DNA of 64,000 nt from the NCBI GenBank assembly GCA_048941265.1, contig JBHLNT010000001.1, forward strand, positions 46,540 through 110,539. Reading direction: 5' to 3'. Under the pieces are notes generated by a model. It did no database searches. It had not been told where the DNA came from and worked only from the letters and a program-made list of their open reading frames with translations. Origin of the DNA: Promethearchaeota archaeon. GTDB taxonomy: Archaea > Asgardarchaeota > Lokiarchaeia > Sigyniarchaeales > SOKP01. Below, in pieces: positions 1 to 64,000 of this stretch. Position 1 is the stretch's first letter. The number at the start of each line of letters is the position of its first letter. The position numbers were made by a program, and so were the translations under genes.

Positions 1-122
1 AATGAATCGTTTTTAGGTAATGTGCATTTGTCATAAAATGCACAAATAAATTCAATCTCTAAATTAGACTCATTTTTATCCATTGTATTTATTTTTGGTG
101 TTTTTTCTGGTAAATCTTCCAT
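1..122 (-). CDS. 5' part of a hypothetical protein running off the window edge
   Basis: Manual translation from ATG at 122: MEDLPEKTPKINTMDKNESNLEIEFICAFYDKCTLPKNDS..., open to position 1. Confidence 0.5.
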   Translation of the reverse strand, partial: MEDLPEKTPKINTMDKNESNLEIEFICAFYDKCTLPKNDS

Positions 123-162
123 AATATTCGCATCCAATATATAAAGACACCTTTAAAATTAC

Positions 163-459
163 TTAAATTGAAATTTCTTGCTTTAAAATACTATTTAGGG
201 TTTCTTGCTCTTGTTTGGAAATTTCTTTCAAATCTCTTCCTTTTCTCATTGGAAAATCTGGTATATAATCCTCCAAGAGGGCAATTATAACAATTAACGC
301 GTTTTGTACAAAGTCCTTATTTTTATTCTCATCTAAGAGAATCATTAATTCGATTATTTTTTTACATATCAATAGCAATATTTTCTCACTATTTTCATTA
401 ATTTGTGAAAATTTTTCCAATACATCAATAAAAAATTGAGTCTCATATTCCTTTTCCAA
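163..459 (-). CDS. hypothetical protein (98 aa, helical)
   Basis: ORF with TTG start preceded by a GGGTTG-like element; no recognisable motif. Confidence 0.6.
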   Translation of the reverse strand: MEKEYETQFFIDVLEKFSQINENSEKILLLICKKIIELMILLDENKNKDFVQNALIVIIALLEDYIPDFPMRKGRDLKEISKQEQETLNSILKQEISI

Positions 460-869
460 TCTAATTTAACAACCCTTACCCTAATGACTTTTAACTTTTA
501 AAAAGAAGAAAAAAATTTAAAATAAAAAAGTGCTGTATTTTTCTAATTTTTCGAGATAGAAGTACAACAAATTCCAATAGAAAGTGACCTTAAGAAAATA
601 GTCTGTAGTATTCTCTACATTAGTTTTTACTGGTTTATTTATAAATAAAAACAGTTCTATTTAAAATATGATAAGGTGTGGTAATATGAATAATTTGAAA
701 CGTTCAATTAAATATTCATATTATCTATATACCATTTAAAATATGATCTGTGTAATATATGGTTCTATAATTGAAATATCATTATATTATTTGGATCTTA
801 TTCTAAGGATTGCTATTTGATATATGAAGATGATTCTTAGAAAATATAATAAAATAACAAAAAGGTCGT

Positions 870-1190
870 GTGTATAACAGAATGAGTATGTATCGATCCT
901 ATCTTTTAAAGAATAATTTTTGGGCAAAAAAAGGAAATGAAAAGGAAGACTTTCAAAATAAAGAAAAAGTCTTCATCAAACATAATGAAAATATTGGAGG
1001 AATCTATGCAATAATTCAAGAGGGAGATAATAGAGGTGTTAAAATTATAGCTAGTGGTGAAGAACATTTCTTCAATAACTTTGACAGTCTGGATACGTTT
1101 TTAAACAGCTTGACACAAAGACAAGATGATTTCATCAAGATTTTGAAAAGAAAGAATATTTCTAAGCGTTTGAGAAAGTTGGATATATAA
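870..1190 (+). CDS. hypothetical protein
   Basis: 106 aa ORF followed by a T-tract; no motif recognised. Confidence 0.5.
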   Translation: MYNRMSMYRSYLLKNNFWAKKGNEKEDFQNKEKVFIKHNENIGGIYAIIQEGDNRGVKIIASGEEHFFNNFDSLDTFLNSLTQRQDDFIKILKRKNISKRLRKLDI

Positions 1191-1311
1191 ATAAATTAGC
1201 TTTTTTGATTTTTTCATATTCTTTTATTGTCAAAATTTTTACTAAATTAAATAATGTTAAGATCATTAATACTTTCAATAGTCAAATCGGTTTTTAAGGG
1301 ATAAATTTAGA

Positions 1312-2532
1312 ATGGAAAAAAATTTCCAAAAAAGATATTATTTAATATTTTTCTCTACAATTCTTGGACCACTTACAACAAATTCATTAGTTCCAATCTT
1401 TGAGGATTTAAGACTTAATTTTGGTTTAAATTCAATTGCTTTAGTTTCGCTAGCAATTTCATTTTATATTCTTCCCTTCGCTGTTTTCCAATTATTTGCG
1501 GGAACTTTTTCTGATATTGTTGATAAAAAAATTGTTTTAATAATAGGATTTATTATTTTTATATTAGGTTTGCTATTAAGTTTAATAGCCGTTTTAATTA
1601 AAGTGTTCTATTTATTTCTCTTTGGGTTTTTAATCCAAGGAATTGGTTTTTCTTTTATCAATCCTACAATTTTGGCAATATTGAGTATAATTTCTCCTGA
1701 AGATAAAAAGGGGATAAATATGGGAATTTATAACTCTTCATCAGGATTAGGTGTAAGTCTAGGAGCTCTTTTATCTGGATTTCTTGCTAATAATTTTAAG
1801 AGCGGTTGGGTTCTATTATTTATAATTAATCCCATCATAGCTTTCTTAGCGTTAATATTATTATTAATAGCATTAAAAAAATGCGAACCTCTAATTTGTA
1901 GAACTTTTGAGACAACAATAAAACATTCTGCAAATGATAAACCTTCTAAACTCTTTGCTACTTTTCAACAATTAAAAGATAATTTAAAGCTACCCATCCT
2001 TTTATTAGGTACTGCGGGATTCATCTGCTTTTTTATAGTTATAACATTGACGAATACTTTAAATGAACAATTACGGATTTCATTATCTGGTTTAAGTGAA
2101 CAAGAAGTCATTTTTTATGTGAGTTTGATTTTAACAATAAACGGATTGATATCTGTGCTCTTATCTCCTATAACTGGTTTAATGTTAAAAAAAATTAATC
2201 CAAATATAATGCTAGGTATAGGTTTTTTACTTATGTTTACAATGATTTTTATGCCTTATGGTACTTCCATAACTGATTTTATGGTTATTAGTTTCATAAC
2301 GTACATTGGTTCAGCATTTGTTTGGCCTGCGTTATTTAAAATTTCGATGAATATAAATCCTGAGGCAGAGGGTACAAATTCTGCCATAATAAATAGCTTA
2401 AGATTCATAGGTTATTCTTTAGTAGGCCCATTTTACTTATTCTTTGGAATTCCTATTATCTATTTTTGGGTGATTAGTCTTAATTTTGTAGCAATTATCG
2501 TAGTTATCATGTTAAGCAAATTGAAAGTTTAG
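1312..2532 (+). CDS. MFS transporter (DHA-like)
   Basis: About 12 hydrophobic segments; MFS motif A variant GTFSDIVDKK. Confidence 0.85.
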   Translation: MEKNFQKRYYLIFFSTILGPLTTNSLVPIFEDLRLNFGLNSIALVSLAISFYILPFAVFQLFAGTFSDIVDKKIVLIIGFIIFILGLLLSLIAVLIKVFYLFLFGFLIQGIGFSFINPTILAILSIISPEDKKGINMGIYNSSSGLGVSLGALLSGFLANNFKSGWVLLFIINPIIAFLALILLLIALKKCEPLICRTFETTIKHSANDKPSKLFATFQQLKDNLKLPILLLGTAGFICFFIVITLTNTLNEQLRISLSGLSEQEVIFYVSLILTINGLISVLLSPITGLMLKKINPNIMLGIGFLLMFTMIFMPYGTSITDFMVISFITYIGSAFVWPALFKISMNINPEAEGTNSAIINSLRFIGYSLVGPFYLFFGIPIIYFWVISLNFVAIIVVIMLSKLKV

Positions 2533-2539
2533 AAAAAGA

Positions 2540-3967
2540 TTATTTAATTTGGTTTTTACGTGCTTCTAAAATTTTAGCTCTTTCATTTAGGATATTTCTT
2601 ACTGTTTTTGAATCCTCTGGATACCATTTCAACGTAAAGAGCCATACCATAATGCCCGGGATTATAAATACCAATAACATTAAAATCGTTAATTGGTAAT
2701 TAGTTCCAGTCATAACTAATAATATTCCTACTATAATTGCTCCCAAGCCCCACCCTATACTCTCAACCAGTTGATTCCAAGACACTATCTTGCCCTGGGC
2801 TTCAGGTAAATTTATTTCTTGTATAAGGGGAGCTTGATTTACCATGAATAAGCTCCCAATCACGTTTGATGTAAAAAACAGCATACCCATTACCCAAATT
2901 ATTGGTAGAGAAAATAAATATGGAATGTCTTGTCCTTCAGATACAGAAAAATGAGGCAACGGAATAAAAAAGATAGCCACAAAACTTACCATTCCAAAAC
3001 TTAGCGAGAAGATTATAAAATAAATTCTCCTAATTGGATGTTCTTTGCAAACTTTATCAGAGAGCCAACCAAAAGCTAATTGCCCGATTAATCCTGCGGT
3101 TAATCCAAACACAATCATAAAGACCGCAGTAAATATAGGGGAAAGATTATGAGGAGGAGTTTGAATATAAGGCAAAATTAACAGAATGGCACTTCCCATT
3201 AGAATATTCGAAGAAATACCCTCTACTAGGGCAACTATATTAGTTTTGCTGAACATGGTTTTTTTCATCATTTCACGATCAATTTGAAAATCATACTTAA
3301 TATCATCATGTTTAAGAATCTGCATTAATTCTATTTGTTGAGCACCTCTCTTTGGCTCATCCATATGTATGAAAAAGATGAATCCAGCAAGTACTATTAA
3401 TACGCCTAAACCCCAAAAATATTCCCTCCAAAAACCATATTGGACAAAAAAGGAAGCTACTAAAAATCCAAATGTCATAAATAATCCCATCATGAGCCCC
3501 ATGACGCCAAAAAAACGTGATCTATGGGATTTTGGAACCAGATCATTTGAGAGAGAAGCAATTGAGGGCCACGATCCCCCTGCGAATAAAGCAAAAATGA
3601 ATATAAAAAATAAGAAATAAAGCCATGTCTCAAAACCTTTTCCCTCTTCCGCAAAACCCAACATAGCAATGCTAAAACCTCTAAAAATGGAAATCATAAA
3701 GAGGATTTTCGTACGACTAAATTTATCGATTAACATTCCAAAAAAAAGACCGCATAAAGAGGAAACCCAAAATAATACAGTTAACAATATCCCAATTTCT
3801 AAGGCATGATAGGGCTCATCTGGCCACATTATAAGAGATAATTGAACAATTAAGATGGTGAAACCAGCATAGGCCAAAGTTTGAAGACCTCCCAGGAGAT
3901 AGAGAGACCAAAAAGTTCCATGTATTGAGAATTCTGAATTTGATGTATCAGCAGGTTCCTCTGGCAT
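2540..3967 (-). CDS. MFS transporter, Spinster-like features
   Basis: 12-TM pattern, GMLIDKFSR and GWLSDK motif A copies, WREYF...DEPKRG after TM6. Confidence 0.8.
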   Translation of the reverse strand: MPEEPADTSNSEFSIHGTFWSLYLLGGLQTLAYAGFTILIVQLSLIMWPDEPYHALEIGILLTVLFWVSSLCGLFFGMLIDKFSRTKILFMISIFRGFSIAMLGFAEEGKGFETWLYFLFFIFIFALFAGGSWPSIASLSNDLVPKSHRSRFFGVMGLMMGLFMTFGFLVASFFVQYGFWREYFWGLGVLIVLAGFIFFIHMDEPKRGAQQIELMQILKHDDIKYDFQIDREMMKKTMFSKTNIVALVEGISSNILMGSAILLILPYIQTPPHNLSPIFTAVFMIVFGLTAGLIGQLAFGWLSDKVCKEHPIRRIYFIIFSLSFGMVSFVAIFFIPLPHFSVSEGQDIPYLFSLPIIWVMGMLFFTSNVIGSLFMVNQAPLIQEINLPEAQGKIVSWNQLVESIGWGLGAIIVGILLVMTGTNYQLTILMLLVFIIPGIMVWLFTLKWYPEDSKTVRNILNERAKILEARKNQIK

Positions 3968-4190
3968 AATTTTTTTATACCATATTATCTTTTTAGTTTT
4001 AAACTGTAGAATGAGATTTCAAATTTTAAGATATTGAAAAGTAAATATGAGAATTAACCATTATTATAAGATAAGACTTAAGAAAAAAATTTGAGATTTA
4101 AAATACGATGTAATTTTTTGATACTTATTTTTATAAACCTTGATCTCGTTTATATTTACAATGTCTTATAAATAAATTAAATTTAATAAA

Positions 4191-5594
4191 ATGAGCGTAT
4201 CTCAAAAACAAAATGTAGGTTCTGATGAATCTAGATATTCTTCTAAAATTCATTTATCATATAGCCTTGGGAGCTTTTTCGACACTTTTTACGTGGCAAG
4301 TTTTACTGTCCGCGTTATATATTTTTACGAGAATGAACTCTTCTTATCCATTGTATTGATAGGTACTGCTTTTATTATATATGGTTTTTGGAATATGATC
4401 AACGATCCTTTGATTGGGTGGTTTGCAGATAAAGAAACGCGATTTACTAAGCGATGGGGTCGGAGATTTCCATGGTTTTTTATAGGCGCTATAAGTATAA
4501 ATTTTGTTTATATTTTTATATATACAGTTCCTGTTAACGATCAATTAGGAATGTTTATATGGCTGCTGGTAATTATTTGTTTATTTGAATTATGTTATTC
4601 TCTTTGGCAAGTTAGTTGGCTTTCTCTCTATCCCGATAAGTTTCGCTCCCAGAAGGAACGAACGAAATTAGGAGCATTAACTACCATATTTGGTCAATTA
4701 GGGACAGTTATGGGAATTGTGATTCCTCCTTTATTTATCATATATGGAAATGTCGAATCTTATATTTTTGCCGCGATAGCAGTAGCTATTATTTCGCTTA
4801 TAATCGCCTTGCTCATTATTCCAGGTATGCACGAGGATGAAGATATAATCGCACGCGAACTTAAAAACATCCAAGAACAAAAGAAAGAAGAGGAATCGTA
4901 CTTACAAATAGTAAAATTCTCTATGAAGGAAAAAAATTTTGTCGCTTATGTTCTATGGTATCTTTGCTATTATATGCTTCCCTTATTGATGCTCTCATCA
5001 CTTTCTTATTGGGTCATTTATATTGTAAAATATAGAAATCCAATGATAGAAACATTATTAGCGGGGATTTTTATGATAGGTGCCTTAGTATCAGTTCCGT
5101 TATGGTTAAAAATGGGGAGAAAGTTTGGTATACGAAAGATTTACATTTATGGGAGTTTGATGGCTTCAATTTGCTTTATTCCGCTGATATTCGTTTCTGA
5201 TCTAACTCTCACTCTTACATTTCTTTTTCTAATTGGATTTTTCTATGGATCTTGTTGGACATTATTATATCCCGGATTCTCTGAGGTAATGGATGAGCTT
5301 GTGGTCAAAAGTGGAGAACGTAGAGAAGGTGCTTACACAGGAATTAGAACCTTTATTGGACGGTTGTCCTTTGTGCTACAAGCGGTCATTTTCTCAATAG
5401 TTCATACCACCACAAAATTCGAAGCTGGAGCAGAAACCCAAAAACCATTAGCATTATGGGGAATACGAATTATCATGGTAATAGCTCCAATGGTATTTCT
5501 TTTCATTGGTTTCCTTCTTATGGCAATCTTCTATGATCTTACCCCCGAAAAAGTGAACGCTAATAAAGCTCTATTGAAAGAAAAGAATTTTTAA
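4191..5594 (+). CDS. MFS_2 / glycoside-pentoside-hexuronide (MelB-like) symporter
   Basis: WNMINDPLIGWFAD, WGRRFPW, GERREGAYTG, FYDLT motifs. Confidence 0.9.
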   Translation: MSVSQKQNVGSDESRYSSKIHLSYSLGSFFDTFYVASFTVRVIYFYENELFLSIVLIGTAFIIYGFWNMINDPLIGWFADKETRFTKRWGRRFPWFFIGAISINFVYIFIYTVPVNDQLGMFIWLLVIICLFELCYSLWQVSWLSLYPDKFRSQKERTKLGALTTIFGQLGTVMGIVIPPLFIIYGNVESYIFAAIAVAIISLIIALLIIPGMHEDEDIIARELKNIQEQKKEEESYLQIVKFSMKEKNFVAYVLWYLCYYMLPLLMLSSLSYWVIYIVKYRNPMIETLLAGIFMIGALVSVPLWLKMGRKFGIRKIYIYGSLMASICFIPLIFVSDLTLTLTFLFLIGFFYGSCWTLLYPGFSEVMDELVVKSGERREGAYTGIRTFIGRLSFVLQAVIFSIVHTTTKFEAGAETQKPLALWGIRIIMVIAPMVFLFIGFLLMAIFYDLTPEKVNANKALLKEKNF

Positions 5595-5815
5595 ACCTTT
5601 TTTTTATTTTTTTTAAGAATCTTATTTTAACCAGGTAGAGTTATTGAATTATGTTTATTCGCTTTTAATTAATATCTCCTATGGTTTGGTAAATATACTT
5701 TTGAATTTGAATATAAATAAACTATTGCACGCTTTTTTAGAACAAAAATATAAAATTTAATATCATAAATGCCTTAATAAATCAAATATAATAGTGAAGT
5801 TAAGGTTTAAAAATC

Positions 5816-6832
5816 CTGAAAAGAGCGCTAATTAGAGCAGATGGAAGTAATAAAATCGGAATGGGCCATTTAACAAGGCAAATAGATATTGCAAATGAGT
5901 TAAAGAAGCTCAATTATAACATAATATTTCTCTCAAAAAACTATCCAGAAGGAATATTATTACTTGAAGAAAGTCAGTTTGAAATTATAAAATTATCAAC
6001 AGAATACCAAACGATAAATGATTCAATTCAAGAAATAAACGAGGTATTAAATTCCTATAATAAAATCTTTGATTTTATCATATTAGATCTTTTTGAAGAT
6101 TTTGATAATCAAGAATATTTAAACAATTTAAAGCTCTTTTGTAGCAAATTGTTTGTTTTAAGCGATGAGCCAAAACAGTTCTATATTCAAGTGAATGCTG
6201 TTTTCGCTTTTAGCGAAAATCAAGAGTCATTTAACTATAATAATTTGAGAACTAAATACTATACTGGTCTAAAATACTTTCCTTTACACTCTAAATTCCA
6301 GGAAGTACCAAAGAAAAAAGTCAATAAAAAAGTTAGTAAAGTTCTTATTACTTTTGGTGGAAGTGATCCTAATAATTTTTCAGGCAAATTGGTAAGTTCC
6401 TTAAAGCAACTTGATCTAAATGTAATATATACGCTAATCCTAGGTGCTGGATATTCGAAAGAGAATTATCATGATATTATGAGGGAAAAATTTGATAATC
6501 TCATAATTAAAACGAATATAAAAAATATGAACGAGTATTTAATAGAAACGGATATTTGTATTTGCTCAGCAGGAAATACAGTAATAGAAGCATTGGTATG
6601 CGGAGTCCCTTGTATTGTCCTTCCTCAAACTAAATTAGAAAGTGAACGCGCTAAAGCTTTAGAAAAAAAACAATTGATTATTAATAAGGGATTGGAATTT
6701 ACTACTAAGAGATTAATTACTGTAATTAATAACCTACTTTCTGATTATTCACTAAGGAAAAAATTGAGCAAAAATGCTCAAAATTATTTAGATGGAAAGG
6801 GCATTAAAAGGATTGTAAATATAATTTCTTAA
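5816..6832 (+). CDS. PseG/SpsG-family GT-B fold UDP-sugar hydrolase or glycosyltransferase; probable CTG start upstream of the tracked ATG at 5861
   Basis: In-frame IRADGSNKIGMGH N-terminal motif, ITFGGSDP, SAGNT..E...GVP, DGKG. Confidence 0.8.
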   Translation: MKRALIRADGSNKIGMGHLTRQIDIANELKKLNYNIIFLSKNYPEGILLLEESQFEIIKLSTEYQTINDSIQEINEVLNSYNKIFDFIILDLFEDFDNQEYLNNLKLFCSKLFVLSDEPKQFYIQVNAVFAFSENQESFNYNNLRTKYYTGLKYFPLHSKFQEVPKKKVNKKVSKVLITFGGSDPNNFSGKLVSSLKQLDLNVIYTLILGAGYSKENYHDIMREKFDNLIIKTNIKNMNEYLIETDICICSAGNTVIEALVCGVPCIVLPQTKLESERAKALEKKQLIINKGLEFTTKRLITVINNLLSDYSLRKKLSKNAQNYLDGKGIKRIVNIIS

Positions 6833-7014
6833 GAGGAAAAAAAGTTTTAAAAGAATGAAGCTTAAAGTCCAAAATCCTAATGTATTTTATTAAAAATTTT
6901 TACATCTTAAGGAGATAATATCTTTAAAATTATTAGACTTCTTGTAATGTTTAAATGTTTATTTAATTTAATTAATCAAATATTTGTTTATATAAAACTT
7001 AAGATACTAGAATT

Positions 7015-7776
7015 ATGAAAAACGACCAGTTAATAGAAAAACTCCGAAAACGGGAACTTAAAGCAGTAGTATTTGATTTCGATGGTACAATCTTAGATAT
7101 TAAGAAACCTCTTGAAAAATCTATTGAAGAAGTCTTTACTGAGAAAGGTATTGCTTCTGACTTAGAATCATCTGTACTTGAAATTGGTGCTGTGCTCGAA
7201 TCTATACAAGGATACCCTATTCCTAAAATTTTACTGCAATCATATGACATTTTCCAACAGATAACAACGCTAGAAAAATTAACTTTCTTAAAAAAATTTA
7301 GAGTTGCCTTGAAAATTTTCGCTAAATATCAAACTTATTCTAAAGAGGCTGAATTATTCCCCGGTATAAAACCACTATTAGAATATCTAAATAAAGGTGC
7401 AGACCTTTATATTATCTCTCATAATCAAACAAATAGTGTTAGAGAACACCTTCAAAAAGAAGAAATTGAAAAGTATTTCAAAGGAGTATATGGAGCTGAT
7501 GAATTGCCTGCATTAAAACCAAGTCCTGATGCCCTTTTACCTGTCATAGAGCAATACAAAAATACCAGCAGTAAGAAATTTTTGATCTTAGGTGATATGC
7601 CATCTGATATTGAATCTGGTCAAGAAGCAGGAGTTCATACCATTGGAATCGCTAGTGGAATCAGTAAGAAGGAGATACTGGAGAATTGTAATCCCGATTT
7701 ATTATTCGATTCAATTATTGAATTGAATGAATTACTTGGTATAAATAATGGTCGTAGTTCGGATTCTAAAGTTTAA
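7015..7776 (+). CDS. HAD-superfamily phosphatase
   Basis: Motif I FDFDGT, motif III KPSP, motif IV GDMPSD. Confidence 0.9.
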   Translation: MKNDQLIEKLRKRELKAVVFDFDGTILDIKKPLEKSIEEVFTEKGIASDLESSVLEIGAVLESIQGYPIPKILLQSYDIFQQITTLEKLTFLKKFRVALKIFAKYQTYSKEAELFPGIKPLLEYLNKGADLYIISHNQTNSVREHLQKEEIEKYFKGVYGADELPALKPSPDALLPVIEQYKNTSSKKFLILGDMPSDIESGQEAGVHTIGIASGISKKEILENCNPDLLFDSIIELNELLGINNGRSSDSKV

Positions 7777-7809
7777 AATTAAAAATTATAAAAAATAAAA
7801 CATAAAAGG

Positions 7810-9504
7810 TTGATGAATATGGAACTTGAAAAATCAGATATAAAACCAACAAAGAAAGAAAAAATTGGTAAAGAACAAGTAGATTATGATGTAGTGGAAC
7901 AAGAACTAGAGCTTAAGTATGAAAAAACGTCTCATGATGCGATGTATAAAGTTTTAAAATATAATCCTATCGACTGGTTAAATGATAAGTACCGAAAATT
8001 TATTGATATGCATCAATTAACTGAGATTGAGGGTCAATTACAATGGTGGGCTGCATATATTTACGTTAAGGAAATCCTAAGGTTACTTTTCGATCATAAA
8101 GTAGAAAATCCCTATAAGACTTTATTTCCTGAATATGGCCCTGGAATCATCATCTCAAATCATGAAAGCCATTTTGATCCATTTTTTATTGGAGCTACAT
8201 GTCATAGACGTATTCGATGGATGAGTAAAATTGAAAACTTTAAGACACCAATTGTAAGAACTTTGTTTACAAATTTAGGTGCTTTTAGACTTGATAGAGA
8301 TAACCCTGAACCAGGTTGGGAGATGGCAAAAGAAGTGATTGATAATGGAGGATGGGTTGGAATCTTTCCAGAAGGCACTCGCACAGAAGATGGGTCTCTT
8401 GGTGAATTTCATACTGGTGCGGTAAGGCTAGCAATAGAAAAGAAAGTACCTATTGTTCCGACATGTGTAATCGGTTCAAGAGCAGCACTACCGAAAGGCA
8501 AATTGGTTTTAAAACCAGCTCGTGTAATTACTCGTGCAGGACTTCCGATTTCCTATGATCAATATAACATTGATACTGTATCATATCAAGATATTAGAAG
8601 ACTTTCAGATGAATTACGACAGGAAGTTATTGATTTAATGGAAGGTAATTACCACATTGAAGGTGAAGAAAAGGTTCAACAGCTTTCCATAGGGGAACCT
8701 AAGGATATGGCAGAAAAGCCAAAAGGTAATCCTGTTATGAAATTCTTTAAAAAACTCTCAGCACATTTCTTACAATTATGGGATGATTCTTGGTATGCCC
8801 TCTTAAAATCTTTAGAAGTCTATGGTTTAAAAGATTACTTTGGATCATTCATATATAATTTATCGGGTAATATCGTTCATAGCCTCTGCAACCTTATGCT
8901 TCCATATAAAGTCATTGACTACGACAAATATATTCCCAAAAAAGCTGAAACTGGTGCCCTTATATGCTCAAATCATAATTCAGAATGGGATGTAATAATA
9001 CTAGCAACAAGTTTTCAGCAATGGGGTGGTCATTATATCTATCAACAATCAAAAGAATCACTCTTTAGATATCCTGTTGTAAACGCTTGGGTAAGGTCTT
9101 GTAGAGCATTTCCACTTAAAAGAGGTGAGCACGATGTTGGTTCTTATAATTATGCTTTAGAACGCTTAAAAGAGGGAAAATGGATAGTAATCTATCCAGA
9201 AGGCACAACTAATACGGGAGGCGGGAAATTATTAGAAGGACACACTGGTGCTATGCGTTTAGCTATAGAAGCAAAAGTTCCAATTTATTTAGTTGGAATC
9301 ACTGGAACTGAAGATGTCTATCCAAAACGGGCCAAAATGCTTAATTTCAATAAAGGAGTTATATTGAAAGCAGGAGAACCATTTATGGAGCATCAAAATT
9401 ACTGGGACAAACCTATGCCTAGCTATAGTGAATTAAGGAATCTTACCACAAAAATGATGGCAAGAATAAAAGACTTGCTTATGTATGACGATAAACGAGC
9501 ATAA
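7810..9504 (+). CDS. tandem two-domain PlsC/LPLAT glycerolipid acyltransferase
   Basis: Domain 1 NHESHFD...FPEGTR...VPIVP; domain 2 NHNSEWD...YPEGTT...VPIY; both keep the HX4D catalytic dyad. Confidence 0.9.
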   Translation: MMNMELEKSDIKPTKKEKIGKEQVDYDVVEQELELKYEKTSHDAMYKVLKYNPIDWLNDKYRKFIDMHQLTEIEGQLQWWAAYIYVKEILRLLFDHKVENPYKTLFPEYGPGIIISNHESHFDPFFIGATCHRRIRWMSKIENFKTPIVRTLFTNLGAFRLDRDNPEPGWEMAKEVIDNGGWVGIFPEGTRTEDGSLGEFHTGAVRLAIEKKVPIVPTCVIGSRAALPKGKLVLKPARVITRAGLPISYDQYNIDTVSYQDIRRLSDELRQEVIDLMEGNYHIEGEEKVQQLSIGEPKDMAEKPKGNPVMKFFKKLSAHFLQLWDDSWYALLKSLEVYGLKDYFGSFIYNLSGNIVHSLCNLMLPYKVIDYDKYIPKKAETGALICSNHNSEWDVIILATSFQQWGGHYIYQQSKESLFRYPVVNAWVRSCRAFPLKRGEHDVGSYNYALERLKEGKWIVIYPEGTTNTGGGKLLEGHTGAMRLAIEAKVPIYLVGITGTEDVYPKRAKMLNFNKGVILKAGEPFMEHQNYWDKPMPSYSELRNLTTKMMARIKDLLMYDDKRA

Positions 9505-9523
9505 GAAGCGAGAGGTTTAACTG

Positions 9524-10603
9524 GTGGAAGCGACGGAAAAATCGTCAGGTACAAAAATCAAGGTTGGTATACCTAGAGCACTTCATTTTTATAGGTACTT
9601 TCCTTTTTGGAAAAAACTTCTTGAAGAATTAGATGTGGAAATTATATTAACACCTAACACTAACAAGAAGATTGTAGAGGAAGGTGTAACTCATGGGTTT
9701 GGTGAGTTATGTATACCTGTAAAAATTTATTATGGACATGTAATGAAATTAATACGGGAACATCCCGATTTAGATTTCTTATTTGTACCTCGATATGTTT
9801 CAGAAGTAAAAGAAGCATACTTTTGTCCTAAATTTCTGTCGTTACCAGATGTCATAAAAATTTTGCCGAACGCTCCAAAACTTTTGACTTTTGAAGTTAA
9901 TATAAAAGAATTTCCAATTGCCACAGCAGCCGCTGAACTTGCTAAACAATTAGGAAAAAGCCAATCTAAAGGATTAGATGCATATAAGAAAGCGCAAGAA
10001 TATTTTGATGAGTATCATAAATTTTTAAGGGAAGGTGCCCCTGTCAATCATGCACTACGATTAGTAGAATATAACCGTCCTTTCACTTTGCCAAAAAAGA
10101 AACGTAAGGGCGATATTAAGTTCTTGTTATTAGGACATGCATATAATATTTTTGACACATTTATTAATCTAGATTTTCAAAAAAAATTACAAGATCAAAA
10201 TGTTGAGGTTTTAACTATTGAAAATCTGCCAGAATCAATATTCAAGGTACCAGTTATCGTGAATAGGCGTTTGAGAAACTATTGGAGACATGAGGAGGAA
10301 ATCATGCAATCAATTAGGTACTTTATGACGAAAGGACGAAAAGAAATCGATGGAGTGGTTTTTCTTATTAGTTTTGCTTGTGGACCCGACAGTCTCATTT
10401 CCGAGTTAATAATGAGAGATATGAAAGTCGTAGGGCTTCCATTTTTAGAGATAATAATGGATGAACATTCTGGTGAGGCGGGTTTGCTTACAAGAGTTGA
10501 AAGTTTCGTAGAGATGGTAAGAAGGAAGAAGCAAAAACTCTCAGAATTAGAAAACAAGCAAAAACTTGGAGTTTTAGAAGAGATTGATACTTCATTTGCC
10601 TAG
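9524..10603 (+). CDS. DUF2229 / acyl-CoA dehydratase activase-related Fe-S protein (PlsA reduction-domain-like)
   Basis: KVGIPRAL, ELCIPVKIYYGH, FCPKF, FACGPD, DEH motifs. Confidence 0.85.
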   Translation: MEATEKSSGTKIKVGIPRALHFYRYFPFWKKLLEELDVEIILTPNTNKKIVEEGVTHGFGELCIPVKIYYGHVMKLIREHPDLDFLFVPRYVSEVKEAYFCPKFLSLPDVIKILPNAPKLLTFEVNIKEFPIATAAAELAKQLGKSQSKGLDAYKKAQEYFDEYHKFLREGAPVNHALRLVEYNRPFTLPKKKRKGDIKFLLLGHAYNIFDTFINLDFQKKLQDQNVEVLTIENLPESIFKVPVIVNRRLRNYWRHEEEIMQSIRYFMTKGRKEIDGVVFLISFACGPDSLISELIMRDMKVVGLPFLEIIMDEHSGEAGLLTRVESFVEMVRRKKQKLSELENKQKLGVLEEIDTSFA

Positions 10604-10616
10604 GAGGTATTAAAAA

Positions 10617-11801
10617 ATGTTAATTTCCTTTCCAAATATGGGCCCAAACTGGGTAGCATTCAAATCTTTATTCGAGTCTTTGGATTTAGATGTCATCGTA
10701 CCTGACCCCACAAACCGAGAAGCGATTAAAGTAGGTGTTAAATATAGCCCAGAATTCGTATGTTTCCCATTTAAGGCCACCCTCGGAGATTTTAAAAATG
10801 CATTGGATAAAGGTGCTGATACTCTCGTGATGGCAATTGATTGCGGACCATGTCGCTTTGGCTTCTATGCTTCTGTTCAAGAGAGACTTTTGAGGGATAT
10901 GGGTTATGATGATTTTACATTAATTCCCTTAGATCAAGCAGACTTACTCAATTTTAAATGGGTAAAAGCTCTTGAAGAAATTTCAGGAATGCAAGGTTTA
11001 GTTAAATATCCTAAATTTGTAAAGGCTGTCATCATATTTTTAAAAAAAGCTAAATTGTTAGATGATATTCAGACTGCAGAAGGTCTTTTCAGGGCTTATG
11101 AACGGAATCAAGGAGATACTACTCGTACTGTAAAAAATTTATTAAATTATCTTGATCAAACCAATTCCATTTCTGAATTACGTAAATTTCGAAAGGTAAT
11201 TTTAGATTTATTTAGTCGGATTGATATTGATAAAAATATTAGTCCTTTGAGAGTAGGGCTTTCAGGTGAGATTCATATAAGTTTAGAACCATATGTTAAT
11301 CTAGATATTCGGAGAAAATTGGGTGAAATGGCGGTTGAGATCCATCAATCTCTAAGTCTATATGATTGGGTAGTCCATAAATTTCACTTAAATTATCACA
11401 GAAAATGGCTTGAACATCTTGCCCGACCGCATGTACCGATGGATATAGGCGGAGAATGTGTCTGGGTATTAGGAGAATATATAGATAAAGGCAAGGCATC
11501 CTTCGATGGCTTCGTTCATGAATATCCGTTTACGTGCATGCCGGAAGTTGTAGCCCGGACGATTATTACTAATAAGCTTAAGAAAATATATGATTTACCG
11601 GTATTATTTTTCTCCTTCGATGAACAGAGTGGTCTTGAGGGATTTCGTACCCGTCTTGAAGCGTTTTGCGACCTCATGCATTCCCGACGTGATCAAGAAA
11701 TAAAAAATAATCCCGAATTTTCGGCAATAGGAAAGAAGATTTATCCACATTTTGGAAATCATTTTTATGATGAATGTTATCAAATAATTAAAGCTTCATA
11801 G
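10617..11801 (+). CDS. 2-hydroxyacyl-CoA dehydratase-family Fe-S subunit (PlsR-like)
   Basis: CFPFKATLG, GPCRFG, PFTCMPE, DEQ motifs; GGAGG SD upstream. Confidence 0.8.
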   Translation: MLISFPNMGPNWVAFKSLFESLDLDVIVPDPTNREAIKVGVKYSPEFVCFPFKATLGDFKNALDKGADTLVMAIDCGPCRFGFYASVQERLLRDMGYDDFTLIPLDQADLLNFKWVKALEEISGMQGLVKYPKFVKAVIIFLKKAKLLDDIQTAEGLFRAYERNQGDTTRTVKNLLNYLDQTNSISELRKFRKVILDLFSRIDIDKNISPLRVGLSGEIHISLEPYVNLDIRRKLGEMAVEIHQSLSLYDWVVHKFHLNYHRKWLEHLARPHVPMDIGGECVWVLGEYIDKGKASFDGFVHEYPFTCMPEVVARTIITNKLKKIYDLPVLFFSFDEQSGLEGFRTRLEAFCDLMHSRRDQEIKNNPEFSAIGKKIYPHFGNHFYDECYQIIKAS

Positions 11802-11815
11802 AGGATATATGGAAG

Positions 11816-12838
11816 ATGGTACAAGTTTCAGATAAAATTATTAAAGACGATGGTAAAAAAGACGCATTTTTAGGTATAGATGTAGGGTCAGTATCCCTTA
11901 AATTCGTGTTAATGGATAGAGATGGTAATGTGCTTACTTCAGTTTTTCTCAGAAATCGTGGTTCTCCTATTGATTCCGTTAAAGATGGAATGTCAAAATT
12001 GAGGGAGCAAATAGAAGCAGATGATAATTTACAAGGATATGCAATTCGTGCATGTGGAACTACTGGATCTGCGAGATATTTAACTAAAGCGGTTGTAGGA
12101 GGCGACATTGCAAAAACAGAGATCATTGCCCACGCAGTAGGGGCTCAATCAGAATATCCGGATGTACGCACAATTTTAGAGATTGGAGGGCAAGATTCTA
12201 AAATAATTATTCTTCGTGATGGAATCATAGTGGATTTTGCTATGAATTCTGTTTGTGCCGCAGGTACCGGCTCATTCCTTGACCACCAAGCGTCGAGATT
12301 AGATCTACCCATCGAAGAATTTGGTGATTGGGCGGTAAAATCGAAAAATCCTTTATCAATCGCGGGCAGGTGTACTGTTTTTGCCGAATCAGATATGATT
12401 CATAAGCAAAACGCAGGGTATTCTCGAGAAGATATTATTGCGGGATTATGTGATTCATTAGTACGAAATTATCTAAATAATTTAGCTAAAGGAAAAGAAT
12501 TAGAAGAACCCGTTGTCTTTCAAGGGGGAGTATCCTTTAATAAGGGTATTGTTCAAGCCTTTGAAAGACATTTAAACTGCAAAGTTGTAGTCCCAAAATA
12601 TAATGTACTGATGGGAGCTCTTGGAATGGCAATTCTTGTTAGAGACCATTTCTTGCGTAATGAGACTGAAACTGCTTTTAGAGGGCTTGAAGTAGCAGAA
12701 ATTAAATTTGTAACCTCTGCTTTTAATTGTGGGGATTGTCCCAATAATTGTGAAATTATCCAGGTAAAAATGCCCGAATTGGGCAATGAAGTAATAGCCC
12801 GCTGGGGCAGCAGATGTGGAAAATGGGAGGTGTTTTAA
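11816..12838 (+). CDS. acyl-CoA dehydratase activase (HgdC/BadFG/BcrAD ASKHA ATPase with 4Fe-4S)
   Basis: GIDVGSVS, GTTGS, EIGGQDSK, MNSVCAAGTGSFLD, AGRCTVFAESD, FQGGV, C-terminal CGDCPNNC. Confidence 0.92.
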   Translation: MVQVSDKIIKDDGKKDAFLGIDVGSVSLKFVLMDRDGNVLTSVFLRNRGSPIDSVKDGMSKLREQIEADDNLQGYAIRACGTTGSARYLTKAVVGGDIAKTEIIAHAVGAQSEYPDVRTILEIGGQDSKIIILRDGIIVDFAMNSVCAAGTGSFLDHQASRLDLPIEEFGDWAVKSKNPLSIAGRCTVFAESDMIHKQNAGYSREDIIAGLCDSLVRNYLNNLAKGKELEEPVVFQGGVSFNKGIVQAFERHLNCKVVVPKYNVLMGALGMAILVRDHFLRNETETAFRGLEVAEIKFVTSAFNCGDCPNNCEIIQVKMPELGNEVIARWGSRCGKWEVF

Positions 12839-13047
12839 AAACGTCCAAACTTTTAAAAGATTTTTTAGAATTAGGAAAAGAGTTAGGAAAGGAAATTTTT
12901 GAGACGGCTAGCCATAGGGCTAAGCTTTCAACAATTTTTGATTTATTTACAGAAAAAGTTATACCCTCTTTCGTTTCCGAAAAGGAACTGAAAGAATATT
13001 ATGAAAAAAGAATGGAAGAAGTAAATGATTTTATTATTAAATTATAA
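12814..13047 (+). CDS. small hypothetical protein in the lipid operon (start uncertain)
   Basis: Fills the gap between activase and next gene on the same strand; amphipathic helical composition. Confidence 0.55.
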   Translation: MWKMGGVLKTSKLLKDFLELGKELGKEIFETASHRAKLSTIFDLFTEKVIPSFVSEKELKEYYEKRMEEVNDFIIKL

Positions 13048-13062
13048 GAGGAGGAAAAAAAT

Positions 13063-13752
13063 ATGGCTCAAAATGTAGCAATATCGGAAGAAGAAAAACC
13101 AAAATTAAATAAAAAACAATTACAGGAGGATGCTTTATACGGTCTAGCTAAAGCAGTAGGAGGTGCCGTATTAAAGAATTTTGCGGGGTTAAAACTCGAA
13201 GGGGAAGAAAATATCCCTTATAGAGGAAGAGCAATCTTAACAACTATAAGTAAAAATGTAATACGTGATATGCTAATTTTATCACAATTGACAGGCAGAA
13301 AAATCCATTTCATGCTACCAGCGAAATTGATGAAACATCAAGTTGCGGGTCCAATATTTAAATCTCTTGGGATGATTCGAGGTACAGAGAGTAAAGATGA
13401 TACTGAACCGATTGATAAAGTATTCGAAATCATAAATGAAAAAGGGGATTTAGTTGCTATGACCCCGGAAGCAAAATATGATCGAGATATACAAGTCAAA
13501 TCCGTGGCAGGTATAATTAAATTCGCTGTAGCTGCTAATGCTCCAATAATTCCAATCGCAGTGACTAAAGAAAAGGCAAAATTATTTAATTTGATAACTA
13601 TCGATGGTATAAAGGTAAAGGTTGGTAAGCCTATTCCTGTTTCAAAGAATTTAAGTCGAGAAAAATACCGCGATCAGAGATATGAATTAGCTGAGGACAT
13701 AGTGAACATTATCGATTCTCTAAAATATACGCCAGAACAAGATGAGGACTAA
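13063..13752 (+). CDS. PlsC/LPLAT-fold protein lacking the catalytic His (possibly inactive)
   Basis: EGEENIP, IHFM, TPE, APIIPIAV, VKVGKPI present; HX4D replaced by SKNVIRD; GAGGAGG SD. Confidence 0.75.
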   Translation: MAQNVAISEEEKPKLNKKQLQEDALYGLAKAVGGAVLKNFAGLKLEGEENIPYRGRAILTTISKNVIRDMLILSQLTGRKIHFMLPAKLMKHQVAGPIFKSLGMIRGTESKDDTEPIDKVFEIINEKGDLVAMTPEAKYDRDIQVKSVAGIIKFAVAANAPIIPIAVTKEKAKLFNLITIDGIKVKVGKPIPVSKNLSREKYRDQRYELAEDIVNIIDSLKYTPEQDED

Positions 13753-13785
13753 TAATTAGAAAATTAGATAAAAAATAAAAAAGGA

Positions 13786-14061
13786 GTGAAAAAAGATATG
13801 GAAAATCAAGATAATCCAAATATAGAAAAAGCTAAAATTGATTTACCGGAATATACCAAAAAATTAGAAGAAAAGGCAAAAGAGGCTCTAAACCCGGATA
13901 AGATGAAAGAGATGATTTCAGATTTGAAAGTAGACAATGTTGTAGGGGACCTTTTCTATGAATCTGTAAAGCTATTCTTTGATATTGGATTCGATCTTGC
14001 TGATAAGCTAAATCTTGATTTAATTCAAGATTTTATCAAAAAAGATAATGAGAAAAAATAA
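13786..14061 (+). CDS. small acidic/amphipathic hypothetical protein
   Basis: Last ORF of the + strand run, followed by T-tracts. Confidence 0.65.
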   Translation: MKKDMENQDNPNIEKAKIDLPEYTKKLEEKAKEALNPDKMKEMISDLKVDNVVGDLFYESVKLFFDIGFDLADKLNLDLIQDFIKKDNEKK

Positions 14062-14195
14062 ATAAAAAATTTTTTTGGTATTATTTTTTTATCTTAAACT
14101 GGACCTTTAGGTTTTTTTTTTGTTAGATTTTGGGATATTAACGAAAAAAGGAAACAAATGAGAATAATAAATTTATTAAATTTAAAAAAGAGGCT

Positions 14196-14684
14196 TTAAT
14201 ACCTTGTTCTTGTTGACTGAATTCGAAGTTTGGCTTTAGTTTTCTCATCCTTGTCCTGTAAAATAATGTAACTCGTTTTTTGGGGTAGTTTTATTTCAAT
14301 TTTCTGTTCGGCGATTGTTTGGTCTTTCTTCAAATGGTCTTGTTCTCTTAAAATAAGATTTAAATTAACAACTAGCGGTTTTCCTTTTCTAACTGTTTTA
14401 AATTCACTCCAAATCGTCATGTCTGCTCGACTTGTGAATTCTTGATTTCTCTGTAATTTAATTACCCCCTTATGAGGGAATCGAGATTTTAGCATTTTAT
14501 CACCATCAATCCGTAGATAAAACTCTCCTACTCTGCCAAGAGAATCATAATCTTTAAGAGTTTTCAGAGACATAAGATCTACACTTATCTGGAATCTTTC
14601 TTTTTCTTTTCCGACATTATCTTGGGTAAATGTTTCTCCTTTTGCATGAGTTTTTTTCCCTTTCACATAAACTCTTCTTGCCAT
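14196..14684 (-). CDS. C2-domain-like beta-sandwich protein
   Basis: LKDYDSLGRVGEFYLRI and LILREQDHLKKDQTIAEQKIEI resemble the two C2 loop signatures. Confidence 0.55.
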   Translation of the reverse strand: MARRVYVKGKKTHAKGETFTQDNVGKEKERFQISVDLMSLKTLKDYDSLGRVGEFYLRIDGDKMLKSRFPHKGVIKLQRNQEFTSRADMTIWSEFKTVRKGKPLVVNLNLILREQDHLKKDQTIAEQKIEIKLPQKTSYIILQDKDEKTKAKLRIQSTRTRY

Positions 14685-14828
14685 AAAATATCACTTTATA
14701 TATTTAATTGTAAAATGACTGAAAGCAAAAATTTTTTTGATTTTGTAGACATAATCTAAATTTTTCTATAAAAATCTTTCTCATACAAAATATTTAGCAA
14801 TTTTGTTAAATAATGTTAATATGATGAA

Positions 14829-15596
14829 TTACCCAATATTTGATTTATCTTTAAAGTGGTATAGTATTGCAAGGTTATTCCATGCGATTTCATATTTCGA
14901 ATCAATTTTTAAGGCTTGTTTAAATGCAGATATTGCTTTTTCAGCTTCATCTATATTTTTATATGCTATACCAAGTTTATTCCAAACAGTCTTATTGTTC
15001 GGATTAATATTTAACGAGCGTTTGAAGAATTTTATAGCATTTAGAAAGTCATTTTTATTGAAATAATAGATACCTATTTTCTTCCATATTTTTCCGTTAA
15101 TAGTATTTATATTAAATTCCTGCTTTCCCGGATTTAATGCCTCATATAATTTGTTTATACGTTTAAGATCTAAGCCATAATAATTCCATTCATTAAATAA
15201 TTCGGATTTAATTATCATAGCGTGTTCATGAGCCTTGCTTGCTTTATAAAAATCTCCTATTTTAGTATAAACCTCACTGAGATTTGCCCATCCACTCTTG
15301 TTATTGGGATCTATCTCAAATATCCTTTTAAAAACCTCAATCGCCTTATTGTAATCATGATTATCAAGATAAACCTCCCCTAAAGCATTGAGAATTTTCA
15401 TGTTTTTGGGATCAATTTGTAATAAATATTTGAAAATCTCAATGGATTTTTCAAACATTTTCGCGTATTTATACGCTAATCCAAGGTTAAACCAGATTGG
15501 CAAATTTTTTGTGCCCATTTTTAATGCATTACTAATAACACTAAGTTTAATTTCTGGGTTTTTCTTGTTTTTCTCAGATTTAATTTCAATGGACAT
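14829..15596 (-). CDS. tetratricopeptide-repeat protein
   Basis: Repeated W.NLG..Y....A...F..AL.IDP 34-aa units. Confidence 0.9.
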   Translation of the reverse strand: MSIEIKSEKNKKNPEIKLSVISNALKMGTKNLPIWFNLGLAYKYAKMFEKSIEIFKYLLQIDPKNMKILNALGEVYLDNHDYNKAIEVFKRIFEIDPNNKSGWANLSEVYTKIGDFYKASKAHEHAMIIKSELFNEWNYYGLDLKRINKLYEALNPGKQEFNINTINGKIWKKIGIYYFNKNDFLNAIKFFKRSLNINPNNKTVWNKLGIAYKNIDEAEKAISAFKQALKIDSKYEIAWNNLAILYHFKDKSNIG

Positions 15597-15746
15597 CTCT
15601 TACCAATTTTAAAAGATTTTCGAGTTTTTGATATTTTTTTAGATTTAACTATTTAAAGACGCATTATTTTGATTAAAAATCAGAAAGATAAATAAGAACC
15701 ATTCGCAGTTTGACTTTTATATGATAAAACAAAGAACCGTTAAATC

Positions 15747-16709
15747 TTATTTATAATTTATGATAACTACACCTATTAGCACGATTATTGCCCCGATAAT
15801 ATTCAATAGGAGTATGGTCTCCGTTCTTTGAAATAGAAAGGAAAATATTAGTGTAATAAATGGCTCTATATATAAAAATGATGCGACCTTTGATGATTGA
15901 AGCTTTTTTTGGGAGTAATTCCAGGTATAATATCCAAATACAAAGCAAATTAATCCTAAATAAATTCCGCATAGTAAAAGTATAATATTTAGGAAATTAA
16001 TAAGAAAAATATAAAGCTGATTGCTTATTACAACAAAAATGAACAGCTCTAAGCAACCCAAATAGCAAATATATTTTAATATTTTAAAATCTGATTGAAT
16101 ATCATGAAATTTTTCTAAGTGCTTAATAATGGTTGAATAAGTTGCCCACAATATAGGTGTAAGTAAAATGAATACATATCCAATAAATGATGGTGATGCA
16201 GGGGTAAATTTTGATATATCACCTCCCGTAATTAAGAAATATGAGCCTACTGAGGCCAATAGAAAACCAACAATTTTTAATTTGTTTAATTTTTCTTGAA
16301 AAAAAATTAGTGAAAATACCGCAATTATTACTGGTGAAACAAGGCAATCATATAATGCGGGAATTGAAGGTCCGATTAACTCAACGGCAGAATATAAAAA
16401 AAAGAGATAAAGTGAGATTCCTGAAAAACTCGCTAATACAATTAAAATCCAAAAATTTAACGATGGCATAGAGTCTATTTCCTGAACTTGAATTTGGGGT
16501 ATCTTGCATTTTTTTCTCAATTTAAGATAGATATCTAAAATTAAGAATGATAACGAGGCTACAAATAAACGATATAATGCTACTGATAATGGCGGGATGT
16601 ATTCAACTGCTATATGAACTATTATAAATGAGATACCCCAAAAGGTAATCATAAGAATTAATAAAACATAAACGAATATAACCTTAAAATTAAAAGAATT
16701 AGGATTCAT
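15747..16709 (-). CDS. DMT/EamA family transporter
   Basis: FWG.SF, two EamA repeats, SFLYIEP. Confidence 0.9.
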   Translation of the reverse strand: MNPNSFNFKVIFVYVLLILMITFWGISFIIVHIAVEYIPPLSVALYRLFVASLSFLILDIYLKLRKKCKIPQIQVQEIDSMPSLNFWILIVLASFSGISLYLFFLYSAVELIGPSIPALYDCLVSPVIIAVFSLIFFQEKLNKLKIVGFLLASVGSYFLITGGDISKFTPASPSFIGYVFILLTPILWATYSTIIKHLEKFHDIQSDFKILKYICYLGCLELFIFVVISNQLYIFLINFLNIILLLCGIYLGLICFVFGYYTWNYSQKKLQSSKVASFLYIEPFITLIFSFLFQRTETILLLNIIGAIIVLIGVVIINYK

Positions 16710-17634
16710 AATTAATAATTACTACCGCGATTAAAACGATTATACCTCCTATTATGTTCCAAACTACAATGACTTCACTTCTTTGAAGTATAAAGGAGAA
16801 GAATAGAGTTAAGAATGGTTCAACATAGAGAAATGAAGCTACCTTAGCGGATTTTAAGTTTTTTTGCGAATATTGCCAAATATAATAACCAATAACATAG
16901 CATCCTACACCTAAATAAAGTGCACATAACAAAATCAAAATATTAAAGAAATTTGAAATAAAAATGTATAATTCTCCATTAATTATGACTAATATAAATA
17001 ACTCAATGGTGCCAAGATAAGCAGTATATTTTAATAATTTAATGTTAGATTTTTTTCTCGTAATTTTTTTTGTAACTGTGGCATATACAGCCCACAATAA
17101 TGGAGTTGAAAGAGCCAAAATATAGCCTATGAAGTTAGGAGATTGCGGAGTGAGATTTTCAATATTTCCCCCCGTAACCAAGAAAAAACCGCCAATTGAG
17201 GCAATAATAAAACCAGCTATTTTAAGACTAGTTAATTTTTCATTAAAAAAAATTAAAGCTAATAAAGTAATAATAACCGGAGCTAACAAACACACAAATA
17301 AGGCTGGTAATGAGGGGCCAATCAAACTTATTGCAGTGTATTGAGCAAAAAAGAAGAGAGAAATACCAGCAAAGCTAGCTATTACAATTAAAGTCCAATC
17401 ATTTTCATTGAATTTGACATTATCCTCTTTTTGTTGTTTATTATTTACTCCTTTTTTTTTATTAATTTTTAAGTAAATATCAATGATTAAAAACGATAAT
17501 GATGCTACTATGAAGCGGTATAGTGCTATTGATAATGGAGGAATGTAATCTAAAGCAATATCCGCGAGGATAAAAGAAAAACCCCAGATAACAATCATTA
17601 AAAGTAGTAGAATATAAATCAATAACATCGTCAA
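16699..17634 (-). CDS. DMT/EamA family transporter (tandem paralog)
   Basis: IWGFSF, SFLYVEP; closely similar to the downstream neighbour. Confidence 0.9.
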   Translation of the reverse strand: MTMLLIYILLLLMIVIWGFSFILADIALDYIPPLSIALYRFIVASLSFLIIDIYLKINKKKGVNNKQQKEDNVKFNENDWTLIVIASFAGISLFFFAQYTAISLIGPSLPALFVCLLAPVIITLLALIFFNEKLTSLKIAGFIIASIGGFFLVTGGNIENLTPQSPNFIGYILALSTPLLWAVYATVTKKITRKKSNIKLLKYTAYLGTIELFILVIINGELYIFISNFFNILILLCALYLGVGCYVIGYYIWQYSQKNLKSAKVASFLYVEPFLTLFFSFILQRSEVIVVWNIIGGIIVLIAVVIINYES

Positions 17635-17720
17635 TCTTAGAAATTTTTATTAATAGTACATTAATCCAATAAATCAAAATTTAAAATTTAAATGGTTTAA
17701 TTGTTAATAATAAATTAAAT

Positions 17721-18368
17721 TTGTTAATTATATTATCGGAAAGAAATTCGTTGAAAAAGATTGCTTTTTCCTTGAATGTTGGACTCATAGGTTCAAATAA
17801 ATATGCAAATGTATTTGGAAAAAAAGTATTTATAGAATCTTTGAAAAAAATTACTATTAAGAGCAAACTGCCAAATGATTCTAAAATTACAAAAGTGGGT
17901 CCCGAATTATTAATTATCTTTAAAGAGATTCCGATAAAATTGAGAGTATTTTTTGCCGAAAATTTTAATGATTTCATTTATGATTATGAAAAAATAAAAA
18001 ATTTTGATGTAATCATTCTTTTAATAAATATGCGTGATTCAAGCTCGCTTAACTCATTAGATAAAGATTCATTTGAAGAATTTAAAGATTATTTCTCCTT
18101 TAAGAATGGGATATCTATTTTAGCTGGAATGAATTTTACAGAAGATAGTAATACCGAAAAAATCCGCATAAATCGTGATCAACTAATCGAAAAAGCTAAA
18201 GAACTAGATGTAATATATGGATATGAAATAACTGCTGATAAGGAAGAGAATTTTAAATTTTTTAATCGAATTTTAAGTGATTTCATTTTTAAATTTCAAT
18301 ATTCCTCCCCGGAATTATTTGATTTGGCAAAATTATATGGTAAAGAACTTATAGAAAAATCCATGTAA
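17721..18368 (+). CDS. degenerate Ras/Rab-like small GTPase-fold protein (start possibly TTG 17751)
   Basis: NVGLIG, IKLRVF, DVIILLINMRDSSSLNSL, ILAGMN, YEITA follow Ras strand order; G1/G3/G4 residues missing. Confidence 0.55.
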   Translation: MLIILSERNSLKKIAFSLNVGLIGSNKYANVFGKKVFIESLKKITIKSKLPNDSKITKVGPELLIIFKEIPIKLRVFFAENFNDFIYDYEKIKNFDVIILLINMRDSSSLNSLDKDSFEEFKDYFSFKNGISILAGMNFTEDSNTEKIRINRDQLIEKAKELDVIYGYEITADKEENFKFFNRILSDFIFKFQYSSPELFDLAKLYGKELIEKSM

Positions 18369-18530
18369 AAAAAAAAAGAATTTCTTTTTATCATTTTCAA
18401 ACAAAGCTTCAAATTTAAAATGAATTTTAAAAAGTGTATTTTATAAAAGATTTTAAATCCTAAAATCAATTAATACATAAATAGTAAAAAAATAAAATGT
18501 ATAAAAAAGTTAGGAGTCTGATATTTTAAA

Positions 18531-18725
18531 ATGAGTGAAGAACCAGAAGGTATCTTGGAGATTGAGAAGACTGAGGGGAGGCGTCGTTGCCCCCGCTGTA
18601 ATAACGAAAATAAGCTAATGATTCATGAATCCATTGATAAGGAAAATATCGTTATGGATTATCCGCGTGTTTACGGAAAGAAATTCAAATGCGGACAATG
18701 CGGACAAGAATGGCGTGAAAAATAA
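18531..18725 (+). CDS. small zinc-ribbon protein
   Basis: CPRC...CGQC; AGGAG upstream. Confidence 0.75.
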   Translation: MSEEPEGILEIEKTEGRRRCPRCNNENKLMIHESIDKENIVMDYPRVYGKKFKCGQCGQEWREK

Positions 18726-18820
18726 AATATGAATAGTCTTTAAAAAATTCCTTTTTTTACCTTACTTTTTTTAATCCATTCCACACTTGAGTTTGTAAAT
18801 ATTTAAAACAAGTGTTAACT

Positions 18821-21541
18821 CTATTGATACTTTTTCTTAAGATATTTATCAATAGCTTTCGCTGTTCTTTTTCCAGCACCCATGGCAGATATCACAGTAG
18901 CACTCCCAGTTACTATATCTCCACCAGCAAATACACCCTCTAGGTTGGACTGACCATTCTCATCAATTTCAATATAACCCCTTTTATTTAATTTTAGATC
19001 AGGGATTGTTTTGATGAGAGTTGGATTGGCTCTAGTTCCAATAGCAATGATAATTGTGTCTGTTTCTATTAGATACTCTGAGCCCTGAATTGATATGGGA
19101 CGCCTTCTCCCAGATTCATCAGATTCTCCTAACTCCATCTTAATTACTTCCATAAACCTTACATTAGCATTCTCATCCCCTAAGAACCGTACTGGATTTG
19201 TTAAAAATTTGAACTCAATCCCTTCCTCTTTAGTATGATGATATTCCTCTTTTCTTGCTGGCATTTCTACTTCGGATCTTCTATAGACGATAACGACTTT
19301 CTCCGCACCTAACCTGAGCGCTGTTCTTGCGGAATCTAAAGCTACGTTACCTCCTCCTATAACAGTTACTATTTTGCCAATTTTAATTGGTGTATCATAA
19401 TCAGGAAATCTATAAGCTTTCATTAAATTTGATCTTGTAAGAAATTCATTTGCCGTTAAAACACCGTTTAAATTTAATCCCTCAACATCCATAAGTATCG
19501 GTAATCCTGCACCAACTCCTATAAAAAATGCTTTAAATCCCATTTCTTTTAAATCCTCAAGATCTAAGGTCTTACCAATAAGAGTATTATATTGAATTTT
19601 GACATTTAGCATTTTTAATGTTTCAATTTCATCATTTACAATTTCTTTTGGCAATCTAAATTCAGGGATGCCATAGGTGAGCACACCACCTCCAGTATGG
19701 AATGCTTCAAAAATGGTAACATCATATCCTTCCATCGCTAATGTTCCGGCACATGTTATACCAGCAGGGCCTGAACCAATTACAGCAACTTTAATATCAT
19801 TAGGGAGTTTACAATCAGGACATTCTTTAAGTCTATTAGTTCTTTCCCAATCAGCAATAAATCTCTCCAAATAACCTATAGCTATAGGCTCTCCCAAAGT
19901 ATTTAATATACAAGTTTGTTCACATTGTATCTCCTGTGGACATACTCTTCCACAAATCGCAGGTAATAAATTGCGTGATTTAATTTCTCGAAGTGCTTCA
20001 AAATATTTCTCTTCTTTTAAAAGATTTATAAATTTAGGAATTCTAATCTTTACAGGACACCCTTCTACACAAAGAGGTTTACCACATTGTAAACACCTAT
20101 AGGTTTCTAATTTAACCATCTCTGTAGTTAAACCCTTAGAAACTTCTTCAAAGTTTGTAATTCTTATATCTGATTCTTGCTCAATCATGTAAGGCCTATG
20201 AAGCTTTCTATATTTATTAATTTTCGACTCCGCTATTCCACTAAGATTAATAAAATTTTTATTATCCTCCTGCATTTCGCGTGCAATAATCATATTCAGA
20301 TCTAATGCTTTTTGAAAAAATTCTGCACCCTTTTCAGTTCGAATTATCACAGTAGACCATCCATTCCCAGATCCAGCAGAGCCAACTGAAATATCGGCTT
20401 GTTCAGCTGTAAAATCATCACAATAGAAACAACCAAATCGACCATATTTTTTAATTCTTTCTATTGGTATATCATAAACTTTGTTATTTTTATTATAGAT
20501 AATAAATCTCTCTTTAGTGATGTCCATCTTCTTGATATCCCCCGGTCTACGTAGAAACTCGTTCTTTAAAAGTTCCACAATTTTCACATAGTCAAACGAT
20601 TCCATGCAAAAAACTCCGATCTTAATTACAATATTGTCATAAAATGATTTATTTAATGGATAGAAAGACATTTTTTTTAGTGCCTCCATTATACAAGGAG
20701 TGCCCACCACAGCAATATTCTGGTAATCCTTTAAATCATGTAAAATCTTTAAAGTAGGAGAATTTGTATATTTAGTACCCGCAGTTTTTAAAAGATCTTG
20801 TTCATTTTCGATAAATACTGGCATAGGTTTTAATGGTTCTACTGCAGTTCCAATAGCTAAAGCTCCATTAATCAACTTTTGTTGAAACGCCATTTTTAAT
20901 AATGATGTGACTACTCCCCCATCTTGAGCAACTCTTTTTATTTGAGTATTAGTTGTTTGAGCTATGTAGATATTATGATAGTAATTAAATTGTTCCAAAT
21001 ACTTTAAAACTGTAGAGCTGCTTTTTTGAGATCTTTTTAAAGTCATAGGAAAGAAAGCTCGTGGACAACAAGTATAACATAATCCACAATCAATGCAAGC
21101 ATCGTAATCAATTTCAAAAGTACTCTCATCATAAGCTATAGCTTCTATAGGACAGATTGATACACATAATCCACAGCCACAACAAAGATACGTTTCTCTA
21201 ATTAAGGAAGCATTAGGAAAAATTCTCTTTTTTTCAAATTCATCAATTTTTTCTTGGAAGAATCTCGGATTTTTACCAACATTTTCTAATAATCCTAATT
21301 CTTTTAAATACTCTAAATTATAGATTAAAAATTGTCTGGATAGATTTAATTCATTTTTAAGATTTTGAATGTCTATAATACCATGTTCCTTGATTTTTTC
21401 TAGAATTCTATATCTCTCTTGCTCAGCATCAATTACAGATTTAATGAAATTTTCATATTCAATTTCATTATATTTTCCTGCTTTTAGGATTTTATTTTTA
21501 TTATTTAAAAGTATTTGGATTAAAGGAGTCTGTTCTTCCAT
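18821..21541 (-). CDS. fusion: wHTH-like + 2[4Fe-4S] ferredoxin + FrhB (F420-binding) + NfnB/GltD NADPH flavoprotein (copy 2)
   Basis: CCGCGLCVSICP, CIDCGLCYTCCP; AQDGG, AGTKY, VGTPC, GVFCMESF, ADISVG; CLQC, CGRVCPQEIQCE, GSGPAG, GGGNVALD, AGGDIVTG. Confidence 0.9.
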   Translation of the reverse strand: MEEQTPLIQILLNNKNKILKAGKYNEIEYENFIKSVIDAEQERYRILEKIKEHGIIDIQNLKNELNLSRQFLIYNLEYLKELGLLENVGKNPRFFQEKIDEFEKKRIFPNASLIRETYLCCGCGLCVSICPIEAIAYDESTFEIDYDACIDCGLCYTCCPRAFFPMTLKRSQKSSSTVLKYLEQFNYYHNIYIAQTTNTQIKRVAQDGGVVTSLLKMAFQQKLINGALAIGTAVEPLKPMPVFIENEQDLLKTAGTKYTNSPTLKILHDLKDYQNIAVVGTPCIMEALKKMSFYPLNKSFYDNIVIKIGVFCMESFDYVKIVELLKNEFLRRPGDIKKMDITKERFIIYNKNNKVYDIPIERIKKYGRFGCFYCDDFTAEQADISVGSAGSGNGWSTVIIRTEKGAEFFQKALDLNMIIAREMQEDNKNFINLSGIAESKINKYRKLHRPYMIEQESDIRITNFEEVSKGLTTEMVKLETYRCLQCGKPLCVEGCPVKIRIPKFINLLKEEKYFEALREIKSRNLLPAICGRVCPQEIQCEQTCILNTLGEPIAIGYLERFIADWERTNRLKECPDCKLPNDIKVAVIGSGPAGITCAGTLAMEGYDVTIFEAFHTGGGVLTYGIPEFRLPKEIVNDEIETLKMLNVKIQYNTLIGKTLDLEDLKEMGFKAFFIGVGAGLPILMDVEGLNLNGVLTANEFLTRSNLMKAYRFPDYDTPIKIGKIVTVIGGGNVALDSARTALRLGAEKVVIVYRRSEVEMPARKEEYHHTKEEGIEFKFLTNPVRFLGDENANVRFMEVIKMELGESDESGRRRPISIQGSEYLIETDTIIIAIGTRANPTLIKTIPDLKLNKRGYIEIDENGQSNLEGVFAGGDIVTGSATVISAMGAGKRTAKAIDKYLKKKYQ

Positions 21542-21589
21542 TTTTAGATACCTTAACTTTAATCTAAGATACCTTACTTTTGTACTTTT

Positions 21590-24316
21590 CTAATGTTTTT
21601 TGAAATATTTACTCTTTAGATATTTATCAATAGATTTCGCAGCCCTTTTTCCAGCTCCCATAGCGGAAATTACAGTAGCACTTCCAGTTACTATGTCTCC
21701 CCCCGCAAATACTCCTTCTAAATTAGTTTGACCATTCTCATCAATTTCTATGTAACCCCACTTATTTAATTTTAATTCTGGAATCGATTTAGTTAGAATG
21801 GGATTGGCTCTGGTTCCAATAGCAACAATGATCGTGTCGGTTTCTATTAAAAATTCTGAACCTTGAATTGGTACGGGGCGCCTTCTTCCAGATTCATCAG
21901 GTTCTCCTAATTCCATTTTAATTACTTCCATAAACCTTACATTAGCATTCTCATCACCTAAAAATCTTACTGGATCTGTTAAAAAATTGAATTCAATCCC
22001 CTCTTCTTTAGCATGATGATATTCTTCTTTTCTTGCTGGCATTTCTACTTCTGACCTTCTATAAACGATAATTACTCTATCTGCACCAAGCCTGAGGGCG
22101 GTTCTTGCTGAATCCAAAGCTACATTGCCTCCTCCTATAACAGTAACAGTTTTTCCAATTTTGATGGGAGTATCATAATCAGGAAATTTGTATGCTTTCA
22201 TCAGATTTGCCCGTGTAAGAAATTCATTTGCCGTTAATACCCCGTTTAAATTTAATCCATTCACCTTTATAAACATCGGTAATCCTGCACCAACTCCTAA
22301 AAAAAATGCTTTAAATCCCATTTCTTTTAAATCCTCAAGTTCTAAAGTCTTTCCTATTATAGCATTATAGTGAATTTTCACATTTAGCATCTTTAATGTT
22401 TCAATTTCATCTTTTACAATTTCTTTTGGTAATCTAAATTCAGGTATTCCATAGGTGAGTACCCCTCCTCCAGCATGGAATGCTTCAAAAATAGTAACAT
22501 CATAGCCTTCCATCGCAAGTGATCCAGCGCATGTTAAACCTGCTGGACCTGAACCAATTATTGCTACCTTTATACCATTGGGAGGTTTACAATCTGGACA
22601 TTCTTTAAGTTTATTATTTCTTTCCCAGTCAGCAATAAATCGTTCTAAATAACCTATAGCAACAGGTTCACCCAAATCGTTTAATAAACATTGTTTTTCA
22701 CATTGAATTTCTTGAGGGCAAACTCTTCCACAAATCGCAGGTAATAGATTTCGTGATTTAATTTCGTGAATAGCTTCTATAAATTTCTCTTCTCTTAAGA
22801 GTTTTATAAAGTTAGGGATTCTGATATTTACAGGACAGCCAATAATACATTGAGGATTCCCACATTGCAAGCATCTCTGAGTTTCTAATCTTATCATCTC
22901 TAAAGTTAAACCTTTAGGAACTTCTTCAAAATTAGTGGTTCTAATACTTGGCTCTTGTTCAATCATTTTTGGTCTGTGTAGCGTCTTATACATCTTTAAC
23001 TTAGACTTTGCTATCCTACTTAGAGATTTAAAACTTTTACTTTCTTCATCTATTTTCTTATTTATTATCATGTGGGATTCGATTGCTTTTTGAAAAAACT
23101 CGGCCCCTTTTTTTGTACGAATAATTACTGTTGACCAACCTGGTTCGGAACCAATAGAACCAACCGAAATATCGGCTTGTTCTGATGTTAAATCATCACA
23201 GAAGAAACATCCAAATCTAGCATATTTCTTGATTCTTTTTATGGGAATATCAAACATAGAATCATTATTTTGATATATGATTAATTTTCCCTGATTGATA
23301 TCCATTTTTCTAATATCTTTTGGAGATTGGTGGAACTCATTCTTTAACATTTTAATGATATTCTCATAATCAAATGATTCCATACAAAATAAACCTATTT
23401 TAAGAACAATGTTATCATAAAATGGCTTATTATTGGGATAAAATGTGAGTTTCTTTAGGGCTTCCATTATACATGGAGTTCCTACAACTGCCAATCTTTT
23501 AATATTCCTGTATCCGTGAAGGATTTGCAGCATTGGAGAATTTGTATATTTAGTTCCTGCTGTTTTTAAGAGATCTTCCTCATTTTCAATTAATAAAGAC
23601 CGTGGTTCCAGTGGTTGATCTCCTAATCCTACAGCTAGAGCTCCATCTATTAAATTTTGTTGAAAGGCCATTTTAAGCAGTGTAGTAACTATTCCACCAT
23701 CTTGAGCAACTTTCTTTATACGAGAATCAGTGGTTTGGGTGGTATAAATTTCTTGAAAGTAATTTATTTGTTCTAAATATTTAATGTTAGGAATATTTTC
23801 TTGGGATCTTTTCATTTCCATAGGAAAAAAGGTACGTGGACAACACGCATAGCATAGTCCACAATCAATACATATTTTATCATCAATTTCAAAAGTTCCT
23901 TTACCGTAACTAATTGCATCAACAGGGCAGACTGAAACGCATAAACCACAGCCACAACAGAGCTTTTTCTCTCTAATTATTAAAGCGTTAGGGAAGATTT
24001 GATTTTTTTTGAATATATCAATTGTCTCTTGAAAAAATCTTGGTGTTTCGCCAATAAAATTTAAACATCCACATGCCTTTAGATATTCAATGTTGTATAA
24101 TAGCGTTTTTTCAGATAAATTTAACTCTTTTCTCAATCTTTCAATATCTAATGTTCCTAATTCTTCAATTTTTTTTAAAATTAAAGTTCTCTCTCTTTCG
24201 GCTTGAGATAATGAATTAACTAAGTCGTTGTATTCCGTTTCATTATATTTTCCAGCATGTAGTATTTTTTCTTTATTATTAATTAACAAATTAATTAAAG
24301 CAACTTCTCTTTCCAT
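21590..24316 (-). CDS. fusion: wHTH-like + 2[4Fe-4S] ferredoxin + FrhB + NfnB/GltD (copy 1); likely start MEREV at 24316 (tracked 24331)
   Basis: Same motif set as copy 2; GAGG SD-like element before ATG 24316. Confidence 0.9.
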   Translation of the reverse strand: MEREVALINLLINNKEKILHAGKYNETEYNDLVNSLSQAERERTLILKKIEELGTLDIERLRKELNLSEKTLLYNIEYLKACGCLNFIGETPRFFQETIDIFKKNQIFPNALIIREKKLCCGCGLCVSVCPVDAISYGKGTFEIDDKICIDCGLCYACCPRTFFPMEMKRSQENIPNIKYLEQINYFQEIYTTQTTDSRIKKVAQDGGIVTTLLKMAFQQNLIDGALAVGLGDQPLEPRSLLIENEEDLLKTAGTKYTNSPMLQILHGYRNIKRLAVVGTPCIMEALKKLTFYPNNKPFYDNIVLKIGLFCMESFDYENIIKMLKNEFHQSPKDIRKMDINQGKLIIYQNNDSMFDIPIKRIKKYARFGCFFCDDLTSEQADISVGSIGSEPGWSTVIIRTKKGAEFFQKAIESHMIINKKIDEESKSFKSLSRIAKSKLKMYKTLHRPKMIEQEPSIRTTNFEEVPKGLTLEMIRLETQRCLQCGNPQCIIGCPVNIRIPNFIKLLREEKFIEAIHEIKSRNLLPAICGRVCPQEIQCEKQCLLNDLGEPVAIGYLERFIADWERNNKLKECPDCKPPNGIKVAIIGSGPAGLTCAGSLAMEGYDVTIFEAFHAGGGVLTYGIPEFRLPKEIVKDEIETLKMLNVKIHYNAIIGKTLELEDLKEMGFKAFFLGVGAGLPMFIKVNGLNLNGVLTANEFLTRANLMKAYKFPDYDTPIKIGKTVTVIGGGNVALDSARTALRLGADRVIIVYRRSEVEMPARKEEYHHAKEEGIEFNFLTDPVRFLGDENANVRFMEVIKMELGEPDESGRRRPVPIQGSEFLIETDTIIVAIGTRANPILTKSIPELKLNKWGYIEIDENGQTNLEGVFAGGDIVTGSATVISAMGAGKRAAKSIDKYLKSKYFKKH

Positions 24317-24317
24317 T

Positions 24318-25202
24318 TTAAGATGCCTCACTTTCGTATTTTTCTAAGGCTCTGCATTCTCGATCATAGCACTCCGCTGACATTTTCTCTTGATCAAGAA
24401 ATCTATTTGCGCGTTTTAAAAGATTATCAAAATCAACTATATGTCCATCAACATCTGGACCATCAACACAGGCAAAATAAATATCACCATCGAGTGTTGA
24501 AAATCGACATCCACCACACATTCCAGTTCCATCAATCATTATTGTATTCAAAGAAACATATGTTTTTACTTTAGGAAAATTTCCAGATCCATTAGTTGTA
24601 AGAGTAACATACTTCATCATAATTAAAGGTCCAATTGCGATAACAAGACTAATCTTCTCTCGCATAATTAGTTCCTTAAGTGGTTCAGTGACAACTCCTT
24701 TTATCCCCTCACTTCCATCGTCAGTACAGATGATCAATTCATCACTTACTGAACGCATTTTTTCTCTCCAAAACAATAAATCCTTGTTTCTTGCACCTAT
24801 TATTGTTATAATTTTATTTCCTGCTTCTTTTAATTCCTTTGCTTGAGGATAACAAGGCGCAATTCCAATACCACCGCCTATAATGACAACCGGATATTCA
24901 TATTTTTCAATATGAATTTTATTTCCAAGAGGTCCCACAATATCAAGAATCTCATCTCCCACGTTTTGATGAGAAAGTAATTTTGTACTTTTTCCAACAA
25001 CTTGGACTACTATGGTTATGGTTCCCTTTTCTCGATCATAATCTGCTATAGTTAAAGGAAACCGTTCACCCGTCTCATTAATTCTTATTAGAATAAAATT
25101 TCCTCCATGAGCTTTTCTTGATATGAGTGGCGTATCTAATACCATTTCATATACTTGACCACTATTCCCAAGTTCTCGTTTTTCTAAAATTTTAAAAGGC
25201 AA
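24318..25202 (-). CDS. nfnA: NfnA/SudB-type FAD/NAD-binding [2Fe-2S] subunit of electron-bifurcating transhydrogenase
   Basis: ERFPLTIAD, GPLG, GGGIGIAP, DGTGMCGGCR...CVDGP. Confidence 0.88.
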   Translation of the reverse strand: MPFKILEKRELGNSGQVYEMVLDTPLISRKAHGGNFILIRINETGERFPLTIADYDREKGTITIVVQVVGKSTKLLSHQNVGDEILDIVGPLGNKIHIEKYEYPVVIIGGGIGIAPCYPQAKELKEAGNKIITIIGARNKDLLFWREKMRSVSDELIICTDDGSEGIKGVVTEPLKELIMREKISLVIAIGPLIMMKYVTLTTNGSGNFPKVKTYVSLNTIMIDGTGMCGGCRFSTLDGDIYFACVDGPDVDGHIVDFDNLLKRANRFLDQEKMSAECYDRECRALEKYESEAS

Positions 25203-25357
25203 TACTTTTTCCCCTTTTAGTTTAAAATACTTCCAAATTCTAAGAATTCTAAAATTATTTTGATTTTTTTAAATTTTTGATTATGATTTAGAAGAAAAAT
25301 TCAAAAAGAAAAAACTTTTTCTGTAGTTGATATTTGAAATTTTATCTTTTTCTAAAG

Positions 25358-28114
25358 TTATAATAGCCATAACATCTTTCCTATAAATGTTGTCAAATCA
25401 ATGACTTTAAGTTTATTTTTTAACTCGATATGTTCATTTAAATAACAATTAAAATGAGCTAGGCATTTTGGACAACTAACGATTAAGTATTCTGCACCTG
25501 TATCTATTGCTTCATTTATTCTCTGAGCCTGTAGAACCTTAGAATACTCATTACAGGTAATATAAGCAGCAACACCACAACAGGAAGCATCCTTTTTATT
25601 ATTTTCCATTTCTTTAAATTCAATAAATGGAAGCTTCTCTAATATTTCCCGTGGAGCATCATAGATATTGCTCATTCGACCTAGTCTGCACGCATCGTGA
25701 TAAGTTATTTTGATCTTCTCTCTTGGAGGAAATTTTAAGCCATCCAATAGATTTTCCTTCAGAATGTATTCAGTAATATGATAGATTTCAAAATCAAATT
25801 GAGAACTCCCCTTAAATAGTTTTTTATACTCATACTTCCAAGTATAATATCCTTCTGCACAGCTAAATATTATTGTCTTAACGCCAGCATCTTTAAACAA
25901 TTGGACGTTATATTTCGCCAATTTTTCAAAGGTATTTATATCTCCAACCCAAAGACTATCATGTCCACAGCATTTTTCTTCTGGTAAAACAACCGGGATA
26001 ATATCTTTTTGATTTAGAAGTCCTATTACTGCTTTAGGTATTTCTAAATAATCTAAAAGATTTCGATAATGAATATTTGGATGTTCGCCATAATGACAAT
26101 GTTGGATATTTGATTCATCACAAGCATTAGAATAAGCAGTAAGATCTTGATCAGTGCTGCAACAAATATTACAACTTAAGCACCTACTTGCTTCTTGGAT
26201 TGCTTGATCTTGGCTTAGCGCGATCTCTACTTCATCAAAAATCTTTATTCTCTCTTCAATTGGTAGCATGTCCATATCTTGTCTAAAAGCCGCTTGAGCG
26301 TATTTTTTGGGCATGGGGGATATTTTGGAATCACCCTTTCTGACCCTATTTTTCCGTAAATCGATGCCCTTCAAAAAACGATCAATTGAAACAGCAGCTT
26401 CATAACCATTTCCTATGGCTTTAATCGCTATACCCTTCCCTCCAATTATATCTCCACCCGCAAAAACTCCAGGAACATTGGTTTCTAAAGTTATATCATC
26501 AGCTTGAATATTACCCCATCTATTGATCTCTAATTTATCTTGAAAAGCCCTTCTTACAGAAGATAATTCTGCTATTTGACCTAAAGCAAGAATCAATATA
26601 TCTAAGTTCATTTTAAATTCTGAGCCCTCAATTGGAACCGGGCTTCTTCTTCCTGATTCATCAGGTTCTCCTAGCTCCATTTGAATACATTCAACTTCAA
26701 TTAGATTCCCCTCTTTATCCCCGTATAGTTTCACAGGATTAGTTAGAAAGTGAAATTCTACACCTTCTTCTTTTGCGGTTTCAATTTCTTCCCTTAAGGC
26801 AGGCATTTCTCTTTCGGAGCGTCTATAAATATCAATAACTTTTTTAGCTCCCAATCTTAGAGCTGTTCTTGCCGAATCTATTGCTGCATTTCCACCTCCT
26901 ACTACACCAACGCTTTTTTCTCTGAAATCAAACTCTTTTTTTAAGATATTTCTATCTTTTAGAAAATCTAAGCTGCCCATAACATTATTAAGATCCTCAC
27001 CCTCAATTTTCATTTTTCGATAATCTTGTAACCCGACTGACAGAAAAAAAGCTTTATATCCCTGATTCTTTAAATCATCATATGTTAAATTGGAACCTAC
27101 TGGAGAATTTGTTTTGATTTCAACACCCATTTTTTCGATAAATTCTATCTCGTAATCTAATATATCATATGGTAATCGATATTTAGGGATACCGGCTCTG
27201 AGCATGCCCCCCTTATAGGATGATTCTTCGAATACAGTAGGTTTATAACCCATTCTAGCTAAATAATATGCAGCTGTCAACCCTGCAGGTCCTGAACCGA
27301 TTATCGCAACTTTTTCTTTAGTTTGTTTGACAGGTTCAATTTCTGATTGGTTTGGATTCTTTAATTCCCAATCTGAAATAAAGCGTTTTAATGCCCGGAT
27401 AGCGACAGGATCATCAATTTCTTTTCGATTACAATAATCTTCACAGGGCTGGGTACAAATTCGTCCACAAACTAACGGGAAAGGATTTTTTTCCCTAATT
27501 AAATCAAGAGCTTCTTGAAATTTTCCTTCACCGATTAAAGAGACATAACCTTGAACATCAACTCCTGCTGGACATGCATTTGAGCAGGGTGCAACCGAAT
27601 TCATAAAAGGGAGACATCCCATAAAATATGCTATTTCTCCCTTATCAGTAATTTTTAAATGAGTATCATCCAAAAACCCAATTTTATTATATATCTCAAT
27701 TTCGTCATTAGCCATTAAATAAGGCAAATTTGAATATAATCTGCCATGATGACACTCCAGTTGTTGATTTTGGAGGGGCTCATACTCAGTAGCTAATGAA
27801 CGTAATTCTAAAATTATCTCTGGGATATTAACCCCTACGTTATCCTTAGTCATTGGGCAATACTCCATGCACTCCCCACAAGTTAAACAATACCAAATAT
27901 TGTGCTTCTCTAATACCTCTTCTGGAGGTAGAAATGTTAAATCATTGATTAAATCCCTTGGATGAAATATTCCTAAATAAGACAAGGGACATACATTCAC
28001 GCATCTGTTACAATTAAAGCAATAATTTGCTGCAGCTCTCACCTTTTCAATAAATTCCTTTGAAATAATTTTTTTTTCCTTATTATGAGTACTTTTATCA
28101 CTTGATTCGGTCAT
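25358..28114 (-). CDS. HdrC/HdrD-type Fe-S/CCG protein with an internal GltD/NfnB-like FAD/NAD(P) module
   Basis: CFNCNRCVNVCP, CLTCGECMEYCP, YFMGC; insert APCSNACP, CGRIC, GSGPAG, GGGNAAID; then CCGHD, FSCAEG, TYHDACRLGR, CCG, SCPKC. Confidence 0.88.
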   Translation of the reverse strand: MTESSDKSTHNKEKKIISKEFIEKVRAAANYCFNCNRCVNVCPLSYLGIFHPRDLINDLTFLPPEEVLEKHNIWYCLTCGECMEYCPMTKDNVGVNIPEIILELRSLATEYEPLQNQQLECHHGRLYSNLPYLMANDEIEIYNKIGFLDDTHLKITDKGEIAYFMGCLPFMNSVAPCSNACPAGVDVQGYVSLIGEGKFQEALDLIREKNPFPLVCGRICTQPCEDYCNRKEIDDPVAIRALKRFISDWELKNPNQSEIEPVKQTKEKVAIIGSGPAGLTAAYYLARMGYKPTVFEESSYKGGMLRAGIPKYRLPYDILDYEIEFIEKMGVEIKTNSPVGSNLTYDDLKNQGYKAFFLSVGLQDYRKMKIEGEDLNNVMGSLDFLKDRNILKKEFDFREKSVGVVGGGNAAIDSARTALRLGAKKVIDIYRRSEREMPALREEIETAKEEGVEFHFLTNPVKLYGDKEGNLIEVECIQMELGEPDESGRRSPVPIEGSEFKMNLDILILALGQIAELSSVRRAFQDKLEINRWGNIQADDITLETNVPGVFAGGDIIGGKGIAIKAIGNGYEAAVSIDRFLKGIDLRKNRVRKGDSKISPMPKKYAQAAFRQDMDMLPIEERIKIFDEVEIALSQDQAIQEASRCLSCNICCSTDQDLTAYSNACDESNIQHCHYGEHPNIHYRNLLDYLEIPKAVIGLLNQKDIIPVVLPEEKCCGHDSLWVGDINTFEKLAKYNVQLFKDAGVKTIIFSCAEGYYTWKYEYKKLFKGSSQFDFEIYHITEYILKENLLDGLKFPPREKIKITYHDACRLGRMSNIYDAPREILEKLPFIEFKEMENNKKDASCCGVAAYITCNEYSKVLQAQRINEAIDTGAEYLIVSCPKCLAHFNCYLNEHIELKNKLKVIDLTTFIGKMLWLL

Positions 28115-28220
28115 TTTTCAAATATAATCATAATTCTCCTTTATTAGTATAATTAAATCGGAATTTTATATGCAATTATTTTAAATATAAATACATCATA
28201 TTAAAAAACAATAAATTATT

Positions 28221-28970
28221 TTGGACAAAACTATAAAAGTAAAAATAGGGATTCATTTGATATCGCAAGTCTTGGATCTCGCAAGATTTCTTTTAAATTT
28301 TATAGTTTTTGCTTTTTATGGAATCGTTTTTATTTTTTTGGCATATAGAGTTATAAAAAGAAATAGAACGAGAATTAGCTTTATAATCACAGGCTTTTAC
28401 TTATCTTGTGGAACAGGTGTCATAGTAGACCTTGTTTATATCATCATTACGCCTCTTATAGAGGATTTAATACTTTTATTTTTATATTTCATTACAGTCT
28501 TCCTTTTAAGCATGTCCTTATGTTTCTTAAACTTATTTGTTATGATGTTATATAAATCAGAAAGGATTTTTACTACACAAATTCAATTACTCTATTTATT
28601 TTTTTTTAGTATATTAATCTTAACACTTTTTCTCATCCCTAATGCTGTTGCTATAAACGAAAGTACAGGTTGGAGACCAAAATGGAGTCTAGTATTTACG
28701 GTTCTCTTTTTGATGATTTGCACTTTTGGAGCGATTATTCCTACTTATTATTATTCCATCAAATTATATCAAAAAATTGAAAACAAAGATTTAAGAAAAA
28801 GATGGCTCTGTTTCATTATTGGAATTTCAGGTTATTTCTTTTTATGTTATGGTACTTCCTATTTTTGTTATTTCGGGCACGTCAATTTAATAATTTGGGC
28901 CATTATAGCTATGCCCTCCTTAATCAATTTATATCTTATCTATTACGGTATTGGACGTCAAATGGAGTAA
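28221..28970 (+). CDS. 7TM integral membrane protein (paralog 1; start uncertain)
   Basis: Seven hydrophobic segments; IPN...INEST.W.P.WS, KRW..FIIG, YYGIG shared with neighbours. Confidence 0.8.
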   Translation: MDKTIKVKIGIHLISQVLDLARFLLNFIVFAFYGIVFIFLAYRVIKRNRTRISFIITGFYLSCGTGVIVDLVYIIITPLIEDLILLFLYFITVFLLSMSLCFLNLFVMMLYKSERIFTTQIQLLYLFFFSILILTLFLIPNAVAINESTGWRPKWSLVFTVLFLMICTFGAIIPTYYYSIKLYQKIENKDLRKRWLCFIIGISGYFFLCYGTSYFCYFGHVNLIIWAIIAMPSLINLYLIYYGIGRQME

Positions 28971-29128
28971 GAATTAAACGTGTTATTTTGCAAATATTTT
29001 ATTACTAAAAATAATCTATCTTTTTAAAGTAAAAGAAATTAGACATAAAAAAAATAAAAATTTTTATTACAAAAACAGTTTATTTATTATATAATTAGGG
29101 ATGGGGTAAGTAATAAATATTTAGACAA

Positions 29129-29818
29129 ATGGACGTCGCTCGATTCATTCAAATTTATATTGTTCAAGGATTAATTGGTTTGTTTTATCTTTATATGTCA
29201 TATGTAATTCTAAGACGGGATAAAAAAAATCTTCATCTTGCACTATGTGGTTTTTATGTATGTGTAGGCTTAGGAGTTATAATAAATATAATTTATGCCT
29301 CCTTTTTTGATGAAGCTCTTGTATATCTTCTTCATTTTTTAACGTATTTTTTGCTTTGTTTTTGTCAAGTTTTCTTACTAATTTTTGTATTAATTTTAAC
29401 TAAATCTAAGAATATAATTAATCTAAAAGTCCAATTAGTTTTAATTATTACTTTTGGGATACTTCTATGTGGACTATGGTTTATCCCGAATGGAATTACG
29501 ATTAATGAAACCACAAATTGGAAACCTGTTTGGAGCAGGGAATTTTTAATTTATTCTTATGCTGTTTGTACCTTGTTTACATTTGGACCTTTGATATATT
29601 ATTCAACAAAGATCTATCTCAAATTAGAGAGTTTATATTTAAAGAGAAAGTGGCTATTTTTCATAATAGGATTATTGTCTTACTACTTTCTTTATTATGG
29701 TACTTCTCTGTCAAATTCTTTAAATGATTCTGGATTTAGATTGATATGGTCTATTATATCCCTCTTTGTAATACCATCAACATACCTTATTTATTACGGA
29801 GTCGGAAGGGAGTTATAA
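29129..29818 (+). CDS. 7TM integral membrane protein (paralog 2)
   Basis: DVARFIQIY, IPNGITINETTNWKPVWS, YYGVG. Confidence 0.85.
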   Translation: MDVARFIQIYIVQGLIGLFYLYMSYVILRRDKKNLHLALCGFYVCVGLGVIINIIYASFFDEALVYLLHFLTYFLLCFCQVFLLIFVLILTKSKNIINLKVQLVLIITFGILLCGLWFIPNGITINETTNWKPVWSREFLIYSYAVCTLFTFGPLIYYSTKIYLKLESLYLKRKWLFFIIGLLSYYFLYYGTSLSNSLNDSGFRLIWSIISLFVIPSTYLIYYGVGREL

Positions 29819-30031
29819 TTAGTAAACTTAACTATTATATGCATATTCATAAAGACACAGTTAAGCAGATATAATATAGACCATTAAAATAATTTTTGGT
29901 AAAAATTCTTCATATGGAATTAAGTTAAATAGAAAACTTAAATTTTTAATGGATTAGTGAGATCTTAATACTAATAATATTTTATTTAAAAATTAGAATA
30001 AATTAAGTAAAACCAGAGGGAGATCGAATTT

Positions 30032-30748
30032 ATGGTATTTTATCAATTAGATCTTGCTAGAATTATTCAAGTATACATTGTTCAAGGTTCTGTGGCAATT
30101 TTTTTTGTAATTCTCGCATATAAAATACTTAAGCGTGATACTAAAAGGTTAAATTTAATGTTTAGCTGTTTTTATTTAAGTATAACCATAGGCCTTATCG
30201 TGAATATTATTTATGTTCCTTTGACTATTGAGGCTATTGTATTAGTTCTTTACTATATTACAATCTTCTTCATTTTATTAGGACCCATATTTCTTCTTGT
30301 GGTTGAATTAATGCTGTTAAAGTCCGAAAAAGTTATTAATACCACTAAGCAATTAACAATTATCTTAATTTATGCGATTGCATTATCTTGTATGATATTC
30401 ATCCCAAATGGAGTCACTATTAATTCTAGCACAGAATGGAAACCAGTTTGGAGTATTCCTTATTTTATCTATACAATCACAGTACTCACAGTTGGAGCAA
30501 TAGTACCATCTTTATATTTTTCTTACCAAATATATAAGCAATTTGAAGATGAAAAGTTAAAGAAAAAGTGGGGATATTTCATTATTGGTCTTTATGGACT
30601 TATTTTTCTCATGTATGGTACATTGACTTCGAATACATTAAATGACCAAACATTTAGGACAGTATGGGCGATAATATCACTATTTTTAATCACTGTCCCC
30701 CCATATCTCGTATATTATGGAGTTGGCAAAGAGCTGGAAGCAGATTAA
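30032..30748 (+). CDS. 7TM integral membrane protein (paralog 3)
   Basis: DLARIIQVY, IPNGVTINSSTEWKPVWS, PPYLVYYGVG. Confidence 0.85.
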   Translation: MVFYQLDLARIIQVYIVQGSVAIFFVILAYKILKRDTKRLNLMFSCFYLSITIGLIVNIIYVPLTIEAIVLVLYYITIFFILLGPIFLLVVELMLLKSEKVINTTKQLTIILIYAIALSCMIFIPNGVTINSSTEWKPVWSIPYFIYTITVLTVGAIVPSLYFSYQIYKQFEDEKLKKKWGYFIIGLYGLIFLMYGTLTSNTLNDQTFRTVWAIISLFLITVPPYLVYYGVGKELEAD

Positions 30749-30904
30749 AGAAATTAATAAATTAAATTCTTATTTTTTTTACTTAAATTTTATTTTTTGG
30801 AGATAACTATATATGTATAAGATTAGTAAATAATTTGAATTGTGCAGAATTTCAGTTATTATATAGCTTAATTTCTCGGAATTATAATCTCGTATAGAAA
30901 TTTT

Positions 30905-31258
30905 ATGTCAGTTGTGAGTGAACTTTTACGTGTAAAAGGAATTGGTCCTAAAGCTGCTGAAAGATTAAATAAAGCAGGGATTAGTTCAATTGAACAACTG
31001 GCAAATGCAAAACCCGAAGAATTAGCTTTTGTAAAAGGTATCGGTATCGTTTCAGCGAAAAAAATAAAGGAAAATGCTCAATATATTTTAAATTTTGAAA
31101 GAGGCCTTACAATTGTTTTAGATAAAATCAGAGAAAATTTTTCAAAGAGTTGTCCCAAATGTGGAGGAGATATGGAAAAAAAATTCATAATCTTAGGACC
31201 TGAAAGGAGAATATCCGCAAACCAATGTAAATTATGTAAATTCTATATGCCCAGTTGA
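30905..31258 (+). CDS. helix-hairpin-helix protein with C-terminal zinc ribbon
   Basis: VKGIGPKAA, VKGIGIVSA; CPKC...CKLC. Confidence 0.85.
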   Translation: MSVVSELLRVKGIGPKAAERLNKAGISSIEQLANAKPEELAFVKGIGIVSAKKIKENAQYILNFERGLTIVLDKIRENFSKSCPKCGGDMEKKFIILGPERRISANQCKLCKFYMPS

Positions 31259-31328
31259 AAACAGTTGCAAATTAATTAAATAATAATTAGATAAATCAAT
31301 TATAAAGATAATATTAAACTTTTTCAGA

Positions 31329-32351
31329 TTAAATTTGAAAATATAAGAGTTTTAAAATAGCATAAAAACCAAAAAATCCAATTAATAGTAAAGCTTCCCA
31401 TTTCTTAAGAGTTTTTTCTGTCCATAAAAAACAATAAGATAAACACAAGGCAATAAAAAGCATAGGGATATCAAAAGTTATTATAATGAGTGCTACATTA
31501 AACTCTGAAATTACAGCACCTAAACCTGTTGCTAAAAGAATATCACAAATATTTGATCCTAGAATATCACCTACGGCAAGTCCCTCTGATCTTCGACGTA
31601 GAGCAGTTAAATCGGCTGCTAGTTCTGGTAAACTAGTACCTACTCCAACAATTAATATTCCAATAACGTTTGCAGGAATATCCAAAGATTTTGCCAGTTG
31701 AATCGAAAAAATAATAGTAGTTTCAGCAGCTATTAGCAAAATACAAAGCCCAATTAAGAAGATTCCGATATCTTGCTTCAATGTTGTATTTTTAAGGATT
31801 TGTTCCATAGGCTCGAAATAATCCTGTTCTAATTCATCCTTTTCATAAAATTCTTCTTTATATTTTTTTTGTTCAATCTTTCTTTCACTAATTATGATTA
31901 AAACCAAATACATAAAATATGTTATTATCATTATTGAAGCTTCAATACGGGTTATCACTCCATCAACAGCACATAATAAAAACACGATTAATGAAATAAA
32001 TAACATAAGACCCTCTCGCTTTAATACCCATTTATTAACAAATATTGAACGACTTAAACCTAAAATACCTAGAATAAGCGTTATTTGGCAAAAGAAAGAA
32101 CCTACTTTATTCCCAATTACAATTCCATCTATATTACTTGAAACACCTGCTAATTTATCAATTCCGCCTGATATACTTATAGCAATTTCAGGTAAACTAG
32201 TGCCAATTGCTAATATCGTGAGTCCGACCATTAAATGACTGATTTCTAGGCGGTAAGCAATGTTTTCCAAACTTCTTATCACTAACTTCGAACCAAAATA
32301 CAATGCAATAAAACCAACTAAAATCATTAAAATTGTAATCAGTAAAATCAT
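31329..32351 (-). CDS. Ca2+/Na+ (cation) antiporter, YrbG family
   Basis: Two GTSLPE alpha repeats, GSNI. Confidence 0.92.
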   Translation of the reverse strand: MILLITILMILVGFIALYFGSKLVIRSLENIAYRLEISHLMVGLTILAIGTSLPEIAISISGGIDKLAGVSSNIDGIVIGNKVGSFFCQITLILGILGLSRSIFVNKWVLKREGLMLFISLIVFLLCAVDGVITRIEASIMIITYFMYLVLIIISERKIEQKKYKEEFYEKDELEQDYFEPMEQILKNTTLKQDIGIFLIGLCILLIAAETTIIFSIQLAKSLDIPANVIGILIVGVGTSLPELAADLTALRRRSEGLAVGDILGSNICDILLATGLGAVISEFNVALIIITFDIPMLFIALCLSYCFLWTEKTLKKWEALLLIGFFGFYAILKLLYFQI

Positions 32352-32703
32352 ATTTTCAACCTTTCACTAAAATGGTGAATTTTTAATCTTTAGTAAAACT
32401 CTTCCCATCAAACAGAATAACTAATTCTAATTATTGATAACTCTAAATTATTTTTTAAACAAGAGACATCTAACTCATTAGGATTTGCTCAGGTTGTATA
32501 TAAATCTTAAACATTTTTTAAATAGTATAGATGGGGATTATTGTTTCCAAATATATTAGAATAAAGTAATATATAAATGTATCCTTTTTTTGCACTAAAA
32601 AAATACAAAAAAAAAACAACTAAATTCCTAAATTTAGACAAAAATAGGATAATAAAATGACATTTGATAAAGTTATTAAAGAAATAATTTTAGAATATAT
32701 TTA

Positions 32704-32877
32704 ATGGATAATGAAAAAAATAAAGATATGCACGAATTGCATGTTACGCTTGAAAAAGAAGTGTTCGATAGATTAGAAACTATTAAAGATTATCATGGAA
32801 TAAAGAATCTTACTGAAATTGTTCGATTTTTAATAACGAAAGAATATAGACACATAAAAAAGTCTGAAAAAAATTAG
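32704..32877 (+). CDS. small ribbon-helix-helix (CopG-like) protein, 57 aa, not in the ORF track
   Basis: Manual translation MDNEKNKDMHELHVTLEKEVFDRLETIKDYHGIKNLTEIVRFLITKEYRHIKKSEKN. Confidence 0.7.
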   Translation: MDNEKNKDMHELHVTLEKEVFDRLETIKDYHGIKNLTEIVRFLITKEYRHIKKSEKN

Positions 32878-32920
32878 CGATTCTTATAATCTTATTTAAA
32901 AAAATTTCAATTTTTAGCTA

Positions 32921-33676
32921 TTATTTAATTCTCTTCATTAGTGCCGTAAAAATTTCGCTAGCACTACCTCGTAAAAAAATGTCAGCGAGATTGTCCATAA
33001 CCGTACTTTCTCTATTGATAAAAATAATACTTGCTCCATATTGTTTAGCGATGGTCGGCATGAAATTCGCGGGTGAAACTACTAAAGAACTCCCTACCAT
33101 AAGAAAACAATCACATTCTCTGCAAGCATTCATTGCCCCCTCCATAACACCCATAGGTAAGGATTCTCCGAATAGGATCACTTTTGGTTTAATATAACCA
33201 GAACATTCGCATATAGGATATTTAACGCTTTTAGTATCAATATCCTTGTAATGGAACTCTTTCCTGCATTTTATACACTCTAAAATACCAAATTGTCCGT
33301 GAAGTTCGTAAATATTAGCCCCATATTCTCCACTTCCGGCTTTTTGATGAAGCATATCTACATTCTGAGTGATTAAAGCTTTAACTTTTCCAAGTTTTTC
33401 TAATTCTGCTATGGCTTTATGAGCGAGATTTGGTTGGGCTTCAGATACAAGATCTTCCAGCTCTTTGTGCATTTCCCAGAATTTAGAGGGATCATCTAAA
33501 AAGTAATCATAACTCGCATAAATAGCAGGATCATATCGACTCCAAAGCCCCCCCTCACTTCGAAAATCATCAATTCCGGATTCTGTTGAAATACCTGCCC
33601 CCGTAAAAACAACAATATAATTAGCTTCTTTAATAATATTTGCTGCGTCTGTTATTTGTTTTTCATCTATCATCAA
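32921..33676 (-). CDS. cobB: Sir2-family NAD-dependent protein deacylase
   Basis: GAGISTESGIDDFR, TQNVD.LH, HG, CxxC/CxC zinc site, GSSL.VSPA. Confidence 0.93.
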   Translation of the reverse strand: MMIDEKQITDAANIIKEANYIVVFTGAGISTESGIDDFRSEGGLWSRYDPAIYASYDYFLDDPSKFWEMHKELEDLVSEAQPNLAHKAIAELEKLGKVKALITQNVDMLHQKAGSGEYGANIYELHGQFGILECIKCRKEFHYKDIDTKSVKYPICECSGYIKPKVILFGESLPMGVMEGAMNACRECDCFLMVGSSLVVSPANFMPTIAKQYGASIIFINRESTVMDNLADIFLRGSASEIFTALMKRIK

Positions 33677-33918
33677 AATTAATTTACAACTTTATTATAT
33701 TTAATATTATAATTTGTAAAATATCGATTTTAACCTTTTAAATAAAAGTGAAAAATTGTAGGTTTAATATTATAACAGGATTATATTTAGGACGTATTTA
33801 AGCCCACCATAGCTAGTAACTATGTATTCCTATATTCGGTGGATTGTAAGCATTGTCAAATGTTTTTTCAGAGAGAGATGAATTTTTACAGCTTCGAGTA
33901 TAAATTCTTCAATATTCT

Positions 33919-34602
33919 CTAAAAATTATAATATTTTCCTTTATCCTTCAGCCTATAAAATCCAAATCGTTCTCTCCTTCTATCTCTCATCGCTAAACTT
34001 TGCCAATTCATATCTTTAGTATAGAATTCAAATTTATGAAGTTTTAATGCATCATATAATTTAAATCTCAAATTACCTATACGAATCTTTATTAGATTTT
34101 CCCCTTCTGCCTTTAAAGGATTATATAAAGCAAATACAAAGAATTCGAGGTTATCTAGATTCAAATCTTTTGCTACTTTTATTGCTATGTCATGAGTAGC
34201 TTGATGGTCGGGATGTTTATTGTTCCCACTTGGAATCACAAATCTTGTTGCTTCCTTAACAATATCTTTAATTTTCTCTACAGCATCATTAATATGCTCT
34301 TTTAATTCTTGATCATAGAACTTCAAGAAATGCCTATTTTCTTTTTTAACACCCAAGAATTTACCTGCAGCATCTGCTTCTAATAATCTAATTCTTGCTA
34401 ACTCTTCCTCGGTTATTTTAGTTTCCTCGCAATCTTCAAGCTCACCTAACTCTCTCGCTTTTCGATAACCAGCTCTTCCATCTGTAAACCAAATGATATG
34501 AACCTCATGTCCTTCTTCAAGCCATTTCATGATTGATCCCCCTGCTCCAAAACATTCATCATCCGGATGGGGTGCAAACACAAAAATTTTAATGATATTC
34601 AC
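33919..34602 (-). CDS. PIG-L family deacetylase
   Basis: APHPDDE, TDG, HPDH. Confidence 0.92.
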   Translation of the reverse strand: MNIIKIFVFAPHPDDECFGAGGSIMKWLEEGHEVHIIWFTDGRAGYRKARELGELEDCEETKITEEELARIRLLEADAAGKFLGVKKENRHFLKFYDQELKEHINDAVEKIKDIVKEATRFVIPSGNNKHPDHQATHDIAIKVAKDLNLDNLEFFVFALYNPLKAEGENLIKIRIGNLRFKLYDALKLHKFEFYTKDMNWQSLAMRDRRRERFGFYRLKDKGKYYNF

Positions 34603-34811
34603 TTAAATCTGTAATTTTATTGTATAACTATTATTTTCGAGAATATAATAGATTATTCCCTAAATTTATTATATAGAATTAAAAACTATTTAAAATAGAA
34701 TAAGAATATGTAAAAAATTGCTCCATTAGCAATCTTTATATTTTTATTTAAAGAATTATATATTTAATAAATATTTTATAAATTAAGTGATCTTAATAGG
34801 AGAAAATTAAA

Positions 34812-36272
34812 ATGAGTGAGGATATCGGTATAGGTGAAAAGGAAACTTATGCACATTCAAAATATATCATGGCTAGTTATGGTTCCAGAGAAATGTTTGG
34901 CCAATGGATCGCAGCAGCCTTTGGATTCATGGTTTTTTTCTATTATGAGGCAGTTGTAGGCTTAGATGTAGTTTTAGCTGCTTTTGCATATGTTTTATAC
35001 TCAATTTGGAATGCGATTAATGATCCTTTTTTTGGATACATAATGGAAAAAATTCATATGCCCTGGGAAAAAAAATGGGGAATAAAAAGATTTCCATGGA
35101 TAATTCTTGCAGCTTTCCCATGGTTAATTTCTTTCTCATTAATTTTTATGGTACCCGCTGAATGGGACCCAGTATCCAATTCAAATGACAATTGGCCTGT
35201 ATTTTTTTGGTTCTTAATTACTATATGCATTTACGATACTCTTAATACATTATTTGATGTAAATGTTCTGAGCCTCTATCCAGATAAATTCCAAGGTCTT
35301 AATGAACGTAGGACAGTCCAAGGATTTGGAACGATCTTAGGGATAATCGGACTTGTAATGGCAGCCACCATCCCGCCATTATTTATAACTACAGGAGTAA
35401 GAGAAACATACGTAACAGCCGCCCTCGTGACCACTAGTTTTGGAATGGTTATACTTTTAATAGCAATTCCTGGAATTTGGGAAGATAGAAAAACAAGGGA
35501 ACTTTATAAAGTAAGGCGTCAAAAATTAGAGCCTAAAGAATCAGAAAATTTTTTCAAGTCAGCTAAAATTGTAATTAATAACAAAAACTTTATAGCAAAA
35601 GTAACTCTTTTCTTTGGGTATCAAGTAGGGGCTGTTATGTTACAGTATTCCGCTTTTTATGTTGTTACATATATTCTAGATGAAGAAGCAATAGTTATTA
35701 CTTATCTTTTAGGATCTATGCTTATTGGAGCTATTATCTCAATTCCAATTTGGGTTTTTCTTTCGCATAGGTTAAATAATAATAAAAAGATTAGCGTAAT
35801 GGGTGCCATCGTAATGTTTGTTTCGTTTATTCCTATGATCTTTGTTTCTGATTTATTAGGTTGGATATTGCTTTTGATTCTTTTTGGAGTTGGACTTGGT
35901 GGTCAATGGTTTTCTGATCCTCCAACATTGGCAGATGTAATAGATGATGCAACTGTTAAAACTGGAAAACGACAGCAAGCAATTTATTACGGTTTTCAAG
36001 CTTTTTTTATCCGATTAGGTTACGCAACAATTGCTGTTACCATTGCAATCGTACATTCATTAACAGGTTTCGTAGAGGGTGCTCCAAGTCTCGCAGAATT
36101 GAAAGCGAGAAGCCCAACGCCTGAATTAGCTTTATTCGGAATTCGAATCCATGCAGCCATAGTTCCAGCAATTTTAATTATAGTTACAGTGCTTATTTTC
36201 TGGAAATTTTACGACCTTACACCTGACCATGTTGCTAAAAATAAGGCCAAATTAAAAGAGCTTGGACTATAA
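34812..36272 (+). CDS. MFS_2/GPH family symporter
   Basis: WNAINDPFFG, RFPW, TGKRQQAIYYG, FYDLT. Confidence 0.9.
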   Translation: MSEDIGIGEKETYAHSKYIMASYGSREMFGQWIAAAFGFMVFFYYEAVVGLDVVLAAFAYVLYSIWNAINDPFFGYIMEKIHMPWEKKWGIKRFPWIILAAFPWLISFSLIFMVPAEWDPVSNSNDNWPVFFWFLITICIYDTLNTLFDVNVLSLYPDKFQGLNERRTVQGFGTILGIIGLVMAATIPPLFITTGVRETYVTAALVTTSFGMVILLIAIPGIWEDRKTRELYKVRRQKLEPKESENFFKSAKIVINNKNFIAKVTLFFGYQVGAVMLQYSAFYVVTYILDEEAIVITYLLGSMLIGAIISIPIWVFLSHRLNNNKKISVMGAIVMFVSFIPMIFVSDLLGWILLLILFGVGLGGQWFSDPPTLADVIDDATVKTGKRQQAIYYGFQAFFIRLGYATIAVTIAIVHSLTGFVEGAPSLAELKARSPTPELALFGIRIHAAIVPAILIIVTVLIFWKFYDLTPDHVAKNKAKLKELGL

Positions 36273-36466
36273 TAATATTTTTTTTAATTTTTTAATTTTT
36301 CATTCTTTTTGCTTAAAAGTATATCAATCCTTACAGCAATATTTAGATATATTTAAAATTATTGAATCGATTGGTTTTGAGGGGAAAGTAAATAAAATTA
36401 CAATTTAATTTTTATAATTACAAATTTGAAAAGAAAAAGAGTAAATAATAAAGTTTATTGGCTTAT

Positions 36467-37879
36467 CTAATTTTTTTCAATCTTTTGACAAATTCTATCT
36501 ATTTTTTCTAAGGTTTTATCAACGATTTCATCAGTATGCTGCATACACGTATAAAATCTGCTACCTGCAACTGAAATTAAATCTTCGTCAATTAATGCTG
36601 CTCCCATTTGTTCCATAAAATGCTTTCTTTCTGTAATTTGTCCAATATGCTGCGGGTTTTTTAAGTCTAAACCAAATACACAACTAGTGTGAAAGTGGAC
36701 AGTAGCGTTATAATTATATGAAAACCATGGTAGATTATGTTTTGCAAATAGTTCATTCATACCTTCGGTCAATCTTGAAGCGGCTCTCCCTGCTTTTTCT
36801 GTAGCATTCGTTTCTTCAACAAGTTTAATTGCCCAATATGCAGCGGCACATGTTAAAGGATTAGCTGCTATAGTTCCTCCAGTGTATGCTCTTTTTGCCC
36901 CTCCACCAACCCCCGCGGCAACCGTAGCCATGACATCTGCTCTCCCACCAAGAGCTGCAGCTGATGGATACCCATGCCCAACAATTTTTCCAAATACAGA
37001 CAAATCTGGTGTGTACCCAAAATATGCCTGTCCCCCTCCCATGTGCAATCTAAAGGCACATACGACTTCATCCGATATTAATAGAGCACCATTTTCATGA
37101 CATAATTCTTCTAATTCTTTATTAAATTCAGGTCTCACTGGCATTGCACCAGATTCACCGCCCATCGGTTCTATTATTACTGCAGCTACTTTACGTTTTT
37201 CTTTAAACATCCTCCTCATTTCCTCTATATCATTAGGAGGACAAGCGTCAATCCATTTGTAGATATCTTTAGGCATACCATGTGATTCTAAAGTTCCAGT
37301 ACCGGGAATATGCATATCATAAACTAATTGATCACTCCACCCATGATAGCTCCCGCCCATTTTAATAACCCATTTCCGGTTAGTAAACGTCCTTGCGACC
37401 CTAATTGCTAACATATCAGCCTCAGTTCCTGTTTGTAACCATCTTATTATTTCACAGGAAGGAAAGTGTTTTTGTAGTGCCTCGGCGGCTAAATATTCAT
37501 ATTCTTGAGTTATACCGTGGCAAGGACCAATATCTCTTATAAGTTCTAATATTTTATCTGTATGTGGCTTATAATTATGGCCTAAAATAATCGGTCCTCC
37601 ACACATAAGATAATCTGTTAGTACTACATCATCAATCGTTTCCATATAGCAGTCATATACCCGTTTACTAGTTAACGGAAAAGGATAATTGAAAGCAAGA
37701 TTATGCTCCACACCACCTGGTAATATTTTCCTAGCTCTTTCAAAAGCTTCTTTAGATTTCGCATGATTTTTCTCATACCGCTCGACAATTGCTTTCAGTT
37801 CATCAGTTTTAAATTTGCTAACTGGTTGATTGACAATATTTTTGATTTTTGCTATTTGATCTTCATATTTCATACTCAT
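36467..37879 (-). CDS. class III PLP aminotransferase (GSA-aminomutase-like)
   Basis: ILGH, TGTEA, SYHGWSD, IIEP, DEV, FGK (PLP Lys), GT..ANP. Confidence 0.88.
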   Translation of the reverse strand: MSMKYEDQIAKIKNIVNQPVSKFKTDELKAIVERYEKNHAKSKEAFERARKILPGGVEHNLAFNYPFPLTSKRVYDCYMETIDDVVLTDYLMCGGPIILGHNYKPHTDKILELIRDIGPCHGITQEYEYLAAEALQKHFPSCEIIRWLQTGTEADMLAIRVARTFTNRKWVIKMGGSYHGWSDQLVYDMHIPGTGTLESHGMPKDIYKWIDACPPNDIEEMRRMFKEKRKVAAVIIEPMGGESGAMPVRPEFNKELEELCHENGALLISDEVVCAFRLHMGGGQAYFGYTPDLSVFGKIVGHGYPSAAALGGRADVMATVAAGVGGGAKRAYTGGTIAANPLTCAAAYWAIKLVEETNATEKAGRAASRLTEGMNELFAKHNLPWFSYNYNATVHFHTSCVFGLDLKNPQHIGQITERKHFMEQMGAALIDEDLISVAGSRFYTCMQHTDEIVDKTLEKIDRICQKIEKN

Positions 37880-38114
37880 TATAGCTCAATTTCCTAATTT
37901 TTAAGTTTTAGAATTTTAAGAGTCTTAATGATAAATTCTTATTTAAGTGAATTAATATAGGATTCAAAAATAAGTTTTGGTTTAACATGATTTATCGAAT
38001 ATCAGTAAATATAAAATAAAAATGACTAATATCTTCGTTTTTTAAATTTAATAAAAAACTGTATAACTATGACAAAATAAAAATTAATTAACAAATACAG
38101 AATTAGTATTAATT

Positions 38115-39740
38115 ATGACAATTCAAGAAAAGAAATATATTTTAGCCATTGACCATGGCACATCTGGAGCTAAAACTGCTATCTGTTCTACACATGGAGA
38201 TGTAGTTGATTGGATTTTTGAGGAAGTACCACTACATGTTTTTGAAGGAGGTGGTGCTGAGCAAGACCCTAAAGATTGGTGGAATGCAATAATGAATACC
38301 GCTAAAAAACTTATTGATAAAGGGCATGTACCAGTTGAAGAAATCGTAGGTGTGTGTAATACAAGTCAATGGTCGGGTACTGTGGCAGTAGATAAAAATG
38401 GAAATCATTTAATGAATGCCATCATATGGATGGATACCCGTGGTCAACCTTATATAAAGAAGCTTCATAAGAGTTTATTACAAGTAGATGGATATTCTAT
38501 TCTTTTAGCTCTTAAATGGATTAAGATAACTGGTGGAGCTCCAACCTTATCAGGTAAGGATCCTATTGCTCATATATTATGGATCAAAGATCAGCACCCT
38601 GACATTTACGAAAAAACATTTAATTTTTTAGAACCACACGATTTTATAAATCTTAAATTAACAGGAAAATTTGCTGCTTCATTTGCGTCTATTCATAATC
38701 ACTGGCTTACAGATATTAGAGATATTAAAAATATTACCTATTCCAAGAAATTAATAAAAAAAGCCAAAGTAACACCTGATAAATTTCCTTCTGAATTGAA
38801 AAATTCTATTGACGTTTTAGGACCAATCACAAAAGAAGTAGCTGATACATTAGGTTTAGAAAAGAGCACAAAAGTATTAATGGGTGCGCCTGATTTGCAT
38901 GCCGCGACTATTGGTTCCGGGGCCGTGAGAGATTATGAAGGGCATCTTTGTATTGGTACTTCAGACTGGCTAATTTGTCATGTGCCATTTAAAAAGACAG
39001 ATATGTTTCATGGGATGGCGAGTTTTCCATCAGCAATCCCTGGCAGATATTTTTTAGCTAACGAACAGGAGATTGCGGGAGGAGCTTTATCTTATCTTAG
39101 AGATAATATTCTCTATCATAAAGATGAATTGTTAGGAGAAGAAGCTGTTCCTGACGTTTACAAAATTTTCGATAAAATCGTAGAAAATACCCCTGCTGGA
39201 GCAAATAATCTTATTTTTACTCCATGGCTTTATGGAGAGAGAACCCCTATAGATGACCATACAATTAGAGCGGGTTTGCATAACATTTCACTAAACACTA
39301 CACGTGAACATTTAATACGAGCAGTATTTGAGGGAGTTGCCTATAATGTAAGATGGCTTTTTTTCTATGTAGAACAATTTATTAAGAAATGGGTAAAAAA
39401 AGAGAGGCCTGGCATGAAAAAAACTGATTTTATTATGCCTGAGATTAATATTATCGGTGGAGGTGCTAATAGTAATGTCTGGTGTCAAATTTTTGCAGAT
39501 GTGCTTAATAGAAAAATAAAACAAGTAGAAAATCCAATACAAGCCAACGCGCGGGGTGCTGCATTTATAGCTTCGGTTGGTTTAGGTTATATTGATTGGG
39601 AGCATATCCCTAAACACGTTAAAATCTCAAACGTATTTACACCCAATCCTGAGAATAGACAACTTTATGATAAACTTTACGCGGAGTATCTTAATATTTA
39701 CAAACTTATGAAAAAGTGGTATAAACGCCTTAATGAATAA
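38115..39740 (+). CDS. FGGY-family carbohydrate kinase (xylulokinase-like)
   Basis: AIDHGTSGAK, EQDP, WMDTR, GERTP, RAVFEGVA, GGGA. Confidence 0.92.
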   Translation: MTIQEKKYILAIDHGTSGAKTAICSTHGDVVDWIFEEVPLHVFEGGGAEQDPKDWWNAIMNTAKKLIDKGHVPVEEIVGVCNTSQWSGTVAVDKNGNHLMNAIIWMDTRGQPYIKKLHKSLLQVDGYSILLALKWIKITGGAPTLSGKDPIAHILWIKDQHPDIYEKTFNFLEPHDFINLKLTGKFAASFASIHNHWLTDIRDIKNITYSKKLIKKAKVTPDKFPSELKNSIDVLGPITKEVADTLGLEKSTKVLMGAPDLHAATIGSGAVRDYEGHLCIGTSDWLICHVPFKKTDMFHGMASFPSAIPGRYFLANEQEIAGGALSYLRDNILYHKDELLGEEAVPDVYKIFDKIVENTPAGANNLIFTPWLYGERTPIDDHTIRAGLHNISLNTTREHLIRAVFEGVAYNVRWLFFYVEQFIKKWVKKERPGMKKTDFIMPEINIIGGGANSNVWCQIFADVLNRKIKQVENPIQANARGAAFIASVGLGYIDWEHIPKHVKISNVFTPNPENRQLYDKLYAEYLNIYKLMKKWYKRLNE

Positions 39741-39911
39741 ATTATACCAACAGTTTTCTATATTACATCAAGTAGAAATACTTTTTTTTATTTTATTTGT
39801 TAATATTAAATTTCTTTTTAATTATTTACTGGAATAGTCAGTTTTTATAACCTATGGATAATTAATTATTTAAATATTACACTATACAATTGAATAATAT
39901 TAACAGTAAAA

Positions 39912-40778
39912 TTGGCGATAAAAATGGTAAAGGATGAATTAATTGAAGCTCAACCTTTTAAGGGAAAGGTTGCCGTAATTCCCGGAGGTTCTAAGGGAAT
40001 GGGAAAGGCTATAGCTAAGGTTTTTGTCCAATTAGGAGGGAGCGTATGCCTTATAGCAAGAGGCATTGAAACATTAAAAGAAACTGAGGAAGAATGTAAT
40101 AAGTTAAAGACTGAAGATTCCCAATTTGTTGAAATTATTTCCTGTGATACAACCGATATGGATAAATTAAAGCCACTTTTAACAGATTTTATTAATAAAC
40201 GCGGAGTTCCCGATTATCTTTTCAATTTTGTAGGTTATGCGTATGCACAATACCTTGAGAAGTTAACACTTGAAGACTTTAAAAATAATATGAACGTAAA
40301 TTATTATGGCCAGTTAGTTCCTACTCTCATAATCATGCCTCATTTTATGGAAGCTAAAAAGGGATATATTACTTTTACATCTTCAGTTATGGGATTTATG
40401 GCAATCATGGGATATGCAACTTATGTACCAAGTAAGTATGCCATTTTTGGCTTAGCTGAAGTATTAAGGCATGAATTATTACCTTATAACATTAAAGTTT
40501 CAATATTATTTCCTGTAGATACTGATACCCCAGGATTAGCGGAAGAGAATAAAATAAAACCAGAAGAATGCAAAATTATTTCAGAATCAAGCACACTTAT
40601 GACCGCAGAAGAAGTAGCTGATAAATTTATTGAGGATATTTTAGAAGAGAATTTTGAGATTTTACCTGGTGAAGCTAAAATGCAATTAAAATCGATGCGA
40701 GAAAATCCTGACGATATTCGTGGAGTAACAGACATGCTTTATAAAAGAGCAAGGAGAAAAACTAAAAAAAAGATTTAA
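39912..40778 (+). CDS. SDR oxidoreductase, 3-ketodihydrosphingosine reductase (KDSR/Tsc10)-like
   Basis: GGSKGMG, SS, Y..SK, FPVDTDTPGLAEENKIKP. Confidence 0.8.
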   Translation: MAIKMVKDELIEAQPFKGKVAVIPGGSKGMGKAIAKVFVQLGGSVCLIARGIETLKETEEECNKLKTEDSQFVEIISCDTTDMDKLKPLLTDFINKRGVPDYLFNFVGYAYAQYLEKLTLEDFKNNMNVNYYGQLVPTLIIMPHFMEAKKGYITFTSSVMGFMAIMGYATYVPSKYAIFGLAEVLRHELLPYNIKVSILFPVDTDTPGLAEENKIKPEECKIISESSTLMTAEEVADKFIEDILEENFEILPGEAKMQLKSMRENPDDIRGVTDMLYKRARRKTKKKI

Positions 40779-40905
40779 TTTCATATTTTTTCATATCTTC
40801 TTTATTTTTGAGAGCACGTAGAAAAAGTAATTTAAAAGATAATTAAGCAAATTATTACTAATTTTTTTAAGAAAATTTTATAAAAATTAAAGTGGAGAAA
40901 ATTAT

Positions 40906-42318
40906 ATGAGTTCTGAAAATGAATTTATTGAAAAATTACCAAAAAGGTCAAAAGTAGCTTACGGAGGTGCAAATACTTCAAGTAACATTTTATCTGGTAT
41001 TGGATTCGCTGCCATTACCTTTTATTATAACGTTAAATTAGGATTAAGCGCGGAACTAATCGGAATTGCTTGGTTAATTTTTGCAGTTTGGAATGCTATA
41101 AATGATCCCTTATTTGGATATATTGAAGATAGAACTAAATCAAGATGGGGACGTCGAATCCCTTATCTTCGATTTGGTGCACCAGTGTATTGTATTTTAT
41201 TTATATTAATCTGGTTTCCACTTGTAGATATTACAAATGAAATTGCGCTGTTTTTATATCTATTGTTTATTCTTTTTGCATTTGACACAATATTTACCAT
41301 AATCGGATTGATAACTTATTCATTACCTGCTGAAATGGCAATCTCTTCGAAAGAGCGAGCGAGTTTGTTAGTTTATTCCACTTTAATTGGATCGATCGGT
41401 TATATAGTCACATATGTATTACCTGTTTTATTACTTACAGGGGGAGATTCAACGGGAATCGACCCAAGCTTTATAATAATTATGAGTATAATAGGTATAA
41501 CCTGCAGTTTAGTCTTATTTATATCAAGCTATTTCATTAAGGATTATAGATTTGTCCGACTCGAAGAACCATTAGGAGTAATTGATGCTGTTAAAGAAAC
41601 TTTCAAAAACAAACCATTTTTAATTTTTGAAACAACTGTTTTTGCGATGTTAGTAGCACAAACCATCCTGCTTACTGCAATTTTTTATTATATTGATTTT
41701 GTTTTAGAATTAAGTGGAATTTTGTCCATTATACCGATTTTACTTGTAATTCTAATGATCTTCGCATTCGTTTATATTTTTAGTAAATTAATAAAAAAAT
41801 ACGGTGTTAAAAAGGTCTACATTTTAGGCTTAATTTTAACTGGCTTGGGATTTATCTCATTATTAATTCTAGGATGGAGTTTAAGTACAGCTATAATTAG
41901 TTTAATATTGATTGGAATTGGACTTTCAGACGTAGTAATTACAGTTCAAATAATTTTTGCAGATACTGTAGATTATGACGAGGTCCGTACTGGAAAGCGT
42001 AGAGAAACTACATATTCTGGAATGGAAGCTTTAATTACAAAACCAGCAATTTCACTAGCAAATTGGCTTTTCCTTATTACTATCTCTTATTATGGATTTC
42101 AAGAAACTGCTAAAACTCAATCAGATAGCGCGATATTAGGGATAATGATCGGCTTAACTATAATACCAGCGATTTTTGTATTGGTAAGTGCTGTAATCAT
42201 GAAATTTTACCCCTTGGATGGCCCTGAATGGATTGAGCAGAAATTAAAATTAAATCGAATTCATGAGGAGAAAGAAAAAGAATATATTAAATTTTTAAGA
42301 GAACAGGGTGAAATCTAA
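40906..42318 (+). CDS. MFS_2/GPH family symporter
   Basis: WNAINDPLFG, WGRRIPY, TGKRRETTYSG. Confidence 0.9.
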   Translation: MSSENEFIEKLPKRSKVAYGGANTSSNILSGIGFAAITFYYNVKLGLSAELIGIAWLIFAVWNAINDPLFGYIEDRTKSRWGRRIPYLRFGAPVYCILFILIWFPLVDITNEIALFLYLLFILFAFDTIFTIIGLITYSLPAEMAISSKERASLLVYSTLIGSIGYIVTYVLPVLLLTGGDSTGIDPSFIIIMSIIGITCSLVLFISSYFIKDYRFVRLEEPLGVIDAVKETFKNKPFLIFETTVFAMLVAQTILLTAIFYYIDFVLELSGILSIIPILLVILMIFAFVYIFSKLIKKYGVKKVYILGLILTGLGFISLLILGWSLSTAIISLILIGIGLSDVVITVQIIFADTVDYDEVRTGKRRETTYSGMEALITKPAISLANWLFLITISYYGFQETAKTQSDSAILGIMIGLTIIPAIFVLVSAVIMKFYPLDGPEWIEQKLKLNRIHEEKEKEYIKFLREQGEI

Positions 42319-42335
42319 GTATTTAAATAGAAAAA

Positions 42336-42635
42336 TCATGGAACTACAATAGATTTTACTCCTTTATATTTATTTTCTTTTTCAAATGCTTCTGCTACGT
42401 TATTAATTTTATATTTAGTTGTTACTATTTTATCTACTGGTATCACTCTATCAAGTGCCATTTCGAGAAATTTAAGCGCTACATCGAATGTTTGGTGAGG
42501 AATAGCAAATTGCCCTATTAAAGCGATATCATTAAAACATAGATATTGAAATGGGCTTATTTCTACTTTACCAGTTTCAATGAAATTACCTAATTCTAGA
42601 TAAGTTCCCCCTCGACGAGCCATTTCCAAACCTTC
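42336..42635 (-). pseudogene. C-terminal fragment of a Zn-dependent medium-chain alcohol dehydrogenase
   Basis: EGLEMARRGGTYLELGNF...T.KY...V.EAF...KS.V.P; no room upstream for the catalytic GHE domain. Confidence 0.7.
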
Positions 42636-42756
42636 TGTCTTACCATCTCTTCTTATTACCTAAAATAATTATTTATCAGATCTTAAATAGATTAATTATT
42701 CATATATATATTAATTCAAGAAAGTCTTTCAACAAAAAAAAAAAAATTGGAGTAAT

Positions 42757-44616
42757 TTAACCTTTAATTTCTTTACCTTTCTCCATTTTATCGAGATCTT
42801 TTTCCTGTAATTCTCTACGTTGAACCTTTCCAGTCATGGAAACGGGCATTTTTCTCACGAATTCGATCATGCTAGGTGATTTCCATTTCGCCATGTTATT
42901 TAAGCACCATTCTTTCAATTGGTCACTAGTTATATCCTTCCCCTCCTTGAAGCCTTTCTTAAGAGTTACCCATGCTTTAACTTTTTCACCCATCATTTCG
43001 TCGGGCAACCCAGCAACAGCAACCTCATCAATCATCTCATGATGTCCCATCAAATCTTCGACTTCTTTTGGAAAAACGCTATGTCCGGAGACTTTTATCA
43101 AGGATTTCTTGCGATCTCGAATCTCAACGAAGCCATGCTCGTCCATGAATCCGATATCACCGGATAAAAGCCATCTTTGACCATTCCACATTTTTATGTT
43201 ATCTTCTTGTTCTCTCTGTACACCTAAATATCCTAACATTATATGTGGTCCGGCAATGCATATTTCACCTGTATTTTCAACACCAAAATTATTCATCTCT
43301 GGCGTTCCATCGCAAATCGGACCTTTATCAAAATCATCTGCGGGAAATATTGCCCAATCAACACCCGGAATTGGTAATCCTAATTTTCCATCTTTAGAGG
43401 GGCCCCAGAAAGGATTTATACTTGTTACAGGTGAAGTTTCGGTTAATCCATATCCTACTCTTATGGGACAAAAGATCTTTTCAAACGGAAGTCGAACGTA
43501 GTCGTGGAGTGGTCCTGCGCCCTGTGTTGCATATTTCATTTTTTTATGAAAGTCATATTTCTTCTTATACTCTTCCTCTCCCATCTCTTCAACATAATCA
43601 GTTAACCTTTTAAACAACATCTCTACTCCTGTATATATAATTCCTTTAGGAGCGTCGAGTTTTGTGATTGTTTCAGATAAAACATCATCTGTGGGAGGTC
43701 TTGGGAAGAGAAGCATAACCATCCCCAATGCTAAAGCACCATTCATTACGCAAGTCATACCAAAGCTATGGAAAAAAGGAATACTACCAATTGTTATCAT
43801 ACCGGGTTCTAAATTTGTCCAGGGTTTTATCATGTATAAATTAGCAACTAAGTTTGCATGACTTAGCATTGCAACCTTAGGTAACCCCGTCGTACCACCC
43901 GTCATTAAAAAACATGCAGAATCCGTCCAAGGATCAATATCTACTGTTATTTCCCGTGGTTCTGTTTCTTCCACTATCTTTTTCATCCGATATACTTTAT
44001 ATTGATCAGCTTCATCCGGAACTTTATCTTGAAAGCTAGGAATAGTACCTCTTAGAGCATCAAAAATAGCACCGCTAGCCGTCACAAAATCTAATAAATT
44101 TGTGGAGATAACGGAATGTACCTTTGTTTTTGGCAGAATACTATTAGGTCCCGCAATATACAACGCATCCATCATAACAAAGACTTTAGCATCTGTCATA
44201 CTTAAAGAATGTAATAATTCCATAGGACGATAAGTTGGATTAATACCCTGAGCAACCGCACCAATATATTGACATCCCATGTAAGCAACTACGAAATTTA
44301 TGGAGTTTGGAAGATCAATAGCAACAACATCTCCCTTTCGGATCCCTAATTTATCATAAAGAAATGTTCCAAACTTTTTCGCCATATTAAATAAAGCTCT
44401 AAATGTCACTTTTTCCATATATGGTCCTAATACGGAAATACAAACTACTCGGTCCCAAACATCATTATCATCTGCAGACTTTATAAAATTATCCCATAAT
44501 GGAGCTATTTCTATACCTTCAATATCTTTTATTTGATGAGGTACGCCTTCAGGCCAATATCCGCCAGTGAACCACACTTTTTTTTCATTCACTAAAAAGT
44601 CGTCTAAACTTGTCAT
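42757..44616 (-). CDS. long-chain acyl-CoA synthetase (AMP-binding)
   Basis: MTGGTTGLPK, GYGLTE, SGDIG, DRKK, GKVQRR. Confidence 0.92.
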   Translation of the reverse strand: MTSLDDFLVNEKKVWFTGGYWPEGVPHQIKDIEGIEIAPLWDNFIKSADDNDVWDRVVCISVLGPYMEKVTFRALFNMAKKFGTFLYDKLGIRKGDVVAIDLPNSINFVVAYMGCQYIGAVAQGINPTYRPMELLHSLSMTDAKVFVMMDALYIAGPNSILPKTKVHSVISTNLLDFVTASGAIFDALRGTIPSFQDKVPDEADQYKVYRMKKIVEETEPREITVDIDPWTDSACFLMTGGTTGLPKVAMLSHANLVANLYMIKPWTNLEPGMITIGSIPFFHSFGMTCVMNGALALGMVMLLFPRPPTDDVLSETITKLDAPKGIIYTGVEMLFKRLTDYVEEMGEEEYKKKYDFHKKMKYATQGAGPLHDYVRLPFEKIFCPIRVGYGLTETSPVTSINPFWGPSKDGKLGLPIPGVDWAIFPADDFDKGPICDGTPEMNNFGVENTGEICIAGPHIMLGYLGVQREQEDNIKMWNGQRWLLSGDIGFMDEHGFVEIRDRKKSLIKVSGHSVFPKEVEDLMGHHEMIDEVAVAGLPDEMMGEKVKAWVTLKKGFKEGKDITSDQLKEWCLNNMAKWKSPSMIEFVRKMPVSMTGKVQRRELQEKDLDKMEKGKEIKG

Positions 44617-44802
44617 ATCTTTTCACATTATTTTTTTTTAAGATTATTGTTTATCAATAAACTATACGTTTATTAACAATCTCATAAAGAATGCATTGGA
44701 TTAAAAATTATGCTTGAAATTAGAATAAAGAATAAACAATTCAATTGCATTTTCAATTCTTTAAATTATACGGACCTATGGTGGCTTAATTTATTTTAAT
44801 TT

Positions 44803-45051
44803 TTAAAAATATTTACGCCAAAAGATGAGTAAAAGAATTCCAAAAGCCACAATTACAGCAATAGATAAAATTTTTATTTCTATAAAGGGAGCTTGATAAA
44901 AAATCCACAGAAAAGCTCCGATTCCAGCAAGTAATACTAATGCTATCCCGTTTCTTATTTTAGAAATGGGTTCACCACAATTCGGGCATATTTTATCCCT
45001 GAGAGAACATTGTTTTTTGCAGTAAGGACACCTCATAGATATTTCCTCCAA
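44803..45051 (-). CDS. zinc-ribbon protein with two C-terminal TM helices
   Basis: CPYC...CPNCG then hydrophobic hairpin. Confidence 0.75.
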   Translation of the reverse strand: MEEISMRCPYCKKQCSLRDKICPNCGEPISKIRNGIALVLLAGIGAFLWIFYQAPFIEIKILSIAVIVAFGILLLIFWRKYF

Positions 45052-45078
45052 TGGTGAGATTATTTAAAATACTTTAAA

Positions 45079-45360
45079 CTAATAAAAAATACCATACATA
45101 TATTGTAAATACCATAGTAAAAAGATTATATAGATTATTAGCAAGACTATAAAGATCCACTTTAAGGGGAAAGGAATAAATACCGCACAAACAAGAAGAA
45201 TAAGAAAGACGACCACATTAAAAATAATATTTCTCTGCCTCTTTTCTGCCTCTATTTTTTTTCTAACCTCACGAACAGATTTACCACATTTAGGGCAAAT
45301 ATCTGCTCGGGGTGAACAATCGTTCCCGCAATGTGGACACTTCATAGAAATATATTCCAA
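45079..45360 (-). CDS. zinc-ribbon protein with two C-terminal TM helices (tandem paralog)
   Basis: ME.ISM.CP.C...CP.CG shared with neighbour. Confidence 0.75.
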   Translation of the reverse strand: MEYISMKCPHCGNDCSPRADICPKCGKSVREVRKKIEAEKRQRNIIFNVVVFLILLVCAVFIPFPLKWIFIVLLIIYIIFLLWYLQYMYGIFY

Positions 45361-45485
45361 TAATGATTATTTTTTTTTAACATGATAAAGCGATTAGCTT
45401 CTATATTTTTAATAAATTATGATAATTATATTAATTAATTATTTCTTCATAAATATTTAATATTAAATTTCAATCGTTTGATAAT

Positions 45486-46346
45486 ATGGGATTCAAAGAA
45501 AAACTCAAGGAAATTCTAAAGGAAAGTTTAAGTGAAGAAGAATTATCGCTCCTCCCAAGAGGCTTTCAATCAATAGGAAAGGTAATGATAGTGAAATTGA
45601 ATCCAAAAATACTTAAGAAAAAGGAATTAGTAGGCAAAGCTTGTTTAGAGATAAATCCATATATGAAATCGGTATATATTAATATGGGAAAAATAAAAGG
45701 TAAATTTCGAGAGCCAGAAAATATAGAACTAATTGCGGGCGAAGATGATCCAATCGTAGAACATAAAGAACACAGCGTAATTTATAGATTTGATCTCACT
45801 AAAATAATGTTTAGTAAGGGAAACATTAATGAACGAAAATTATTAGCTACTCTAGTTAAGGATGGAGAAGTTATAGTGGATATGTTTGCCGGTATTGGAT
45901 ATTTTTCTCTGCCTATCGCAAAAAATTCAAATCCTAAAAAAATCTATAGTATAGAATTAAATCCAATTTCACATCAATTTCTTGTTGAGAATATAAAATT
46001 AAATCATTTGGAAGATGTAATTATTCCAATTTTAGGAGATTGTAAACAAGAAGTCTTAAATTTAAGTAAACAAGGGATAAGAGCAGATAGAGTAATTATG
46101 GGGATATTCCCTGCCCCTAAAGCTTTTATTAAAGAAGCACTTACATTAACCAAAGATGATGGAACAATATTTCATTATGAGGGAGTTGTTGAAAAGGAAA
46201 GATACATAGATTTATATGCTGAGTTTAATCATATTGCTGAGGAAAATAAATATATTTGTAAATTAATTTCATATAGATTTGTTAAAAGTTACGGGCCTAA
46301 TTTATATCATGTTGTTTTAGATATCAGAGTTTCAGAAAAAAATTAA
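45486..46346 (+). CDS. Trm5/Taw2 (TYW2)-family tRNA wyosine-pathway SAM-dependent transferase
   Basis: KIMFSKGNINER, DMFAGIGYF, ELNP, ADRVIMG, HYE. Confidence 0.85.
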   Translation: MGFKEKLKEILKESLSEEELSLLPRGFQSIGKVMIVKLNPKILKKKELVGKACLEINPYMKSVYINMGKIKGKFREPENIELIAGEDDPIVEHKEHSVIYRFDLTKIMFSKGNINERKLLATLVKDGEVIVDMFAGIGYFSLPIAKNSNPKKIYSIELNPISHQFLVENIKLNHLEDVIIPILGDCKQEVLNLSKQGIRADRVIMGIFPAPKAFIKEALTLTKDDGTIFHYEGVVEKERYIDLYAEFNHIAEENKYICKLISYRFVKSYGPNLYHVVLDIRVSEKN

Positions 46347-46487
46347 AAGCTTAATTTTCTATATGTTTATAAAAAAGTTAGTAAATTTTAATTTAAGAAA
46401 TAATAAAATTAATTTATCTAAGAGAAAGATATTAAAAAATATATAATATTATAATTTAAAAAATTAAATTTACCCAGCTGAGCGATT

Positions 46488-47729
46488 TTGCCTGAAAAGC
46501 CGACTATTGGGTTAGATTATTCACATAATAATAAATTAACTTTAGAGGCTTCCAGCTATAATGAATTTACAAATTTTTTATTCTCATCTGGCTATAAATT
46601 AGGAAGGATTGAAGCCGGATTTGATTCATTAAAAAAATTAGAAAATTATGACGCAATAATATTATCCACACCTAATAATAGCAATATAGAGAAGAAAGAA
46701 TTCGAAATTATAGAAAAATATGTGAAAAATGGAGGAAGTCTTTTAATTATTAGTTCAATGGGAGGCGATTACACAAATAGAACAAACTTAAATGAGTTAA
46801 CGCAAAAGTTTGGATTTGAATTTGAATCAGATGAAATAAATGACTCAGTGAATTATGTTTTCTTCCAAAAAAGACCATTAATAACAAGACTTATTCCACA
46901 TGTTATAAGCGAACAGGTCAAACAACTTGTATTTTCTTCAGCTTGTTCTTTAAAAGTATTAGATTTTATAGATGATAAGCAAAATATTAAAATTGAGGTG
47001 ATAGCTAAATCCGGATTAAATTCATGGCATAAAAAATATAACGGAACTGACTGGATTGAGGAAGATTGTCCCAAAATTCCATTAATCATAACAGTTGAAT
47101 ACTATAATGGAAAAGTGGTTGGTTTTGGAAATTTATCTATGTTTTCTTCTCTTGGGCATGAATATGGTTTTTCTGCTTTTGATAATAATATATTAATAGC
47201 TAATACTTTGAAGTACTTGACAAGTAGTGCAATTTCTTCAGGTAAGATTATTAATGTCAATCTAAATCTCAGCTTATATTATTGGGCAAATAAAATCCTT
47301 GAGGACCAAGATTGGGAAAATATTTCTGATATTATTAACGTTGGTGTGAAATATTTTAAGGATAATTATAAAGAAGCCATAGAGGATATAAAGAGGATTC
47401 AAGAAGAAAAATTAGAAAAGAAAAAAATATTTGAACAGTCTAAAGAAGAGCAAGAGGAAGATAAAATCCTAGACATGGTTCCTGTCAGAAAAAAAGAAGA
47501 TCTTAAAGATATAATGAATGCTTTAGAAGAACTTACAGGAGAAAAATATGAAATTTCCATTAATTTAGAGGAAGATAATGAAGATAAATTTTTAATAGAA
47601 ATTGATGGAGATTTAATAGAATATACCTTGGAAGATGCAGATCAGTTTAATATTGAAACTTCTAAACATGCAATATGGCATGGGAAGCCTACCAAAGCAT
47701 TCATAGATTGGCTTAATGAAAAGAAATAA
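46488..47729 (+). CDS. GIFT (GldG/IFT52-like, DUF4350-like) domain protein with RHH-like and acidic C-terminal regions
   Basis: DYSH, EFEIIEKYVKNGGSLLI, GG....TNLN....FG, GKVVGFG...MFS, DN..L..N. Confidence 0.7.
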   Translation: MPEKPTIGLDYSHNNKLTLEASSYNEFTNFLFSSGYKLGRIEAGFDSLKKLENYDAIILSTPNNSNIEKKEFEIIEKYVKNGGSLLIISSMGGDYTNRTNLNELTQKFGFEFESDEINDSVNYVFFQKRPLITRLIPHVISEQVKQLVFSSACSLKVLDFIDDKQNIKIEVIAKSGLNSWHKKYNGTDWIEEDCPKIPLIITVEYYNGKVVGFGNLSMFSSLGHEYGFSAFDNNILIANTLKYLTSSAISSGKIINVNLNLSLYYWANKILEDQDWENISDIINVGVKYFKDNYKEAIEDIKRIQEEKLEKKKIFEQSKEEQEEDKILDMVPVRKKEDLKDIMNALEELTGEKYEISINLEEDNEDKFLIEIDGDLIEYTLEDADQFNIETSKHAIWHGKPTKAFIDWLNEKK

Positions 47730-48096
47730 ACCATAGTTGAGGACCTACCTATTTTATTTCAACCCATATTGATATCTTATCGATACCTATAAAAGAGAGA
47801 AAAAATGAACTAGAGAACTTTTGTATGAAAAATTCAAAGAAATAAGTTCAATTAAAATCTCTTATTCATATTTAGAGTTCATCTTAGAAATTATAAATAA
47901 TTATTTTAATTTTGATTTATCCGGATTGTCAAGCTATTACCTTCCTGAATTTGGCATATAATTATTTTATATTATATTGGGGAGAATTAAGTTATGCTAA
48001 ATATTTTTAATGTTTAATATTTTGTTTAAATAAGCGTTAATTAGAAATAAAATCGTTCGTTTTCATTTTCAAGAAGTTTTATTTTAAAGTATAGAC

Positions 48097-49500
48097 ATGG
48101 ATAAATTTCTATTTATTTTAGGGTCAAATTGGCGACTATCTTTAGCAGAACTCGATAATGTATTAAAATATTCCCATTATAAAGGAAAGATAACAGATTA
48201 TTCTGCTAATATTGCTGTAGTACAATTTGAAGATTTACATAAAGATAGACTATATATTAATAAATTAATGGAACTCCAATTCATATTAGGAGGCACCCAA
48301 AAAATTGCTAGAATTTTCGATTTCATTGATATCAGAACTATTCAAACCGCTTTTCCTCTAATTATTGAAAAATTTAAATTAGCAGAACTTTCTAGAAAAA
48401 AGATTATTACAATATTGGATACTTTAGTTGATAAAGTCTTTCGAAACATAAAAAATGAGAGCTTATTCTTTGCAGTATCAATTTATCCAATTCTTTTTGA
48501 CGAGGAATACTATAAAAAAGTTTTAGTAAAGCATTTTTTACCATTTCTAAATAAGGAAATAATGAAGATATTAAAACAGAAAGGAGCGAAAAAATCATTA
48601 TATTATGAATATCCTACTAAAAATATTAATTCAGGGAACTTGAATCCAATATTTCCCCACCATTTAATTAAATATGGTTTATTTAATCAAGATAGAGCAG
48701 AAATTATATTTGGATTTACTGAAGAAGGAGTCTATATTGCAAGAACTTTTACTTGTGATGATCCCAATTTTAAAAAAAGGATTGATGAACAACGCCCCCA
48801 TAAGGAATTTAAAAGTGCTATTTCTCCAAAATTAGCCTTAGTTATGCTGAATTTTTTAAATTTATTTGAGCAGAGGGAAAACAAAAAGATTCTTGATCCT
48901 TTTGTAGGAAATGGTACAATTCTACTTTTTGGCCTAATTGAAGGCTTTCAAATCTTTGGTGCGGATTTTGACCCAAAAAAAGTTAATAATACTATTCGAA
49001 ATTTAAATTGGCTATTGGAAGAATTAGAGGAGCCTATTCCGCCCTTATTAGACGAACGAATTAGGAAAATTGATATAAAAATGTTATCACATTACTTTAA
49101 ACAAGACTTTTTTGATGGAATTTGTACAGAACCTTCTTTAGGGCCATATTATAAGCAAAAACCCTATTATTCTGAAGTAATAGAAGTTGTAAATAACACG
49201 CTTGAGCCAATGTATGAAGCAATCTTTAAGGAGTCTCATAAAATCTTAAAATTACATGGTCGTATTTGTATTGTTGCTCCAATAATCAGTACTATAGATG
49301 GAGGAGATGTTCAAGTAGATATTATGAAATCTGCTATGAAAAACAACTTTAAATTAATTCCAATGGTAGATTTAAATCGCATAATAAACAAATCTAATAT
49401 TAAACTACAATTTGGGAAGCAGCACATAAAAAATTTAATAGATGTAAAAAAGGGTCAAATATTAAAACGAAAGATCTATATTTTTGAAAAACAAGAATAA
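48097..49500 (+). CDS. Trm11/Trm14-like SAM-dependent tRNA methyltransferase
   Basis: LSLAEL, SPKLALVMLN, LDPFVGNGT, TEP.LG. Confidence 0.78.
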   Translation: MDKFLFILGSNWRLSLAELDNVLKYSHYKGKITDYSANIAVVQFEDLHKDRLYINKLMELQFILGGTQKIARIFDFIDIRTIQTAFPLIIEKFKLAELSRKKIITILDTLVDKVFRNIKNESLFFAVSIYPILFDEEYYKKVLVKHFLPFLNKEIMKILKQKGAKKSLYYEYPTKNINSGNLNPIFPHHLIKYGLFNQDRAEIIFGFTEEGVYIARTFTCDDPNFKKRIDEQRPHKEFKSAISPKLALVMLNFLNLFEQRENKKILDPFVGNGTILLFGLIEGFQIFGADFDPKKVNNTIRNLNWLLEELEEPIPPLLDERIRKIDIKMLSHYFKQDFFDGICTEPSLGPYYKQKPYYSEVIEVVNNTLEPMYEAIFKESHKILKLHGRICIVAPIISTIDGGDVQVDIMKSAMKNNFKLIPMVDLNRIINKSNIKLQFGKQHIKNLIDVKKGQILKRKIYIFEKQE

Positions 49501-49508
49501 GAGATAAG

Positions 49509-50177
49509 ATGGATATTAAAGAGATTTTGAATAAAATTGAACAAAGTTTAGATGGTGAAGCGCACTTAGATCAGTTGGCTAAAAAAAAACAAAATCCGTT
49601 CAAAATTCTTATATCTACTATATTATCTGCCAGAACTAGGGATGCCAACACCAGAGAGGCGACAGAAAAATTATTTACCAAATTTAATACACCTGAACTT
49701 ATTGCTAATGCAAATATTGAAGAAATAGAAATCTTGGTGCGTAAAGCTGGATTTTATAAAGTTAAAGCAGCACGAATCAAAGAAGTCTCTCAAATATTGG
49801 TAGAAAAATATAATGGAAAAGTGCCGAATGAATTTAAAGAATTAAATTCTTTACCTGGAGTTGGTGCTAAAACAGCGAATTGTGTACTAGTCTATGCTTT
49901 TAAAATCCCTGCGATACCTGTAGATACTCACGTTCATAGAATCTCAAATAGAATAGGGTGGGTGAAAACTAAAAACCCTAATGAAACTGAAAAAGAATTA
50001 AAAAAATTAATCCCAAAAGAACAATGGATTAGGATTAATCGCCTATTTGTTAGATTTGGACAACAAATCTGCTTACCAAATAATCCAAAACATGAAGATT
50101 GTCCTATTAACGATATTTGTCTTAGGGATTTCTCCATGGAAATTGAAATGAAAAAGAAAAAGAGTAAGAAAAAATAA
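49509..50177 (+). CDS. nth: endonuclease III
   Basis: PFKILISTILSART, LPGVGAKTA, VDTHVHR, C-terminal Fe-S motif. Confidence 0.93.
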   Translation: MDIKEILNKIEQSLDGEAHLDQLAKKKQNPFKILISTILSARTRDANTREATEKLFTKFNTPELIANANIEEIEILVRKAGFYKVKAARIKEVSQILVEKYNGKVPNEFKELNSLPGVGAKTANCVLVYAFKIPAIPVDTHVHRISNRIGWVKTKNPNETEKELKKLIPKEQWIRINRLFVRFGQQICLPNNPKHEDCPINDICLRDFSMEIEMKKKKSKKK

Positions 50178-50179
50178 TT

Positions 50180-50770
50180 TTAGTAATTATAATAATAATC
50201 TTGATTTTTTCTCTTACGAGTAAATATGTAGCCGAATAGGAATCCTCCCACTAAACCAAATAAATGAGCCCATAGATTTATTCCAGGAGCAAGTGAAGCA
50301 ATTATGAAGTAAAATAGGTAAAATATACCTAAAAAAATTAATGTTTTATCACCATCTAGCATAAATAAAACAAACGAAGCACCTATTAAACCGAAAATTG
50401 CTCCTGATGCACCAAGACTTATGACATTTAGTGGTAATAGAATTAATGAAAAAAGATTACCTATTAACCCTGAAATAAAATAAATAATCAGATATTCAAT
50501 TTTAGAGTAATTATTCTCAACAGCAGTACCAAATAGCAATAAAGCTAGCATATTTGAAAAAATATGTAATATATCAGCATGGAGAAACATTGAAGTTATT
50601 AATCTATAAAATTCTAAATCGTTTATAATTTTAGAATTTATTTGTACTAATTGAAGGATAAATTCGAGGGGTAATAATATATTAAAAACAATAAAGCATA
50701 TAGAGTTAATAATAATAAGGCCTTGTGTAATTTTTGCCTTCTTAAGGCTATCAGCATCAAGAACATACAT
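50180..50770 (-). CDS. rhomboid intramembrane serine protease
   Basis: YRLITSMFLH, HIFSNM, GASG, AHLFG. Confidence 0.93.
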   Translation of the reverse strand: MYVLDADSLKKAKITQGLIIINSICFIVFNILLPLEFILQLVQINSKIINDLEFYRLITSMFLHADILHIFSNMLALLLFGTAVENNYSKIEYLIIYFISGLIGNLFSLILLPLNVISLGASGAIFGLIGASFVLFMLDGDKTLIFLGIFYLFYFIIASLAPGINLWAHLFGLVGGFLFGYIFTRKRKNQDYYYNY

Positions 50771-50841
50771 AATAATTTAAAATAATTAAAAATTTAAATG
50801 TGTTTTTCTATTATCTTTTATATCTTAAGGATTTGGTTATT

Positions 50842-51984
50842 ATGGAAACTAAGGAAAGGTTCGAATTAAAAATACGGTTACTTCTGAATTTGATAAATAA
50901 CGGCTATTTAAGAGATAAAAGACTGCTTAAGGCATTCTTGGAGGAAAAATTGACCGATTTTATACCAAAGCGCCATGCACTTAAAGCTAGAATTTATGAA
51001 GATGCACCAAGTCTTTTCTATTTTGATAGAAAAAATCCAGAAAATTTAAGGACTATTTCTGCGCCACACATGATTTCGATTATGTTACAAGGTTTAGTAT
51101 TAGGTGAAGATGATGATTTATTAATTCTGGGAGCGAAGAGTGGATATATAGCCGCTCTAGCTCATAAATTATCTCCTAAAGGTAAGATTGTAATTCTTGA
51201 AGCAAATTCAAAAATAGCTAAAATTACAGAAAGAAATTTAGATAAATTAAATTATAAAAACATTGAAGTCATAGTGAAGAATCCTTTAGATGGATTGGTT
51301 GAAAAAAGTCCATGGCAAAAAATTTTAGTAACAGGTGCAATAAAACAAGAAAGGATATATCCTCTATTAAAACAACTTGATCCTAAATCAGGTGTTCTCT
51401 TCGCACCAATTGGGGAAGATATTATCCAAACTTATACTCAAATTTTAAGGTTAGATAATAATTTTTATGGAAAAAAACAACTCCAAGTAAGATTTACTCC
51501 CCTGATCACTGATATTGAATTAGATGATTTGGAATTGATAATTGACTTTGATGATTTAGAGATCTGTGAGGATTTTGATTCTACTACTAATAGGATGGCC
51601 CATTTGAACTGTAAAAATATATCGATAACATATGCATCAGAGATATTAGATGACATTGAATTAAAGCCGTTTTCGAAGTTTGAATCTTTAAAAATTGATT
51701 TAAATGATGTAGCAGTAGTATTTTTAGAAAATATCAACCAAACAATAGATATCCTAAAAAAAGAAGAAAATGTTAATTATGGGATAAATGGAATTAACAA
51801 TATTGAAACTCAAATTAGAGTACTGAAGAGATTTAATAAAGATTTAAATCTCAATTTGAACGAAATTCAAAATATTCTTAATCAAATTTCATTTCGCAAC
51901 AAACAACCGCAAGATTTTGATAATTTACGCGAAAAAGTTAATAATGAACTTAAAAAATTAAAGATAAATATTAGTATAAAATAA
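50842..51984 (+). CDS. protein-L-isoaspartate O-methyltransferase-like protein with long C-terminal extension (tracked start 50800)
   Basis: TISAPHM, LGAKSGY.AA, PWQKILVTGA, QL...G.LFAPIG, VRFTPL. Confidence 0.8.
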   Translation: METKERFELKIRLLLNLINNGYLRDKRLLKAFLEEKLTDFIPKRHALKARIYEDAPSLFYFDRKNPENLRTISAPHMISIMLQGLVLGEDDDLLILGAKSGYIAALAHKLSPKGKIVILEANSKIAKITERNLDKLNYKNIEVIVKNPLDGLVEKSPWQKILVTGAIKQERIYPLLKQLDPKSGVLFAPIGEDIIQTYTQILRLDNNFYGKKQLQVRFTPLITDIELDDLELIIDFDDLEICEDFDSTTNRMAHLNCKNISITYASEILDDIELKPFSKFESLKIDLNDVAVVFLENINQTIDILKKEENVNYGINGINNIETQIRVLKRFNKDLNLNLNEIQNILNQISFRNKQPQDFDNLREKVNNELKKLKINISIK

Positions 51985-51991
51985 AGTATAT

Positions 51992-52510
51992 TTATTTAGC
52001 GAGAAAATTTAGAACTCCTTTCATGAATTGTGGTAAATCATCAGGTGTCCTTGAAGTTATCAAATTTCCATCAACAACTACCGGCTCATCTCTATATTTG
52101 ACCCCTGCGTTTATCATATCGTCGCGTATGGCGAAATAACTAGTAGCTTCTCTATCTTTGACTATTTTAGCGGAGATCAAAACCCAACCTGCATGACAAA
52201 TTGCACCTACTAACTTGCCTTGTTCATTTATCTTTGAAACAAACTCTAAAATAGTTTTATTTCTCCTTAAATAATCGGGATTCTTGGTTCCCCCTGGTAT
52301 AATAACTCCATCATAATCCTCAGGTTGTACTTCATCTATTTTTTTATTTGGCATAATTGGATAGCCCCATTTTCCTTTGATTTCTTTCTTTGTTAGGCTA
52401 ATCAGCTCTACTTCATATCCCTCTTCTATCAATCTTATTCTCGGATAATGCAGTTCTAAGTCTTCATATCCATCAGTTCCTAAAATTGCTATTTTTTTTG
52501 TCAATATCAA
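51992..52510 (-). CDS. pfpI: PfpI/DJ-1 family protein
   Basis: YEDLE, IPGG, AICHAG, ITSRTPDDL; AAGGAGG SD. Confidence 0.92.
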   Translation of the reverse strand: MILTKKIAILGTDGYEDLELHYPRIRLIEEGYEVELISLTKKEIKGKWGYPIMPNKKIDEVQPEDYDGVIIPGGTKNPDYLRRNKTILEFVSKINEQGKLVGAICHAGWVLISAKIVKDREATSYFAIRDDMINAGVKYRDEPVVVDGNLITSRTPDDLPQFMKGVLNFLAK

Positions 52511-52601
52511 ATCCTCCTTTATTAATTTATTGGATTAATTACAACAAAATAATGTTAATATTTTAGCATTTTCATTATATATCATTAAATTTTACTAAAA
52601 G

Positions 52602-52619
52602 CCGATAATAAATTATCGG
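52602..52619. promoter_or_regulatory. perfect inverted repeat CCGATAAT-aa-ATTATCGG (operator or terminator hairpin)
   Basis: 8-bp arms with 2-bp spacer, between the end of the 52652 gene and the pfpI start. Confidence 0.4.
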
Positions 52620-52651
52620 ATTATTTTTAAGAAATTCTATTTTTAAGAATT

Positions 52652-53314
52652 CTAGTTGGAGACGATAAAATTCATTACACCTATATAAATAACAAATATC
52701 GCTATAAGTATTAATAACATATTATAAGGTGTTGGAAATATTCTAAAAGGAGTGTTTTTTTTATATGAGTTCATTCTTTTTTGTCCATATTTAGGGAAAA
52801 AGATATATTTTTCTTCTAAAAATGCCTGTAATTCAAACAGTAGGATCAAAAAGGGGGCAAGTAATAAAGATATAAATGAATCAAAAATAAAAGATAACCC
52901 TAAGAAGATAATAGCCCAAAAAGCGAGTTTTGGATTCCTCATAATCTCGAAAACTCCTTTTATATTAATAGTTATCACTCCATCAGCAATGTACTCTCTA
53001 TTATTTTTAAACTTTGTTTCTAATTTAATTCCAACGATAATAAATATAATTCCTAAAATTAAGAACCATATCCATAATTCTTGAAAGTAACTTTCTTGAT
53101 TATTGAACTCAGTAAAAAAACCAGAATTTATTATTGGTATTGATATAAGGGGAATCGACCACAAGATAACATAAATTTTTTTGTAGATGCGCCAAAATTT
53201 CGTATTAATGTCTTTAGATCTTAAAAAGATTATCCAATATAAGAAATAATTTATAAAAAAGACCAGAACTAAAACAATATTTAGAATTATCAGAAGAATC
53301 ATAATAAATTCCAA
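52652..53314 (-). CDS. ICMT/PEMT-like membrane methyltransferase-family protein (divergent)
   Basis: GVFEIMRNP (cf. G.Y..VRHP), EEKY...YG...Y...TP. Confidence 0.6.
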   Translation of the reverse strand: MEFIMILLIILNIVLVLVFFINYFLYWIIFLRSKDINTKFWRIYKKIYVILWSIPLISIPIINSGFFTEFNNQESYFQELWIWFLILGIIFIIVGIKLETKFKNNREYIADGVITINIKGVFEIMRNPKLAFWAIIFLGLSFIFDSFISLLLAPFLILLFELQAFLEEKYIFFPKYGQKRMNSYKKNTPFRIFPTPYNMLLILIAIFVIYIGVMNFIVSN

Positions 53315-53637
53315 TGTATTTTTACTTTTTATCTGTTATTAAATAATTTATGTTCATATTATTAATTAACTAATTTTATAATGTAATGTAATGGTTGCAG
53401 TATAATCACTCATACCGCTGTAACATAGAATAACATTTATTTGTTCATGAACATTACAAAAATTATTTATAATTCAAGCACTTCGCTCTTTTAGGGATAA
53501 AATTAAATTTATGATTCATTTCTGAGAAAAACCCTCAAAATATTAAAGATTTAATAATAATTAATAAAAAATTTTTTAATTTTTGAAGGTTTTATAGAAT
53601 TATAATCTTTTAATTATAGTATGATAATTTGTTTTAA

Positions 53638-54885
53638 ATGCCGGAACTTATACCTTTGAGAAGTTTTTATTATAAGATTGGGAGAAATGATCCAGAAAGA
53701 TTAAAAAAATTAATAGCTCCTCCTTATGATGTTATTTCTGAAGAAGAATTAATTGAAATGAAAAAAGATCCGGATAATATATGTCATATAATACTCCCAG
53801 AAACATATAAAGATGCTGGTAATAAATTAAAACAATTACTAGATTCAAATCAACTTGTTTATGAAAAAAATCGATGTATCGGGATATATGGAATTGAGTA
53901 CAAAAGGCCTGATAATGGCGAAATAATTAGCCGTTATGGATTTGTGGGACTTTTAAAATTAGTAGAAATTTTTCCTGCGAAAGATGGAGTAATTCCACAT
54001 GAAATGACTTTTAAAAAATATACCGATGATAGACTACATTTAATACAAGAAACTAATTCAAACTTTTCTCCAATATTTACAATTTATAATGGTAATGGAA
54101 CTGCGGAAAAACTTTTTAATAACTATATCCATAAAGAACCATTTCTTCAAACCGAGGACAGGGATGGTTTCATACATAAAATATGGAAAGTTTGGAAGGA
54201 AGAGGATATACAAAAGTTCCAGGAAATTGTGAGGAAGCACTCCATCATAATTGCCGATGGACATCATCGTTATATAACAAGCCTTCGCCACAGCCGACAT
54301 GGGGGATGCCAATACATAATGGCACTATTTATTGATTTTAATGATCCCGGTTTAATTATTTACACAAACCAGCGCCAAGTTCATAATGTCACAGCAGCAG
54401 ATATTAAAGAACTTAAAGAGATGGTAAGCAATTATTTTGAAGTTCAAGAGTGTAACAATTATAATACATTAAAAATTCTGATGGAAAAGCGTAAAATAGA
54501 GGGAAAACACGTTTTTGGATGTTATTTCCAAAATAGATACTTATTTCTTCAATTAAAAGAAAAGATTAAACCCGAGAAAGAAATAGAAAATAGTCATTCC
54601 GATGAATGGAAAAATCTCGATTTACCAATATTGCACGATATCCTTTTCACTAAATGTCTCAATATAAAACCAGAAAATATCTCTTATATTAAAGATGTAA
54701 AAAAGGGATTACAAAATGTAGAGGACGGAATTATAAAAGCAATTTTTATTGTAAATCCGACCACATTAGAGGAGATACATAGAATCACTCATTTGGGAGA
54801 GATTATGCCCCAGAAATCGACTTATTTTTATCCTAAACCTCTTTCTGGTTTAATTGTACATATACACACGAACGAAATATTGTAA
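53638..54885 (+). CDS. DUF1015 family protein
   Basis: APPYDVI, PHE.T, IADGHHRY, MPQKSTYFYPK. Confidence 0.92.
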   Translation: MPELIPLRSFYYKIGRNDPERLKKLIAPPYDVISEEELIEMKKDPDNICHIILPETYKDAGNKLKQLLDSNQLVYEKNRCIGIYGIEYKRPDNGEIISRYGFVGLLKLVEIFPAKDGVIPHEMTFKKYTDDRLHLIQETNSNFSPIFTIYNGNGTAEKLFNNYIHKEPFLQTEDRDGFIHKIWKVWKEEDIQKFQEIVRKHSIIIADGHHRYITSLRHSRHGGCQYIMALFIDFNDPGLIIYTNQRQVHNVTAADIKELKEMVSNYFEVQECNNYNTLKILMEKRKIEGKHVFGCYFQNRYLFLQLKEKIKPEKEIENSHSDEWKNLDLPILHDILFTKCLNIKPENISYIKDVKKGLQNVEDGIIKAIFIVNPTTLEEIHRITHLGEIMPQKSTYFYPKPLSGLIVHIHTNEIL

Positions 54886-54987
54886 TAGCGAATAAGATTT
54901 CTAAGTAAAAAAAATAGTTTAAACTTATTTTGGTTATATCAAAAAATTAAAAAAAAATATAAGAAATGAAAATAAGTCTTAAAAAAA

Positions 54988-57108
54988 TTACTCGTATTTA
55001 TTTTTAAATTCTGTTAATTTGGCAATTACTTTATCTCTAGCTTCTCCTACAATTATTTTTGTGTTTTCCTTTAGATCTTTTGCAAATTGCATCATTTGGT
55101 GGAGAATTGGTCCTGGAGGTAACTCATCTCTTTTAGTTTCTAATATTTCACTTAATTGGAAACCTGTTATTCCTTGTTCTACTTTTTGAAAGATACTAGA
55201 GAATATTTCATGGACCTTTACTGATTTCGATTGGCTTAAATCAGCAGCATGTGGGACTTCTGTAGCTGAAGGGGCTGTTTTGCTTGATGTTCCGCCTGTA
55301 CCCTCTCTCCCTAAAACTATGACAGCTGGTTCTGTTCTTGGATAATCACCTTGACCTGAACAACTATAGTTAATATTTACTGAATCATTCCCTCTCAGTT
55401 CTACAATTTTTATTTGCATTTCAGAACCGACCATCTCAAAAGGGAGATCAAAATTAGTCTCTGTTAATGTAAAACCTTCTGGGATTTTATCCTTGACTAT
55501 AATGTTTTCTAATTCAACATCTCCTTTATTTTGAATTCGTACCGTAATAGTAAATTCTCCTTCTGTGAGTCCAGGTTTGACACTTTTAAGAGTTTTTAAT
55601 TTACGCGCAACATATTTTATTTTAATGACAGGCTCTTCAGGTGGACTGATTATAAATTCTTTACCCTTTACTGGAACATTTGTTTTAATCTGTACGGGTG
55701 TATTATACCTTACTTCGGGTTTAGGATTTTTTGCCAAAAGAGGATAACTCATGAGAACTTCTGCTCCCGGAGGAACTTGCTTTTCTAAGCTTTTTAACTT
55801 GATAGTAATTAGGTGTTTAGAGTCGGGATTTTGATCATCCGGAGCAATTTCAATTTTATCAATAAATTCTGCTCTTTCTTGTATTGCAACAGTTCCATCA
55901 GGATTTTTTAATTCTATTTTCAACTCTTTCATTAAGGGAGGGACAAAGTCAGGTGGGATCTCATCAATGATTTCGAGGGAATCAAAAGTCGAAGTTCCCT
56001 TGTTAGGAATTGTATTCACAATAGTCATATCTGTATTAGCATAGGCCGCTATTTCTGGAGGATTAATTGCCTTATGTACTTCAGCACTTAAGACATGATA
56101 ATAGGTAGGTTCCTTGATAATTTCTCCAATGACTCTAGTAATTACACCAAAGAGAGGAGTAAAGACTATTTCAGATTCTAACTCGGGTACGTTAGCGGAT
56201 TCTATTGGAAAATCTCTCTCCCATGAAGAATCTGGATTTAGCTCTACATTAGGTGTCTCAGAAACTACAGTTTCTACACCTGTTGGAATTTTATGAGAAA
56301 CTTTAACATCCTCTAGTCGTACTTTAAACTCAGAGTCATTAATAAATTCAACATTACAATCCCATGTTCCGGGATTAGTGCCTTCGTCTCGAGTGACTCC
56401 GCTCATCGAATCTGTTTCACCTCGGACTTCTGGATTAATCATAGTCAATATTTTATTATTAACTAAGTAATTGACTTTCAGACCTCCAAGTGATTGATCT
56501 TTTCTTTCCTTAGCTATGACAGTACAATACACTTCAATCTTAGCAGTTTCTTTAGCATCTAACCCTTGTATTTTCCAATTTAGATTTCGCTTTCCATCTT
56601 TCTCTACCTGATCCGCAGTTCCTGTGTTAGGTGCCTTAATTTCGATATCTTGAAAAAAAGATGGTAATTCCTTCTCAACTGTAATTTCTGTGAAAGGGAT
56701 TTCAAGTGTGTTAGTAAGTGAAAGTTTCAAATTACATTTATTGGCATTTTCATAAAGAAAGGCATTATTAGCGGTAACTGAAATATCCCGTTCAGCATCA
56801 AGAACTTCTAAAACTTTTAATACAGGTTCTTTTACATTTTGAATCTCATAGTCCTTTTTGAATTCTTGAGCAGGATTAATAGAACCAACGTTTAATACTT
56901 TTTCTAAATTTGTATTGAGAACTTCTTTTAAATCGCATGTAATGTTCCAAAGCCTACTTTTATCGGAAGTATTTTTAATAAGTAATGTTCCCTTTGCTTT
57001 GATTTCCTTAATGGCATGATCTCCGGTTGCTCCAATTCCCGTTGGAGCTAGAACTATGTTTTCATAATCGGTAATATCGACAACTATTAGGTTTTTTAAT
57101 TCTGACAT
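54988..57108 (-). CDS. large multi-beta-sandwich protein, no signal peptide (mu-homology-like N-terminus, DUF11-like repeats)
   Basis: Repeated N.G...L..I...D.IP..F strands; acidic; helical C-terminal tail. Confidence 0.7.
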   Translation of the reverse strand: MSELKNLIVVDITDYENIVLAPTGIGATGDHAIKEIKAKGTLLIKNTSDKSRLWNITCDLKEVLNTNLEKVLNVGSINPAQEFKKDYEIQNVKEPVLKVLEVLDAERDISVTANNAFLYENANKCNLKLSLTNTLEIPFTEITVEKELPSFFQDIEIKAPNTGTADQVEKDGKRNLNWKIQGLDAKETAKIEVYCTVIAKERKDQSLGGLKVNYLVNNKILTMINPEVRGETDSMSGVTRDEGTNPGTWDCNVEFINDSEFKVRLEDVKVSHKIPTGVETVVSETPNVELNPDSSWERDFPIESANVPELESEIVFTPLFGVITRVIGEIIKEPTYYHVLSAEVHKAINPPEIAAYANTDMTIVNTIPNKGTSTFDSLEIIDEIPPDFVPPLMKELKIELKNPDGTVAIQERAEFIDKIEIAPDDQNPDSKHLITIKLKSLEKQVPPGAEVLMSYPLLAKNPKPEVRYNTPVQIKTNVPVKGKEFIISPPEEPVIKIKYVARKLKTLKSVKPGLTEGEFTITVRIQNKGDVELENIIVKDKIPEGFTLTETNFDLPFEMVGSEMQIKIVELRGNDSVNINYSCSGQGDYPRTEPAVIVLGREGTGGTSSKTAPSATEVPHAADLSQSKSVKVHEIFSSIFQKVEQGITGFQLSEILETKRDELPPGPILHQMMQFAKDLKENTKIIVGEARDKVIAKLTEFKNKYE

Positions 57109-57301
57109 TCTTGTTAAACCTCAAATTCTTTTATAACACGAACTTTTGTAAACAAAATTCTGGTTTTTTTTCTAAAATAAAATTTAATAAATAGTGTTTT
57201 ACACTTTTTTAAACATTTATATTTCCAAAATCATTTTAAATAGGAATTATTAAATTACTTCAAAATTTGCTTGATTATAATTATTGGATTGCTTTTTATA
57301 A

Positions 57302-58159
57302 ATGGGAAATGAATATTTTTGGACTATTGTCAAGAAATATAATTCATTGATGAAATCATCAATAATAGGTCCAAATTGTATAGATCCAAGTATTTGTAAA
57401 GGAGATTGTTGTTCTATCAAGATTGATGTTCCTAAAGTGCTAGCTAAGGAATATATTAAAAGAGGGTATGCCTCTGAAAAGGATTTTATTCGAAGCGATA
57501 TTTTTACTTTTCAACTACGTTTCGACGATAATACTGGAAAATGTTTCTTGTATGATAAAAAGATTAATGGATGCAAAGTTCATAATTCAGGGATTAAACC
57601 TCCTCAATGCTGGATCTATCCTACTGGCTTCTCAAATGCTGAAAAGGAAGAGATTTCATGTAAAAAAGCATCAGGTTGGAAAATAATAAATCCAAATAAT
57701 GCCATCCAAGCTGAAAAATTGCTGGAAAAATTTAATTTTTTATGTCAGATTGAGGCTAAAAATGAAATAAGACAAATTAATAAGAGAAATGGTAAAGCAA
57801 AATCCAAGAATTCTAAAGAAAAGATAAAAGAATTAAAGAAAAAATTAACAGAAATAGCTCCTAGCCAACTTGGTGGATTTAAAGATAAATGGAATTTTTT
57901 TGATATTTTATTAGCAGACGGGATGTCATTACAAATGAAAAAGTTCTGTAGTATGCATCATAACAAATGTGAATATCCTAGAGATAATTTTTTTGAGTGT
58001 AAAAATATATGTACAATTATCGCAGATAAATTGATTGAGTTCTTACAGGATATTATTTATGAGTATATAAAATCCGAAGGACCAGATACATATGGAGAAT
58101 TTCCTCTTATTAAACTATTTGGATTTGTAAATAATAAGAAAAAATCTCGAATAAAATAA
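57302..58159 (+). CDS. YkgJ-like cysteine-cluster (Zn/Fe-chelating) protein
   Basis: C....CKGDCC, CFLYD...GCKVH...KP.QCWIYP. Confidence 0.75.
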   Translation: MGNEYFWTIVKKYNSLMKSSIIGPNCIDPSICKGDCCSIKIDVPKVLAKEYIKRGYASEKDFIRSDIFTFQLRFDDNTGKCFLYDKKINGCKVHNSGIKPPQCWIYPTGFSNAEKEEISCKKASGWKIINPNNAIQAEKLLEKFNFLCQIEAKNEIRQINKRNGKAKSKNSKEKIKELKKKLTEIAPSQLGGFKDKWNFFDILLADGMSLQMKKFCSMHHNKCEYPRDNFFECKNICTIIADKLIEFLQDIIYEYIKSEGPDTYGEFPLIKLFGFVNNKKKSRIK

Positions 58160-58338
58160 TTTATTTAATATTTTGTCGCTGATTTTAAAGTGTTCTAATT
58201 TAAGATTGGAAAAAGGTAATTGATCCATATCACTTCCATATCACTGCCATTAAATAGAATTCCAGAAAGATATGCATATATATTTATATATTACTAAAAG
58301 AATACAATATATAATCAAAGGTATATGGGTTAGCAGAA

Positions 58339-58713
58339 ATGTTCGAGAATAATTCTATTCAACATGACTTGCGTGAATTAACTAAATTAGTTTTTTCAGA
58401 TAAGTATGATTATATTGATCAGCCACAAAAATTCAAGGGAAAATCTGGAAGGGTCTGGATATTTGATGCCATCGTAAAGAATAACTTGGACATGTTTGGG
58501 ATTTTCATTCGTGATTGGAAACGGGAAATCTCAATAACCCAATTGAGACAGCTGCATAAGGCATGTATTGATGTTTCTGGTATACAAGGCGGTATTATGA
58601 TTTGTAATATGATATCTGATTTCTCTCGAGATTACTGCAGTCAATTCGGAATCCAATTACTCTCGAAAGGACATTTAATTTCAAAATTGAGAAACCGACA
58701 ATTTGAAATTTAA
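58339..58713 (+). CDS. restriction-endonuclease-fold (Mrr-cat/PD-(D/E)XK-like) small protein
   Basis: GKSG..W.FD, FIRDWK, GI.L. Confidence 0.65.
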   Translation: MFENNSIQHDLRELTKLVFSDKYDYIDQPQKFKGKSGRVWIFDAIVKNNLDMFGIFIRDWKREISITQLRQLHKACIDVSGIQGGIMICNMISDFSRDYCSQFGIQLLSKGHLISKLRNRQFEI

Positions 58714-58848
58714 TATAAGGCTCAAATCTAAATTTTTTAAATCAAAAAAAAAAGGTAATTTAATCTAATTTTTAGGAATATCTTAATATTAAATAAAACA
58801 AGGTTAAAAAAAAATTCAAAGTTATTAAGTTATTGGCGAATTAGTACA

Positions 58849-59748
58849 TTATTTGATAAAACCACTTATTTTTAGACCTTTTAAAAACCATTCTATTTGT
58901 AGTTCCAATCCAATCATATTCTCTTTGGTATGCATTTTGGAATTTGGTATAAAAGTCTCATGATAGAGAGAAGCAATATATTTAACTGATGGATTTTCAT
59001 TATACCATTTGATTATGGAGTCTTTTGGTTTAAAGTGTAATTCTTCCATCTCATTTAATATTCTTTCAAAATCTTCATCTGTCCAAACGCCATAATGAGC
59101 TAAGGATATTGAGTTTAGTTTTTCTTTCATATCTCTTAGTTTTTGAAATGTTTTCAAAATCTCTGATTCATTAAATTCAGGTGGCATAAAGGTTGGCTGA
59201 AAGGTATCGTCACTGAGTCTATCAATTATCGCATCACCTACAAAAATATTTTTATTCTTTTTATCAAAAATAGCTATAGAATCCATAGTATGACCAAAAA
59301 AATTCAATACTTCTAATTTTAAACCGTTTAAATCTATAATATCACCTTCTTTTAATGGTGTAACATCTTCTACAGGATCCGTAGTTCCATACTCAAAAAC
59401 ATCATTCATGATCCCAGGATTTTTTAGGTTATTAATAGCATTCTCAGAAGCTAAAACTTCAATGGTCGTTTCTTTCATTAGGTTTTTCAATTTTCCCACA
59501 GACTGCATATGATCCCAATGGGAATGTGTCAATAAGATCTTATGAATTGGAAATATTTCAAATTCCTTTAATTTCTTTACAATTTTTCGTGCTGCAAGAT
59601 TAGATGAAGTATCAACCATCATGCGCATACCATTGTTTTCAATTACATAAACGGAAAGAGTTCCCTCCAATCTGAACAGATTTCCATCTATAAGATAGGT
59701 ATTATCATTAAATTTACCTTCAGTATTTATAAAAACCATTTCTTTCAC
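58849..59748 (-). CDS. metallo-beta-lactamase-fold hydrolase
   Basis: THSHWDH, GHT, GDA, AHYG. Confidence 0.92.
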   Translation of the reverse strand: MKEMVFINTEGKFNDNTYLIDGNLFRLEGTLSVYVIENNGMRMMVDTSSNLAARKIVKKLKEFEIFPIHKILLTHSHWDHMQSVGKLKNLMKETTIEVLASENAINNLKNPGIMNDVFEYGTTDPVEDVTPLKEGDIIDLNGLKLEVLNFFGHTMDSIAIFDKKNKNIFVGDAIIDRLSDDTFQPTFMPPEFNESEILKTFQKLRDMKEKLNSISLAHYGVWTDEDFERILNEMEELHFKPKDSIIKWYNENPSVKYIASLYHETFIPNSKMHTKENMIGLELQIEWFLKGLKISGFIK

Positions 59749-59861
59749 TCTTTTTTTCTTTTTTTAGATTAGAATATATTGTATTATAAAATATGTTTAA
59801 TCTCAGAACATAAAAATATTTGTATTAGGTAATATTATTAATAATGTCTAATGTGAGCATG

Positions 59862-60088
59862 TCATTTTACATATTCGCTTATTTGCAGCCCCTTAAGAAG
59901 CCATTGCAAATCCAATCTTAGCCCCATTATATTTTTTTTTGTGAATTATGAAGATCATCATCAATCATCATTCAATGATCGTTGTTTTCAATTATGGAAA
60001 TGGCAGCATTTCCTTTCATTCTAAATAATTGCCCATCTATGGGAGACGTATTTTCATTAAATGTTGCTTCAGAATTTATAAAAACCAT
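59862..60088 (-). pseudogene. internally deleted third MBL-hydrolase paralog
   Basis: Begins MVFINSEATFNENTSPIDGQLFRMKG and, in another frame, ends IMGLRLDLQWLLKGLQISEYVK*, matching both termini of the flanking paralogs. Confidence 0.85.
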
Positions 60089-60975
60089 TATTTGATAACC
60101 CCCATTGTTTTTAAACCATCAATAAACCACTCGATTTCAAATTCTAAACCATGAATATTCTCCCTTGTATGAATTTTAGATTCTGGAATGAATTTTTCAT
60201 GATATTGTAGAGCTATATAGTTAAGAGATGGTTTTTCATTGTACCATTTTATGATTGAATCTTTAACATTCAAATGAAATTCTTTCGTATTTTCCACAAT
60301 ATTAATAAATTCCTCATCTGTCCACACCCCAAAATGAGATAAAGATATTGAATTTAACGCGTCTTTCATATTTTTTAACTTTTCCAAGGTCTTGAGGTAT
60401 TCAAATTCATCAAAATCAGGAGGTACAAACTCTGGCATCATCGTTTCATGATCAACTTTGTCGATTATCGCATCTCCAACAAAGATATTTTTATTTCTAT
60501 TATCGAAGACGGCAATAGAGTCTTGAGTATGCCCAAAAAAGTTTAAGATTTCTAATTCTAAACCGTTTAAATCAATGATATCTCCATCCTTTAAGGGTGT
60601 AACATTTTGAATCGGATTGACAGTATATCCAAAATATTCATTCATCTTTTCTGGATTTTTTAAATTGGAAATTGCTTTTTCTGAAGCTAAAACTTCGATT
60701 TCTGTCTCTTTCATTAATTTTTTCAATTTCCCCATCGCCTGTACATGGTCAAAGTGCGAATGTGTCAACAAAATTCTATGAATTGGATAGAGTCCAAAAT
60801 CTTTTAATTTCTTAATAATTCTTCTTGCAGCTAATTCTTCCCCCACATCAATCAACATTCTCATTCCTTCATTTTCTATTACGTAGAGCGCAAGTTGTCC
60901 TGGCAATCGAAAGATCATATCATCTATGAGATAAGAATTATCATTGAATTTACCTTCAGAATTTAAAAAGACCAT
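60088..60975 (-). CDS. metallo-beta-lactamase-fold hydrolase (paralog)
   Basis: THSHFDH, GHT, GDA, SHFG. Confidence 0.92.
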   Translation of the reverse strand: MVFLNSEGKFNDNSYLIDDMIFRLPGQLALYVIENEGMRMLIDVGEELAARRIIKKLKDFGLYPIHRILLTHSHFDHVQAMGKLKKLMKETEIEVLASEKAISNLKNPEKMNEYFGYTVNPIQNVTPLKDGDIIDLNGLELEILNFFGHTQDSIAVFDNRNKNIFVGDAIIDKVDHETMMPEFVPPDFDEFEYLKTLEKLKNMKDALNSISLSHFGVWTDEEFINIVENTKEFHLNVKDSIIKWYNEKPSLNYIALQYHEKFIPESKIHTRENIHGLEFEIEWFIDGLKTMGVIK

Positions 60976-61163
60976 CCTTTTTTCACTACTATTTTTTATT
61001 CGATTATAGTCCGATAAAATTTTAATTAAGCAACTATAATTGTATTAAAACTAAATCTTTAATAAGACTATATTATGAAATCCCACGAATAAAAAATAAA
61101 TACAATCCTTTCTCTTAAATCACATACTGAAAACCAATCTTAAAAATAAAATGAGGATAAATC

Positions 61164-62198
61164 ATGTTTTATGAAGAAAAATGTACTCTTTGTGGAGAAT
61201 GTTTAATGAAATGTCATTACCTAGCATATCCTGAGAACAAGGCTAAAGAAGAATTTCAAAAATTAATAAATGGTGAACCTAGTCCAGTTACCTCTGAATG
61301 TATTACATGTACCGCTTGTAATATGTACTGTCCTGAAGGTGCAAATCCTTTTGATTTAATTAATGTAAGGCAAGAAGAAACGGGAACTTTTAAATTTGCG
61401 AAAAGAATTTTGAAGATGTTCGACGCCGGTACCAAAATACCCTCAAAAATAGTACAAGGTGATCTAGATAAGCCTGTTATGAGCCTTTGCGTATTAGGCG
61501 ACATGCTACCAGGAGTCATTGAAGGCCAACTTTATGATGGGTTGACTTTCCTAAAAGGCGGAGATTACTTTTGTTGGATGGGAATGGTTCATACGGGAAG
61601 ACCGAGTTTGGTAAATAAACATAATCTTCAAACCTTTGTTGATAACTTAGCATCATCAGGAGCTGAAGAAATAATTCTCTTTCATGACGATTGTTACGCA
61701 TCGTTAACAAATATTGTGAAAGATTTCGATATTAATGTGCCCTTTAAATCGATTCATATTATCGAATACTTAAGAGATTATGTAAAAGATCATCAAGATC
61801 AAGTGAAAAAGCTTAATATCAAAATTGCCTATCAACAGCCATGCGCTTCAAGATATACGTTCGAGAAAGATATAATTCTTGATGAATTATTCGAACTAAT
61901 AGGTGCAGAAAGAGTGAAAAGAAAGTATGATAAAGAAGGAGCCCTCTGCTGTGGGGGAATCCAAGCAGCAATGGATAACGTTTCAGCAGAAGAAGAAAAC
62001 AGCTGGAGGATGAAAAACATAATGGATGCGAAAGAGGCTGGAGCTGAAGCATTTATTTTTCTTTGCCCACTGTGTATTGGAGGCCTCAGGGGTAGAGCTA
62101 AAGGACAAGGAATGGAGCCTTATATTTTGAGTAACCTCGTACGTGTGGCATTAGGAGAAGAACTCACGCATGGAGGAGCTGGAAAAAAGTTAGATTAA
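61164..62198 (+). CDS. HdrD/GlpC-like Fe-S protein with CCG domain
   Basis: CTLCGECLMKC, CITCTACNMYCP, YQQPC, CCGG, CPLC. Confidence 0.85.
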   Translation: MFYEEKCTLCGECLMKCHYLAYPENKAKEEFQKLINGEPSPVTSECITCTACNMYCPEGANPFDLINVRQEETGTFKFAKRILKMFDAGTKIPSKIVQGDLDKPVMSLCVLGDMLPGVIEGQLYDGLTFLKGGDYFCWMGMVHTGRPSLVNKHNLQTFVDNLASSGAEEIILFHDDCYASLTNIVKDFDINVPFKSIHIIEYLRDYVKDHQDQVKKLNIKIAYQQPCASRYTFEKDIILDELFELIGAERVKRKYDKEGALCCGGIQAAMDNVSAEEENSWRMKNIMDAKEAGAEAFIFLCPLCIGGLRGRAKGQGMEPYILSNLVRVALGEELTHGGAGKKLD

Positions 62199-62329
62199 TA
62201 CGAAGTTACGCCAAAGTTTTAACATGAAATAATAAAAATATCGACTAATAATCTTAAATATTCTTTTTTCATAATTACTAGTTAAATACAATTGTAAAAA
62301 TTCCAATTTACAAAAGGTAGAAATTAGAG

Positions 62330-64000
62330 ATGAGTGAGCAAGAAGGGAATCGGAATAATCCATATTCATTTGATGATTATTTGTTTGTTAGAGATAATTT
62401 TAATTATTATCGCGATGATGAATTCTTACAGGCTTTAGTAAAAAAGTATGCCGGTAATGATTTTGAAAAAATAGATAGGGATCTTCGCGCGCTTTCCGAC
62501 TATGTTTCTTTTAGATTTAGAGATTTAGCAGATAAAGCCAATGACCTTGAAAATCGTATAAAAGTTACTAAAATAAAACATTATGATGCTCATAATCATA
62601 GGATTGACCGTATAGAGAGATGCGCTGAGACTGAAACTTTAGAACGGGAGATATTCAGTCTTGGACTATTTGATCCTAATAGAAATACACCATGGAGTAG
62701 GTTTATGAAAATGTTTTTATTATATCAGAATAGCGAGGCAGGTGTAATGTGTCCCATTGCATGTACACACGGAATGGTCTGGCTCATGCAGCAATATGAA
62801 GATAATCTAGATCCTGAAGCATTAAAAGTACTCCAACATGTCAGGAATGGTTCAGGGGAATATAGCAACGGAGAATATGGGAGAGGAGCCCAATTTGTGA
62901 GTGAAATTCAAGGAGGTAGTGATGTTCCTGCTAATCTTGCTGAAGCTATATATGAAGAGGCTGAGGGACCCGATGGTGTTTCTAATTGTTGGAGGATTTA
63001 TGGACAGAAATTTTTCTGCTCAGCAGCTCATACAGATTATGCGGTTGTAACTGCTAAACCTAAAGGAACACCCTCTTCAACTAGAGTTGCTGCCTTTGCA
63101 GTTCCATCATGGTTGCCACAATATAAAGAGAAAGAAATACGAAATTCATATACCATTGATCGACTTAAACCTAAATTAGGGACCGCGGAGTTACCAACCG
63201 CAGAAATCACATATAATGGAGCTGTAGCATACCCTATTGGTCCTCTTGAAAAAGGATTAGCTGATATTGTAGGGGTTGTACTTTCATTATCAAGATTGCA
63301 TATAGGATTTGGAATGGCAGCTGGAGCTTTGAGAATTGCACGTGAAGCGACATTATATGCTCAATTTAGAACAGCTTTTGGAGTTCCAATATCCTCCTTT
63401 CCTTTAATGATAAACCAAATCAATGATTTAAATCAGACAGCTATGAGATCTGTTGCGGGTGCTTTCAAAGTCTATTCAGAATATATTGATTTTGGTGAAC
63501 AATTAATTGCAGGAATAAGGGATTTGGAAAAAATCGAAGATATAGTTGAGCGTAGAAGGCGTTTCAGGTTAAGGGAGCTTGTTATGTTACAAAAGATCGT
63601 AGTAGGTGATGAGGCTCCAGCTTTGATAAGAATGGCCATTTCATTTTTTGGAGGACATGGTATTATGGAGGATTTTTTATCTTTTCCTAGATTTCATCGT
63701 GATTCTATGATTATGGAATTATGGGAAGGCCCACGCAATGTATTGCTAACTCAAATTCATCGCGATTTTTCAAGAGTAAAGGAATGGTATAGCGCCGATG
63801 ATTTTGTTCGAGATCTTTTGGTTGGTGCTGATACAGATATTGTGGAATCTTATGCTAATGAGTTTTTACGAATAATGTCATATGATAGTCTACTAAGGAA
63901 CGATGAGGAAACACTTGCAATTTGCCGTGATTGGCAAAAACTTTCTAACGAACTCTTTAATAGATATCAAGATCAAGCTCTTGCTGAATTGAATTATAAA
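62330..64000 (+). CDS. acyl-CoA dehydrogenase (AidB-like), runs off the window end; not in the ORF track
   Basis: Manual translation: MSEQEGNRNNPYSF..., EAGVMCPIACT, SEIQGGSDV, QKFFCS, LKPKLGT..LPTAEI, GGHGIMEDF, ELWEGPRNV. Confidence 0.9.
   Translation, partial: MSEQEGNRNNPYSFDDYLFVRDNFNYYRDDEFLQALVKKYAGNDFEKIDRDLRALSDYVSFRFRDLADKANDLENRIKVTKIKHYDAHNHRIDRIERCAETETLEREIFSLGLFDPNRNTPWSRFMKMFLLYQNSEAGVMCPIACTHGMVWLMQQYEDNLDPEALKVLQHVRNGSGEYSNGEYGRGAQFVSEIQGGSDVPANLAEAIYEEAEGPDGVSNCWRIYGQKFFCSAAHTDYAVVTAKPKGTPSSTRVAAFAVPSWLPQYKEKEIRNSYTIDRLKPKLGTAELPTAEITYNGAVAYPIGPLEKGLADIVGVVLSLSRLHIGFGMAAGALRIAREATLYAQFRTAFGVPISSFPLMINQINDLNQTAMRSVAGAFKVYSEYIDFGEQLIAGIRDLEKIEDIVERRRRFRLRELVMLQKIVVGDEAPALIRMAISFFGGHGIMEDFLSFPRFHRDSMIMELWEGPRNVLLTQIHRDFSRVKEWYSADDFVRDLLVGADTDIVESYANEFLRIMSYDSLLRNDEETLAICRDWQKLSNELFNRYQDQALAELNYK

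What the first reader, a model, noticed from the sequence alone, without database searches (positions are those of the whole stretch)
7015..14061. Candidate fatty-acyl ester-to-ether (plasmalogen/alkyl-ether-like) lipid operon in an archaeon
Seen: eight closely spaced same-strand genes encoding a HAD phosphatase, a double PlsC acyltransferase with two intact HX4D sites, a DUF2229 protein, a 2-hydroxyacyl-CoA-dehydratase-like subunit, an ASKHA activase ending in CxxCxNxC, a small protein, a His-less PlsC, and another small protein. Established: activase + DUF2229 + dehydratase-like domains make up the anaerobic plasmalogen synthase PlsA/PlsR of Clostridium perfringens and the related glycerol-ester reductase Ger of Thermotoga, which act on acyl-ester lipids. 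PlsC-fold enzymes make acyl-ester glycerolipids, which canonical archaea do not use. Inference: the cluster acylates glycerol-phosphate twice, dephosphorylates it, and reductively converts an ester into an alkyl or vinyl ether. A bacterial/eukaryote-style lipid route in a probable Asgard archaeon would bear directly on the lipid divide.
Basis: partly seen in the sequence, partly recalled or inferred. Interest (0 to 1): 0.88.

Follow-up and report, generated by a model that had tools for sequence, protein, structure and literature searches.

The report
Split ester-reductase and acyltransferase operon, Asgard
An Asgard archaeon keeps all its bacterial-type lipid acyltransferases in one operon with a three-part relative of the bacterial enzymes that turn ester lipids into ether lipids, giving a testable candidate route to fatty-acid-based ether lipids in an archaeon.

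Summary
They encode a HAD phosphatase, a double PlsC with two HX4D motifs, two DUF2229/HGD-D-tail proteins (DH1, DH2), an activase ending in a four-Cys motif, a His-less PlsC and two small proteins.

DH1 and DH2 match modules 1 and 2 of the ~1400-aa PlsA/Ger-type proteins end to end. They share the three invariant cysteines of each module. The activase shares the Cys4 motif of the Act2-DH1 linker.

In trees, both modules fall outside the clade that holds every activase-fused form. They belong to a distinct split subfamily.

The link between PlsC genes and DH1-DH2-activase holds across the window's GTDB family and in four fetched genomes from three other families of its class, at 40-58% identity. 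These are the only PF01553 domains found in this genome, and no PlsY was found.

PlsC and "Ger homologues" in Asgard were already published, but separately. I found no paper describing this operon or the split form.

An ester-to-ether function is inferred, not shown (confidence about 0.5). The double acylation and the dephosphorylation step are weaker: sister families keep only one intact HX4D domain.

The parts
7015..7776 (+). HAD-IA type phosphatase (253 aa). The DFDGT motif I is present. The substrate is unknown.
   Evidence: HAD_2 E 1.5e-27. The best NCBIfam match, phosphoglycolate phosphatase, scores 95 bits against a cut-off of 225, so it is not an equivalog. It lies within 550 nt upstream of PlsC2x in 41 of 57 loci; it is farther away in 9 and absent from the locus in 7. 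It sits between PlsC and DH1 in L095 and L096 and is absent from the f2 operon.
7810..9504 (+). PlsC2x: two tandem PlsC/LPLAT acyltransferase domains in one 564-aa protein. Both have HX4D and (F/Y)PEGT. It is predicted to be soluble.
   Evidence: PF01553 twice, E 1.2e-54. AGP_acyltrn domain 157 bits against a cut-off of 103. Motifs at residues 118 and 389. Domain 1 matches T. maritima PlsC 5KYM at E 3.2e-13. Maximum 19-residue hydropathy is 1.08. It is adjacent to DH1 in 61 of 71 loci.
9524..10603 (+). DH1: module-1 subunit of a split DUF2229 reductase/dehydratase (359 aa). It corresponds to the C-terminal (Red1) part of PlsA.
   Evidence: DUF2229 156.7 bits over positions 1-217 of 218. It aligns end to end with residues ~650-1000 of the ~1400-aa BB-DH1-DH2 proteins and with the Listeria, Fusobacterium and Paraclostridium proteins. 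Cys63, Cys101 and Cys286 are invariant in 75 of 75 rows. The AF2 model (pLDDT 78.5) best matches HadB/C, DCCP and benzoyl-CoA reductase subunits.
10617..11801 (+). DH2: module-2 subunit (394 aa). It corresponds to PlsR/Red2.
   Evidence: It aligns with residues ~1000-1400 of the ~1400-aa proteins and with the C-terminal half of the ~700-aa DH1-DH2 fusions. The DH1/DH2 split in the tree has support 100. Cys49, Cys79 and Cys307 are present in 49 of 50 rows. Cys76 is present in 12 of 12 Asgard-operon rows, 1 of 13 other split forms and 0 of 23 fused forms.
11816..12838 (+). ACT: stand-alone ASKHA activase (340 aa) with a C-terminal CxxCxxxC...C extension.
   Evidence: BcrAD_BadFG 161.5 bits; CoA_E_activ 194.5 bits. 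Cys147 and Cys186 are conserved in 25 of 25 aligned activase domains. Cys305, 308, 312 and 334 are shared with 3 of 3 solo activases and 10 of 11 Act2 domains of fused proteins, and with 0 of 11 Act1 domains. The solved activators (243-276 aa) align only to residues 18-284.
12814..13047 (+). s77: small protein (77 aa) with no Cys. Its start overlaps the end of ACT by 25 nt. Function unknown.
   Evidence: No Pfam or NCBIfam family. Present in 15 of 21 loci that have enough DNA after DH2. There is a weak hit directly after ACT' in L096 (35% over 49 aa, E 0.007). The protein atlas gave no usable hit.
13063..13752 (+). PlsCx: PlsC-fold protein without the catalytic His (229 aa). It is probably non-catalytic.
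   Evidence: PF01553 39.7 bits. The His position is K, D or E in 16 of 16 orthologues, MTPE[AS]K-type residues replace FPEGTR, and 57 columns are invariant. The AF2 model (pLDDT 79.9) best matches T. maritima PlsC 5KYM (E 8.6e-7, TM 0.58). Present in 14 of 21 loci. It is fused as the third domain of the 876-879-aa PlsC proteins of L095 and L096.
13786..14061 (+). s91: small charged protein (91 aa). It is the least conserved member.
   Evidence: No family. tblastn matches at 31-78% identity in 8 of 80 loci; blastp matches in 6 loci, 2 of them near full length.

Best explanation
The operon encodes a self-contained module that makes an acyl ester and then reduces it to an ether.

The two intact PlsC domains of PlsC2x esterify a fatty acyl group onto a glycerol(-phosphate)-type acceptor. 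These are the only PF01553 enzymes found in the genome, and no PlsY was found.

A three-subunit radical enzyme then converts the ester carbonyl into an alk-1-enyl or alkyl ether, as PlsA/PlsR and Ger do in bacteria. In this enzyme the ACT homodimer uses ATP to push a low-potential electron into the [4Fe-4S] clusters of a DH1/DH2 heterodimer. Each module holds its cluster through three invariant cysteines.

HAD probably removes a phosphate. PlsCx is probably a non-catalytic PlsC-fold partner.

Shown here: gene content, motifs, folds, homology, collinearity and conserved linkage.

Inferred: the acceptor, the acyl donor, heterodimer formation, the clusters, the ether product, whether that product is vinyl or saturated, and the roles of HAD, PlsCx, s77 and s91.
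For: - DH1 and DH2 align end to end with modules 1 and 2 of the ~1400-aa BB-DH1-DH2 proteins, and with the N- and C-terminal halves of ~700-aa fusions.
- They also align with the named Listeria monocytogenes fused protein and the Fusobacterium two-gene pair.
- The invariant cysteines are shared with those proteins: 75 of 75 rows for DH1 and 49 of 50 for DH2.
- The ACT Cys4 extension is shared with 10 of 11 Act2 domains and is missing from the solved HgdC, HadI, MbdQ and DCCP-R activators.
- The published domain logic is Act1-Act2-Red1 (PlsA) plus Red2 (PlsR), and BBD as the conserved core of Ger.
- PlsC2x is adjacent to DH1 in 61 of 71 loci and lies elsewhere in the locus in the other 10.
- The operon PlsC(s)-(HAD)-DH1-DH2-ACT is present in 4 of 4 fetched genomes of families f2, f3 and f4, at 40-58% identity.
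- In the window's own genome, PF01553 matches are only the three domains in this operon. PF02660 (PlsY) gave none, at 91% completeness.
- Another Asgard family pairs Ger-like fused proteins with PlsY: 26 of 26 genomes have PlsY and 20 of 26 have a DUF2229 match in a frame of at least 1000 aa. DUF2229 reductases therefore co-occur with a bacterial-type acyltransferase in two lineages.
Against: - The window's DH1 and DH2 lie outside the clade of all activase-fused forms (25 rows, SH-aLRT 100; 23 rows, 98). They sit in a split subfamily with no characterised member.
- Identity to PlsA-type proteins is only 25-32% for DH1, and the DH2 match is weak (19.6 bits to Listeria).
- A bacterial split cassette in Monoglobus has no PlsC nearby.
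- Family f7 has DUF2229 proteins but 0 of 26 genomes with PF01553.
- No protein in the operon has a predicted membrane segment.
- Sister families keep only one intact HX4D domain.
- DH2-ACT is often separated from HAD-PlsC2x-DH1. It lies within 900 nt in 16 of 43 loci, farther away in 10, and not in the locus in 17. One closed genome has no DH2 orthologue.
- Published lipid analysis of a cultured Asgard reported only archaeal lipids, as cited. Coleman et al. judged archaeal PlsC/PlsY unlikely to act in membrane synthesis.
Confidence: 0.5

Rival explanations
1. The split DH1/DH2/ACT enzyme works on a CoA thioester, not on a lipid ester. It would dehydrate or reduce a (hydroxy)acyl-CoA and so prepare an unusual acyl donor. 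The PlsC enzymes would then transfer that donor, and the product would be a modified ester lipid or another acylated molecule, not an ether.
For: - The fold and the nearest solved structures are 2-hydroxyisocaproyl-CoA dehydratase, DCCP and benzoyl-CoA reductase subunits.
- The split subfamily has no characterised member and lies outside the PlsA/Ger-architecture clade.
- The same DH1-DH2-ACT cassette occurs in Monoglobus with no acyltransferase nearby.
- In L014 a 3-hydroxyacyl-CoA dehydrogenase gene follows DH1.
Against: - The HGD-D matches are only 60-residue tails below the Pfam cut-off (26.4 and 18.7 bits against 28.4).
- The PDB sequence match to HadB is E 8e-4, on the tail only.
- The full-length DUF2229 match, the collinearity and the Act2-type Cys4 motif all point to the PlsA/Ger side of the superfamily.
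- No CoA-transferase or amino-acid fermentation genes lie in the operon.
Confidence: 0.25
2. This is the same chemistry on an archaeal acceptor. The PlsC enzymes acylate an isoprenoid mono-ether such as geranylgeranylglyceryl phosphate. The reductase then turns that ester into an ether, giving hybrid isoprenoid/n-alkyl diether lipids.
For: - The genome has a canonical GGGP synthase (PF01884, 187.7 bits).
- No clear G3P dehydrogenase was found; the best PF01210 match is 41.9 bits.
- Only one intact HX4D domain is conserved across the families, which fits a single acylation.
- PlsC enzymes accept both glycerol-phosphate stereoforms (paper passages).
- A chimeric lipid of this kind was proposed earlier for Lokiarchaeota.
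Against: - No evidence bears on the acceptor at all.
- No prenyltransferase gene lies in or beside the operon in any locus examined.
- PlsA and Ger act at sn-1 of diacyl lipids in the cases tested.
Confidence: 0.1
3. This is scavenging or remodelling rather than de novo synthesis. The acyltransferases would re-acylate lysolipids taken up from bacterial partners, in the manner of Aas. The reductase would then modify those lipids.
For: - PlsC2x matches the acyltransferase part of Aas-type acyl-ACP-phospholipid O-acyltransferase at 84.8 bits.
- The window holds five MFS transporter genes and a long-chain-fatty-acid-CoA-ligase-like gene.
Against: - The MFS gene next to the operon is found near it in only 2 of 80 loci, and the glycosyltransferase in none.
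- The Aas match is far below its cut-off of 1221 bits.
Confidence: 0.1
4. The cluster is bacterial contamination, or a recent transfer with no role in the archaeon.
For: PlsC and DUF2229 families are mainly bacterial. Published trees read archaeal PlsC as acquired from Bacteria.
Against: - DH1 was found in 57 of 68 sampled genomes of the window's family, and PlsC2x in 60 of 68.
- The operon is present in closed genomes (L014, L093).
- The window itself carries an archaeal Taw2 gene, and its base composition is uniformly low in GC.
- The Asgard sequences form their own clade.
Confidence: 0.03

Closest known systems
PlsA/PlsR anaerobic plasmalogen synthase (Clostridium perfringens CPE1194/1195; fused single-gene forms in Enterococcus, Lactococcus, Bifidobacterium and Listeria)
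   Same: It has the same set of parts: activase, module 1 with a DUF2229 domain, and module 2. DH1 and DH2 are collinear with those modules. Three invariant Cys per module are shared, as is the Cys4 motif after the activase. The architecture is taken from paper passages.
   Different: Here the activase is a single separate gene placed after the modules, not two tandem domains fused in front of module 1. Both modules lie outside the clade of all fused forms. Identity is 25% to the Listeria protein. The window's genes sit in an operon with PlsC genes, whereas the Listeria, Fusobacterium and Paraclostridium loci have none nearby. Activity is untested.
Ger, glycerol ester reductase (Thermotoga maritima Tmari_0479; Desulfatibacillum alkenivorans SHJ90043)
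   Same: It belongs to the same superfamily and has the same Pfam domains, PF01869, PF09989 and PF06050. It is an anaerobic, Fe-S dependent enzyme type.
   Different: Ger is one ~BBDHDDH polypeptide. The paper names the BBD core as conserved in all alkyl-ether producers, and the window does not have that core as a fusion. No Ger sequence could be fetched, so its position relative to the window's proteins was not tested directly.
2-hydroxyacyl-CoA dehydratases HadBC/HgdAB with activators HadI/HgdC, the double-cubane cluster protein (DCCP), and class I benzoyl-CoA reductases
   Same: The fold of DH1 matches (Foldseek E 3e-10 to 1e-6, TM about 0.45-0.5). The activase core matches (E 5e-39 to HadI).
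   Different: Identity is 11-15%. Only a 60-residue HGD-D tail matches by sequence. The solved activators lack the Cys4 extension. No CoA-transferase or fermentation genes are present in the operon.
PlsC (1-acyl-sn-glycerol-3-phosphate acyltransferase) of Thermotoga maritima, PDB 5KYM
   Same: HX4D and FPEGT motifs occur in both domains of PlsC2x, with sequence match E 3.2e-13. The PlsCx model has the same fold (TM 0.58).
   Different: Here two catalytic domains are fused in one protein with no predicted hydrophobic anchor. A third PlsC-fold protein lacks the catalytic His in 16 of 16 orthologues.
Split DH1-DH2-activase cassette of Monoglobus pectinilyticus (annotated only; function unknown)
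   Same: It has the same three separate genes in the same order. Matches are DH1 193.7 bits, DH2 204.7 bits and activase 357.8 bits, and the activase carries the same Cys4 motif.
   Different: It has no PlsC or HAD genes nearby. It is followed by a TSCPD-domain protein, which is unrelated to s77.

Membership tests
PlsA/PlsR/Ger ester-to-ether reductases | Two tandem BcrAD_BadFG activase domains fused in front of a DUF2229 domain (the BBD core) | tested here: not met
   There is one stand-alone 340-aa activase gene downstream of the modules. The BBD core is described as conserved in all alkyl-ether producers.
PlsA/PlsR/Ger ester-to-ether reductases | DUF2229 (PF09989) module 1 with three conserved Cys | tested here: met
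   156.7 bits over positions 1-217 of 218. Cys63, Cys101 and Cys286 are present in 75 of 75 rows, including the Listeria and Fusobacterium proteins.
PlsA/PlsR/Ger ester-to-ether reductases | A second module equivalent to PlsR/Red2 | tested here: met
   DH2 aligns with residues ~1000-1400 of the fused proteins and falls in the DH2 half of the tree (support 100). Its three Cys are present in 49 of 50 rows.
PlsA/PlsR/Ger ester-to-ether reductases | CxxCxxxC...C motif after the second activase domain | tested here: met
   The motif is present in ACT and in 10 of 11 Act2 domains, and in 0 of 11 Act1 domains. That this motif defines the family is my own observation, not a published criterion.
PlsA/PlsR/Ger ester-to-ether reductases | Placement inside the clade of proteins with PlsA/Ger architecture | tested here: not met
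   All activase-fused forms make one clade (DH1 25 rows, SH-aLRT 100; DH2 23 rows, 98). The window's modules lie outside it. No experimentally verified PlsA, PlsR or Ger sequence was available for the tree.
PlsA/PlsR/Ger ester-to-ether reductases | Conversion of an sn-1 acyl ester into a vinyl or alkyl ether | not testable with these tools
   This needs anaerobic expression and lipid analysis.
2-hydroxyacyl-CoA dehydratase (HgdAB/HadBC) | Full-length HGD-D (PF06050) match in both subunits | tested here: not met
   Only profile positions 282-341 match, at 26.4 and 18.7 bits against a cut-off of 28.4. HadB matches at E 8e-4 on the tail only.
2-hydroxyacyl-CoA dehydratase (HgdAB/HadBC) | The common fold of the BCR/HAD/DCCP radical enzymes | tested here: met
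   Top Foldseek hits are 3o3n_B, 7yyl_A, 6eno, 9g87 and 8s02, with E 3e-10 to 7e-7.
PlsC / LPLAT acyltransferases (PF01553) | Catalytic HX4D and the (F/Y)PEGT block | tested here: met
   PlsC2x has HESHFD with FPEGT and HNSEWD with YPEGT. PlsCx does not meet this feature (0 of 16 orthologues).
PlsC / LPLAT acyltransferases (PF01553) | Membrane anchoring segment | tested here: inconclusive
   No 19-residue window in PlsC2x reaches 1.6 on the Kyte-Doolittle scale; the maximum is 1.08. Amphipathic anchoring was not tested. Soluble plastid GPATs do exist (1iuq and 1k30 appear).
HAD phosphatases | DxDxT motif I and a HAD_2 profile match | tested here: met
   DFDGT is present in the sequence. HAD_2 scores 97.3 bits. 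The substrate is not assignable because every equivalog model is below its cut-off.

The most novel reading that the evidence does not exclude
Archaea of this Asgard class make fatty-acid-derived ether glycerolipids, either plasmalogen-like or alkyl, possibly on an archaeal backbone. They do so with a dedicated soluble machine in which PlsC-fold proteins, one of them a catalytically dead adaptor, hand an acyl ester to a three-subunit ATP-driven radical reductase. This would be an archaeal branch of the ester-to-ether chemistry. It is distinct from bacterial PlsA/Ger and would have been missed by published homology screens.
Probability: 0.3. Interest if true: 0.85.

Novelty: new variant of a known kind. 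Interest (0 to 1): 0.65.

Why it matters
Whether the archaeal relatives of eukaryotes can make fatty-acid-based lipids is a long-standing open point in the 'lipid divide' debate. So far the evidence is scattered single-gene homologues. One phylogenetic study judged those homologues unlikely to act in membrane synthesis.

This operon turns the scattered homologues into one defined, conserved unit of five to eight genes. The unit contains every PlsC-fold enzyme found in the genome and is tied to a relative of the only known anaerobic ester-to-ether enzymes.

That makes the question directly testable. The cluster is small enough to express as a whole, and related genomes of the same order, including a closed one, carry it.

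It also shows two things about the DUF2229 enzymes:
- They have a widespread split form of unknown function.
- A coverage-based screen for Ger would not report the split form. This is my inference from the criteria quoted.

Tried and rejected
- **Selenocysteine in the FAD-fused paralogue.** One search flagged '1 TGA' inside several matches. One search shows that the TGA is the gene's ordinary stop codon, so I dropped the idea.

- **AGPS-like ether-lipid link for the paralogue's FAD domain.** The nearest solved relatives are cytokinin oxidases, DprE1 and EncM. AGPS reaches only E 7e-5. No specific link.

- **'Extreme conservation across Asgard phyla.'** The record titles (Thor-, Odin-, Hermod-, Hodarchaeota) suggested this. 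The genome tool places the loci I could cross-match (L016 = G224, L022 = G293) in the window's own family. The 67-84% identity is therefore within one family.

- **Upstream glycosyltransferase and MFS transporter as operon members.** GT was found in 0 of 80 loci and MFS in 2 of 80.

- **Promoter and terminator scan.** It found no excess over shuffles, and it uses bacterial consensus patterns.

- **Rfam.** No match in the window.

- **Complex prediction of DH1 + DH2 + PlsCx.** No answer.

- **The look-up of sequencing runs for RNA.** No RNA holder was listed.

- **Protein atlas.** Nothing usable for s77. For PlsCx it returned only the protein's own archaeal cluster.

- **Contig ends.** 27 of 76 contigs end within 900 nt after DH1. 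The tails hold scrambled DH1/DH2 fragments. I read these as assembly tangles around duplicated modules, not as a feature of the operon.

- **Supplements.** Data S2 and table S21 of the Sci Adv 2022 paper could show whether any split Asgard protein was in its Ger tree. Supplements are closed and I did not see them.

- **Not read.** Jackson et al. 2021 and Villanueva et al. 2017 were not read. I know them only through the papers that cite them.

Full report
**Observation.** They are separated by 13-33 nt, and in one case overlap by 25 nt. There is a 182-nt gap before the first gene, and the gene after the last is on the opposite strand.

Pfam and NCBIfam give the following:
- A HAD-IA phosphatase.
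- A 564-aa protein with two PF01553 acyltransferase domains.
- A 359-aa protein with a full-length DUF2229 match and a 60-residue HGD-D tail (DH1).
- A 394-aa protein with the start of DUF2229 and the same tail (DH2).
- A 340-aa BcrAD_BadFG activase (ACT).
- A 229-aa weak PF01553 protein (PlsCx).
- Two small proteins with no family (s77, s91).

HX4D occurs at residues 118 and 389 of the double PlsC, with FPEGT and YPEGT. PlsCx has no His at that position; it is K, D or E in 16 of 16 orthologues. ACT ends in CGDCPNNC followed by a fourth Cys.

**Whose genome.** The window lies in a 5.0-Mb, 361-contig genome rated 91% complete. All 80 related loci from species-representative genomes carry archaeal/Promethearchaeota-type titles except one, which is probably misbinned. 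The window also holds an archaeal Taw2 gene, and the genome has a GGGP synthase. The contig is not bacterial.

**What the reductase genes are.** A search of 1.84 billion representatives collapses the Asgard DH1 family into one representative. It then finds a few proteins at 39-46% identity, followed by a cloud of ~330-aa stand-alone proteins and ~700-aa proteins at about 27-39%. No ~1400-aa protein is among the best 150.

A search restricted to longer proteins gives three groups:
- FAD-domain fusions at 42-44% identity.
- DH1-DH2 fusions of 685-784 aa at 26-35%, from Dehalococcoidia, Chloroflexi and Bacillota.
- Proteins of ~1000-1500 aa, mostly ~1400-aa BB-DH1-DH2, at 26-32%.

phmmer shows that DH1 aligns end to end with residues ~650-1000 of the long proteins. 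DH2 aligns with residues ~1000-1400, and with the two halves of the 700-aa fusions. The gene order DH1-DH2 is therefore collinear with the fused enzymes.

The published architecture is Act1-Act2-Red1 for PlsA plus Red2 for PlsR. Facultative anaerobes have single-gene fusions of 4.2-4.9 kb (passages). T. maritima Ger is BBDHDDH, with BBD as the core conserved in all alkyl-ether producers (section read). The window's trio supplies the same parts as three separate proteins.

**Named anchors.** A tblastn of DH1 against the plasmid collection found 10 records. Four of them served as anchors:
- A Listeria monocytogenes record with a 1475-aa fused gene.
- A Fusobacterium animalis record with a 975-aa plus 404-aa pair.
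- A Paraclostridium bifermentans record with a 1282-aa gene.
- A Monoglobus pectinilyticus record with a split DH1-DH2-activase cassette in the same order as here.

A review states that Listeria has plsA/plsR orthologues that appear active under anaerobiosis (passage). That the gene I fetched is that orthologue is my inference from its architecture.

**Trees.** I built IQ-TREE trees (quick search, LG+G4, SH-aLRT support) of 117 and then 125 module sequences. Six mis-cut module rows, from four proteins, were dropped first.
- DH1 and DH2 modules separate with support 100.
- All activase-fused forms make one clade in each half: 25 rows at 100 for DH1, and 23 rows at 98 for DH2. This includes the Listeria, Fusobacterium and Paraclostridium proteins and an Asgard PlsA/PlsR-like pair from L014.
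- The window's DH1 and DH2 lie outside these clades. They sit in a clade of Asgard operon sequences, their FAD-fused paralogues and a few unnamed representatives (20 rows, support 97).
- The tool warned of long branches for the L014 and Paraclostridium rows.

No verified PlsA, PlsR or Ger sequence, and no HgdAB sequence, could be added. The trio therefore belongs to the DUF2229 side of the superfamily, but to a split subfamily with no characterised member.

**Shared catalytic hallmarks.**
- Three cysteines are invariant in DH1 (75 of 75 rows), and three are present in 49 of 50 DH2 rows, across split and fused forms.
- A fourth Cys (Cys76) occurs in 12 of 12 Asgard-operon DH2 rows and in 0 of 23 fused forms.
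- ACT has the two cysteines common to all 25 aligned activase domains.
- ACT also has a C-terminal CxxCxxxC...C motif. It shares this with 3 of 3 solo activases and 10 of 11 Act2 domains, and with 0 of 11 Act1 domains.
- The solved activators HadI, HgdC, MbdQ/P and DCCP-R are 243-276 residues long. They align only to ACT residues 18-284, so they lack this extension.
- An AF2 model of DH1 (pLDDT 78.5) best matches HadB/C, DCCP and benzoyl-CoA reductase subunits at 11-15% identity.
- By sequence, only the 60-residue tail matches HGD-D, and it falls below the Pfam cut-off.

**Linkage to the acyltransferases.** These counts come from 76 loci with a full-length DH1.
- PlsC2x lies within 100 nt upstream on the same strand in 61 of the 71 loci with enough upstream DNA. 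It is elsewhere in the locus in the other 10.
- HAD lies within 550 nt of PlsC2x in 41 of 57 loci, farther away in 9, and is absent from the locus in 7.
- DH2 lies within 900 nt downstream in 16 of 43 loci, farther away in 10, and is not in the locus in 17.
- Among 21 loci with enough DNA after DH2, ACT is adjacent in 16, s77 is present in 15 and PlsCx in 14.
- In 4 of 5 genomes without DH2 near DH1, an orthologue at 72-78% identity lies elsewhere. One closed genome has none.

**Distribution in the phylum.** I sampled 301 genomes of the phylum.
- DH1 at 67% identity or more is found in the window's family f1, where 57 of 68 genomes have a match (a few only a truncated or paralogous copy), and in two outliers (G242, G036).
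- Orthologues at 41-47% occur in most genomes of f2 (7 of 7 matched) and in f3 and f4 (1 of 1 each).
- Only 30-37% relatives occur in f7 (24 of 28) and f29 (11 of 11).
- Apart from the outlier G036 (f18), the other families had no match, including f9 (0 of 76).
- The double PlsC is in f1 (60 of 68). Single-domain PlsC genes at 31-37% identity are in most f2 genomes (6 of 7 matched).

Four genomes of f2, f3 and f4 were fetched, and all four carry the operon:
- In f2 it is PlsC, a degenerate PlsC, DH1, DH2, ACT and a small gene.
- In f3 and f4 it is an 876-879-aa triple-PlsC protein whose third domain is PlsCx-like, followed by HAD, DH1, DH2 and ACT.

Only one HX4D is intact in each of these. 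So the conserved unit is at least one active PlsC, one degenerate PlsC fold and the split reductase.

**Genome inventory.** In the window's genome the only PF01553 matches are the three domains of this operon. PlsY (PF02660) was not found, at 91% completeness.

Family f7 shows the complementary pattern. PF01553 is in 0 of 26 genomes and PlsY in 26 of 26. DUF2229 is in 25 of 26, including a match within an open frame of at least 1000 aa in 20 of 26. This has two consequences:
- DUF2229 enzymes are not tied to PlsC as such.
- In both lineages they co-occur with a bacterial-type acyltransferase.

**What is known already.** PlsC and PlsY homologues in Loki- and other Asgard archaea are in print (passages). 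So are 'Ger homologues' in Lokiarchaeota and Heimdallarchaeota.

That Ger screen required at least 30% coverage of the query. Proteins of 340-394 aa cannot reach 30% of a ~1400-aa query, so it probably reported the fused forms. This is my inference, and the supplements were closed.

Five literature searches found no paper describing this operon or the split form:
- PlsA/PlsR/plasmalogen/archaea.
- Asgard/glycerol ester reductase/PlsC/ether lipid.
- Asgard lipidome terms.
- DUF2229/PF09989, which occurs in only 5 papers.
- Asgard plus plasmalogen, which occurs in 16 papers.

**Mechanism and confidence.** I commit to an ester-then-ether module at about 0.5. PlsC2x makes an acyl ester. ATP-driven ACT reduces the clusters of a DH1/DH2 heterodimer, which converts the ester to a vinyl or alkyl ether.

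Against this reading:
- The separate clade.
- The low identity to PlsA-type proteins.
- The lack of any predicted membrane segment.
- The loose linkage of DH2-ACT to the upstream genes.
- The Monoglobus cassette, which has no PlsC nearby.
- Published lipid data on a cultured Asgard, which reported only archaeal lipids (as cited).

PlsCx has a PlsC fold but no catalytic His. An adaptor role for it is speculation.

Noticed in passing
L014:11089-17070: In a closed Asgard chromosome, DH1 is followed by a minus-strand 3-hydroxyacyl-CoA dehydrogenase gene. After that comes a PlsA/PlsR-like pair: an 865-aa protein (activase domains, the Cys4 motif and DH1) and a 462-aa DH2-like protein with no Pfam match. 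That genome has no orthologue of the window's DH2.
   Followed up: partly
L027:11820-14237, L034:2374-4788, L080:16216-18663: A paralogous cassette sits between DH1 and the true DH2 in some genomes of the family. It consists of an ~815-aa VAO-type FAD domain fused to a DH1-like module, an activase at 53% identity and a DH2-like gene at 40%. In L027 it leaves a truncated DH2 N-terminal fragment just upstream.
   Followed up: partly
loci L003-L082, downstream of the DH1 gene: 27 of 76 contigs end within 900 nt after DH1. Several of these tails hold scrambled pieces of DH1 and DH2. This is probably an assembly breakpoint caused by the duplicated modules.
   Followed up: partly
L016, L022 and other loci: Some record titles name Odin-, Thor-, Hermod-, Hod- or Borrarchaeota. 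L016 and L022 match genomes (G224, G293) that the genome tool places in the window's own family. The submitters' labels do not agree with that classification.
   Followed up: partly
L071: This record is titled Candidatus Nanopelagicaceae bacterium, yet it carries the Asgard operon, with DH1 at 80% identity. It is probably a misbinned contig.
   Followed up: no
family f7 genomes (G138 and 25 others): Another Asgard family has PlsY in 26 of 26 genomes, usually in two or three copies. It has a DUF2229 match in a frame of at least 1000 aa in 20 of 26 genomes, and no PF01553 in any of the 26.
   Followed up: partly
window 18821-28114, minus strand: Three ~910-aa multidomain oxidoreductases and a 294-aa Fe-S protein lie here. 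Two of the large proteins combine FrhB/FdhB, Fer4_20 and Pyr_redox_2 domains. The third has CCG domains. They could be a source of low-potential electrons, but they are not linked to the operon in other loci.
   Followed up: no
window 1312-5594, 34812-36272, 40906-42318: Five MFS transporter genes lie in 64 kb; three of them are of the MFS_2/GPH type. A long-chain-fatty-acid-CoA-ligase-like gene is at 42757-44616 (minus strand) and an acyl-CoA dehydrogenase-like gene is at 62330-64000.
   Followed up: no
window 10617-11801 (DH2 residue 76): DH2 has a fourth cysteine three residues before invariant Cys79 (CGPC). It is present in 12 of 12 Asgard-operon DH2 sequences, 1 of 13 other split forms and 0 of 23 fused forms.
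   Followed up: no
L097:7013-10498: In Monoglobus pectinilyticus the split DH1-DH2-activase cassette is followed by a TIGR03905 TSCPD-domain protein of 81 aa, which is unrelated to s77.
   Followed up: no
window 1-64000: No Rfam family, tRNA or otherwise, reached its gathering score anywhere in the 64-kb window.
   Followed up: no
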